IMG/VR virus record: IMGVR_UViG_3300016662_000124
Span: 1 to 36,589 of that record
Direction: 5' to 3' (one strand)
From: a virus
Taxonomy: Duplodnaviria > Caudoviricetes
DNA length: 36,589 nt
Shown: one piece after another, positions 1 to 36,589 of the stretch
How positions within the stretch are numbered: position 1 is the stretch's first letter
Layout of the letters: the number at the start of each line of letters is the position of its first letter
Translations under genes and position numbers: made by a program
The notes under the pieces: model-generated
What the model was told of the DNA's origin: nothing
The model's input: the letters and a program-made list of their open reading frames with translations, nothing else
Databases searched by the model: none

Positions 1-2523
1 ATGGCTCCATCGTGGACCGACTTTTTCAAATTGTTCAGCTATGCGTCTGAGCCAGACCCTCTTTCTCGTCGCAATGACCCAAGGCAGTTTACCTCTGCTG
101 GTGTAAGCCAACCAGAGGCACTCGGGGCTGATATCAATAGCGCACAAGTCAGCGGCGGCATGTCTAGCTATCGTCAGACCAATGACATGATTGACACAAC
201 TACGCTGTCAAATCGTGCCATGCGTTATAAAGAGTACGAACGACTTCGTAATGTGCCAGAAATTGAAATGGCCATGACGGTTTTTTCCGATGAAGCCTGC
301 GTTGCCGGTAATACCAAAATAGCAACTCCATTCGGTTTTGTAACAATAAAAGAACTAGCAGACAAAAGAGCCGATGAAAGATTTCTCGTTTATTGCTATG
401 ATTTTGAAAAAAATGACTACACCATCGGCTGGGGATTTGCACCTCGTTTAGTCAAAAAAGCCCGAACAGTAAGAATTGTACTCGATAATGGCAGCACCAT
501 CACAGCAACGCCTGATCATAAAGTCCTAAAACGAGACGGAACTTGGGTCGAAGCTGGCGAAATACAATTCGGCGACGAACTCATGCCATTCTATCGAATC
601 CCGGCAAATCAACGATTAACCAAAATGAAAGTCAATCAATTCCCAAGAATTATGACCTTCAATAAAGGCTGGATTCACGAAAAACAATTCATAGATGACT
701 GGCGCACCGGCAAAACAAATCCGTTTTATGAAAAAGTAAATCTTGCTTGCAGATTACTTGGCAGCGGATTGTCCACAAGAAAAACCATGCAGCAAATGGG
801 TCACGATTGGCACTCCATCGAAGATTGGATTCATAAAGAAGGATTTTCCTACCGTGAAATAAAAAGACTTCATTGGAAATATGAAGACCGAAGAAGAGTC
901 GTTGATGTTTCAAAAGGACCGGAAATGGATGTTTATGACATTTCCGTCGAAAAACATAAATGCTTTGCTACAGACTCCGTAATTCTTCACAACTGCCAAA
1001 GAGACGAAAACGGCAACATATTTAAAATTACCACGGAAAACCAAGATGTAAAAGAAGAAATTGAATGGCTTTTCCTCAATAGAAAAATGCTCAATTTCAA
1101 TCGGCATGGCTGGGCATGGTTCAAAAACTTATGCATATTTGGCGACTTATTTGTTGAAATCGTAATCAATCCTGACAACCCCAAGGAAGGCATCTATCGT
1201 TGTGTTCATCTTCCAGCCGAAACAATGTACCGCATCGAAACAGTCAAAAATCGTCTCATTGAATTCCAACAAAGCAAGGAAGGTCCAGACTATCAAGCAA
1301 TTGTCCGTGGCTCTGTCACAGATATGACCGATTCAGAAATAGCTCAAAGCACAGCAATTAGATTTGCACCAAGCCAGATAGTCCATTTCAGAATAGGTGA
1401 CGATAGAAAGACATTCTATCCATATGGTCAAAGCCTTATCGAACCCGCCCGTGCTCCAGCCCACAGTCTTCGACTTATGGAAGATGCAATGGTCGTTTAT
1501 CGACTAGTTCGAGCGCCTGAACGCAGAGTTTTTTATATTGATGTGGGTCAACTTCCACCATTCAAGGCTGAAGCATTTATTGATCGATTAAAAGATCAAT
1601 TCCGCAAAAGAAAAATTACAAGTAACAGCGGCAGTCCCGGCGCAAACCAAGTAGAAGAACGCTGGATGCCACCCGCTCAAGATGAAGACTACTGGTTACC
1701 TATTCGACCAAATAGCAACACCAGAATCGATACTTTGCCGGGAGCCGAAAATCTCGGCGAAATCGATGATGCAGTATATTTCCGAAATAAACTTCTTACT
1801 GCACTTAACTTCCCCAAGAATTATTTCAATAACGAAGACCCCGGTGTAACAAGAATCAGCTTGTCTGCCCAAGATGTTAAATTTGCCAGAATGATCGAAA
1901 GACTTCAAAGTCATTTTGAAGATGGATTATTAGAAATCGCAGAGAGACATTTGGCTCTCAGGGGTTTCCCTGAAGAATCCTATCGTGATCTTAGAGTCAA
2001 AATGACACCACCTAGCGATTGGCGTGAACTTTCCCGTGCTGAAGTTGTAAACACCCGTTATGGCAACGCTGGTACTCTCAAAAGCAGTCAGTTAATGTCG
2101 GATTTTGACATTATGACTAAAATATTGAAATATAACGAGGACGAAACCGAAGAAATCCTCGCCCGACTCAAAATACAAAAACTTGAAGACTTAAAATTGC
2201 AAGTTATTTCGCAAAACCCACAACTTCTCGGTGTCGGCATCCCCGGTCAACCAGAAGAAGCAGGAAAAGAACTCGGCGCAGAAGCTGGTGGACCCTCAGC
2301 AATGCCCGAACCCGGTATGGGAGAACCACCACCACCAGCAGGCGAAGCAGGCAGCGAATTGCCGGAACCAACTGAAGTTCCAGCAGAAAAGACTACCGCA
2401 GCAGAGCCATCAGAAATGGAAGAACCAAACGAAAAAGATATTAAAAAATATGATCTTGAAATCCAAAATTATGACTTGGAATCAGATGCAGAAAACATCG
2501 ACTTTAGCGTGGGTGACGAATGA
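1..2523 (+). CDS. T4-like portal vertex protein (gp20), interrupted by an intein
   Basis: gp20 hallmarks LRLMEDAMVVYRLVRAPERRVFYIDVG, EDYWLPIR, IDTLPGAENLGEIDDAVYF, DVKFARMIERLQ; first gene of the portal-protease-scaffold-capsid block; acidic Pro-rich C-tail. Confidence 0.95.
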   Translation: MAPSWTDFFKLFSYASEPDPLSRRNDPRQFTSAGVSQPEALGADINSAQVSGGMSSYRQTNDMIDTTTLSNRAMRYKEYERLRNVPEIEMAMTVFSDEACVAGNTKIATPFGFVTIKELADKRADERFLVYCYDFEKNDYTIGWGFAPRLVKKARTVRIVLDNGSTITATPDHKVLKRDGTWVEAGEIQFGDELMPFYRIPANQRLTKMKVNQFPRIMTFNKGWIHEKQFIDDWRTGKTNPFYEKVNLACRLLGSGLSTRKTMQQMGHDWHSIEDWIHKEGFSYREIKRLHWKYEDRRRVVDVSKGPEMDVYDISVEKHKCFATDSVILHNCQRDENGNIFKITTENQDVKEEIEWLFLNRKMLNFNRHGWAWFKNLCIFGDLFVEIVINPDNPKEGIYRCVHLPAETMYRIETVKNRLIEFQQSKEGPDYQAIVRGSVTDMTDSEIAQSTAIRFAPSQIVHFRIGDDRKTFYPYGQSLIEPARAPAHSLRLMEDAMVVYRLVRAPERRVFYIDVGQLPPFKAEAFIDRLKDQFRKRKITSNSGSPGANQVEERWMPPAQDEDYWLPIRPNSNTRIDTLPGAENLGEIDDAVYFRNKLLTALNFPKNYFNNEDPGVTRISLSAQDVKFARMIERLQSHFEDGLLEIAERHLALRGFPEESYRDLRVKMTPPSDWRELSRAEVVNTRYGNAGTLKSSQLMSDFDIMTKILKYNEDETEEILARLKIQKLEDLKLQVISQNPQLLGVGIPGQPEEAGKELGAEAGGPSAMPEPGMGEPPPPAGEAGSELPEPTEVPAEKTTAAEPSEMEEPNEKDIKKYDLEIQNYDLESDAENIDFSVGDE
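298..993 (+). mobile_element. Intein (232 aa) in the portal gene, no recognisable LAGLIDADG domain
   Basis: Block A CVAGNTKIATP, block B TATPDHKV, block F VYDISVEKHKCF, block G ILHN followed by +1 Cys; removal restores FSDEA-CQRDENG. Confidence 0.93.
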
Positions 2524-2771
2524 TAAATTTGGCTCAATTGCCTAATCTATTTTTCAAAAACCGCAAATTTTTGGACAGTTCCACAATTGCAGGTTGTGTC
2601 AAATGCTGCTTGACCATTCAATCAAAAGAAATAATATCATTTACAGACAAGGAACAAACCTGCATATGCCCCAAATGTGGCCATGATACTATCATTTTTG
2701 ACAATATGGAATTTGCAATCAATGAAAATTCTCTAAAAAAAGCAAATAATTATTTATTTAAGAAAAATTAA
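2520..2771 (+). CDS. Small Cys-rich zinc-ribbon protein
   Basis: CVKC and CPKC pairs; ATGA overlap with the portal stop. Confidence 0.7.
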   Translation: MINLAQLPNLFFKNRKFLDSSTIAGCVKCCLTIQSKEIISFTDKEQTCICPKCGHDTIIFDNMEFAINENSLKKANNYLFKKN

Positions 2772-3115
2772 CCCAGATTAAAACCATCAGCAGCAGGCGG
2801 TCTGATCTGTTCACCCTCTTCTTTACCTGATCGATCACCCAAACCCTTGTCGGTAAATCCACCATTCATTTTCTTCTTGATGTCAAGGAAGGCATCAAGG
2901 TTGTGTTTATTCAATATTTCTCGGATATCTGGGTCCATTCTTTGTTGATTTAGAAAAGCAACAATCATTTCCGGCTTGGTTTTTAACAAATGTTTCAAAG
3001 CCATGACCGCAATCGCTGTATTGTCGGCATCTTGATGTTTTTGATCCGGCTTTTTCTCTGCAATGTATGAGGGAGCATCCTCGTTTAAAGCAAGATATTC
3101 CATAAATGTTTTCAT
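2768..3115 (-). CDS. Hypothetical protein with capsid-targeting-like N-terminus
   Basis: MKTFMEYLALNE start; GAGGA SD upstream; TATATA box at 3149-3154. Confidence 0.8.
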   Translation of the reverse strand: MKTFMEYLALNEDAPSYIAEKKPDQKHQDADNTAIAVMALKHLLKTKPEMIVAFLNQQRMDPDIREILNKHNLDAFLDIKKKMNGGFTDKGLGDRSGKEEGEQIRPPAADGFNLG

Positions 3116-3279
3116 TTATTTCCTCAAATTCTCGTTCTATTGCATACTTATATACTAGGCAGGTGTGAATTTAAACATACGGCTGCAAAAATGGAGCATG
3201 AAGTATACATACTCTCATTAGCAAGCACCGTCAAGAATGTATGATTTGTAATTTAACCAGATCAGGGAGTTAATAGATT

Positions 3280-5112
3280 ATGAAGAGAAAACTAATTAGC
3301 TTCGATGCTTTTAGAAAAATCGAAGAATCATCATTTACAAACGCAGAAAACGAATTGATCCAAGCAGAGGAAGTGCTTGCAAAAACTCTGGGTGTTGAAC
3401 AACTAAATCTACACTCTTTCGGTGAATCAGATGTCACCTATCAAACCAACGATGGCAACTTCGTCCATGCAGTCTACACCATCGACAAAGACAAAGTCAT
3501 CCTCGAAAATATCCAAATGCTTGTTATTGATGAGCAAACAGAAAAGAAAGCAGCAAGGAAAGTGATCAGCGACATGCTTGATTCAATCCTTGAAAACAAG
3601 GACAAAAAAGCCAATGAACTTTTTGAGTCATACATGAATATGCCCTCAATCAAGCGTGAAATAAACGAAGCAGTCAGCATCGGTGGCTTCAAGCTCACAG
3701 TCAGCAAGCCCAAAGGACTTCGCAAGCCTTCCAAGCTCAAGGGAAGACACCAAAATCCCGCAGATGTCAAGAGGCGCATTGAATCCCGCATGAAAACCCT
3801 TCGTGGTCTCTCTACAGCAAAGAAGCAAACTGTCCGTGAAAAGGCTCGTAAAATTGCTGGTGCAGGACAAAAGAGAGTCTATGCACGCAAGATTAAGCCA
3901 AGTGCCATGAAAGAATGGCTCAATATGTGCGAAAATGTCATCGGATACCTTGATTTCAAGGCGACAGGATCACTCCTTCGTGAATCCACCATGAAAACCG
4001 ATAGCCAAGGCAATGTTGTCGCAGTCGCAATCCCAACCATTCAAAAGCGTAACGAAGGCAAAGTCCTTGACATGGGTCTTCAGACCATCGACAGCACAAG
4101 CAAAGTTCTTCGTGGCAAAATGAAGAAGATTCACGAAGACCAAAACTTCGTCAAGGCTATGGCTGACCTCAAGCGTTATAACAATATTAGCGATAGCTCC
4201 GCTCTTGAGGAAACCCTTGAAGCCATCATCAGCCGCTGGCCAGATGTTCTCTATGTCACCGAAAGCGAACTTGCCGAACAAATCGCAGTCGCTCTTGAAA
4301 CAGCAGGCGTTAAAAATTATGACGATGCAACCTGTGCATTCATGGCAGAAGCAATTCTTCGCTCCGCTCACAACGCCTACACCGAACGAGTCCGCAAGAT
4401 CGCAACCCTTGCTGGCGCAAAAAACGATGTGACATCCGAGTGCGAATCATGCTCAGATGCCTACAAGGATTTCGCCGAAGTCGCAGACCTAGCATTTGCA
4501 CAAATTGACGAAAGCACCGAAAACGAATTCAGAATTTTCTCTGATCTTTATAACGCTCTGCTTGAAGTTCATCGTGTCGCTGCTGAAATTGGCGACGAAG
4601 CAACTAGAATCGACGCTGCCGACTTCATGCAGGAATGTAGCGCAATTCTCAACAACAGGGCGGATGTTGATCTCAGTCTCGCAGAAGCAATTGCTGATTA
4701 CCTCGCTGATCTTCTTGAAGCAGCAGGCGAAGGCGATGCCGGAATCGATGCAAAACCTGAAATTAGCGTCGGCGGCGACCACAGCATGACCAAATACAAC
4801 GCAAAACAAGCAGCAGTATCCAGCAACAATACCGGTAGCTGGAAGGACGCTGCTCCTGTTAGCGATGGCAAAGATTACGACAAGGGTCTTGCAGACGAAA
4901 TGGGAAATGACGGTTTCAGCAACATCGCTTCAGGCGACACTTGGCCAGACATGAAGAACCCTTATGTCCCCAAGTCCATGATGTACAAGATGAAAGAAAA
5001 GTCAGTTTTTGACGATTCAGAAGACCTTGGAACCATGTCTTCCGGCGACACTTGGCCAAATCTCAAGAATCCTATGGCTCCCAAGCCTGTTATGCCAAAA
5101 CCAGTTGTCTAA
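3280..5112 (+). CDS. Putative prohead core / internal head protein (610 aa)
   Basis: Sits between portal and protease (position of T4 gp67/gp68); C-ending codon bias like gp22/gp23; K/R-rich segment; duplicated C-terminal SGDTWPxxKNP motif. Function inferred from position only. Confidence 0.65.
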   Translation: MKRKLISFDAFRKIEESSFTNAENELIQAEEVLAKTLGVEQLNLHSFGESDVTYQTNDGNFVHAVYTIDKDKVILENIQMLVIDEQTEKKAARKVISDMLDSILENKDKKANELFESYMNMPSIKREINEAVSIGGFKLTVSKPKGLRKPSKLKGRHQNPADVKRRIESRMKTLRGLSTAKKQTVREKARKIAGAGQKRVYARKIKPSAMKEWLNMCENVIGYLDFKATGSLLRESTMKTDSQGNVVAVAIPTIQKRNEGKVLDMGLQTIDSTSKVLRGKMKKIHEDQNFVKAMADLKRYNNISDSSALEETLEAIISRWPDVLYVTESELAEQIAVALETAGVKNYDDATCAFMAEAILRSAHNAYTERVRKIATLAGAKNDVTSECESCSDAYKDFAEVADLAFAQIDESTENEFRIFSDLYNALLEVHRVAAEIGDEATRIDAADFMQECSAILNNRADVDLSLAEAIADYLADLLEAAGEGDAGIDAKPEISVGGDHSMTKYNAKQAAVSSNNTGSWKDAAPVSDGKDYDKGLADEMGNDGFSNIASGDTWPDMKNPYVPKSMMYKMKEKSVFDDSEDLGTMSSGDTWPNLKNPMAPKPVMPKPVV

Positions 5113-5125
5113 GTAAAGGAGTTCA

Positions 5126-5809
5126 ATGGAAAACCAATTTCTGCTGGTTGATTGCTGCAACAACGGCGGATTTACCATGAATATGAACGAGTCAGTCTCC
5201 GATAGGGGACTGACTAAATTCCGAGGTAAATTCCAAGAAGCTGAAGCCGTCAACAAAAATAAAAGAATCTATCCTTATGCTGTTCTTGACGAAAATGTCA
5301 AAAAGCTTATGCCAATTATCCAAAATCGTGGTCTTATCGGCGAATTAGACCATCCAACAGACTCTATAATTCATTTTGAGAAATGCTCTCACATCGTTAC
5401 TAAACTATGGTGGGAGGGTAATAACCTGATGGGAGAAGGAGAAATCCTTAATACCCCTCATGGAAAAATTCTCAAAGCACTACTGAATGACGGCGTTCGT
5501 GTCGGCATCTCTAGCCGAGGCGTTGGAAATGGAAGAAGCGACGAGAATGGAATTTTAGTGATTGGTGAAAGCTACAAACTCATCACCTTTGATGCCGTAG
5601 CAGACCCAAGCACTCATTCGGCATTTCAGGAGAAATTGTCGAGTGGCAAGAAAGAAAATTATTCACCTCATCCTGCCCAAGAATTTCCGAAAAATTCGGT
5701 AAAAAACGAAAGCAGCAGCATACATAAGGTTAACAAAGAAGCCTTATTGGCATGTTTAGGTGGAATAATCGAACAACAAACAAGAAAAATCACAGCGAGG
5801 TTAGGCTAA
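5126..5809 (+). CDS. Prohead core protease (T4 gp21-like)
   Basis: NKNKRIYP, GELDHP, SH, ILNTPHG, GISSRGVG, FDAVADPS motifs; AAGGAG SD. Confidence 0.95.
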   Translation: MENQFLLVDCCNNGGFTMNMNESVSDRGLTKFRGKFQEAEAVNKNKRIYPYAVLDENVKKLMPIIQNRGLIGELDHPTDSIIHFEKCSHIVTKLWWEGNNLMGEGEILNTPHGKILKALLNDGVRVGISSRGVGNGRSDENGILVIGESYKLITFDAVADPSTHSAFQEKLSSGKKENYSPHPAQEFPKNSVKNESSSIHKVNKEALLACLGGIIEQQTRKITARLG

Positions 5810-6705
5810 TGGATAAGATCGTAGATGCACTTAAGAAACTATTGCCCCAAAGCGAAGTCAATGAGGTTGCGGAAGCCGTCAGCGAACTGCTTGAACAAGC
5901 CAAGGCGAACCTTGAGTCTGAATACAACCAGAAGCTTGAGGAAGCTTATGCCGAACTCACCAGCGAACTTTCCGAAGCAGAGAAAGTTGCAGAGCAGGGC
6001 TACGAGGAAGCATACTCAATCATCGGCGATCTTCGCAGCCGTCTTGAACTCCAAGGCGAAGAATACAAATCTGCCCTCAACGATGGCTACGAAGAAGCTT
6101 ATCAAATGTTGAAGGCAGAGCGTGAAAAGAACCAAAATCTTGAAGTTGAAATGTACGAGGAATACGACTCCAAACTCGTAGCCATGAAAGAATACATGGT
6201 TGACAAGATTAGCGACTTCCTCTCAATCAAAGGTCAAGAAATTTACGAACAAGCTCGTCGTGATGTTCTTAACGATCCCCGTCTTGCCGAACACAAGGTC
6301 GCACTCGACAAGATCGTTAACATTGCTTCGAACTATCTTTCCGACGACACCCTCGCATCAGCAAACACCGAAAAGCTACAGGAAACTTCCAAGCAGCTTG
6401 ACGAGGTTAAAGCTCAATTGCGTATTCTTGAAGCCCGTAACATCCGTCTCAGCACCGAAAACACCAAGCTGAACGAGAGCGTTCGCCAAGCCCAAGAACT
6501 CATCAGCGAAAGCCGCAAGTTTGTCACAAAGGAAAAGAAATACGCTGTCATCAGCGAACAGAAAGAAAGAGTTGAGAAAGCAAAGAATGTAACGGGGAGA
6601 GGCAATACATCCAGCGACAATGTTGTGATCTCTGAATACAACGCTTCCGCTGGTTCTGACATGGATCAACTGTTGGTCTTGTCGGGTCTGAAACAAACCA
6701 AGTAA
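5809..6705 (+). CDS. Prohead scaffolding/core protein (T4 gp22-like)
   Basis: Glu-rich coiled coil between protease and capsid; start placed at ATG 5809 (TAATG overlap, GAGG SD) rather than 5752. Confidence 0.85.
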   Translation: MDKIVDALKKLLPQSEVNEVAEAVSELLEQAKANLESEYNQKLEEAYAELTSELSEAEKVAEQGYEEAYSIIGDLRSRLELQGEEYKSALNDGYEEAYQMLKAEREKNQNLEVEMYEEYDSKLVAMKEYMVDKISDFLSIKGQEIYEQARRDVLNDPRLAEHKVALDKIVNIASNYLSDDTLASANTEKLQETSKQLDEVKAQLRILEARNIRLSTENTKLNESVRQAQELISESRKFVTKEKKYAVISEQKERVEKAKNVTGRGNTSSDNVVISEYNASAGSDMDQLLVLSGLKQTK

Positions 6706-6739
6706 ATTTTACTCCTTTTAGCTAAAGAATAGGAACTTT

Positions 6740-8176
6740 ATGAACGCAAACTCAAGATTTTTGAACGAGGCTAGGGAGCTAGAAACTCGTTGGAAGCAGA
6801 CCGGTCTCCTCGAAGGCATTCAGGACCGATATGTCCGCTCCGCAACCGCAGTTCTGCTCGAAAACCAAAGACTGATGAACGAAGTCAGCACCGATACTGG
6901 CGATGTCGCCCAGTTCAAGAGAATTTCAATTCCCCTTGTTCGTCGTATCTACCCACAGCTTATCGCCAACAAGATCGTATCCGTCCAGCCTTTGCTTGGC
7001 CCCACCGGTCTTGTCTATTATCTCCGCTTCCGCTACTCCAGCAACAAGGGCGCTACCCGTGGCGCTGACAACATCGGCGGTTTCCCCGGTGATGATGCCA
7101 ACTCATTGATGCAGAAGGCTGACGGTACTGCTAATCTTGACATTTTTTACTCAAGCCAGTTCGTTCAGAACGAAACAACCAGCACTGACGCTGGCGCAGG
7201 CGTTTTGAGCGTATTCTCACCTCTTGAACACACTCCAATCCTCCCCGGCACAATTACCGGCACTATTTATGATGGTTCTACTGCTATCCAGACCTTCACG
7301 GTTTCTGCTGGCGGCGTTTTCACCTTCAACGATATCGGCGTTCCTGAGCCTAAAGTTACCGCTGGTACTCTTAATACCACTACTGGCGAACTAACCCTTA
7401 CTTGGAACGGCGCTCCCGGTCCAAATCACGCTGTCGTCTCCTATGAGATGAACATGGAGTGCAATCAAGACCTTCCTGAGATCAACCTTGTCGTTGAATC
7501 AGAAGAAATCGCTGCTAAGACCCGTAAGCTCAAGGCTGTTTGGTCTTATGAAGCACAGCAAGACCTCCGCTCACAGCACAATCTTGATGCTGAAGCCGAG
7601 TTGACCGCTGTTCTCGCTCAGGAAATCAACCTCGAAATCGACCGTGAAGTCCTCACCGACCTCCGTAACAACGCAGGCACCGTGTCCGCTTGGGACTTCA
7701 ACACCGCTCTTGGCGAAACCATCAAGGAAAAGTACGAAAGCCTTTATGTTAAGGTTGTCGAAATTTCCAATGTCATCCATAGGAAGACTCTCCGTGGTGG
7801 CGCTAACTGGATCGTGACCAGCCCAGAAGTTGCTTCAATCTTTGAAACCGCTACCGCTGGCTTCGCTCCTGCTCCTTCCGAAACCTTCACCTCAAGCCTT
7901 GGCATCCAGTATGTCGGCACCGTGAACAATCGTTGGAGACTCTACAAAGACCCCCTCTTCCCAAGCAATCAACTTCTCATGGGATACAAGGGTGATAGCT
8001 ACATGGATAGCGGATATTTCTACTGTCCTTATGTTCCTCTTACTCAGACCCCAGTTGTCCTTGATCCAGAGTCCTTCTGTCCTCGCAAGGGCATACTTAC
8101 CCGTTACGGAAAAAAATTATTACGCGAAGGTGCCAAATTCTATGCGAGACTTTCTATCGCAAATTTCGTAATATAG
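6740..8176 (+). CDS. Major capsid protein (T4 gp23-like)
   Basis: IPLVRR, VQPLLGPTGL, AKTRKLKA, QDLRSQHNLDAEAEL, EINLEIDRE, FYCPYVPL, TRYG motifs. Confidence 0.97.
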   Translation: MNANSRFLNEARELETRWKQTGLLEGIQDRYVRSATAVLLENQRLMNEVSTDTGDVAQFKRISIPLVRRIYPQLIANKIVSVQPLLGPTGLVYYLRFRYSSNKGATRGADNIGGFPGDDANSLMQKADGTANLDIFYSSQFVQNETTSTDAGAGVLSVFSPLEHTPILPGTITGTIYDGSTAIQTFTVSAGGVFTFNDIGVPEPKVTAGTLNTTTGELTLTWNGAPGPNHAVVSYEMNMECNQDLPEINLVVESEEIAAKTRKLKAVWSYEAQQDLRSQHNLDAEAELTAVLAQEINLEIDREVLTDLRNNAGTVSAWDFNTALGETIKEKYESLYVKVVEISNVIHRKTLRGGANWIVTSPEVASIFETATAGFAPAPSETFTSSLGIQYVGTVNNRWRLYKDPLFPSNQLLMGYKGDSYMDSGYFYCPYVPLTQTPVVLDPESFCPRKGILTRYGKKLLREGAKFYARLSIANFVI

Positions 8177-8208
8177 GCATACTATTCTTATCTCAAATAA
8201 GAATAAAA

Positions 8209-8241
8209 AGAACCCCGGCTCAAAACCGGGGTTCTCTCTTT
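8209..8241 (+). terminator. Intrinsic terminator after the capsid gene, probably bidirectional
   Basis: AGAACCCCGG/CCGGGGTTCT stem with an A-tract before and a T-rich tract after; a second hairpin TATTCTTAT/ATAAGAATA lies at 8183-8205. Confidence 0.85.
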
Positions 8242-9351
8242 TTACTTTTTCAAAGATTCGACTTGAGGCAAATTCAATAAAAATTCCAACTCAATATTCT
8301 TTGAATTCAAAAATTTTTCATCAACATAAATAAATTCAATATTTTTTTTATTGCAAAATATATTTGCTGCTTCTACCTTATTTTTAACTTCTTGTTCTCT
8401 CATCCTGAAAGATGGTTTAATTTCATAAATTCTAGGAAGACCAATCTTCAAAAATACAAAAAAGTCTGGTATGTAATTCCTGTAAACACCGTTTTCTTTT
8501 TCATAAGGAATTGCAAATGGTTCATTCTCATACCATAAAACATTATCATCCGAATCAATAATATAATGCATGATCAATTCTAAACTAGAACGATAAAATG
8601 CTCTTGATTTTTTACACTTAGAACTATTGTACCATCCTGTGTAAAAGAATCTTGGGTCTTCTGGAGAGAATTCACCACGAATAATCTTTTGAGCCATTGT
8701 TTCACTTTGTTTATGATTCCATTCTTCTGGCCTTGTAATTCCTTTAGCCCAAGGATTTTCCCAAGATTCCCTCAGCCATTCTCTACAATTATCTCTCAAA
8801 TAATCTTTCATTTCCGGCAATTGATTATATCTTTCAACGCCATACCTATCCATCATGGTTTGAGCTACTTTTGACTTAACTTCTGGAACATCCATGATAT
8901 TGTCTACACCATAGCGTTCTTGACAGGTTTGTCGCATTTTCTCTTTAACTTCCTCTGATTGAAGAGGATAATCAACGCCATATTTTTCTTGCATGGCAGC
9001 TTTTACAGCTTCTTTGCCAACTTCTGATTTCATGTGGTGATCAACACCATATTTTTCCAAACAGGTTTCTTTTCTTTTTTCAAGCACTTGTTCAACAAAG
9101 CCTTGATCCTTAAATTGCTCTTTTCTCTTGGCAATTTGCTCTGGTGTGTTTATTGGCAAAACTCCTCCATACTTTTCCTCAACTGTTTTCTTAATCTTTG
9201 CTTGCACATCTGCCCTTTTTGCGGGATTATCAGTTTTCAGCTTACAGCTTCTACAGATGTGCTTACCATCATTTGGGTTACTATCAGCGTCATTTTGCCA
9301 ATAATAAAGTTGAAGTTTCATGTGCCTTTTGTAATGAGGTTCACCATCCAT
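8242..9351 (-). CDS. Free-standing TnsA-like PD-(D/E)xK endonuclease with N-terminal (K/R)YGV repeats; true 5' end uncertain or truncated
   Basis: YRSSLE...YENEPFAIPY...YIPDF...EIKP nuclease motifs; five ~25-aa (K/R)YG(V/G) repeats; first ~25 codons are antisense to the next ORF. Confidence 0.8.
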   Translation of the reverse strand: MDGEPHYKRHMKLQLYYWQNDADSNPNDGKHICRSCKLKTDNPAKRADVQAKIKKTVEEKYGGVLPINTPEQIAKRKEQFKDQGFVEQVLEKRKETCLEKYGVDHHMKSEVGKEAVKAAMQEKYGVDYPLQSEEVKEKMRQTCQERYGVDNIMDVPEVKSKVAQTMMDRYGVERYNQLPEMKDYLRDNCREWLRESWENPWAKGITRPEEWNHKQSETMAQKIIRGEFSPEDPRFFYTGWYNSSKCKKSRAFYRSSLELIMHYIIDSDDNVLWYENEPFAIPYEKENGVYRNYIPDFFVFLKIGLPRIYEIKPSFRMREQEVKNKVEAANIFCNKKNIEFIYVDEKFLNSKNIELEFLLNLPQVESLKK

Positions 9352-9635
9352 TACGCATCACATATGAGAAGAACATAGCTAGGAATGGTCGATATATATG
9401 TGAGAGAGAGGGAGGCCACATAGCAGGGAGCAAACCTAAATTAGCTCTTAGAAAAGAAAATCCATATGCTTCGGAGGGTAAGAAGGAGTGCAATAAGTGT
9501 AGGGTAGTGAAATTGTTTGAAGAATTCAGTCCTGACAAAAGTAAGCGTGATGGTTATTGTACGATGTGCAAGCCTTGTCGTAGTGAGAAGATGAAGACGA
9601 ATTATGATAAGAAAAAGGCAAAAAATGAAGAATAA
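9279..9635 (+). pseudogene. 5'-truncated zinc-finger protein, like homing-endonuclease DNA-binding domains
   Basis: CAFC...C, then KECNKC...F..DKSKRDGYCTMCKPC; no in-frame ATG or SD ahead of the protein-like part. Confidence 0.6.
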
Positions 9636-9686
9636 AATTTGTTTGATAACAGTTTCAAATATAAAATTCTGTGGAAGATTAAAAAA

Positions 9687-9950
9687 ATGAATATTTTAGA
9701 AAGTAAAAAATTTTTTAGTGCTTGGGAAACAGAATTTTCATTTAAATTACAATTTTTAAATGGTCGGAATGTAACAGCTATGGATATGCATGATGGAGTA
9801 GTAGAAGATTACGAATTGCATTTTATAAGGCGTGATGATGCGTTGAGAGTAGCAAAGAGATTGCAGGGTGAATTTGCATCTGCTGGATTTGATATTCCAT
9901 TTTTGCAAGTAGTTTGCTTGTCTAAATCATCAAAGAAAAAATTCCATTGA
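9687..9950 (+). CDS. Hypothetical protein
   Basis: ORF with ATG at 9687 after GGAAG; no motif recognised. Confidence 0.55.
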   Translation: MNILESKKFFSAWETEFSFKLQFLNGRNVTAMDMHDGVVEDYELHFIRRDDALRVAKRLQGEFASAGFDIPFLQVVCLSKSSKKKFH

Positions 9951-10195
9951 ATCAAAGTAATTGCTGCTTCTTCGTGAGCTGATAGAAAGTAAAATTTTTG
10001 ATGATTTTATTATTTTATGGACAATAATATAAGCAAGATTTTTGCTAAAATTCAATAGTACAAATTTATTTAAATACTTAATAAGGATATATATGGGTGT
10101 AGTGTTTTGGAATTTTATTTAATTTCAGCCACCAAATAATTTTTGATTTGGATGAATGATAAAAGATAGTATTTTGAAAACAAATGGAGGAAAAA

Positions 10196-10543
10196 ATGGG
10201 AGCTACATCAGTAACCGGAGTGGGTGCGGGAGCAGCAAATGTTACCCGTGGTCCCGGCAATCTTCGTGATCAATATGCATCTTTGCTTGATCCCCATGTC
10301 GTATGGCATGGCAAGATTTACAACAATGATGGAACTGTTACAGTAACTTTGCCATCTGATGTTAAGGATTTGCCTGAGAAGTTAACGATTCTTTGTTCTG
10401 GCAAGACTTATGGTGTTAACAAGAATCTTGATGGAGATGGTCTTGTTGAAAGTTTTAACATTCAAGGTGCAAAGAAGAGAGATGTTGACTTTATTGTGAT
10501 CAAGAGTCCTTCTTCTTTGTTTACTGGTGATTATACTCCTTGA
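10196..10543 (+). CDS. MGAT-motif protein 1, putative virion decoration protein
   Basis: GGAGG SD at 10186-10190; N-terminus MGATSVTGVGAGAA shared with the genes at 18361 and 18973. Confidence 0.75.
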   Translation: MGATSVTGVGAGAANVTRGPGNLRDQYASLLDPHVVWHGKIYNNDGTVTVTLPSDVKDLPEKLTILCSGKTYGVNKNLDGDGLVESFNIQGAKKRDVDFIVIKSPSSLFTGDYTP

Positions 10544-10546
10544 TGT

Positions 10547-10957
10547 ATGATTTCTTCTTTTAGGGAAGAGTTTGAAAAGAATTGCACCCCGTGTGGACAT
10601 CATTGGACGCACGGGGATTTTTCTGGTAGTCACTTCAAGCATGGAACTACACTTTTGAAGTGTAAGTTTATAGAGCCTGATGAGTTGCGTGTTCAGAACA
10701 TAATATCATTTGATGGAATAGGTGCGAATAAGACTGTTGTATTTATTTGTGGTTTAGCAGACAAGCATGGTGTGGTTATTACGGGAAGAGCGGTGCCTAA
10801 TTTGGTTGGTCCTTCTATAACTGGAAATGACAATTTTTGTTCTGGCTTGCAATTGGAAAGATTATTGAAATGGTATAAATACTATAGATTTGAATGTAAA
10901 GAATTAGATGGCATATTTCATGTTAAAAGGAGTCCTAAAAATGAAGTACAAGATTAA
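10547..10957 (+). CDS. Possible GNAT-like acetyltransferase-fold protein
   Basis: IISFDGIGA...LADKHGVVITGRAVP...LLKWYKYYRF resembles GNAT motif A/B spacing. Confidence 0.5.
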   Translation: MISSFREEFEKNCTPCGHHWTHGDFSGSHFKHGTTLLKCKFIEPDELRVQNIISFDGIGANKTVVFICGLADKHGVVITGRAVPNLVGPSITGNDNFCSGLQLERLLKWYKYYRFECKELDGIFHVKRSPKNEVQD

Positions 10958-11150
10958 AACAGAAGAAAACAAATATATTGTTATGGATAAAAATGACAAT
11001 ATTATTTCCAAATGGTCTAAAGAAACGATTGATGATGCTGGCGGTGTGGAAAAATGCATTGAGCGTTTTAAGAAAGCTAATCCTAAATCAGAAATTGAAA
11101 TGGTTCCAGCACCAGTTCCAGAACCAGCACCAGCACCAGTTAATGGTTGA
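10941..11150 (+). CDS. Small hypothetical protein with Pro-Ala tail
   Basis: AAGGAG SD before ATG 10941; PAPVPEPAPAP tail. Confidence 0.7.
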   Translation: MKYKIKTEENKYIVMDKNDNIISKWSKETIDDAGGVEKCIERFKKANPKSEIEMVPAPVPEPAPAPVNG

Positions 11151-11178
11151 AAATTTTAATTAAATACTCTAATATTGA

Positions 11179-11811
11179 ATGCAGTATTTTGTGTTGCCTC
11201 ATTGTTGTATAGCGTTTAATGCCAAGGTTGCATCATCAGCCTTGGCATCTGCTATTGTTAGGAAGCATCATCCAGAGAGATTACAAAAAGCTCTGGATGA
11301 TTATGAAAAAAATTGGTCTAGATTTAGCGACGAATTTAAGGCTTCTTTGCCAGAATCTTTTCAGAGGATGTTCAGATGCGACATGAATGATTCCGTGTCA
11401 TTTTGGCAGAACCTATGCACAATAACGAGAAATCCTGAATTGCCTGTTCTTTTGCTGGTAAGAAATCCTGTTGATAGGTTTTTATCTGGGGTTTCTTATC
11501 TAAGTCAAGATGTTGATAAGTTATTGACTGGTTTGGAGAATGATGACAAGGAATATGTTTTAGAATCTTTGCCTATGCCAATTCGGAAAAACACTCATTT
11601 CATAAAACAGTCGTGGTTGATTACAGGTGATACAAGACTTTATAGGTTTCCTGACCAACTGCAACAATTCTGCCGTGATGCTGATTTGGAATGGCCTTTA
11701 CCTAAAGTTAATGAGGGCAGAAATGTTAAACCAGTTTTGAGTTCTGAGCAGATTGATAGGATAAAGGCATATTATGCTGAAGATGTCAAATTATACAATT
11801 CGATCAGTTAG
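11179..11811 (+). CDS. Sulfotransferase family 2-like protein
   Basis: 5'-PSB-like NAKVASSAL, 3'-PB-like VRNPVDRFLSG, HFIKQS, LPKVN, YYAEDVKLY. Confidence 0.8.
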   Translation: MQYFVLPHCCIAFNAKVASSALASAIVRKHHPERLQKALDDYEKNWSRFSDEFKASLPESFQRMFRCDMNDSVSFWQNLCTITRNPELPVLLLVRNPVDRFLSGVSYLSQDVDKLLTGLENDDKEYVLESLPMPIRKNTHFIKQSWLITGDTRLYRFPDQLQQFCRDADLEWPLPKVNEGRNVKPVLSSEQIDRIKAYYAEDVKLYNSIS

Positions 11812-11827
11812 ACAAATATAGTTGAAA

Positions 11828-11851
11828 ACACGCACCTAAGCGAGTGCGTGT
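11828..11851. terminator. Hairpin between convergent genes
   Basis: ACACGCAC/GTGCGTGT 8-bp stem. Confidence 0.65.
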
Positions 11852-11866
11852 CAAATAAATATCAAT

Positions 11867-14800
11867 CTATATACCGAACCAATGTTTCTTGATATCTTCA
11901 TAATTTTTCATAAATTCAGAAAATGATTCACTTCTAACTGCTGGCAGATCGTTAGCAACAGCAGAGGTCATTTCATCATCGAGTTGACGAAGTTCTCTTT
12001 GAGCATCTATGATTCTCTGTAATAATTCTGGATCATGTTCCTTTTTATGCAATTCTTTTCTATACTTTTGTATAATCGCTGCTAGTTCCCTTTTCCTTTG
12101 AACTTTCTTATAAAGTTGTTCATCAATTCCTTTAGCCAAGGTGTAATCGATGTTCACGGGATGATTGGTGTTAATTCTATAAATTCTTCCTTCGCTTTGT
12201 TCGGCGCTTTCTGGAGTCCAATCAAAATCATTTACAACCATATTTCTGGCTTCATTGGGGAAGTCAATTCCTGTTCCGCCCATTTTAAGTGACATGACAA
12301 GAACTTTTGCGTTGGGGTCTTGGCCAAAAACATCCTTAACTCTTTTTCTTTCGCTCTTTTTGGTCATAGCGAGATAAGTAATTACCTTAAATTGAGGGTT
12401 AACTTGTCTGAGTGCGGCAGATAGTTTGCTAACAAGCTGGTTGGCGGATTCGATGAAATTCGTGAATACAACGACTTTGCTCTTTGAATAATTGTTTGTA
12501 GGATCATCCATGTTTTCACGAACAATTTTGATTACTTTATTGACTGTTTGATCTGTTTTGAGTTGTGCTATAACCTCCCTAGCGGCAATAAGTTTAGAAA
12601 GTGGGTGACTAGGATCATCATATGTTCTGACTTTTTCCATATACTTACGATTAAATTCCGCCTCATCGATTGGACGAGCGGTAGGTTCTGCTCTGTTTAG
12701 AGTCGGCATATCACGAAGGTCTGATTTGCTTCTTCGTACATAAACGCCTGACAGGTTAAGCCATTTGTTGAGTCTTTCAGCAGCACGATATGATTCATCA
12801 CTGTTATCATCAATCTCATAGGCTCCTCTATATCCTGAAGGGCTTGCGCCTGCAAAATCTCTCTTGAATTTGCTTTCTTTAATTTTTCCAAGGTGATGCT
12901 TGAGGATTGCGAGTTGATTTTTAACATCCATTGGTTTGTTAGCTGAAATTGTAGCGGATGCACCCCAGACTGTTGGAATATTTTCAATAACTTCGGCAAT
13001 ATTCTTGCTTCGTTTGGATGTCTCATGTTTAAGTTTGTGCAGCTCATCAAAAATTGCGATTCCGAAGTTTGCTCTTTTGCAATTTTCTAATACATCAGGT
13101 AATTTTTTCCCAGCGGAAAAATTTTCGTAGTAAAGAACTGTCCACTTTTTAGGTTGAGAACCATCTGTGCTGATGTTCTGGGTTTCTTCTGATCCGCAAA
13201 CCGCTTTGATGGTATTGATCCATTGTTCTTGTGTGGCTTTGAGAGTGACGATGAGTGTTGGGTGTTGATCCTCTTTCATTCTCAAAGCGGCAGCAGTAAC
13301 AAGTTGTGCGGTTTTGCCGAATCCTGTCTCATCGCCAAGAATGGCATGATGACGACCATAGAGGAATGCAACGCCTTCTTTTTGTTGATCATAAAGTTCG
13401 TAAGTGCTTTCAGGTAATTTTTCGTCAATATCTCGGCTAATTTGTTGTAGGTTTTCGCCCTGATCATGTTGCCCAGTATATTTTTGCTTTTGCATACGAC
13501 CGCTATCAAGTTTTGTGCTCAATACGGTTCTTAATTCTTGAACATCATAACCAAAACGCTTGAGGAGTTCACCAAAAATTGCATATTGTTGGAAATTACC
13601 ATCCACCTCATAAAAGTAACCGTTTTTATTCCATTCGTATTCAGGGAAGGTATATTGAATTAACTCTTTGATAAAACCTTTTTTACCAAGGTTTCCAGCA
13701 AGTTCTGGATGATTGTACTGAACTTGAACTTTCATTTTGGTGCCGGGAAGATCAGAAAAATTGATAACCCTGATGATTCTGTGACTTTCTCTTCCTTCTG
13801 CGTCGGTGGGCGGAGAAGTAGGTCTTGTTTCGGATTCAGGCGAGGAAGCTGGGGATGTTCTCTCAAAATTCTCCTGAGCAAAGTGATCAAGAGGACTGAC
13901 ATTAAGACCTTTATGAGCGATTACATCTCTGACCTGATCAAACATTCTTCTATTTTGAAGGTCAATAAGGATAATTCCCGGTCTTCCTGCTTGATGGTCA
14001 TCTACTGAGTAGGAAGCGGCTCTTGGAGTAAGTCCAGCACTCTTGATTGCTGGATAAGGACTTCTATCGAAAGGAACATTGAACTTTACTTTGAGTTTTT
14101 CTCCAAAACGAGTTGAAACTTTACCAAGTAATTCAACTTCAGGTGCTGCTGATGCTGCTGATGGTTCTTCGGCAGCACCTCCCGGCGTTGAACCTGCTGA
14201 TGCTGTCAATGCGCTAGGACTTTGACCGGGAGCATGTCCGGTAACTTCTAAATTTTTTCTTGTTTTAAGTGTTTCAATAATATCATGAAGAACGCTGGTG
14301 TGGATGTGTACGATGTGCGGATTGTCACGATCTTTAGAAAATTTCTTGAATCTTTCGTAACCTTCATTTCCAAATCTGTCGGTGACAATCTGTGCGCCTT
14401 CCTGCCTCATTTTTTCATCAACGATTCTGTTGATTGCTCTCATATCGCCTGTATCGACTCCATGAGGGATATAAACTCTTACTTTGCCGTAGGTGAGTGG
14501 TTGGTCGCCATAAATGTGAATCTTGTCTTGATCAATTTGATCTGAACCTGTGGCACTAGCAGCCCTAGGCATATTGTTGAAATCTGTGGTGACTAAGCGG
14601 CTTATTTCGGCATAATTTGGCACTTGTGTATTTCTATATTTGCTTAACATACGAACAAAAGTTGTTGCGATTCTTGCTGGTATGGCTGATTGTGAAAGAT
14701 AGTGCGAAAGATTTTGGTAGGTATCCCAATCTGATTTATTAAATCCATAATCATTGTATTCGTTTGGAACGCCTCTTGCTGCCATATCAGCAACTGTTCT

Positions 14801-14887
14801 TTTAAGCAATTCAATACCGGGACCGGAAACCAATGCTTCTTCAGTTTCAACTAGACGGAGTAATTTCCATTCCAATAGTGCGCTCAT
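11867..14887 (-). CDS. SNF2-like SF2 helicase/ATPase with a ~490-aa N-terminal extension
   Basis: LYDQQKEGV, GDETGFGKT (I), DELH (II), SAT (III), VVVFTNF (IV), GGTGID (V), QSEGRIYRI (VI). Confidence 0.9.
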   Translation of the reverse strand: MSALLEWKLLRLVETEEALVSGPGIELLKRTVADMAARGVPNEYNDYGFNKSDWDTYQNLSHYLSQSAIPARIATTFVRMLSKYRNTQVPNYAEISRLVTTDFNNMPRAASATGSDQIDQDKIHIYGDQPLTYGKVRVYIPHGVDTGDMRAINRIVDEKMRQEGAQIVTDRFGNEGYERFKKFSKDRDNPHIVHIHTSVLHDIIETLKTRKNLEVTGHAPGQSPSALTASAGSTPGGAAEEPSAASAAPEVELLGKVSTRFGEKLKVKFNVPFDRSPYPAIKSAGLTPRAASYSVDDHQAGRPGIILIDLQNRRMFDQVRDVIAHKGLNVSPLDHFAQENFERTSPASSPESETRPTSPPTDAEGRESHRIIRVINFSDLPGTKMKVQVQYNHPELAGNLGKKGFIKELIQYTFPEYEWNKNGYFYEVDGNFQQYAIFGELLKRFGYDVQELRTVLSTKLDSGRMQKQKYTGQHDQGENLQQISRDIDEKLPESTYELYDQQKEGVAFLYGRHHAILGDETGFGKTAQLVTAAALRMKEDQHPTLIVTLKATQEQWINTIKAVCGSEETQNISTDGSQPKKWTVLYYENFSAGKKLPDVLENCKRANFGIAIFDELHKLKHETSKRSKNIAEVIENIPTVWGASATISANKPMDVKNQLAILKHHLGKIKESKFKRDFAGASPSGYRGAYEIDDNSDESYRAAERLNKWLNLSGVYVRRSKSDLRDMPTLNRAEPTARPIDEAEFNRKYMEKVRTYDDPSHPLSKLIAAREVIAQLKTDQTVNKVIKIVRENMDDPTNNYSKSKVVVFTNFIESANQLVSKLSAALRQVNPQFKVITYLAMTKKSERKRVKDVFGQDPNAKVLVMSLKMGGTGIDFPNEARNMVVNDFDWTPESAEQSEGRIYRINTNHPVNIDYTLAKGIDEQLYKKVQRKRELAAIIQKYRKELHKKEHDPELLQRIIDAQRELRQLDDEMTSAVANDLPAVRSESFSEFMKNYEDIKKHWFGI

Positions 14888-14921
14888 ATTTAAGTAATCC
14901 TCAATAAAATGCCTATGAATC

Positions 14922-14927
14922 TATATA
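14922..14927. promoter_or_regulatory. Palindromic TATATA late-promoter-like box between divergent genes
   Basis: Lies in the 58-bp gap between ATG 14887(-) and ATG 14946(+), both with GAGG SDs; similar boxes recur upstream of other genes. Confidence 0.5.
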
Positions 14928-14945
14928 CATTGTGAGGTAAATAAA

Positions 14946-15221
14946 ATGAAGAGTTTTGATGAATTTTTGACAGAAGCAAAGGCGCAATCTGCTCCTAAAA
15001 AAAAGGACACGGTTGGAAGTAGCAGGATTAAGTGTGTTCAATCAGTAGTAGATCATATTAAGAAAGCTTTAATGGATTATGATATCACAACGAGAAAATA
15101 TGTTTGGAATAAATTGAACAGTAAAGAGGGCGAGCATTTAATGGATCAGATTGTGCGTTATCCGAAAACCAGTATGTCGATGAGTCAATTTACCAAATTG
15201 GTGATTGACACCAAAAAGTAA
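14946..15221 (+). CDS. Small basic protein with capsid-targeting-like N-terminus
   Basis: MKSFDEFLTE start; GAGG SD. Confidence 0.8.
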   Translation: MKSFDEFLTEAKAQSAPKKKDTVGSSRIKCVQSVVDHIKKALMDYDITTRKYVWNKLNSKEGEHLMDQIVRYPKTSMSMSQFTKLVIDTKK

Positions 15222-15285
15222 TTGCAAACCTGTTTATGCTGTGGTAGATTATTTCAAGCACAATGATGTGCCAGAGGATTTACCT

Positions 15286-15573
15286 ATGCAAAAGACGCTT
15301 GTTGCTGGTTTCGCCTTTTTGGCTATGACTCTTTTTGTTGGAAATGCCGAAGCTTGTCTTTTCAAGAAGAAAGTTAAGATTTGTTCTTCCTGCAAAACTG
15401 GCAGTACCACAACCGTGACTGCTGGTAAGGCTCCTAAGAGCAGCGAAAAAGCGCCGGCTCCTGCTCCGCAAGCTGTGAAGAATGAGGACAAGACAAAGGC
15501 ACCGGCTCCTGCTCCGCAAGCTGTGAAGAATGAGGACAAGAAAAAGGCACCGGCTCCCAACTTGAAGAACTAA
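15286..15573 (+). CDS. Small secreted Lys/Pro/Ala-rich protein
   Basis: GAGGA SD; signal peptide ending AEA; Cys-containing mature N-terminus; tandem repeat tail. Confidence 0.8.
   Translation: MQKTLVAGFAFLAMTLFVGNAEACLFKKKVKICSSCKTGSTTTVTAGKAPKSSEKAPAPAPQAVKNEDKTKAPAPAPQAVKNEDKKKAPAPNLKN
15454..15557 (+). repeat. 48-bp coding tandem repeat (2 copies plus a partial)
   Basis: CCGGCTCCTGCTCCGCAAGCTGTGAAGAATGAGGACAAGA(C/A)AAAGGCA at 15454 and 15502, partial at 15550; encodes PAPAPQAVKNEDK(T/K)KA. Confidence 0.95.
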
Positions 15574-15582
15574 GTTTTTCGC

Positions 15583-15613
15583 AATCAAGCCCAAGGTTTT
15601 CTTGGGCTTGATT
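15583..15613 (+). terminator. Strong hairpin / terminator immediately upstream of bS21
   Basis: AATCAAGCCCAAG/CTTGGGCTTGATT 13-bp stem. Confidence 0.75.
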
Positions 15614-15633
15614 CATTTTGTAGGGCGTTTTAT

Positions 15634-15804
15634 ATGAAGATGACTATTCGTGATCGTGAGCCAATTGGTTCTGCTCTGCGCCGATTTAAAAAATTGCTTG
15701 ATCGTAGTGGCATTTTAAAAGAAATTAAAAAACACGAAGTTTATCAAAAGCCTTGCGAAAAAAGGCGACAAGCAAAATATAAAGCTAGTTTAAAACGCTC
15801 TTAG
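15634..15804 (+). CDS. rpsU: 30S ribosomal protein bS21 (56 aa; below the ORF-track length cut-off)
   Basis: Hand translation MKMTIRDREPIGSALRRFKKLLDRSGILKEIKKHEVYQKPCEKRRQAKYKASLKRS; has the bS21 signature E...ALRRFK...G...E...Y.KP.E.RR. Confidence 0.93.
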   Translation: MKMTIRDREPIGSALRRFKKLLDRSGILKEIKKHEVYQKPCEKRRQAKYKASLKRS

Positions 15805-16099
15805 TATATCTTTTTATATTTTTCTTTTTGTCGTGGGTTCCGAGCATATGGCCCACTCGATAATCTTTTGAAAAAATCCATTTGATAGTACCCATGACAA
15901 TGCCATCTTGTCCGTCTTCATATCCTTGAATGAATTGTTCTGATGTGATTTGTCCAGTATATTGGTCAGAAGACGGCGTTGGTTCAACATCCGTCTTCTG
16001 ACTTCCGTATGGATTTATGTCGTTCGTATTTCTAATTGTAAAAACAGTTCCAAGGACTACTAAAAGAAACATTATAATACTGACCAGTATTTTTCTCAT
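15785..16099 (-). CDS. Membrane-anchored hypothetical protein
   Basis: N-terminal hydrophobic helix after MRK; AAGGA SD. Confidence 0.7.
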   Translation of the reverse strand: MRKILVSIIMFLLVVLGTVFTIRNTNDINPYGSQKTDVEPTPSSDQYTGQITSEQFIQGYEDGQDGIVMGTIKWIFSKDYRVGHMLGTHDKKKNIKRYTKSVLN

Positions 16100-16115
16100 A
16101 GCTTCCTTTGAACAA

Positions 16116-16123
16116 TATAAATA
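16116..16123 (+). promoter_or_regulatory. T4-type late promoter consensus TATAAATA
   Basis: Exact T4 gp55 late box about 45 nt upstream of ATG 16169; TATATA also at 16135-16140. Confidence 0.55.
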
Positions 16124-16168
16124 TGCTTGAGACATATATAAAAATAAGATTATTTTGTGGAGATTTTT

Positions 16169-16717
16169 ATGAGTTTTGAACAGTATTATTTGATACGAGA
16201 AGCAGTAGTCCCTATGACTTTGTCAGAAAATGTTGTCAATATTTCTGAAAATTTAAAGTATCACATGGACAATGGTCTTTCAATTTCTGACAGCGTTTTT
16301 CGTATTGGTTCAGATGCTTGGCGTGATTTAGTGAATGAGGTTCGTTCTTTGCATGAATCTGGACAAATAAAACTGAATGAAAATGATGAGTTTATTATTT
16401 TAACTGAGGCTGGAAGGACAGGAGTTTACCAAGGTAAACAAGTGCCTTTGGATAGTCCCAAGCGAGGTGGTCCTAAGAAGTTTTATGTGTTTGTAAATTC
16501 TGGTCGTAAAAATGCCGAAGGGCGTGTAGTTGCCAAGAAGGTTGCTTGGGGCGATCCTAATCTAAGTGTAAAGAATCAATCTGATAAAGCTAGGAAGAGT
16601 TTCTTGGCTCGTCATAAATGTTCAACCAAGCATGATCGCACGACACCGGGATGGTGGGCTTGCAATGTCAATCGATATGCCAAGCAGCTTGGTTTAGTTA
16701 GTACAAAGAAGTGGTAA
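16169..16717 (+). CDS. Conserved T4-like phage protein with a basic C-terminal domain
   Basis: YQGKQVPLDSPKRGGPKKFYVFV...WGDP...RKSFLARHKC...WWAC, recalled from large aquatic myoviruses; GGAG SD. Confidence 0.75.
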   Translation: MSFEQYYLIREAVVPMTLSENVVNISENLKYHMDNGLSISDSVFRIGSDAWRDLVNEVRSLHESGQIKLNENDEFIILTEAGRTGVYQGKQVPLDSPKRGGPKKFYVFVNSGRKNAEGRVVAKKVAWGDPNLSVKNQSDKARKSFLARHKCSTKHDRTTPGWWACNVNRYAKQLGLVSTKKW

Positions 16718-16718
16718 T

Positions 16719-16979
16719 ATGTTGCCTTTTGAGCAAAAGAGATTAAGTAAAAAAAATGTAGTTAGGACATTTTCCGAAGATGTTCCTAATGAGGAACTGA
16801 AATGGCATCGTGATGCTGAGGATAGAGTTGTAAAAGTGATTGGCGAGACAGATTGGAAGATTCAATTTGACAATTATTTGCCTCAAGTTCTTGAGGGCGA
16901 GGTAAGAATTCCTGCTGGAGTATATCACAGGGTGATTAAAGGAACGGGTAACCTTAAAGTAGAAATACGAATGGATTGA
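16719..16979 (+). CDS. Small cupin-like protein
   Basis: WHRDAEDR and IPAGVYHRV cupin motifs 1 and 2. Confidence 0.7.
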   Translation: MLPFEQKRLSKKNVVRTFSEDVPNEELKWHRDAEDRVVKVIGETDWKIQFDNYLPQVLEGEVRIPAGVYHRVIKGTGNLKVEIRMD

Positions 16980-16981
16980 TT

Positions 16982-17287
16982 ATGACATTCAAGGAATGGT
17001 TGTTTAATCTTGAAGAAGGCGGTTTTTGCAAAAAAGGCGCATGTGTTTACGGCGGAACGGTTCCTACTCCAAGCAATCATAAACCTCAAATGAGAGTACC
17101 CACACCAAGAACAGCAAAGATTCGTCGTCCTCACGACGGTATTCACTTATATGGTCTTGGTGGCGGTCCAGTAAGCGGTGGCGGTGGTGGTGCCATGGTA
17201 GGTGGAGGAGGCGGTGGTTCTGCTCCAATGGCTGGTGGAGCCCCTCCCGCTGGCGGTGGTGCTCCTTTGGGTATGGTTAATAAATAA
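16982..17287 (+). CDS. Gly/Pro-rich protein with capsid-targeting-like N-terminus
   Basis: MTFKEWLFNLEE start; poly-Gly C-terminal half. Confidence 0.7.
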   Translation: MTFKEWLFNLEEGGFCKKGACVYGGTVPTPSNHKPQMRVPTPRTAKIRRPHDGIHLYGLGGGPVSGGGGGAMVGGGGGGSAPMAGGAPPAGGGAPLGMVNK

Positions 17288-17624
17288 TGTCATAAAAAGG
17301 GAATGAGAGTTCAAGGTCCAGATATTTTCCATGTAAATCTGATGAGACAATTCTTTTTATGAATGACTCATGAAATATTACAGACTCATTTCTGCCAAAT
17401 AAATTTGGTTTTTCGGATTTTATAATACAACATATTTTTTCATTTGCTAAAAAAAATTCATGAATTTTTTTGAAATCATGATCGATTTCTAAAACAATTA
17501 TAGCATTTCCATTGTAAGCTGAGTCTGGAATATTGACGATTGTATAGTCTACACAAGGAATTGTTTTACAAACTTGAGACCAACTTTTACAATCACGCCA
17601 TTCACATTTTTTTGTCATTGTCAT
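17277..17624 (-). CDS. Hypothetical protein
   Basis: ORF filling the gap; start chosen at the ATG after GGAG. Confidence 0.55.
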   Translation of the reverse strand: MTMTKKCEWRDCKSWSQVCKTIPCVDYTIVNIPDSAYNGNAIIVLEIDHDFKKIHEFFLANEKICCIIKSEKPNLFGRNESVIFHESFIKRIVSSDLHGKYLDLELSFPFYDIIY

Positions 17625-17668
17625 GTGCAGTAAAACTCCATTCGATAATTTTTTGCACAAATAACATA

Positions 17669-18241
17669 TCAGTCGAAGTATTGCAACATACAAGCTGGAA
17701 TTTTTGGCGCAACATATTTGAGAAGTTCAAAAGCGCCTTTGTTTGTAAAAACTATTTCGTGTCGATCTCTGGACTTATGAGCTTCGCAGTCACAGTCTAA
17801 TGAATTAAAATATTCTGCAATAACTCTGGTTCCTTCTTCGCCAAACTTCTGTGTGCGGAGATATGCTTTTCTTTTGCTTTTTCTTCCTGCGTCAAGAAAC
17901 CAAGTCATCCAAGCTTCATCCGAAAGCAGTTCAAGCATTTCTTTGTTGATATATTTCTCGCCGTCAATATAAAATTTTGCGTAAATATCGTTGAATATGG
18001 GGAAAGCAACGCTGTAACATCTGAATGTGTTTTTGTCTTTCTTGACTGTATTTTGATCTATTTTAAAAAAATCAGAAAGTATTTCGATTTTATATTCAAG
18101 CCAAGTTCTGTTGCTATCTCTCATAGCCAAGTAACAATTCTTACCACGGTCAGGTTTGATGACCGACGAACCACCCAAAATTGTGCCATAAAGTGTTTGT
18201 TTTTGAGCTTCTTTTAATATAGGACCACTTTGATAGGTCAT
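17669..18241 (-). CDS. LAGLIDADG_2-like protein with degenerate catalytic motifs
   Basis: LYGTILGGSSV and AWMTWFLDAG align with GxLLGDG and AxWFMDDG; YLRTQKF matches L.T..F; GAGG SD. Confidence 0.75.
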   Translation of the reverse strand: MTYQSGPILKEAQKQTLYGTILGGSSVIKPDRGKNCYLAMRDSNRTWLEYKIEILSDFFKIDQNTVKKDKNTFRCYSVAFPIFNDIYAKFYIDGEKYINKEMLELLSDEAWMTWFLDAGRKSKRKAYLRTQKFGEEGTRVIAEYFNSLDCDCEAHKSRDRHEIVFTNKGAFELLKYVAPKIPACMLQYFD

Positions 18242-18360
18242 TTTACACCTCAATTTATGTATTGTTTTTTCGCAAAATTATGTCCAAATTTTGAATTATA
18301 AAAAACAAATTGGTTTTATTCAAAGATATATATGATGATTCTTTTTCCTAAGGAGAAATT

Positions 18361-18912
18361 ATGGGTGCTACCACTACACAAGGAACCGGTCCCGGTTCAG
18401 CCTACAATATTAAGCCTTTGGTTTTTAATGGCAGCGTTAAATCTGCAAACTTGGCTCCTATGGCAGTCCAAGATAATCTTGCTTCAGAAAGCAAGCTGGT
18501 GCGTGTTTCTGCTTCTGCTGTTACTTTAACTGCTGCTGATCACGCTGGTAGGATTGTTGTTCTAGACAGAGCTGCTGGCGTTACTGTAACACTTCCTGCA
18601 TCAGTTGGTAATGGCGATGTTTATACAATCGTTGTTGGGACTACTGTCACAAGCAACAACGACATCGTTAAGGTTGCTAATACTTCCGACAGCTTTGTCG
18701 GTCGTGCTTTGGCATGTGCCGATGGTGGCAGCAGCGTTAATGGTTGGGAAGTTGTTTCTGGCGACGATACAATTACTTTGAATGGTGGAACAAAAGGCGG
18801 CTATGCTGGCGATACCATTCAGATCATGGATATTGGCGGCAATCTTTTTGTTGTGAATGCATTCCTTAATCAGACTGCTGCGGAAGCTACTCCTTTCAGC
18901 GCAACTGTTTGA
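18361..18912 (+). CDS. MGAT-motif protein 2, putative head decoration/fibre protein
   Basis: AAGGAG SD; TATATA at 18327; beta-rich TLTAADHAGRIVVLDRAAGVTVTLPA domain typical of virion appendages. Confidence 0.8.
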   Translation: MGATTTQGTGPGSAYNIKPLVFNGSVKSANLAPMAVQDNLASESKLVRVSASAVTLTAADHAGRIVVLDRAAGVTVTLPASVGNGDVYTIVVGTTVTSNNDIVKVANTSDSFVGRALACADGGSSVNGWEVVSGDDTITLNGGTKGGYAGDTIQIMDIGGNLFVVNAFLNQTAAEATPFSATV

Positions 18913-18927
18913 TTTCTTAGTTACTCT

Positions 18928-18962
18928 AATGCCTTGGGTATAATGCCCAAGGCATTTTTTTT
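18928..18962 (+). terminator. Intrinsic terminator
   Basis: AATGCCTTGGG/CCCAAGGCATT stem followed by a T-tract. Confidence 0.85.
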
Positions 18963-18972
18963 GGAGTTTTTT

Positions 18973-19305
18973 ATGGGAGCAACAACTACAGAAGGTACAG
19001 GTCACGGTTCCGCTCCAATACAAAAGAAAAACTATCAACTTAATCTAGGCTTAAATCGTTTGATTGGACCTAAAATTGTTGCTGCTGGTTTATTGACTCT
19101 AAAAGAAAATTGTGAGTTTGTATCAATTCCTGCGCCTATAGGTAGTCCTTCTGATTATTGTATTTTATTGACAGGAACAAGTCAGACTGTTCCATATTTA
19201 TCAAGACCACTTGCTGCACAGTCGTCTAAAAACTGGCAATTTGAAGTTACAGCAGGAAATCACGATGTAGTTCATTACATCATTGTGAAAATAGGTTTTG
19301 GATAA
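18973..19305 (+). CDS. MGAT-motif protein 3
   Basis: GGAG SD; MGATTTEGTGHGSA N-terminus; beta-rich C-terminus. Confidence 0.75.
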   Translation: MGATTTEGTGHGSAPIQKKNYQLNLGLNRLIGPKIVAAGLLTLKENCEFVSIPAPIGSPSDYCILLTGTSQTVPYLSRPLAAQSSKNWQFEVTAGNHDVVHYIIVKIGFG

Positions 19306-19869
19306 TCACTCATCATTTCCCGGCTTATAAAATTTTATGTTTTTATCAGCCCACTCTATTGCCATATGTGTTCCACGGGTTAGCAATCCTACAAGTTGAG
19401 TAGGGTTTCCACTTCCTTCTATTGCTATATTATCTCTTTCCGTATTTTCTATCCAGACGAGAGCAAAGGTAAGACCTGTTCTTTGCTTTAATTCAGCCGC
19501 CATTTGGCGAATAGTTATGAGACTCAGGTCTGGAAGACCTAATTCTTTTTGTTTGGCTTTTCTAAGATTTCCGTTGTTTTCTAAAACATTCTCTAATTTT
19601 TTACTTAAAATTTTAACAAAACGAGATTTTTCTTCGGTTTCAATGACGAGTTGATATGAAAAGTCTTTGGGATCGTTCTGATTTGCGAGAACGAGCAAGT
19701 TGCAGGGATAATATTCCTTTACTTCAGAAATTTGTGTTGAAATTGCGTTTAAACTTTGTTCATTATTCAGTTTGAAATGAATCCATTTGTATTCGGTGCT
19801 TATGTCTATTATGTTAAAACCTTCAAATTTATTGAGGGTTGTAACTAGTTTGGTAAATTCCTTTTCCAT
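19306..19869 (-). CDS. Hypothetical protein
   Basis: 187-aa ORF, TAATG-coupled to the upstream gene, GGAGG SD. Confidence 0.75.
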   Translation of the reverse strand: MEKEFTKLVTTLNKFEGFNIIDISTEYKWIHFKLNNEQSLNAISTQISEVKEYYPCNLLVLANQNDPKDFSYQLVIETEEKSRFVKILSKKLENVLENNGNLRKAKQKELGLPDLSLITIRQMAAELKQRTGLTFALVWIENTERDNIAIEGSGNPTQLVGLLTRGTHMAIEWADKNIKFYKPGNDE

Positions 19870-20405
19870 TATTCCTCCAAGATGTCAGCATCTGTCAGAG
19901 ATTTTGCAAGTTTTATGAGATGTTTGCACATCCCCGGTAATTCAAGAGGATTTGAACTTCCCGGTCTTTCCTTCGCTTCGTACTTTTTTCTCACAGAACC
20001 ATAAAGAGATTTGTCTAGACGATCCGTATAATTCCATCTCCAGAAAAAATCCTTACAGTTACAACGCAAAACCACATGATTTTGGTCGTTTAGCTTTTCA
20101 AAAAAGTACCTGCGTCCATCGCTTGCGGTAATCTCAGCCCAGTTGTGACGATCATTTGAAGATTTGTATCGTACATCCTTGAATAAGATTATGGGATTGT
20201 ATTCCCTTCCATTCTCTTCGTTCTTTGCCAGTCCTTTGACGAATAGAGTTCTAACGCCCCGATAGGGAGTCACAGAAAGACTTAAAATTGCAATTTCGTC
20301 AATAGAATGCTGTCTTTTTGTGGTTCGTGGGAATGCACGAACTGTGTCGGAATAAAGTTCTTCAAGATTTGATTCGTGAAGAGTGACCCATTTATAGAAC
20401 TCCAT
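19869..20405 (-). CDS. SWIM-type zinc-finger protein
   Basis: CNCKDF ... MCKHL (CxC...CxH). Confidence 0.75.
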   Translation of the reverse strand: MEFYKWVTLHESNLEELYSDTVRAFPRTTKRQHSIDEIAILSLSVTPYRGVRTLFVKGLAKNEENGREYNPIILFKDVRYKSSNDRHNWAEITASDGRRYFFEKLNDQNHVVLRCNCKDFFWRWNYTDRLDKSLYGSVRKKYEAKERPGSSNPLELPGMCKHLIKLAKSLTDADILEE

Positions 20406-20485
20406 AACTATATTTATGTTATGTCATAATATTTCATTAAAATAAGACTATATTAACAATACAAACGGTAAAATTGTGGTGTGAT

Positions 20486-20788
20486 ATGAGTGAAGGAAAT
20501 TTTGATAAGCTGCCAACGCCCGAAGAATTGGGTATGAAAAAATTCGAAGTTCGTTTCGGGATGGGCGAAAATGGGGTTATGCAAAAAGCCGTATTTATTG
20601 GTGGCGAGATGCTTGATTGGCAAATCGACATTAGTTCTTACATGGATGCTGCAAAGATGGGTCCATCTTTCAGGAGAGAAATTCAGCGTGATATTGAATT
20701 GCACTTTTGCGAATCAGTAGGTGATTTCTTGGGTCGCAAGGTGACGATTGATGAGATCAAAACAGCCATCAAAACTGGCTGGATTTGA
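20486..20788 (+). CDS. Hypothetical protein
   Basis: 100-aa ORF with plausible composition. Confidence 0.7.
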   Translation: MSEGNFDKLPTPEELGMKKFEVRFGMGENGVMQKAVFIGGEMLDWQIDISSYMDAAKMGPSFRREIQRDIELHFCESVGDFLGRKVTIDEIKTAIKTGWI

Positions 20789-20790
20789 AA

Positions 20791-20865
20791 ATTCGCCTGA
20801 TGTACAGCGCACCGATAGGGGGTGATTTATCTTTTTACATCCTGCACATTGCAGCAAAGGCGAAT
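20791..20865. ncRNA. Candidate structured RNA (three-way junction)
   Basis: Nested stems ATTCGCCT/AGGCGAAT, GATGTA/TACATC, CACC/GGTG, CTGCA/TGCAG in a non-coding gap. Confidence 0.35.
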
Positions 20866-20896
20866 AGGGGTTGGTTAGCCAACCCCTTTTTCTTTT
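20866..20896 (+). terminator. Intrinsic terminator
   Basis: AGGGGTTGG/CCAACCCCT stem followed by a T-rich tract. Confidence 0.85.
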
Positions 20897-23096
20897 AGAA
20901 ATTGAACCAACTGGCTTGGGGATTTTTAGTTTTACCCAAAATCGAATCCAAAAATTGCTGATCAACTTTGGGCTTTCTTGACTCAAAAATGTTTTCGTTA
21001 TTTCTTAATTTGTAACCAATGTCCTGCCAGAATTCTTCTTTGCCTGTTCCAGCTTTAAGAGCTTGATTAAACTTTTGAACGAGTTTAAGTTGATCTGTGG
21101 GAGTTTTCAGAATAGGCTGAAGTTCACTTGCAAAATTGTTTCCGCTGACACCATCATACCACTCGCGAATTTTTTCAGCTAATGCTTTTTCATAAGCTTG
21201 TGCGAACAAATTAACGCTTCCTTTTGTATTTTGCTGAGGACTAAATAATTCAATTGTTTTCTGTAAAATTTGTTTTCCAGAATCGGGATTGTCACCAACT
21301 GCCATATATGTCGCTTGAAATTGACGCTCAAAATCATCTTTTTCTTCATCCATAATAATATCATATTTTGAAGCTGCCGGACCTGTAACTGCATCCATAT
21401 ATGCTTTGGCTTTTGTTGCGGCAGGCCCACCGGCTGCTTTGGTTTCTAATTCTATTGCTTTTTGTCTAGCTTTATTGACATCGGATTTTATTTGAGAACC
21501 GATTTGCATATACCATAAACGCATTTTACTTGGGTCATTTTTAACTAAGCCAGCATATTTTTTTGCGTGTTGCATCAAAACTGTAATCAAAGGAATTTTT
21601 TTTGTTCCCAATGCATCTAGAATTGGTTTTAAAGAAGTAATATAAAGTGAATCAACTCCATTTTTTGCCATATTGTCATAAAATTCTTTTTCCGACACAT
21701 ATCCTGACATTACGCCTTGCACACGCTCAAGATTATTGGGATTTTTAATTATCTCATCGATTTTTTCTACAATTCCTTTATACCACTGCTTAACTTTTTC
21801 TGGATCATTTTTTACTGCATCAGCGTATTTTGCAGCATACTGTAAAAGGTTTGAGCTTAGAAGGAATCTTGCATTTTGATCTGCGATACCAGATAATTTA
21901 TTTTTTACTTCAGTATAACTTCTTGCTCCTTGATTTTTTAACAAATCAACTAGAAAGAATTTTTCAGAGTTGAATCCGTTAATCATGCTTTGTACATTTT
22001 CTACATTTGAGGGATTTTTTATTATCTCTTTTGCTACAAATGTAATCCATTCTAATTGCTGATCATCCCTGTTCAAAATGGGCGACCTTTTTTTATATTC
22101 ATCAAAACTTTTGACAACAATATTCACTAGAGCATTTGGGTCAAATTGATCAATTTTTGCTTGATCAACACGATTCAATGTGCTTTTAAGCCTATTTTTC
22201 AAATCACTTGTAATTTCTTTATAAGCTTCTGCGCCATGAGCTCCACCGGTTGCATTGTTAACTGCAATTGCCAATTCTTGAGCGAACTTCTGGAACTCTT
22301 GGCTTGGTTTTTGACCAAAAGCAGGAATATCCTGTTGCAATTTGCCGAGGGCGGTCATGGCATTTGCAATTGCATCTTGGTCTTGTTTGTTTGATATATT
22401 TCTTAATCTTTCTTTCCATCTAGTCCCAATATTTGCAAACCAATTAACAATTGACTGAAAAATTTCATTCATATACAGATTGTTTTCAACATAAATTTTT
22501 AAAGCTTCATGAGGATCGATTCCTGCTTTTGTCAATTCAATAAATACTTTTTTGTACTCTGATTTTTTTTGAGCTTCATTGATAACGCTTCTTGATTTTC
22601 TATTTTCAACAAGTGCAGTTGCAATTGTTTTCTGAAGATTTTGAAGCAATGGAATAAAATTTGGGTCTTTGAACATTGCTTTGAGTTCAGCCGACTGAGA
22701 TATTCTATTTTCTAAATTTTTTAAAGCATCAGTTGCATTTTTAGCGGACGATGGCAAATCAGCAGTAATAGCACGATAGCCAGCTTTTGCTCCTTGTGCA
22801 ATTCCGCTTGCCGTACCGCCAATTGTCTGTGCTAATCCCCTAGCCATACCGGAACCGATTCCTCCTGCCCTTCCAACAAATTGACCTATTTTTTGACCCA
22901 ACCAACTACCACCAGCAGTTAAGAGAGGAGCGGGATTTGAGCTAGGTGCTGGACCTGCTTCCATCAAATTTTCTTCTGATGTAAACCAATCAACAAATTT
23001 GCCGGGATCGCCGCCATTTGCTTCGATAAACTCAAGCAAATTCTTCATGGCCTTCAAATTATTCAACACAATCATTGCTTCTCTAAAAGTTCTCAT
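20895..23096 (-). CDS. Large alpha-helical repeat protein, putative internal virion protein
   Basis: 733 aa; internal duplications; Gly/Ala-rich amphipathic segment; MRTFRE / MKNLLEFIE N-terminus. Confidence 0.7.
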   Translation of the reverse strand: MRTFREAMIVLNNLKAMKNLLEFIEANGGDPGKFVDWFTSEENLMEAGPAPSSNPAPLLTAGGSWLGQKIGQFVGRAGGIGSGMARGLAQTIGGTASGIAQGAKAGYRAITADLPSSAKNATDALKNLENRISQSAELKAMFKDPNFIPLLQNLQKTIATALVENRKSRSVINEAQKKSEYKKVFIELTKAGIDPHEALKIYVENNLYMNEIFQSIVNWFANIGTRWKERLRNISNKQDQDAIANAMTALGKLQQDIPAFGQKPSQEFQKFAQELAIAVNNATGGAHGAEAYKEITSDLKNRLKSTLNRVDQAKIDQFDPNALVNIVVKSFDEYKKRSPILNRDDQQLEWITFVAKEIIKNPSNVENVQSMINGFNSEKFFLVDLLKNQGARSYTEVKNKLSGIADQNARFLLSSNLLQYAAKYADAVKNDPEKVKQWYKGIVEKIDEIIKNPNNLERVQGVMSGYVSEKEFYDNMAKNGVDSLYITSLKPILDALGTKKIPLITVLMQHAKKYAGLVKNDPSKMRLWYMQIGSQIKSDVNKARQKAIELETKAAGGPAATKAKAYMDAVTGPAASKYDIIMDEEKDDFERQFQATYMAVGDNPDSGKQILQKTIELFSPQQNTKGSVNLFAQAYEKALAEKIREWYDGVSGNNFASELQPILKTPTDQLKLVQKFNQALKAGTGKEEFWQDIGYKLRNNENIFESRKPKVDQQFLDSILGKTKNPQASWFNF

Positions 23097-23103
23097 ATTT
23101 CAC

Positions 23104-23901
23104 CTATTGTGGAATAGCAAATTTATATCCTTGCAATTTAAGTTTTAAAAATGGCAGGACAGGCATTTTTTCTTTATGATTATATATTGGCAGCAAAGCA
23201 TTATCTAATGAGTCATTCCAAGATTTGATGACTTTTATATCGGTAAAATAAGATTGATGTGTCAATAATTGTTTATCCAAGTTTCTGACCGCTCTGCAAA
23301 CACCTATTACTTTATGGCTATTTTCAAAAAACAGAGGACCACCGCTGTCGCCAACTATGGTATAAGCATTAGTCCTAATTGCTCCACGAAATGATTCTGG
23401 TCGGAAGGTAAGAGGTTGAGTGACTTCGCCACGATCAATTCTTGCGTCATCCATCATGCCGAATCCGACATGAAAAATTTTGCTGCCCATATAAATCTTG
23501 TGGTCGAAATCCATTTCTGCCACAGGCATTTGTTCATCGCTTTCAAAAACGCATACGGCTAAATCGTCTTTTGGATTCATGGCGTAAACAAAAACCGAGT
23601 AATCTTTTTCTGCATATGGTTCAGAGAGGTTTTTATATTTAACATGTTTCACAAAGAATGGGCCATCGCTTTCGATGGCATGGTAAGCAGTTATGATAAA
23701 ATTCTTGTATTTATCTCCGTCTTTGGTTGAACGAACAACAAATGCGCTTCCACCCGTTTTGGCTTCTGGGTCATAAATTACGACTGTTGGATACAAACAT
23801 TTTTCATAAATTGTTGTATTTTCTGATAAAGTTGATGATGAAGAGGTTGAAATTAACAAAGAGAATAAAAACAGCAAAGACAAGCAAGTTAAAGTTCGCA
23901 T
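23104..23901 (-). CDS. Secreted trypsin-like (S1) serine protease
   Basis: Signal peptide; TAYH, DDLA, GDSGGPL catalytic-triad motifs. Confidence 0.9.
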   Translation of the reverse strand: MRTLTCLSLLFLFSLLISTSSSSTLSENTTIYEKCLYPTVVIYDPEAKTGGSAFVVRSTKDGDKYKNFIITAYHAIESDGPFFVKHVKYKNLSEPYAEKDYSVFVYAMNPKDDLAVCVFESDEQMPVAEMDFDHKIYMGSKIFHVGFGMMDDARIDRGEVTQPLTFRPESFRGAIRTNAYTIVGDSGGPLFFENSHKVIGVCRAVRNLDKQLLTHQSYFTDIKVIKSWNDSLDNALLPIYNHKEKMPVLPFLKLKLQGYKFAIPQ

Positions 23902-23933
23902 ATTTGCCCCCTGTCTATTTAAAGGTGGCCAAT

Positions 23934-23981
23934 AAAAAAACTTCAAGCCAGCCCTTGTTTTTGGAAAGGGCCAGCTTGAAG
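23934..23981 (-). terminator. Intrinsic terminator for the 77-aa gene
   Basis: 16-bp stem fully paired on the minus-strand RNA using G-U pairs, followed by a U-tract. Confidence 0.8.
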
Positions 23982-24005
23982 CTTGAGTTTTGGTTATGAT
24001 GAAAC

Positions 24006-24239
24006 TCAGACGATCCAGTAACCGCCGGAACCGTTGCTGTATTCGGTGGGGTTTTCAGGAGTGTCGTTGAAGTTTTCGCCGTCAACGAGTTCGAGAACCT
24101 TACGGTGACCAGTATTATTAACGGTTTCGATGTAAGCGGTGCGCTGAATGGAAACGCCGCTCACGACGGAGGTGTCGAGTGAACCTTCAGTAGCGAGGTT
24201 GACCAAAGCTGGGGTCAATTGGACTGTGTAACTTGCCAT
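24006..24239 (-). CDS. Small, probably highly expressed protein
   Basis: Strong C-ending codon bias like the capsid gene; own TATATA box (24272-24277) and terminator. Confidence 0.8.
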   Translation of the reverse strand: MASYTVQLTPALVNLATEGSLDTSVVSGVSIQRTAYIETVNNTGHRKVLELVDGENFNDTPENPTEYSNGSGGYWIV

Positions 24240-24295
24240 AGTTTATTCCCTTTTAAAAAGAGGTTTACAATTATATATGCTTCTACTATCTAAAT

Positions 24296-24862
24296 TCACG
24301 AAGTAACAAAATTGTTCAAGGTGAAATTTAGATGTCTTGCGCCGGAACTTGCATTCAATGTCACGCAAACATTTCTAGTTCTTGAATCAAACGAAGCAAT
24401 CGTCCAGTCTGGATTGGTCAACAAAATTCTTTTTGGATTTGATTGTTCGTAGTACAACCATGTACCATTATTTATGTATTTCGTTACATTATTTAGTATG
24501 GCATTTTTACCTTCTCTGCTATTCAAGACAACCGTCTGAGAGGGAAATGTTGCAGGCAATGGTCCGGGAAAAAATGGATCGACTAAAATAGTCAAATTTG
24601 ACTTGTTATCGTCCAATAAATCGCCGTTTGTTGCTATTCTGAAACTTGGCTTGTTGAGTTCGTCAGGATATGCCCATGCGCCATCATTAACTTTTTGTTG
24701 GACAACTGACTTCAAGACGGGATTCAAAATTGTCGTAAAATCAATCGGGGAACCGGTTTGCGCCACAATTCCTTTGGAAAAATCAAGTTGACTGTCTAAC
24801 AAGGCAAGAAGTGTTTGTTTGGATAATCTTTCTTGTTTGACGCAGGCATCAAAATTTCTCAT
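24296..24862 (-). CDS. Hypothetical protein
   Basis: 188-aa ORF; TAAATA box upstream (24886-24891, minus strand). Confidence 0.7.
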   Translation of the reverse strand: MRNFDACVKQERLSKQTLLALLDSQLDFSKGIVAQTGSPIDFTTILNPVLKSVVQQKVNDGAWAYPDELNKPSFRIATNGDLLDDNKSNLTILVDPFFPGPLPATFPSQTVVLNSREGKNAILNNVTKYINNGTWLYYEQSNPKRILLTNPDWTIASFDSRTRNVCVTLNASSGARHLNFTLNNFVTS

Positions 24863-24896
24863 GTTTTATCTCTCTTAGGATGAGGTATTTAGTGCA

Positions 24897-25127
24897 ATGG
24901 AAGAACAAAAACCAGATTGTTTTTTTTATACGGAAGAATCGTTGCCGCTTGAGCAGCAGAAAATCAAGGTCATGTGCGTCGAATGTAAGAAGAAGAATCC
25001 TGATTTAGGATGGTTTTGGGAAGGTTCTAGGCTGGGCTATGGACCTTTTGTTTTTGTGTGCAGTAAGTGTGGAACTATAATTAGCGAACCGAAAGGTGCC
25101 GATGAAAAACATACGCCCAGCAATTAA
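24897..25127 (+). CDS. Small zinc-ribbon protein
   Basis: CVEC and CSKC pairs; GAGG SD. Confidence 0.7.
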   Translation: MEEQKPDCFFYTEESLPLEQQKIKVMCVECKKKNPDLGWFWEGSRLGYGPFVFVCSKCGTIISEPKGADEKHTPSN

Positions 25128-25851
25128 GACAACAGAGGAAAAATGGTCTGTTCGGGATTGGATCATATCCAAATTCCCAGAAAATTACGAAGAAATGACA
25201 TACTTGGAGCCTTTTGGCGGCGGGTTGAACATTCTTTTTTTCAAGCAAAAATCAAAGCGTGAAATTATCTCAGATACAGACAAAGAAATTTTAAATATTT
25301 ATCGTGCAATTAGAGATGAGCCTACAGAACTCATAAGAAGAATGAATTTGTATAAGCATACGCAAGAAACATTTGAAAAAACAGAGAAAAGAAAGAGTTT
25401 TGAGGATTATCTCGATGAAGCCGTTCATGATCTTATGTTGCGGAAAATGAGTCGAAACGGTCAAAAAAAATCTTACCTCAAATTAAGCAATCAAAAAACA
25501 TGGAAGGAAGGAATTTCTTCTCTTGCGTTAAATGGGGAAAGAATCAAAGAGGTTTTTATTTTTGAGAAGCCAGCTTTGGATGTAATTAAAGCTTTTAATG
25601 CGAAGGACACTTTAGTTTATTGTGATCCTCCTTACTTGAGAGACAACAAAAAAATGTCATATGAATCTGATGTGAATCCAGATGATCACATCGAATTGCA
25701 CAGAATTTTGAATGAATTTGATGGAAAAGTTGTTTTGAGTGGATGTCTTAGTCCTTTGTATAAGCGTCTTTACAAAAATTGGAATATGTCGATGAAAAGG
25801 ATAAATATGGCTAAGGAAAAGAGGACGGAAATTATTTGGACTAATTTTTAG
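25102..25851 (+). CDS. Dam-like (D12 class) N6-adenine DNA methyltransferase
   Basis: YLEPFGGG (motif I) and YCDPPY (motif IV); terminal TEIIWTNF. Confidence 0.88.
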   Translation: MKNIRPAIKTTEEKWSVRDWIISKFPENYEEMTYLEPFGGGLNILFFKQKSKREIISDTDKEILNIYRAIRDEPTELIRRMNLYKHTQETFEKTEKRKSFEDYLDEAVHDLMLRKMSRNGQKKSYLKLSNQKTWKEGISSLALNGERIKEVFIFEKPALDVIKAFNAKDTLVYCDPPYLRDNKKMSYESDVNPDDHIELHRILNEFDGKVVLSGCLSPLYKRLYKNWNMSMKRINMAKEKRTEIIWTNF

Positions 25852-25859
25852 GATTAAAA

Positions 25860-26084
25860 ATGAAATGCGAAATTCCCGGCTGTGATAATAGAGTTGTAAA
25901 AAAAATCACAAAAGAAGGCATATATTTTGGTTTAGTTCAAGAATGTGGTATAAGCATTTGTGATTGTCATGACAAAAGTGAAATTAAAGAGCACCTTCAA
26001 ACGATGGGCGAAGAACAGTCGGATTTGTCTCAGAATGTTAATCCTTTTTTAGTGTGTAAAAGTCTAAATAAGTCATGTATTTGA
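25860..26084 (+). CDS. Small Cys/His-containing hypothetical protein
   Basis: CEIPGC...CDCH; AGGA SD. Confidence 0.65.
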   Translation: MKCEIPGCDNRVVKKITKEGIYFGLVQECGISICDCHDKSEIKEHLQTMGEEQSDLSQNVNPFLVCKSLNKSCI

Positions 26085-26278
26085 CTTTTACGCAATTTTT
26101 GCTTGAGAAGTTATCGCAGGAACAACCTCCCGGCACATCAGACCTTGGTGGAAATGGAAGCGTTAGGATAACAGGAGCATCGCCAAGAACAGTTCCTATA
26201 AAGCCTGATCAAACTTCAAAAGTTATAAGCGGAACAAGTCCTGAACAACTTTTTGGCAAAAAAAGGCAAAAGAAATGA
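26075..26278 (+). CDS. Small protein with capsid-targeting-like N-terminus
   Basis: MYLTFTQFLLE; TAAATA 4 nt upstream of the ATG. Confidence 0.7.
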   Translation: MYLTFTQFLLEKLSQEQPPGTSDLGGNGSVRITGASPRTVPIKPDQTSKVISGTSPEQLFGKKRQKK

Positions 26279-26589
26279 GTTTCCAAGCATTGTGGGAAAA
26301 CATGAAATTGTCGAGAGAGAAAGAGATTCCGATTGAGGATTCCGCTCTGACTGTGATTCGTTCAGGCAACAATTTGGACGAAGATTTTTGGAATAATTTT
26401 AAATTAGTTGTAAATAATTCTGACGGCTTATCAAAACTTTTAGATGTTCCGGTTGAGAAAATATCAACATGGAGAGAAAAGATTGATAAGGCCATAAAAA
26501 AAGTACAAGAGTTGGACGGTGATGTCAAACTCAAAAAGAATAAAAAGATATTAAAACCAGATGCGCCAGAAATTGAGGAACAACCATGA
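26275..26589 (+). CDS. Hypothetical protein
   Basis: ATGA-coupled; MSFQALWE start. Confidence 0.75.
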   Translation: MSFQALWENMKLSREKEIPIEDSALTVIRSGNNLDEDFWNNFKLVVNNSDGLSKLLDVPVEKISTWREKIDKAIKKVQELDGDVKLKKNKKILKPDAPEIEEQP

Positions 26590-27023
26590 AAAGTTTTTAT
26601 GAATTTCACAAAATGCTCGAAGCAGAAGGCATGATCCCTCCTCCTCCATCATCAGGCGGTGCGCCTTCTCCCGCTGCGCCTTCCTCGCCTTCTAGCGGTT
26701 CAGCCTCCAATATGGCAAATCCAAGCCAGCAACAAATACCTCCAACAGGAAATACTTCGCCTCCTGTTCCCGATCCCAAAACACAATTAAAAGATGAACT
26801 TAAAATAACTTTGCAAAAATTCTTGCGTGATAAGTTTGAACCATTCATGAAAAAACAAAACATGAATCCACAAGCAGCAAAAGATTTCATGACAGTCGTG
26901 ATTGGCGAAATAATGGATGAATTCGGCATGAAGTCACAACAGGTCATGCAAGCAGCTAAGGGCGCAATAAATACGGGCAACGAACCCAAAGAAACACCAC
27001 AAGCTCCCACGGCATCTTCCTGA
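26586..27023 (+). CDS. Pro/Ser-rich protein with capsid-targeting-like N-terminus
   Basis: MKSFYEFHKMLE; ATGA-coupled; GAGGA SD. Confidence 0.75.
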   Translation: MKSFYEFHKMLEAEGMIPPPPSSGGAPSPAAPSSPSSGSASNMANPSQQQIPPTGNTSPPVPDPKTQLKDELKITLQKFLRDKFEPFMKKQNMNPQAAKDFMTVVIGEIMDEFGMKSQQVMQAAKGAINTGNEPKETPQAPTASS

Positions 27024-27035
27024 TGAGGTGTAATC

Positions 27036-28106
27036 ATGAATCCATATCAGAGATTCGATCCAGAAAGACAGCGTCAAAGGATTCAAGAAGCATTAAGAGC
27101 CAAACTTAATCCTTCTGCAACAACTAGAATATCTGATATACGAGAAAAAAGAAGGTCTGTTGTTCAATCAAATCATAGAAGCCAATCGGTAAGAAATTTT
27201 TCGCCTATAAACACACTAAGACCATCTGAACTGCTTACAACTGTAAACTGTAATATTACAAGGCTGAACTTACCTGAAAAAGGCAGCTTTAATGCTGCTA
27301 TTTTGCAACTTGAAGATAGGATTCTTTGTGCATACAGACCCGACGAGTATCGTCTTGTTGCTTGTTTTCTTGATAAAAAATATGAAATTATAAATAATTC
27401 CTACTATCTTTTGCCTTTGCAAGCTGTTGCCGATCCAAGACTTATAATAACGCCAGACAACAAAGTTCTGTTAACTTATTCAACTTATACCAATATTCAT
27501 GACGAACATATTGCTGGCAATTATTTAATGAATTTGAATCAAGGCATGAATATGAATCTTGGTCCAAGGATGAGGATAAGCCCATCAACACTAAGAACGA
27601 GACAGAAAAATTGGATGCCTTTTGTTCATGAAAATAAAATTTATTTTATTGCCAATGTTGTTCCACATGATATTTATGAATTTGAACCCGGCAGAGAAGC
27701 ATTTCAAAAATATAGAACATCTTGGAAACATACTTGGTTCAATCAACAGCATTTGCGTGGAAATACCAATCCGGTAAGAATTTCAAACGGAAATTTTCTT
27801 TCAACATTTCATACTGCATCATATCAAGGAGGAGTCATGCATTATGACAATGGTTGCTATTTGTTTTCTGGCGAACCTCCTTTTGCTCCTATTTGGTGTG
27901 GTAGAAAGACCTATCTTCCTGCTGATGCAGCAGTTGAACCTCATGTAAGAAAAAAGAATCAAATTATTTGCACATTTCCTTGCGGCATGATTATTGATGG
28001 AGAAAAGCTGAAAATAAGCTATGGAGATAATGATTCAAGTGTAAAAATCATGGAAACCACAGTCACGGAAATGATGGGTACAATGATAAAACTTAATCAA
28101 CAATAG
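27036..28106 (+). CDS. Five-bladed beta-propeller glycosidase-like protein (GH130/GH43-like)
   Basis: FNAAI, DPRL, QKNWMPF, LRGNT, FH, FPCG, ISYGDND motifs. Confidence 0.75.
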   Translation: MNPYQRFDPERQRQRIQEALRAKLNPSATTRISDIREKRRSVVQSNHRSQSVRNFSPINTLRPSELLTTVNCNITRLNLPEKGSFNAAILQLEDRILCAYRPDEYRLVACFLDKKYEIINNSYYLLPLQAVADPRLIITPDNKVLLTYSTYTNIHDEHIAGNYLMNLNQGMNMNLGPRMRISPSTLRTRQKNWMPFVHENKIYFIANVVPHDIYEFEPGREAFQKYRTSWKHTWFNQQHLRGNTNPVRISNGNFLSTFHTASYQGGVMHYDNGCYLFSGEPPFAPIWCGRKTYLPADAAVEPHVRKKNQIICTFPCGMIIDGEKLKISYGDNDSSVKIMETTVTEMMGTMIKLNQQ

Positions 28107-28130
28107 TAAATAGATATAACAAGGAGGTTT

Positions 28131-28553
28131 ATGCAAAGAAATCTGACAACAGATCAAATACAAGAAGTATTGAAAAAAGTTTCTTCTTATTTAGAAGATG
28201 CCAAGTTACAATGGGATAATCAAAACCCAGACAAAAAAGGCTGGTTTTCCTTGAATAAAGGTAACATCATCAAGGCCACAATATTTTTACTTGGCGTGAC
28301 TGACGATTTCATTCAATTCGTTGAAACCTTCATACCTGATGGTGCGGACAAGAAAGCTGCTGTGTTGTTAGTGACAGCCAAACTTTTCGATTATATTGCC
28401 ACGAAGTCATTTCCGGCTTTTATTTCACCGTTTGTTCCAATGATTAAAGAAATCGTAATTTCAATCGTAATAAGTAATTTGATTGAGTTTATAGTTGGAA
28501 AATACAAAGCGGAATATTGGAAAATGGAGCCGACCAATGTCAACAATTCTTAA
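28131..28553 (+). CDS. Hypothetical, possibly membrane-associated (holin-like) protein
   Basis: GADKKAAVL motif and amphipathic/hydrophobic C-terminal helices; AAGGAGG SD. Confidence 0.55.
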   Translation: MQRNLTTDQIQEVLKKVSSYLEDAKLQWDNQNPDKKGWFSLNKGNIIKATIFLLGVTDDFIQFVETFIPDGADKKAAVLLVTAKLFDYIATKSFPAFISPFVPMIKEIVISIVISNLIEFIVGKYKAEYWKMEPTNVNNS

Positions 28554-29484
28554 CAAAATAAATTTGCTTCCTTTCCTGAGAGAATCCGTTGCAACCATAC
28601 AAGATGTTCAACAGAAGTCGGGATGGGAAATAACAGCGTTTAATTTGCCTCAATCATGGCAATTAAGTCAAGGAGAAGGAGTTAAGATTGCGGTTCTTGA
28701 CACAGGATGTGATCTTGATCATCCAGATTTGCAAGAAAACCTTTTAGAGGGACGCAATTTTGTCAACGAAAAAATGGAACCAGATGATGACAATGGTCAT
28801 GGTTCACATGTTACTGGTTCAATTTGCGCTTTGAACAATGACATTGGTATCGTAGGTGTTGCGCCGCAGTCAAAAGTTTTGCCTGTAAAAGTATTAGATG
28901 AAAATGGTTCTGGCGATCTTGATGTCGTTGCGAAAGGAATTCGTTGGGCAGCAGATCAAGGAGTTGATTTTATCACTATGTCTCTAGGATCGCCGACCGA
29001 AACTCCTCAAATTCATGATGCAATAAATTATGCGGAAAGAAAAGGTTGCGTGACATTTTGTGCTGCTGGAAATGCAGGACAAACAAGACAAATCTTTTAT
29101 CCTGCTGCCTATCCAAATGTTATTGGAATCGGCGCTGTTGATTCAAATTTCAACAGGGCAAATTTTAGTTGCACGGGTCCAGATTTAGACTTTCTTGCGC
29201 CCGGTGTGAAGATACTAAGCACCGTTCCTGATAATTGGTACGCAATTCTTTCTGGAACCAGTATGAGCAATCCATTTGCTGTTGGAATAGCAGCATTACT
29301 TTTGTCGTTTACAAGAATACATGGAGTAGATTTTGGTTTGAAATCTGCCGAAGATTATATTCGCATTTTTAGACAATGCACCATACCAACATCCAATCCC
29401 AAATTTGCTAACAAACACTTTTTCGAGGGCTTTGGAATTATTGATCCAAGAAAGATGAATGAATGGATCAGTTCGCATCACTAG
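28537..29484 (+). CDS. Subtilisin-like S8 serine protease
   Basis: VLDTG, HGSHV, AAGN, SGTSMSNP; GGAG SD before ATG 28537. Confidence 0.93.
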   Translation: MSTILNKINLLPFLRESVATIQDVQQKSGWEITAFNLPQSWQLSQGEGVKIAVLDTGCDLDHPDLQENLLEGRNFVNEKMEPDDDNGHGSHVTGSICALNNDIGIVGVAPQSKVLPVKVLDENGSGDLDVVAKGIRWAADQGVDFITMSLGSPTETPQIHDAINYAERKGCVTFCAAGNAGQTRQIFYPAAYPNVIGIGAVDSNFNRANFSCTGPDLDFLAPGVKILSTVPDNWYAILSGTSMSNPFAVGIAALLLSFTRIHGVDFGLKSAEDYIRIFRQCTIPTSNPKFANKHFFEGFGIIDPRKMNEWISSHH

Positions 29485-30136
29485 GATTGGTGATTTTTTC
29501 CGGCAACTTAGGCGCAGGCAATTCATAAAACATAAAATCTTGTTGTTGGCTCAGGCTTCCACCTGAGCCTTGTTTTCCCCCTTCTTTACCGCCTGCGCCA
29601 CCTTTTCCTTGTTTGCCTTTGCCTTCTTTTCCATTTCCTTGGCCTTCCTCATCTGTTGTCAAACCATTTCCATTCCTTTTCCCTATAACTGTCTTCCCTC
29701 TTGCAACCATGGTTTGTAATTTAGCCAATTTCTCATGTAAATCATGTGAATAAGGAACACGATATGATCTTGGTTCGGCTGCATTTTTTCTTGGCGTAAA
29801 TGGATAAAGAATTGGATTAACAGGTTGATTGGTCATTTGGTAATTGTCATCAACTTCTGTGGCCCAAATGAAGATTGCGCCTTGATCATGAGAATCTTTT
29901 TTAGATGGTTCTTTGATGATAGACCAATGTAAAATAAATGTATTTGGCATATCATTAGGCGATGCCCATCCTGATATCTGGCTTAAAGAAAACCAAATAA
30001 TGAGACTGAAATAAAGAACCACGGGCACGATTGCGGCTTTGAGCCACCATTTTCCTTTTCCGAGAATAATGAACCACAATACAACTGCAAACAGCACAAG
30101 AAATGTAAGTGGTATGCCTATAATTTGTGTTTCCAT
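29468..30136 (-). CDS. Two-TM membrane protein, third gene of the MotA/ExbB-like module
   Basis: Two N-terminal hydrophobic helices, EPRSYRVPY motif, Gly/Lys-rich tail. Confidence 0.8.
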   Translation of the reverse strand: METQIIGIPLTFLVLFAVVLWFIILGKGKWWLKAAIVPVVLYFSLIIWFSLSQISGWASPNDMPNTFILHWSIIKEPSKKDSHDQGAIFIWATEVDDNYQMTNQPVNPILYPFTPRKNAAEPRSYRVPYSHDLHEKLAKLQTMVARGKTVIGKRNGNGLTTDEEGQGNGKEGKGKQGKGGAGGKEGGKQGSGGSLSQQQDFMFYELPAPKLPEKITNPSDAN

Positions 30137-30137
30137 A

Positions 30138-30761
30138 TTACTGTCCAGATAAACGAGTTGCTTCTTTAATCAAACTACGATCCAAGGTGTTGGATGATAA
30201 TAATTCACCAGATGAATCAAGCCTGAAACGCATGATTGTTTTTTCTTCTCCATTTTCCGTCAAAGTTACAGAATTAACAAGAATTGTTTTTACATTTGGA
30301 TTCAGTTTGTCTATTTGTACGGTAACTGGGCACGGTCTTGGATCATTTTTCTTGAAAGCATGAGCATTGACACAATATTCGCCGCTGATGAAACCACGCA
30401 GAGTCACAATTTCACGATTGTAAGGATATTTTGTTCTGCCACTTGGAGTTTCAACAAAATCATTTTTAAAACCTAAATCATCCCGATCCAAATGCATCAA
30501 TCCTTCTTCTCTCCTGCGAAAGAAGCATAAGTTGCCTATTGGGTCTTCAACATAAAGGTCAATGTCGTTGTCCATATCTTCTGGCCAACTCATCGTTATG
30601 ATGTATTCAGCCTTTACTTCAACGCTGGATTTGCTTTTATCCTTATTTTCGTTCACCATTGCAAATGATAGAACAAAGAGGGCTGTAAAAGCCAACAACA
30701 TATTGAACAACAAATCGAGGAAGGATGTGTTGCAACTATAAAGTCTTTTTGTTCTCATCAC
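30138..30761 (-). CDS. MotB/ExbD-like single-TM protein with a YfaP/DUF2135-like outer domain
   Basis: TM helix with Asp (FLDLLFNMLLAF); W...DIDLYVEDP...LDRDD...E...GEY motif. Confidence 0.75.
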   Translation of the reverse strand: MMRTKRLYSCNTSFLDLLFNMLLAFTALFVLSFAMVNENKDKSKSSVEVKAEYIITMSWPEDMDNDIDLYVEDPIGNLCFFRRREEGLMHLDRDDLGFKNDFVETPSGRTKYPYNREIVTLRGFISGEYCVNAHAFKKNDPRPCPVTVQIDKLNPNVKTILVNSVTLTENGEEKTIMRFRLDSSGELLSSNTLDRSLIKEATRLSGQ

Positions 30762-31251
30762 ACTCCAGCCTATTGATGTGCAAACTCAAAATAAAAGTTT
30801 GTAGTTTTAGCAATTGTCCGCAGATTAGACCAACCAATGTTGTGTAAAGTGCTGTTGCCATACTTTTACCTAATTCTGACAGTAAACCTTGAATGCTTTT
30901 TTGGTTTGATATTTCCAATCCTTCAAAACCAGACAACATCATGACGAAACCGACAATTGTTCCTAACATCCCCAAGTTCAAACAGAGTTCGCTTACGAAC
31001 CATCCTATTTCTTCTTTTCGTGAAAAACTTTCCAGTTCTTCCTTGGATGGTTTGTCTTTTTTACAAATAAGAAATATATTATTGCCTATAAAAACAGAAA
31101 CGATTGCAAAGATGATTATGGTTGCAATGCTAAGATAACTCGCATCTTTTTCATAAATGTTCTTAATCACGCCCATATAAGCACAAAAAACAAAACCAAT
31201 AACAATTAAAGTGAATGTAAGCCACCACTTTAAAAAAGATTCATATTTCAT
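30736..31251 (-). CDS. MotA/TolQ/ExbB proton-channel family protein
   Basis: LGMLGTIVGF and MATALYTTLVGL signature helices; four TM segments. Confidence 0.88.
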   Translation of the reverse strand: MKYESFLKWWLTFTLIVIGFVFCAYMGVIKNIYEKDASYLSIATIIIFAIVSVFIGNNIFLICKKDKPSKEELESFSRKEEIGWFVSELCLNLGMLGTIVGFVMMLSGFEGLEISNQKSIQGLLSELGKSMATALYTTLVGLICGQLLKLQTFILSLHINRLECDENKKTL

Positions 31252-31748
31252 GGTTTATCCTTTGCAGCTTCTATTTCCTTGATCTTATTTTGAATTGCAG
31301 CAGCTTCCTCGTATTTCTCTTGAAAAACAGCATTCCGCATTTCCTCTTTCAATAAAGCTATTTGTATTGATGCGTTTTGTTTCAAAAATTCTTTTTCCCA
31401 AGTTGATGGTATTTTGCCTATATGTTTATTTTCGAATTGACATTTTTTGAAGATGATTATTGATTGCTCTCTGAATATTTTATAGCAATTATCGCATCCA
31501 AACCTTTGGGATTTGATTATTTCTTCAAATTTAATCCCGCAATTTGAGCATTTTTTGTTTTTGTTTTCATATACATTTTCAATCAAATCAAGAAGTTTTG
31601 TGAGTTTTGGAGGTATCAATGTGTGGTCTTTTTGTATCATGCACAATTGACAAATATTTAAATTTTCTACTTCTCCATTGACTAATTGAGAAAAATTGAT
31701 ATTTTTTGCGTGCGGACAGGGTTTATTACTGATTGGGCAATAATCCAC
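31248..31748 (-). CDS. mcsA: McsA-like protein (activator of protein-arginine kinase McsB; UvrB/UvrC motif)
   Basis: Cys pairs, QLVNGEVENLNICQLC, CSNCG..F......RFGCDNCYKIF, HIGKIP, AVFQEKYEEAAAIQNKI. Confidence 0.88.
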   Translation of the reverse strand: MDYCPISNKPCPHAKNINFSQLVNGEVENLNICQLCMIQKDHTLIPPKLTKLLDLIENVYENKNKKCSNCGIKFEEIIKSQRFGCDNCYKIFREQSIIIFKKCQFENKHIGKIPSTWEKEFLKQNASIQIALLKEEMRNAVFQEKYEEAAAIQNKIKEIEAAKDKP

Positions 31749-31751
31749 AGA

Positions 31752-32273
31752 TTACTCCTTTTTTCTTTGCACCAAGTTAAAAGAGTCATGATACTCTTTT
31801 ATCTTTTTTGACAAAATTTTAAGCTCAGGTTCTGTTACCTCTTTTTCAAATTCTTTGCAATATTGACTTATAAATTCTTCAAATTTAGTTGCCATTTTTT
31901 TTCTTGAATCGACAATTTTTCTGATAAAAACTTCAATTTCTGGCGGCTTGCAAACTTTTGGATTTGAAGACTTGTATTCTGGATTTTTGTATAAATCCAA
32001 TTCATTTTCCCAAGAGTTTTGTATCTTTGCCATTTCTGTGCTTACTTGTTGTGCCAAGGCAATTATGAATGTTTTCTTTTCGATTTCACTTAATGAATTA
32101 AACTTGCTATTTTTATTTGTTTTTTTATTGATAATTTCAAAGTTGTCCCAATACATCTTATCAAATAATTTTTCTGATATTTGCTCGTATTTTTTTATGT
32201 AAGATTGATAGTCATCAGTAGTTGCTTTTGGTTCATCAAAAAATCCAGCAACAAAAATAAGTAAGGGTAACAT
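31752..32273 (-). CDS. Hypothetical helical protein with short hydrophobic N-terminus
   Basis: GGAG SD before ATG 32273. Confidence 0.7.
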   Translation of the reverse strand: MLPLLIFVAGFFDEPKATTDDYQSYIKKYEQISEKLFDKMYWDNFEIINKKTNKNSKFNSLSEIEKKTFIIALAQQVSTEMAKIQNSWENELDLYKNPEYKSSNPKVCKPPEIEVFIRKIVDSRKKMATKFEEFISQYCKEFEKEVTEPELKILSKKIKEYHDSFNLVQRKKE

Positions 32274-32280
32274 TTTCTCC

Positions 32281-33108
32281 TTATGGAGTTGAGAATCCTT
32301 TAACACGGAGCGTAAAACCATCATTTTTCAATCCTGAAGTGCCAGAAGCAACAACTCTTCTGATCCAGATTGGTATGATGTCTAAAGGTCTAAATGTGTT
32401 TAAATTTAATGTAGTGTAACCGAATACTACGCCTGATGGCGCAGTAGTTTCAACACTCACATCAACGGTTTCTGTATTGATGGGACTTCCAGAAACATTT
32501 CTTTCAACTGTAGTATTTGGTAAACCGCCAGTATAGGTAAGATTTGTTGAATCAACCACTAATATTTCATGAAAACGACTGCCAGCACCCAAAACAAAAT
32601 CTATTTGAAAAGTGATTACATCAAGACCAACATCATAAGATGCGCTAACAGCCACATCTTCCAATCCATCTATTGTGTTTAATTGTGTCTGAAAGTTATT
32701 CCCGAATGTTGCCGGGGTGGCATTCCAATTTACAGTTAGAGGGTAAGATACATCTCTGTTATATGTCACATCCAGATATCCGCCTGTTATTGTTGAAAAA
32801 TCACTTACTGTAACAAATTGTCTTTCATCAGCAACTTTAAATCCAAGACTTATATCTGCTCCGCCAGCGATTTCATCAGAAATATAAAGTTCACTATTAT
32901 AAACATTAGTAGAAGATGTTTCATTTGAAAGATAAATGCAACGATAATGAATAACTCCAGAACTAGCTTGTGCGTCAGAAACATTTGCAAAAATGGTGCT
33001 GCCGCTGATTTGAAATGCACTTGGTACTCCACCAAGTGATTTGGCAGGGTCATTATTTGTACCAGCGCCGGTTGGATCGCTGTATAAAAAGGCTAATGTA
33101 TCTGCCAT
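32281..33108 (-). CDS. Putative virion structural protein (beta-rich)
   Basis: DPAKSLGG...FANVS...YRCIYL...IPIWIRRVV, a pattern recalled from phage structural regions; Thr/Ser/Val-rich. Confidence 0.6.
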   Translation of the reverse strand: MADTLAFLYSDPTGAGTNNDPAKSLGGVPSAFQISGSTIFANVSDAQASSGVIHYRCIYLSNETSSTNVYNSELYISDEIAGGADISLGFKVADERQFVTVSDFSTITGGYLDVTYNRDVSYPLTVNWNATPATFGNNFQTQLNTIDGLEDVAVSASYDVGLDVITFQIDFVLGAGSRFHEILVVDSTNLTYTGGLPNTTVERNVSGSPINTETVDVSVETTAPSGVVFGYTTLNLNTFRPLDIIPIWIRRVVASGTSGLKNDGFTLRVKGFSTP

Positions 33109-33452
33109 CAGGTTCTCTCATTCATGGTTTTTGCGATTATGTAGCGAACATTTCTTGTAGTGTATCCAGTAAATTGAGCTATCTCATTGATATTCCATCC
33201 AACTCTGTGTAACTGAATAACCTTTTCGTGATTTATTTTTAAGCGATTCGGCAAAACATCATGAGCATGTAAAATTCTGTATATTTCGGCTTGTGATTTC
33301 CCAACCTGTTTTGCCAATTCAGTTATTTTTGTTTCAGGATTGCTCAGATAAAGTTGAACAATCTTGCTGTCGTCGCCCTGATCGTTAAAAAATTGTTGAA
33401 AACCAAACATGACATATTTATGAGGCATCTTCTTTAATTTGATTTGACTCAT
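33108..33452 (-). CDS. Double helix-turn-helix DNA-binding protein
   Basis: ITELAKQVGKSQAEIYRIL and INEIAQFTGYTTRNVRYII. Confidence 0.85.
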   Translation of the reverse strand: MSQIKLKKMPHKYVMFGFQQFFNDQGDDSKIVQLYLSNPETKITELAKQVGKSQAEIYRILHAHDVLPNRLKINHEKVIQLHRVGWNINEIAQFTGYTTRNVRYIIAKTMNERT

Positions 33453-33500
33453 TTATTTCAAAAACTTAAAATTTGATGTTAATGTGTAGCAGGCGTTTAA

Positions 33501-34313
33501 ATGACAGAAATGCTTAACACAAATCCTGAAAGGTCGTTGCCTAAAATTTATGGCAAGTCAATTTTATGGCATCCTGCAAGTTCAATAAAGATTTTGCAAG
33601 TCTACAACAAAGGTTTGGAATTCGCATTAGTTTCTGACAAATTTGAACAATGCCACCCATTTGTTTGGTGCAAAGATTTTTTGCACGATGTGATTTTTTC
33701 AACGATTCATCAACAAAAATTTGATATTTATCGTTTTTTTTATAACCCAGAAAATAACCCTAATGCTTGTCTTAAAGAAATCAGACTTCTTGTTACGAAC
33801 TCAAAAGACTCAAAATTACCAAAGAAGATCGATGCTTGCATAGAATTTATGAACCAGATAGAAGAAAGCCTTGGAATGCCTAAAACCAAGGTTAGAAAAT
33901 GCCTCAATGCTCCGCAAGAATACAAATATGGTGTGTATTTATTTCAAGGAAATAAAAGATGGCTAAATGCTCCACCAATGATTTCCCTGTACAGCTTCTT
34001 GATAAGGATTGGTCTGTGCCATCAAATTGGAACAAATTACAACACAACAATAAATTTAATTAAGAATGGTTTTTTGAAACCATATCAACCAAAAGATTCA
34101 AAATGGCTTTGCGATATTGAACCTTCAATTTATAAAATCATAAGATATAGTGATAAAAAAATATTTTATCGTGATATTAAAAAAAATTATCCTAAACATT
34201 TGTTGATTGATAGGATTCACAACAACCTTGGAATCATGTCTTTCTCGACTGATATGCGTCTGAAAGCCGCAGGACAACCGGTGTCATTCCCTTATTGGCA
34301 TCGTTTCAGGTGA
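33501..34313 (+). CDS. Hypothetical protein upstream of the amidoligase
   Basis: 270-aa ORF with WCKDFLHD motif, co-oriented with the ligase. Confidence 0.7.
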   Translation: MTEMLNTNPERSLPKIYGKSILWHPASSIKILQVYNKGLEFALVSDKFEQCHPFVWCKDFLHDVIFSTIHQQKFDIYRFFYNPENNPNACLKEIRLLVTNSKDSKLPKKIDACIEFMNQIEESLGMPKTKVRKCLNAPQEYKYGVYLFQGNKRWLNAPPMISLYSFLIRIGLCHQIGTNYNTTINLIKNGFLKPYQPKDSKWLCDIEPSIYKIIRYSDKKIFYRDIKKNYPKHLLIDRIHNNLGIMSFSTDMRLKAAGQPVSFPYWHRFR

Positions 34314-34330
34314 TTTCAAGGAGTAATTTT

Positions 34331-35248
34331 ATGCGCTTCACATTTGGAACCGATCCTGAATTTATGATTTCACGCTGGGATGATTTGGTTTCAGCGATAT
34401 CTTTGTTGCCGAACAAAGAATCAGCGATTGCCAGAAACGGAAGCCAATTTTATTACGATAATGTCCTTGCAGAAATCGCTGTCAAGCCTGCCAAGAACAA
34501 AGAAGAAGCTCTTTTGAATATTGGATCGGCTTTGCAAAATCTTGCAAAATTAGTAAAGCCTTCACGATTTGTTATTCGAGCAAGTGCAAAATATGATAAT
34601 CAACAATTAAAAGATAAGGAAGCAAGAATAGCAGGCTGCAATCCAGAATGGAATGCATACACATTACGATGCATTTTGCCGCCTGAAGAAGTGATTGCTA
34701 AAACTAATTTTCGTACTGGTGGTGGTCATATTCATATCGGCGGTGAAGGTCTTGAGAATCCAATCAATGCGTTCAATGTAATTAAAATGTTGGATTTGTT
34801 TCTTGCTGTACCAGCAATTTTTCTCGACACAGATGAGACAAGTGTCGAACGCCGTAAAATTTATGGTCATGCAGGAAGTCATCGTGCAACAGATTATGGT
34901 TTTGAATACCGTCCTCTTGGTAATTTCTGGTTTGCAAGTCCAGAATTAGTTGAACTTGTTTACGATATCGTGAGTTTTTGCTTGGAATGTGTTGAGAATA
35001 AATTGCATGAAAAATTTTGGTCTGTAAATGAAAAGTTGTTACAAAGCGATGACCCAAGTAAGGCATACACATGCACAGGATATGATGTAAAATTGCTGTG
35101 CAAGGCAATCAATTCTTGTGACAAAAAGCAAGCCGACAAATTTATGATGTTTATTTCCAATTATATGCCATCACAATTATTCTTGCGTATTGAAGAAATG
35201 TCAAAGAAACAACTTCCTGATCCATATGAATCATGGAGGCTGTCATGA
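34331..35248 (+). CDS. phiEco32-like COOH-NH2 ligase type 2 (glutamine-synthetase-fold amidoligase)
   Basis: GTDPEF, DNVLAEI, GCNPE, RTGGGHIHIG, RRKIYGHAG, YGFEYRPL. Confidence 0.88.
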   Translation: MRFTFGTDPEFMISRWDDLVSAISLLPNKESAIARNGSQFYYDNVLAEIAVKPAKNKEEALLNIGSALQNLAKLVKPSRFVIRASAKYDNQQLKDKEARIAGCNPEWNAYTLRCILPPEEVIAKTNFRTGGGHIHIGGEGLENPINAFNVIKMLDLFLAVPAIFLDTDETSVERRKIYGHAGSHRATDYGFEYRPLGNFWFASPELVELVYDIVSFCLECVENKLHEKFWSVNEKLLQSDDPSKAYTCTGYDVKLLCKAINSCDKKQADKFMMFISNYMPSQLFLRIEEMSKKQLPDPYESWRLS

Positions 35249-35910
35249 ATTTTAAAACTGTAGTTCATGAGCCAGAATTTCCAATAAAAGGCAATGCTAT
35301 TTTATTCACGGGACGAGGTGGTAGTGCAGAATCATTCATAGAGAAATATGAATATTATCTAAAAGAAACGAGGTTGATAGCGATTCAACCCATTTCACAA
35401 TGGTATCCGATGCCAAATGGTATGGATGATCAAGAAGATGCCATTAAAGGCTTAAATAAAAATATTGGTGAAATAAAAAATCATGTAGATGAAATAATCA
35501 AGGAATTTGATATAAGTCTCAATGAATTAGTTTTTATCGGTTATTCTGCTGGAAGTGTTGTGGCGTTACAGCTAATTACAAATTATGACATGAATATTGC
35601 TTTTGCCTTTTTGCACAGCGGAGCACTATTTGAACCAGAATCTTTGAAAGAGTGTTCAGTTAAAACACCTTTCATGCTTATTCACTCAAGTGATGATAAT
35701 TGCTTTTCATGGGAAGAAAGATATTTGCCCATGAAAAATGCGATGATCGCAAAAAATTATAATCTTTTCTTTCTTGAGAAAAAAGAAGACGGACATGCAA
35801 TAACAGACAATGATTTATATTTTGTATCGTCATACATTTCAAATTTGTTTAAATATAGTGATTCTATTCCTTATAAATTTGTTGATCTTGTCGATTCATC
35901 TGTTTCCTGA
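35245..35910 (+). CDS. Alpha/beta hydrolase (phospholipase/carboxylesterase-like)
   Basis: GYSAG nucleophile elbow, HSSDD acid, GHAI His; GGAGG SD; ATGA-coupled. Confidence 0.85.
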   Translation: MNFKTVVHEPEFPIKGNAILFTGRGGSAESFIEKYEYYLKETRLIAIQPISQWYPMPNGMDDQEDAIKGLNKNIGEIKNHVDEIIKEFDISLNELVFIGYSAGSVVALQLITNYDMNIAFAFLHSGALFEPESLKECSVKTPFMLIHSSDDNCFSWEERYLPMKNAMIAKNYNLFFLEKKEDGHAITDNDLYFVSSYISNLFKYSDSIPYKFVDLVDSSVS

Positions 35911-36589
35911 TATCTCTACACATTTGTCTGAGGTCAATTTCTCGACACGACCTGCACATCCATTTGAGATTCAAAGTTCTTAATGATCTTACCTCAAGAA
36001 CTAATCTTTTTTTATGCATCATAAAATGTTTTTGACAACAATTGCATTGTGTTTTGGAATAATCCTTGTTTTTCTTTTGCCTGATTCTTTTTCGTGGAAT
36101 CGCTTGTGGTTTTTCCGTGTTATTCCGATGATAAAAAGAAAGTAATTCATCAGGCATGGGCGGGACAGGAAATTTACTTCCTTCTAGCCATGCGTAAAAA
36201 TTGCCATCACTATGAATAGAAGGAGGGACAACTGATTGATGTCGGTGTCCTCTGAATTCAATTCCATCAAATACTTTTCTTGTTAAATCGGGCAAGGGAT
36301 TTTGAAATAGGTAATGTACCGACTTTGAACTTCTAAATTTTGGACAAGGAACTCCATCAATCATTCTTTGAAGCAAATCATTTGCTTCATTAGTATCTCC
36401 TTCGACATCAACAATATCTCCGAGCAAAATGCCCATATTGTATTCATCTGTCAAGAAATATTCACGCCATCGTTCGATGCTCCAATCTTCATTCCAGCCT
36501 TGACAAGCAGGTTTTTTACTGTCTTTGAATACAGCTATGGGTTTAAGACCCAAAGCTACATATTTATCAAAAAATGTGAGCAGCCTCAT
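35864..36589 (-). CDS. Bifunctional DNA primase/polymerase (Prim-Pol) domain protein with C-terminal zinc finger
   Basis: SKKPACQGW, NMGILLG, DVE, HYLF, VVPPSIH..G..Y.W; CNCC and CRSC. Confidence 0.8.
   Translation of the reverse strand: MRLLTFFDKYVALGLKPIAVFKDSKKPACQGWNEDWSIERWREYFLTDEYNMGILLGDIVDVEGDTNEANDLLQRMIDGVPCPKFRSSKSVHYLFQNPLPDLTRKVFDGIEFRGHRHQSVVPPSIHSDGNFYAWLEGSKFPVPPMPDELLSFYHRNNTEKPQAIPRKRIRQKKNKDYSKTQCNCCQKHFMMHKKRLVLEVRSLRTLNLKWMCRSCREIDLRQMCRDIRKQMNRQDQQIYKE

What the first reader, a model, noticed from the sequence alone, without database searches (positions are those of the whole stretch)
15634..15804. Unannotated phage-encoded ribosomal protein bS21 of Planctomycete-like type
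Seen: a 56-codon ORF absent from the supplied track with the full bS21 signature, preceded by a 13-bp hairpin and lacking a clear SD. Known: bS21 is the ribosomal protein most often found in phages, sits near the anti-SD, affects initiation, and has been linked to late infection, largely in phages predicted to infect Bacteroidota or Proteobacteria. Inference from recall: DREPIG.ALRRFKKL..RSG and KPCE resemble Gemmataceae/Planctomycetota bS21. The C-terminus is short. The protein could retune host ribosomes towards the mix of strong-SD and near-leaderless late mRNAs seen here.
Basis: partly seen in the sequence, partly recalled or inferred. Interest (0 to 1): 0.8.

Follow-up and report, generated by a model that had tools for sequence, protein, structure and literature searches.

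The report
Huge phage's planctomycete-type ribosomal protein bS21
A very large freshwater phage carries a shortened copy of the ribosomal protein bS21 that most resembles those of Gemmatales planctomycetes; this is a known kind of phage gene that likely tops up host ribosomes during infection, and its main value is as a likely pointer to the host of a phage group with no assigned host.

Summary
The ORF (15634-15804, +, 56 aa) is bS21: Pfam 59.6 bits against a cut-off of 27. It lies in the head-gene region of a T4-like phage whose relatives reach 533-595 kb. Its best matches form one Planctomycetota order, inferred to be Gemmatales: 50-65% identity in 115 of 121 genomes, against at most 44 bits in 250 other genomes of the phylum. 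The tail is 14 residues after KPCE against 19-33 in host copies. The slot lacks bS21 in 6 of 6 relatives that keep it. The 13-bp hairpin is the inherited terminator of the upstream gene, which sits behind a conserved sigma70-like promoter. Read-through, early-type expression is therefore more likely than late. Relatives carry two other bS21 lineages, one genome carries two copies, and one complete relative has none detected, so the gene is accessory. Phage bS21 is well known, and planctomycete-like cases are already tabulated (12 of 900 in PMC9723584). No CRISPR link and no RNA data were found. Verdict: a new member of a known kind, useful as a host pointer.

The parts
15634..15804 (+). bS21 (rpsU) gene, 56 aa, Gemmatales-like, short C-terminal tail
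   Evidence: Pfam, NCBIfam and PHROG hits; PDB sequence hits; model with helices 11-25, 27-33, 40-54 and top Foldseek hit 4ybb_AU
15622..15625 (+). weak SD-like AGGG, 8 nt before the ATG
   Evidence: sequence; -3.9 kcal/mol; host anti-SD canonical in 5 of 5 genomes
15583..15613 (+). 13-bp hairpin; homologue of the terminator that ends the upstream gene in relatives, with the T-run interrupted here
   Evidence: homologous hairpins in L171 and L158
15286..15573 (+). upstream gene, 95 aa, signal-peptide-like start (by eye) and a 45-nt repeat; likely co-transcribed with bS21
   Evidence: positional homologues in L171, L158, L259, L145
15222..15250 (+). sigma70-like promoter candidate (TTGCAA, 17 nt, TG-extended TAGATT; 8 of 12 matches, below the scan's threshold of 9)
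   Evidence: read from the sequence; not listed; sites of 10, 11 and 9 of 12 at the same position in L171, L259, L158
15785..16135 (-). convergent gene whose 3' end overlaps the last 20 nt of bS21; conserved flank of the insertion slot
15750..15766 (-). terminator-like site inside bS21 on the opposite strand (may end the convergent transcript)
   Evidence: pattern match only
14946..15221 (+). conserved hypothetical gene, left flank of the slot
   Evidence: homologues at 34-50% in relatives
1..8176 (+). T4-like head module: portal with intein, prohead protease, major capsid protein (phage context)
   Evidence: capsid 80.9% identical to LR756511.1, 595,163 bp

Best explanation
The phage carries an intact bS21 gene, likely captured from a Gemmatales planctomycete host and inserted behind the terminator of an existing gene; it is likely expressed early by read-through from a sigma70-like promoter, and the protein is predicted to enter host 30S subunits in place of or alongside host bS21, keeping them able to initiate translation during infection. 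Shown: bS21 identity, closest match to one Planctomycetota order, empty slot in relatives, homologous terminator with an interrupted T-run, conserved promoter-like site, short tail. Inferred: host, direction of transfer, read-through, timing, ribosome entry, benefit. The missing tail (the protein ends at about E. coli residue 57 of 71) would remove the part that runs beside the SD helix, so a modest change in mRNA preference is possible but is not needed for this reading. Odds on the host taken separately: Gemmatales about 0.7, some Planctomycetota about 0.8.
For: Family. Donor: 115 of 121 genomes of the order match, best hits 50-65% and up to 68.5 bits, against at most 44 bits in 250 other genomes of the phylum. 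The order is named through P0194 (NCBI 'Gemmataceae bacterium'), identical to the copy in L138. In a DNA search of window 1-18500 against 267 genomes of the order, 24 of 29 listed places are this gene, at 69-80% identity. Trees place it with Gemmatales rows and away from the non-planctomycete rows. Residence in the phage: GC 35.7% and GC3 24.6%, like the window (38.5%, GC3 33.1%) and unlike host genes (41-70% GC); contigs of two studies carry it joined to downstream phage genes, and a 2025 run of a third study holds it with 1 difference. Conservation: three relatives at 77-80% identity keep the core and the same short end. Insertion: 6 of 6 relatives with the slot lack bS21. Promoter and terminator. 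Repeated gain: G396 carries a second, Planctomycetia-like bS21, and an unrelated small viral contig (L223) carries a 53-aa Gemmatales-like copy beside a terminase small subunit gene. Ribosome entry of a phage bS21 was shown for pelagiphage HTVC008M in E. coli (PMC6375957, passages).
Against: The host rests on one 56-aa gene. No CRISPR spacer match was found in 267 genomes, in a search that scored only 2 candidates per genome. Other phage genes gave only weak leads: MetK of the nearest relative has 3 organism-named hits among 120, two Planctomycetota and one Phaeobacter. The host table for a 595,163-bp genome in PMC7162821 ranks Proteobacteria 4.0%, Parcubacteria 2.3%, Planctomycetes 2.2%. Tree support is modest: SH-aLRT 90, not starred, beside rather than inside the Gemmatales rows; in the fuller tree it joins three divergent accessory-type rows. 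One AT-rich enterobacterial copy (L011) scores 148, within the range of the Gemmatales-type rows (139-177). The window's promoter candidate matches only 8 of 12, and the hairpin still passes as terminator-like. A complete relative (G386) has no bS21 detected, so any benefit is optional. In PMC6375957 ribosomes with the viral bS21 kept only about 5% activity in vitro in E. coli, which fits inhibition as well as support.
Confidence: 0.5

Rival explanations
1. Specialised ribosome: the tail-less bS21 displaces host bS21, loosens the anti-SD and so favours the phage's leaderless late mRNAs over host mRNAs.
For: A leaderless-like class exists in this phage group (27 observed against about 2.7 expected). 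Loss of bS21 moves the anti-SD and eases leaderless mRNA exit in E. coli (PMC10491246, abstract). Removing the bS21 C-terminal region changes mRNA selectivity in Flavobacterium (PMC9976891, passages). A second, independent viral Gemmatales-like copy is also short (53 aa, L223).
Against: The same leaderless class is present in relatives without bS21 in the slot and in G386 with none detected. Only 2 window genes show the motif at 4-6 nt. In Flavobacterium the truncation favoured strong-SD mRNAs, the opposite direction. G396's host-like copy is 69 aa, not short. Chains of 57-58 aa occur in solved ribosomes (that these are native Firmicutes lengths is recalled). PMC7550191 found no clear relation between phage and host RBS consensus (passages).
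Confidence: 0.2
2. Takeover by poisoning or counter-defence: the phage protein enters ribosomes and lowers host translation, or replaces host bS21 removed by a defence.
For: Viral bS21 cut in vitro translation to about 5% in E. coli (PMC6375957). An early-type promoter fits takeover. The branch to the phage group is long.
Against: That result was in a foreign host. The phage needs the same ribosomes. The core is well conserved towards the host (16 invariant columns over 13 rows).
Confidence: 0.13
3. Passenger: a captured host gene that is weakly expressed, nearly neutral and eroding from its 3' end where it overlaps the convergent gene.
For: Absent from the slot in 6 of 6 relatives. Weak SD, hairpin upstream, 20-nt overlap with a convergent ORF.
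Against: Open frame with 59.6 bits. Relatives 20-23% diverged keep every core motif and the same end point within 2 residues. Base composition has adapted to the phage while the protein stayed host-like.
Confidence: 0.12
4. Artefact: a host fragment mis-assembled into the phage contig.
For: No laid contig bridges the hairpin and the gene start in one piece; pieces abut at 15640/15642.
Against: Contigs of 2,402 and 5,565 nt from two studies join bS21 to downstream phage genes. Composition is phage-like, and no host copy exceeds 65% protein identity. The break sits at codon 3, where a known variant (P0004) differs.
Confidence: 0.03

Closest known systems
bS21 of the freshwater Bacteroidetes phages, clades a-e (Chen et al. 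2022, PMC9723584)
   Same: Large freshwater T4-like phage; bS21 in the broad vicinity of head genes; host-like protein.
   Different: Here the gene is on the same strand as the capsid gene and 11 genes (7.5 kb) downstream, not reversed between portal and protease. It is Gemmatales-like, has Leu where Flavobacterium has Tyr54, sits behind a sigma70-like promoter, and relatives are about 440-595 kb rather than 293-331 kb.
Planctomycete-like phage bS21 entries in Chen et al. 2022, Tables S9 and S11
   Same: 12 of 900 published bS21 phage sequences have their nearest bacterial bS21 in Planctomycetes, one in Gemmatales; Planctomycetes is listed among predicted hosts.
   Different: Those are contigs of 1.5-35 kb assigned by best hit (the Gemmatales one is 1,808 bp); none is discussed in the main text.
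Pelagiphage HTVC008M bS21 (Mizuno et al. 2019, PMC6375957)
   Same: Host-derived phage bS21 of moderate identity to the host copy (54% there, up to 65% here); the only one I found with ribosome entry shown.
   Different: Alphaproteobacterial host, cultured phage; nothing is tested for this protein.
Canonical Gemmatales bS21 (rpsU)
   Same: Shares the DREPIG-ALRRFKKL-RSG and KPCE motifs; 50-65% protein identity, up to 80% DNA identity over parts.
   Different: Two residues shorter at the start and 5-19 shorter at the end; aromatic residue at position 49; weak SD where most host copies have a clear one.
Divergent bS21 of related huge phages (LR756511.1, G396, G401)
   Same: Same phage group by capsid (81-87%); passes the PF01165 cut-off.
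   Different: 81-95 aa, next to a peptide deformylase gene, only 7 of 20 residues align with P0001; a separate, older lineage.

Membership tests
bS21 (PF01165 / TIGR00030) | Score above the curated cut-offs over the whole model | tested here: met
   59.6 vs 27 bits, model positions 4-54 of 55; 54.4 vs 28.95
bS21 (PF01165 / TIGR00030) | Small, basic, helical protein matching solved bS21 chains | tested here: met
   19 K/R and 6 D/E in 56 aa; helices 11-25, 27-33, 40-54, pLDDT 82.6; best Foldseek hit 4ybb_AU, E 8.3e-4, TM 0.55, rmsd 6.1, so the fold match is modest
bS21 (PF01165 / TIGR00030) | Binds the 30S platform next to the 16S 3' end | not testable with these tools
   needs ribosome purification or cryo-EM
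Phage-encoded bS21 | Lies among viral genes, without host rpsU neighbours, on an independently assembled contig | tested here: met
Phage-encoded bS21 | Expressed during infection | not testable with these tools
   no RNA holder listed
Chen 2022 Bacteroidetes bS21 phages (clades a-e) | bS21 on the reverse strand within about five genes of terminase, portal, protease and capsid | tested here: not met
   same strand as the capsid gene, 10 ORFs between them (paper text)
Chen 2022 Bacteroidetes bS21 phages (clades a-e) | Aromatic residue at Flavobacterium Tyr54 | tested here: not met
   7jil_z 5-52 matches query 4-51; assuming no gap, Tyr54 falls on Leu53; the alignment itself was not displayed
Chen 2022 Bacteroidetes bS21 phages (clades a-e) | Closest bacterial bS21 in Bacteroidetes | tested here: not met
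   7jil_z is the weakest of 32 PDB hits; best matches are in the Gemmatales-like order
Gemmatales-type bS21 | Higher similarity to this order than to the rest of the phylum and to other phyla | tested here: met
   one exception among non-planctomycetes, L011
Gemmatales-type bS21 | Branches inside Gemmatales | tested here: inconclusive
   inside a 97/83 clade of Gemmatales plus 7 other planctomycete rows; sister to Gemmatales at SH-aLRT 90; AU test could not be run
Gemmatales-type bS21 | Tail of 19-33 residues after KP[CS]E | tested here: not met
   14 residues
Divergent bS21 beside peptide deformylase in related huge phages | 81-95 aa, in the order 380-aa ORF, bS21, small ORF, deformylase | tested here: not met

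The most novel reading that the evidence does not exclude
A group of 440-600 kb phages with no assigned host infects Gemmatales planctomycetes and has taken up bS21 at least three separate times (two types coexist in G396). The window's version is an early-expressed, tail-less bS21 that builds specialised ribosomes for the group's leaderless late mRNAs, in a host lineage that itself often keeps several bS21 copies.
Probability: 0.15. Interest if true: 0.72.

Novelty: new member of a known kind. Interest (0 to 1): 0.36.

Why it matters
Phage bS21 genes are common and described, so the gene alone is ordinary. Three things add value. (1) It points to Gemmatales as the likely host of a widespread group of very large phages; for a 595,163-bp genome of this group the published host table was undecided. 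(2) Its context suggests early, host-polymerase expression, unlike the late-stage model of PMC9723584, so phage bS21 may not have one role. (3) Close relatives with and without the gene, two other bS21 lineages in the same phage group, and cultured members of the likely host order (recalled) make the open question 'does phage bS21 change mRNA choice or only maintain ribosomes' testable with a natural short-tail variant.

Tried and rejected
IMG/VR scan with P0001 alone: 32 pattern hits, none confirmed. With alignment A2: 29 loci, no close relative of P0001; two carry Gemmatales-like copies (L222, L223). Metagenome scan with A1: 80 loci kept, best 68%, host-like copies only among the top rows translated; the scan covered 5 of 64 parts. 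GenBank phages: 19 weak hits, all under 45%. CRISPR spacer search: short matches in G535, G313 and G259 do not lie in repeat-spacer arrays. No RNA holder listed. Rfam: no match in the window, L303 or L305. No tRNA in the window. Independent host markers: MetK of G374 inconclusive; DUF3568 atlas hits viral or Pseudomonadota; the upstream secreted protein gave a 0.81 Planctomycetota cluster, a lead only. Idea that the window's phage also holds the older bS21: open; the locus was not found in G386 (complete) or in G374, G384, G407, G414 (fragments), in a search without a positive control, and alignment A3 found it in 2 of 24 records. Sister grouping with accessory-type bS21 not accepted: those share only 17-23 identities with P0001 against 27-31 for canonical copies, and the branches are long. 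Coverage holes in runs X4-X6 prove nothing. AU tests and formal statistics for the motif were not obtained; the motif counts were summed by hand. Earlier findings of the scan: none. Literature: the terms 'ribosomal protein S21' + 'Gemmata' + 'phage' gave 0 papers; searches listed no paper on a Gemmatales-infecting huge phage with bS21, judged from titles and abstract starts; subscription journals and bioRxiv supplements are not covered.

Full report
Observation. The stretch 15634-15804 (+) is an open frame of 56 codons. It passes the curated cut-offs for bS21 in Pfam (59.6 bits, cut-off 27) and NCBIfam (54.4, cut-off 28.95) and hits the PHROG S21 family. The three best PDB alignments shown have no gaps. 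A model built on a 13-row alignment has three helices (pLDDT 82.6), and its best Foldseek match is chain 4ybb_AU, named S21, with a modest TM-score of 0.55. The 13-bp hairpin is real (15583-15613; 0 of 200 shuffles as stable). The SD is weak (-3.9 kcal/mol).

The phage. The window holds a T4-like head module (portal with intein, protease, capsid), homing endonucleases and no tRNA. The capsid protein is 80.9% identical to that of LR756511.1 (595,163 bp). In IMG/VR 379 stretches encode a relative; the best 80 are 82-96% identical, on contigs up to 532,729 bp. CheckV rates the nearest long one (136,667 bp) 31% complete, which implies about 440 kb. The six best-holding runs are freshwater metagenomes of two studies, one of them possibly the source. 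Contigs from both studies join bS21 to downstream phage genes, and a 2025 run of a third study holds 15645-15910 with one difference. No single laid contig bridges the hairpin and the gene start. GC (35.7%) and GC3 (24.6%) resemble the window, not host genes at 41-70% GC.

Where the gene came from. A GTDB scan with a related protein (P0003) put two Planctomycetota MAGs first. In the order of the first, 115 of 121 genomes match P0001, best hits 50-65% and up to 68.5 bits. In 250 other genomes drawn from the phylum the best score is 44 bits. Four loci titled 'Alcaligenaceae' carry the same type; the genome of two of them (G005) is listed within this order, so those titles look wrong. One AT-rich enterobacterial copy scores within the range of the Gemmatales-type rows. 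At DNA level bS21 accounts for 24 of 29 listed matches between window 1-18500 and 267 genomes of the order; the rest of the window gave 2 weak matches. In a 107-row tree (72 columns) P0001 and its three relatives form a clade (98/92) inside a 97/83 clade of all 35 Gemmatales rows plus 7 other planctomycete rows, while the 24 non-planctomycete rows form their own clade (99/96). After dropping 13 rows (5 old phage-type, 3 accessory-type, 4 long branches, 1 duplicate) and adding 7 host copies, the group is sister to Gemmatales at SH-aLRT 90, below the tool's star. The AU test could not be run. So the Gemmatales affinity is well supported by similarity and moderately by trees; nesting inside the order is not shown.

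Host. bS21 is the only firm link. No spacer match was found, in a search of low sensitivity. MetK of the nearest relative and two atlas look-ups were inconclusive. The supplement of PMC7162821 lists a genome of 595,163 bp with host undecided: Proteobacteria 4.0%, Parcubacteria 2.3%, Planctomycetes 2.2% of genes. A second member of the group (G396) carries an independent Planctomycetia-like bS21, 41% identical to P0001 over 41 residues, which favours planctomycete hosts for the group.

Anatomy of the locus. Five relatives keep homologues of both flanking genes (L145, L147, L158, L171, L178) and a sixth, with a 96% identical capsid, keeps the left flank and the secreted gene (L259); none has bS21 there. 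L171 and L158 have the homologous hairpin at the end of the secreted gene, with A and T runs on both sides as in a two-way terminator. In the window the stem persists but the T-run is interrupted, though the scan still calls it terminator-like. Directly after the stop of the left flank gene, L171, L259 and L158 each have one sigma70-like site (10, 11 and 9 of 12); the window has an 8-of-12 site with an extended TG at the same place (15222-15250, read). Such sites arise by chance 0.4-0.8 times per region, so the shared position is the evidence, not the score. Only 20 nt separate hairpin and ATG, with no late motif. The simplest reading is insertion behind an existing terminator and expression by partial read-through from a host-type promoter. 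This is inference; no RNA holder is listed.

bS21 across the phage group. Of 47 capsid-related records searched with PF01165, 2 pass the cut-off: G396 (two copies) and G401 (one); most records are fragments, but G386 is complete and has none. Five further records found through a neighbouring gene have none. LR756511.1 has one, 190 kb from its capsid gene. These belong to an older 81-95-aa lineage beside a peptide deformylase gene, found in five loci and barely alignable to P0001. The group thus shows three bS21 lineages and an apparent absence: the gene is repeatedly gained and dispensable.

The short tail. P0001 has 14 residues after KPCE; 50 host loci (duplicates included) have 19-33. P0002, P0005 and P0006 (77-80% identical, context unknown) end within two residues of the same point. 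By the ungapped register the protein stops at about E. coli residue 57, before the 13 C-terminal residues that PMC7550191 places beside the SD helix, and it has Leu at the place of Flavobacterium Tyr54. The host's anti-SD is canonical in 5 of 5 genomes and 40 of 50 host rpsU loci have an SD, so the Bacteroidetes sequestration model does not carry over. An unrelated viral contig has a 53-aa Gemmatales-like copy, but G396's copy is 69 aa, and 57-58-aa chains exist in solved ribosomes.

The mRNA mix. Across 345 genes of the window and five relatives, TA[AG]ATA ends 4-6 nt before the ATG 27 times against about 2.7 expected from other offsets; 3 of 33 genes with the motif within 12 nt have an SD against 177 of 312 others (summed by hand; homologous genes are not independent, starts are first-ATG guesses, and an AT-rich motif in the SD slot excludes an SD partly by construction). 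That this is a T4-like late promoter giving near-leaderless mRNA is recalled and inferred.

Mechanism. Most likely (0.5) the protein enters host 30S subunits and keeps them initiation-competent, as an optional aid. Rivals: specialised ribosomes for leaderless mRNA (0.2), inhibition or counter-defence (0.13), passenger (0.12), artefact (0.03).

What is known. PMC9723584: read parts 1-3 of 6 of the main text and supplement sheets TS1, TS11 and search hits in TS9; 12 of 900 published bS21 phage sequences have a planctomycete best hit, one Gemmatales. PMC6375957, PMC7550191, PMC9976891, PMC7162821, PMC13157829, PMC10914622: passages, plus supplement rows for PMC7162821 and a supplement search for PMC7550191. 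PMC10491246: abstract only. PMC6375957 reports 8 viral contigs with two ribosomal protein genes; I did not check whether any has two bS21.

Verdict. A real phage bS21, a new member of a known kind. Interest 0.36, mostly for the host pointer and the testable short-tail variant.

Noticed in passing
G396:C1:260-523 (L254) and G396:C1:88271-88480 (L258:1486-1695): One 343-kb phage contig carries two unrelated bS21 genes: the group's old divergent type and a 69-aa Planctomycetia-like copy.
   Followed up: partly
L112, L254, L255, L270, L271: Conserved block in related huge phages: 380-aa ORF, divergent bS21 (81-95 aa), small ORF without Pfam hit (ribbon-helix-helix-like by eye), peptide deformylase. 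Two of the five bS21 barely pass the Pfam cut-off (27.6, 27.7 bits), so they are easy to miss.
   Followed up: partly
L299-L306, L313 (Gemmatales genomes): Many genomes of this order hold two or more bS21 copies. A divergent accessory family (68-92 aa) shares a conserved stretch of about 35 nt directly before the ATG; in G264 at least four listed copies exist, and the two fetched are flanked by long repeats that look like integron cassette sites (label recalled). No Rfam match.
   Followed up: partly
L223:2425-2586: A 53-aa Gemmatales-like bS21 between a 651-aa terminase-like ORF (by eye, no Pfam hit) and a terminase small subunit gene on a 5.8-kb viral contig unrelated to the window's phage.
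   Followed up: partly
window 19869-20405 and 26075-26278; G374, G382, G384, G386: TA[AG]ATA ending 4-6 nt before the ATG is strongly enriched across the phage group, suggesting a class of near-leaderless late mRNAs.
   Followed up: partly
window 29468-31748 (-): Cluster of an McsA-like protein (NF053706, 76.8 bits, below cut-off), a MotA/ExbB-like membrane protein and two partner ORFs.
   Followed up: no
window 1-2523, 8242-9635, 17669-18253: Intein in the portal gene and three endonuclease-like genes (TnsA-like/DUF7487, endonuclease VII-like, LAGLIDADG) near the head module.
   Followed up: no
L400:292-1299; L402:8358-9485; L404:893-1540: The nearest long relative (G374) encodes a volactin-family actin-like protein (219.7 bits), SAM synthetase, two SAM decarboxylases and a SAM-lyase-like protein.
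   Followed up: no
window 15440-15545: 45-nt tandem repeat in the upstream secreted-like gene; the equivalent genes in relatives also have Pro/Ala/Lys-rich repeats. Assemblies break here.
   Followed up: no
L004-L007: Records titled 'uncultured Alcaligenaceae' carry Gemmatales-type bS21, and one of their genomes (G005) is grouped in that order, so the titles look wrong.
   Followed up: partly

Follow-up and report, generated by a model that had tools for sequence, protein, structure and literature searches.

A probable 5:2-type membrane motor with a predicted TerD-like head, encoded by a T4-like phage and shared with proteobacteria

The window analysed here, a stretch of 36,589 nucleotides of viral DNA from fresh water (IMG/VR record IMGVR_UViG_3300016662_000124), belongs to a T4-like phage in which the portal, the prohead protease and gp23 were matched. 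It carries three consecutive minus-strand genes, here named A, B and C, preceded by a McsA-like gene:

31248-31748, minus strand: McsA-like gene (NF053706, 1.8e-21, under the cut-off)
30736-31251, minus strand: gene A, 171 aa, a minimal four-helix ring subunit of MotA/PomA type
30958-30960, minus strand: Thr98 of A, aligned to PomA Thr158 (Na+ site) in the alignment to 8bri
30838-30843, minus strand: Thr137-Thr138 of A, aligned to PomA Thr185-Thr186 (Na+ site)
30138-30761, minus strand: gene B, 207 aa, one membrane helix and a predicted TerD-like outer head
30714-30716, minus strand: Asp16 of B, at the position of the ion-binding Asp of MotB/PomB/ExbD
30159-30614, minus strand: head of B (residues 50-201), a TerD-fold beta-sandwich with a predicted Ca2+ site
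29468-30136, minus strand: gene C, 222 aa, a helical hairpin and a likely OB-fold outer domain

The reading frames of A and B share 26 nt, and 1 nt lies between B and C, which bears out the tight coupling of the three genes described in an initial annotation. For B an alternative start is possible at an ATG at 30758. A promoter scan gave 12 sites where 16 were expected. The McsA-like gene lies upstream of A and shares 4 nt with it, but of 166 loci only 5, counting that of the window, have it next to the trio, and it was rejected as a fourth subunit since it is a local rather than a core neighbour.

The helices of A are of ExbB/TolQ type, as first proposed: A matches PF01618 above the cut-off (E 2.1e-7) and, used as a profile, matches the solved chains of MotA, TolQ, PomA and ExbB. 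ExbB has three membrane segments; hydropathy of A reveals four, with a loop of only about 25 residues joining helices 2 and 3 and almost no cytoplasmic domain. The PomA residues G154, M155, T158, A182, T185 and T186 are matched in the alignment, and the triad T-T-T at positions 98, 137 and 138 is kept in 213 of 261 non-redundant trios. According to a study of PomAB, every Na+-driven stator keeps these threonines, while H+ stators have Ala in place of T158 and T185 (PMC10374538), and the same rule has been applied to ZorAB (PMC11946911, PMC11890865). The ion signature of A is thus of the Na+ type and speaks against the proton channel envisaged originally, and the sequence slightly favours Na+ over H+ as the driving ion. 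Position 98 is Lys in 16/261 trios, all with Gly or Ala at position 88, and further Lys departures occur at positions 134 (4/261) and 137 (2/261); such a charge at the ion site would be expected if a cation normally occupied it. The freshwater source and the absence of NqrA from the five carrier genomes searched weaken the Na+ reading.

B has a single membrane helix, and the partner helix with a conserved Asp that had been predicted is borne out. Asp16 is present in 259/261 non-redundant trios, a set found in part with patterns that contain this Asp, and in all 112 ungapped rows among the 120 phmmer matches listed. Outside the membrane, the predicted model of B (pLDDT 91) is an all-beta head that most resembles TerD. 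VIA placed two TerD chains first (Z 8.9 and 8.8; for the better, rmsd 3.8 over 129 aligned residues), the next, non-TerD row having a Z of 5.6, and TerD was also the best Foldseek match (1e-4). By sequence profile the likeness is not significant (E 0.096), membership of PF02342 was not found, and a sequence search of the PDB with B returned nothing credible. In TerD the Ca1 ligands are residues 40-42, 78, 79 and 89, and Ca2 includes residue 29 (PMC8779313). These positions read D-L-D, D-N, E and W in the TerD sequence fetched, and their counterparts in B, assigned by motif and not by residue-level superposition, are D66, D68, D94, E117 and W59, present in 261/261 trios, and D95, present in 258/261. 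The model and these putative ligands make it likely that the head binds metal. B differs from TerD in being membrane-anchored and periplasmic and in having an inserted hairpin; no ter operon lies nearby, and TerD genes were found in none of five carrier genomes. The outer domain had first been likened to YfaP/DUF2135. The DUF2135 likeness was recovered weakly, in 16 of 92 B homologues (best E 0.0018) and not in the B of the window itself, and the domain is better described as a TerD-like, putatively calcium-binding head. No OmpA-like wall-binding Pfam occurs in the 92 homologues, in agreement with the initial annotation, and no ExbD/TolR periplasmic domain was found in sequence searches, in the 92 homologues or in the predicted model.

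C has two membrane helices according to both hydropathy and the predicted model, a conserved Lys33 in the hairpin, a Gly/Lys-rich loop in the outer domain and a Pro-rich tail. The outer domain is likely an OB fold: the modelled topology fits a five-strand barrel with a helix between strands 3 and 4, and OB-fold rows cover residues 61-207, with Z of only 4-5.4. A wide VIA search with the model gave helix-pair matches only, Foldseek found nothing in the PDB under 0.001, and a sequence search of the PDB gave nothing credible; a viral library search returned three close rows, one of them a named Rhizobium phage protein. No TonB C-terminal domain was found in 92 C homologues, and the model has no long linker before the outer domain. 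Forms of C of 397-2000 residues were not found, the 300-residue lysozyme fusions described below falling short of that range. The third gene had been assigned to the TonB/TolA slot; it is indeed an obligatory membrane protein, but its fold is not TonB/TolA-like. On balance, C is more likely than not a subunit and the transducer of the motor.

With the inner helix pair of PF01618 and a polar ring in A, and an adjoining single-helix partner with a conserved Asp, the trio shows two hallmarks of the 5:2 motor superfamily, and A and B very probably form a complex of this motor type. Covariation was run on 402 and on 261 trios. Between A and B the signal was no more than suggestive: 9 of the top 20 pairs fell at the expected interface, which was equalled in one of 35 shuffles (shuffle mean about 6), and neither A-C nor B-C covariation rose above the within-clade shuffle. 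The trio resembles PomAB/MotAB in its four-helix A, in the matched PomA residues and in the partner helix, whose Asp lies close to its cytoplasmic end. It differs in having a third gene and in lacking the large cytoplasmic rotor-contact domain, the inner-helix prolines, the OmpA-like wall anchor and a flagellar context. With ExbB-ExbD-TonB and TolQ-TolR-TolA it shares PF01618, a self-contained operon and the order of ring, Asp partner and third membrane protein. The head of B is a TerD-like beta-sandwich instead of the ExbD/TolR domain, and C combines two helices with an OB-like domain, with neither TonB_C nor TolA_C, where the Ton and Tol transducers have a single helix and a long linker. The TolQ Glu and both TolQ inner-helix prolines are missing from A (Pro occurs nearby in 4/261 and 1/261 trios), and A has Thr-Thr where TolQ has Ala-Thr. 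The likeness to Zorya includes weak ZorA helix matches to A in PADLOC, which gave no match for B, C or the neighbours. A, at 171 aa, has no ZorA tail, and the ZorB wall-binding domain and ZorC, ZorD and ZorE are absent; the predicted Ca2+ site of the trio is on B outside the membrane, and the trio is carried by phages. As further parallels, the ZorA of E. coli binds Ca2+ (PMC11946911), and the type I ZorAB of Shewanella also binds Na+ (PMC11890865).

The survey of gene neighbourhoods in phages and bacteria showed all three genes together in 380 of the 387 loci with space for them, in the order A-B-C in all but one. The trio occurs in uncultured phages, in 29 records of cultured rhizobial phages and in bacteria, B being present in 29/201 alphaproteobacterial and 36/300 gamma/betaproteobacterial genomes sampled (12-14%). 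The module is therefore phage-encoded, as annotated, but not specific to phages. In the cultured phage 16-3 the three genes are p038, p040 and p042; a link to the immX locus of this phage was rejected, as it lies about 4 kb away. Bacterial homologues being common, and the helices of A resembling those of ZorA and TolQ, the trio might have been captured from a host in recent times, or it might act as a decoy to poison the Ton, Tol, Mot or Zorya complexes of the host. The B of the window falls within a phage-only clade, identity of the window's trio to the best-matching bacterial one is 43%, with 56 of 203 phage trios nearer, and GC3 agrees with the adjacent genes. Since the copy belongs to a phage-only clade and phage dN/dS is about 0.1 (medians 0.10, 0.10 and 0.11 for A, B and C, 18-19 of 21 pairs), the trio is no recent capture. 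Poisoning of host complexes, one of the roles first suggested, is unlikely given the purifying selection that acts on all three genes and on the ion site, and a decoy would need one subunit and not three. Taken together, capture or decoy is a highly improbable explanation.

Most phage neighbours of the trio are DNA-metabolism or host-derived genes, and no lysis genes were found next to the trio in the window. Elsewhere, C is fused in frame to a lysozyme in 14 loci (7 non-redundant) of one marine phage clade, with the catalytic spacing intact, which places the end of C in the periplasm. In locus L349 the trio directly follows two spanins, in L414 an endolysin begins 48 nt past C, and in L404 a lysis cassette and a protease precede the trio. 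Of 71 lineage representatives, 9 have an endolysin at a distance of about 2 kb or less, and none was found in the other 62 among the scanned proteins (300 of 423 neighbour clusters); for adjacency in at least 8 of 71, p is 0.007 at a chance rate of 4% and 0.21 at 8%, the rate itself being an estimate. These observations lend modest support to the lysis role proposed earlier. That the trio is a dedicated phage lysis device, in which the motor holds, positions or releases endolysin upon a change of the ion gradient, is nevertheless improbable, as the fusion is confined to one clade and retains an internal ribosome site and ATG, and the bacterial copies would be left unexplained.

Among the bacterial carriers, Azospirillum brasilense of clade 2 and Sphaerotilus mobilis of clade 1 are cultured; Ideonella livida also belongs to clade 1. 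The copies of clade 1 point to periplasmic alcohol oxidation. PQQ alcohol dehydrogenases require Ca2+ or lanthanides. A PQQ-system gene is present in 41 of 80 bacterial loci, and PQQ alcohol dehydrogenase occurs in 13/13 and 23/33 clade-1 genomes, compared with 48/201 (24%) and 50/301 (17%) overall. Clade-2 bacteria displayed no such link (4/15 genomes) and no shared neighbour among 13 loci, and no PQQ enzyme was found in ten carrier phage contigs. The gene order is that of exbB-exbD-tonB, and one may ask whether the trio is a specialised Ton-type energiser for PQQ/lanthanide uptake across the outer membrane, which phages took over to supply the infected cell. The PQQ link, TonB-dependent receptors in 4/80 bacterial loci and the methanol dehydrogenase and PqqA reported in freshwater viruses (10.1101/2020.04.02.019802) would agree with this. 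The C homologues are without TonB C-terminal domain, however, the model of C has no long linker, and all five streamlined carriers have an ordinary TonB, so that we regard this explanation as quite improbable.

A more serious contender is a gated ion leak without mechanical output, in which Ca2+ on the head of B opens or closes a Na+/H+ channel, C is a regulator and the phage adjusts the membrane potential to exclude superinfection or to time lysis. The structural gaps that count against a motor, that is the near absence of a cytoplasmic torque domain and of inner-helix prolines in A and the lack of a peptidoglycan anchor in B, all suit such a leak. So does the presence of the trio in several unrelated types of rhizobial phages, both temperate and lytic, and in locus L127 between a probable rIIA, in which an ATPase domain was matched, and rIIB. 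A stand-alone or PQQ-linked operon in the proteobacteria sampled is more in keeping with a housekeeping machine. In PomA the direction of rotation is set by a bulky residue, M155 (PMC10374538); 88 of 92 A homologues retain Met or Leu there, and PADLOC supplied no defence match beyond the weak ZorA helices. We therefore hold the leak to be unlikely, while the least unlikely of the alternatives to a motor.

Our preferred reading, which falls somewhat short of being probable as a whole, is that of a Ca2+-binding and probably Na+-driven motor of five A and two B subunits, with C as a transducer acting on a periplasmic client. By homology, five A would form a ring around two B, Na+ would flow by way of Thr98, Thr137 and Thr138 of A and Asp16 of B, and the A ring would turn around the B pair. 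The models put the TerD-like head and the OB-like domain of C both outside the inner membrane. If C docks on the exterior of the ring, rotation could shift the OB domain against the head of B, the metal on the head might gate this movement or be handed on, and the movement might load, open or release a periplasmic client with no need of ATP. This client would likely be the PQQ alcohol dehydrogenase system in clade-1 bacteria. For phages we suggest only tentatively that the motor gives the virus a means of its own to act on the periplasm of the infected host, to which one lineage would have tied its lysozyme. It is conceivable, although doubtful, that the trio forms a branch of its own among 5:2 motors, driven by Na+, gated or loaded with Ca2+ or a lanthanide through a TerD head and working by an OB-fold arm. 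Such a branch would serve the ATP-free maturation or release of periplasmic proteins, in bacteria of PQQ dehydrogenases, and phages, maybe its main reservoir, would long have carried and diversified it and have coupled it to lysis enzymes.

The 5:2 motors known so far power flagella, transport at the outer membrane, gliding and the Zorya defence. Searches of open-access literature listed no description of the trio, consistent with the view that this MotAB/ExbBD-type module is functionally uncharacterised. The trio would add a widespread and unnamed member of 5:2 type whose head and third subunit are new, with a Na+ signature and a presence in phages, and if the motor reading is true, it is a virus-encoded rotary membrane motor. 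As its unique sequence comes to about 600 residues, it may serve as a minimal model for the coupling of ions to work, the natural Thr-to-Lys variants offer a handle on ion selectivity, and the cultured phage and bacterial carriers make the trio testable now. The PQQ link, finally, hints at an energy-dependent step, so far unknown, in the oxidation of alcohols in the periplasm.

The genes for portal, prohead protease and gp23 mark the window as a fragment of a T4-like phage, and it is contained in freshwater metagenome runs, four of the five best-matching of which may be its source. The trio comprises three membrane genes whose reading frames overlap or abut one another:

30736-31251, minus strand: gene A, MotA/PomA-type subunit
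30138-30761, minus strand: gene B, single-helix Asp partner
29468-30136, minus strand: gene C, hairpin and likely OB-fold protein

By hydropathy A has four membrane segments, B one and C two. A passed the PF01618 cut-off, and B and C had no family match in Pfam, PHROGs or NCBIfam. Charge distribution and a C-lysozyme fusion suggest that the B and C domains lie outside the inner membrane. A subtilase gene (window 28495-29484) is convergent with C, and an McsA-like phage protein (Cys motifs, UVR domain; 31248-31748), present only in the nearest phage clade, is coupled to A. Elsewhere the window holds a T4-type portal gene carrying an intein (1-2523), a trypsin-like protease gene (23104-23946) and a COOH-NH2 ligase gene flanked by an unknown gene and an esterase (33501-35910), a block recurrent in related phages; ClpP and trypsin proteases are common trio neighbours in other phages too.

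The trio is a real and widespread three-gene module under selection. Among 3,007 candidates scored, 2,914 were B relatives, and B amounted to 2,301 clusters at 50% identity. Among the 425 B loci, 387 offered 700 bases or more of flanking sequence on each side. A, B and C occurred together in 380 of these 387, with a single exception to the gene order A-B-C. Locus L201 has the order A-C-B, and a single genome (loci L197/L450) carries a tandem C duplicate. These loci came from cultured phages and bacterial genomes as well as from IMG/VR and metagenome contigs. B matched 29 of 50,697 phage records, all from Rhizobium or Sinorhizobium phages (complete trio confirmed in four), as well as 29 of 201 sampled alphaproteobacterial and 36 of 300 sampled gamma/betaproteobacterial genomes (seed genome counted in for both; one further gamma/beta genome unscored). 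Azospirillum replicons (plasmid matches H30-H36) have two B matches apiece. An open-access literature search found no description of the trio.

In a midpoint-rooted FastTree of 116 B proteins, with loci picked by likeness to the window, most proteobacterial sequences of clade 1, a bacterial clade of B, form one nested group (support 0.998), and the window B groups with phage sequences alone. The closest bacterial trio is 43% identical to that of the window, 56 of 203 phage trios being nearer, and trio GC3 (0.31-0.35) is similar to that of adjoining genes. Phage-pair dN/dS medians are 0.10 (A), 0.10 (B) and 0.11 (C), from 18, 19 and 19 usable pairs of 21. The phage-only grouping, the low identity to bacterial trios, the GC3 and these medians speak against recent capture from a host, which the initial annotation had named, for an operon of known function, as refuting its proposal, and they make cargo or a decoy the least probable of the readings weighed here.

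The profile of 92 A homologues matches MotA, TolQ, PomA and ExbB chains, and T98, T137, T138 and M95 of A align with PomA T158, T185, T186 and M155. According to PMC10374538, these PomA threonines bind Na+ and are shared by all Na+ stators, two being Ala in H+ stators; PMC11946911 and PMC11890865 extend the rule to ZorAB. Across 261 non-redundant trios (<90% identity), A positions 98, 137 and 138 read T-T-T in 213, K-T-T in 16, T-S-T in 11, N-S/T/N-T in 11 and otherwise in 10. All 16 K-T-T trios, with Lys for Thr98, are bacterial (L037, L060 and 14 other loci) and have lost the acid at position 88; six other trios of the 261, from other lineages, have Lys at 134 or 137. Such a Lys may stand in for the bound cation. 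The freshwater origin and the absence of NqrA from all five carrier genomes tested are points against Na+. The TolQ inner-helix prolines are absent from A (Pro nearby in 4/261 and 1/261) and phage A has a short cytoplasmic loop, both points against a classical motor; a gated ion leak is an unlikely reading, if one worth weighing.

The Asp on the B helix, whose lack of conservation the initial annotation had named as a refutation, is conserved, Asp16 being present in 259 of the 261 trios and in 112/112 ungapped rows, from 120 matches obtained without motif patterns. The B model (pLDDT 91) comprises one helix and a beta-sandwich, and its best fold matches are TerD proteins (Foldseek 1e-4; VIA Z 8.9 and 8.8, next row 5.6); the DUF2135-like outer domain of the initial annotation survives as a weak relative (16/92, best E 0.0018; atlas score 0.83). 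PMC8779313, citing the TerD NMR paper, lists residues 40-42, 78, 79 and 89 as Ca1 ligands and 29, 82, 84 and 88 as Ca2 ligands. In a TerD sequence retrieved for comparison, these positions read D-L-D, D-N and E (Ca1) and W, G, G and D (Ca2). In B, W59, D66, D68, D94 and E117 occur in 261/261 trios and D95 in 258, in the same order as the TerD ligands. The B-TerD profile comparison was not significant (E 0.096); a forced alignment shows collinearity for the W, D-x-D and H/D elements, and the Glu was matched by eye only.

Covariation recovered intra-chain strand pairs. Nine of the top 20 A-B pairs connect the B helix to A helices 3-4, ordered by depth (L127-A24, L106-L22, M95-L15), a number matched by one of 35 within-clade shuffles (mean near 6). 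A-C and B-C covariation showed no excess over such shuffles, and C is assigned to the putative complex by gene linkage. In the C model the hairpin is followed by three strands, one helix and two further strands, and a Gly/Lys loop is disordered; residues 61-207 match weakly (Z 4-5.4) structures that are mostly OB-fold proteins. At C position 33 (Lys33 in the window), 226 of the 261 trios have Lys or Arg.

C is fused in frame to a phage lysozyme (PF00959 3e-42 to 6e-50, 7/7 tested) at 14 IMG/VR loci, which belong to one clade and include 7 that are non-redundant; an atlas cluster of 86 members shares this form. Since locus L156 has an internal ribosome site and ATG ahead of the lysozyme part, free lysozyme may arise too. 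Phage trio neighbours are chiefly DNA-metabolism and host-derived genes. Of 71 lineage representatives, 9 have an endolysin no more than about 2 kb from the trio, two of them being the lysozyme fusion. This count comes from a scan of 300 out of 423 neighbour clusters, in which 46 short ones on the minus strand were left out; with a chance rate that is an estimate, enrichment is uncertain. In L349 the trio directly follows two spanins. The fusion, these spanins and the nearby endolysins would suit a lysis device, which we nevertheless consider improbable. A Ton-like uptake system is less probable still: TonB_C is absent from 92 C homologues, and TonB is kept in 5/5 carrier genomes.

Among other arrangements, L349 (1666-6356) holds in a single run a probable endolysin and an acyl-carrier-like gene (both named by eye), the spanins, the trio and small membrane genes, and L127 (5203-11206) a probable rIIA, the trio and rIIB. 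A Volactin-family actin homologue is near the trio in 12 phage loci (L090-L097, L102-L104, L116, L155) and four bacterial ones (within L027-L034).

A PQQ-system gene occurs in 41 of 80 bacterial loci, and in 29 of 48 longer than 10 kb, by profiles built from the same loci. PQQ alcohol dehydrogenase is present in 13/13 alpha genomes with clade-1 B versus 48/201 overall, and in 23/33 gamma/beta genomes versus 50/301 (Fisher p 9e-9 and 1e-12; seeds removed, genomes non-independent; background positives include one unpublished genome, G044). It lies within 30 kb of the trio in 11 of those 23. Among the neighbouring enzymes, motifs of both the lanthanide type and the calcium type occur. Clade 2 has no PQQ link (dehydrogenase in 4/15 genomes) and no neighbour common to 13 loci, and ten large carrier phage contigs contained no PQQ enzyme. 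A DUF3108-like lipoprotein, encoded directly after C at many loci in betaproteobacteria and at some in alphaproteobacteria (L036-L086), is a possible fourth partner.

The trio does not qualify as a Mot, Ton, Tol or Zorya system. Our verdict is that the module probably works like a MotAB/ExbBD motor; the best, if tentative, mechanism is a five-A two-B motor, likely Na+-driven, with a predicted Ca2+-binding head on B and C as transducer.
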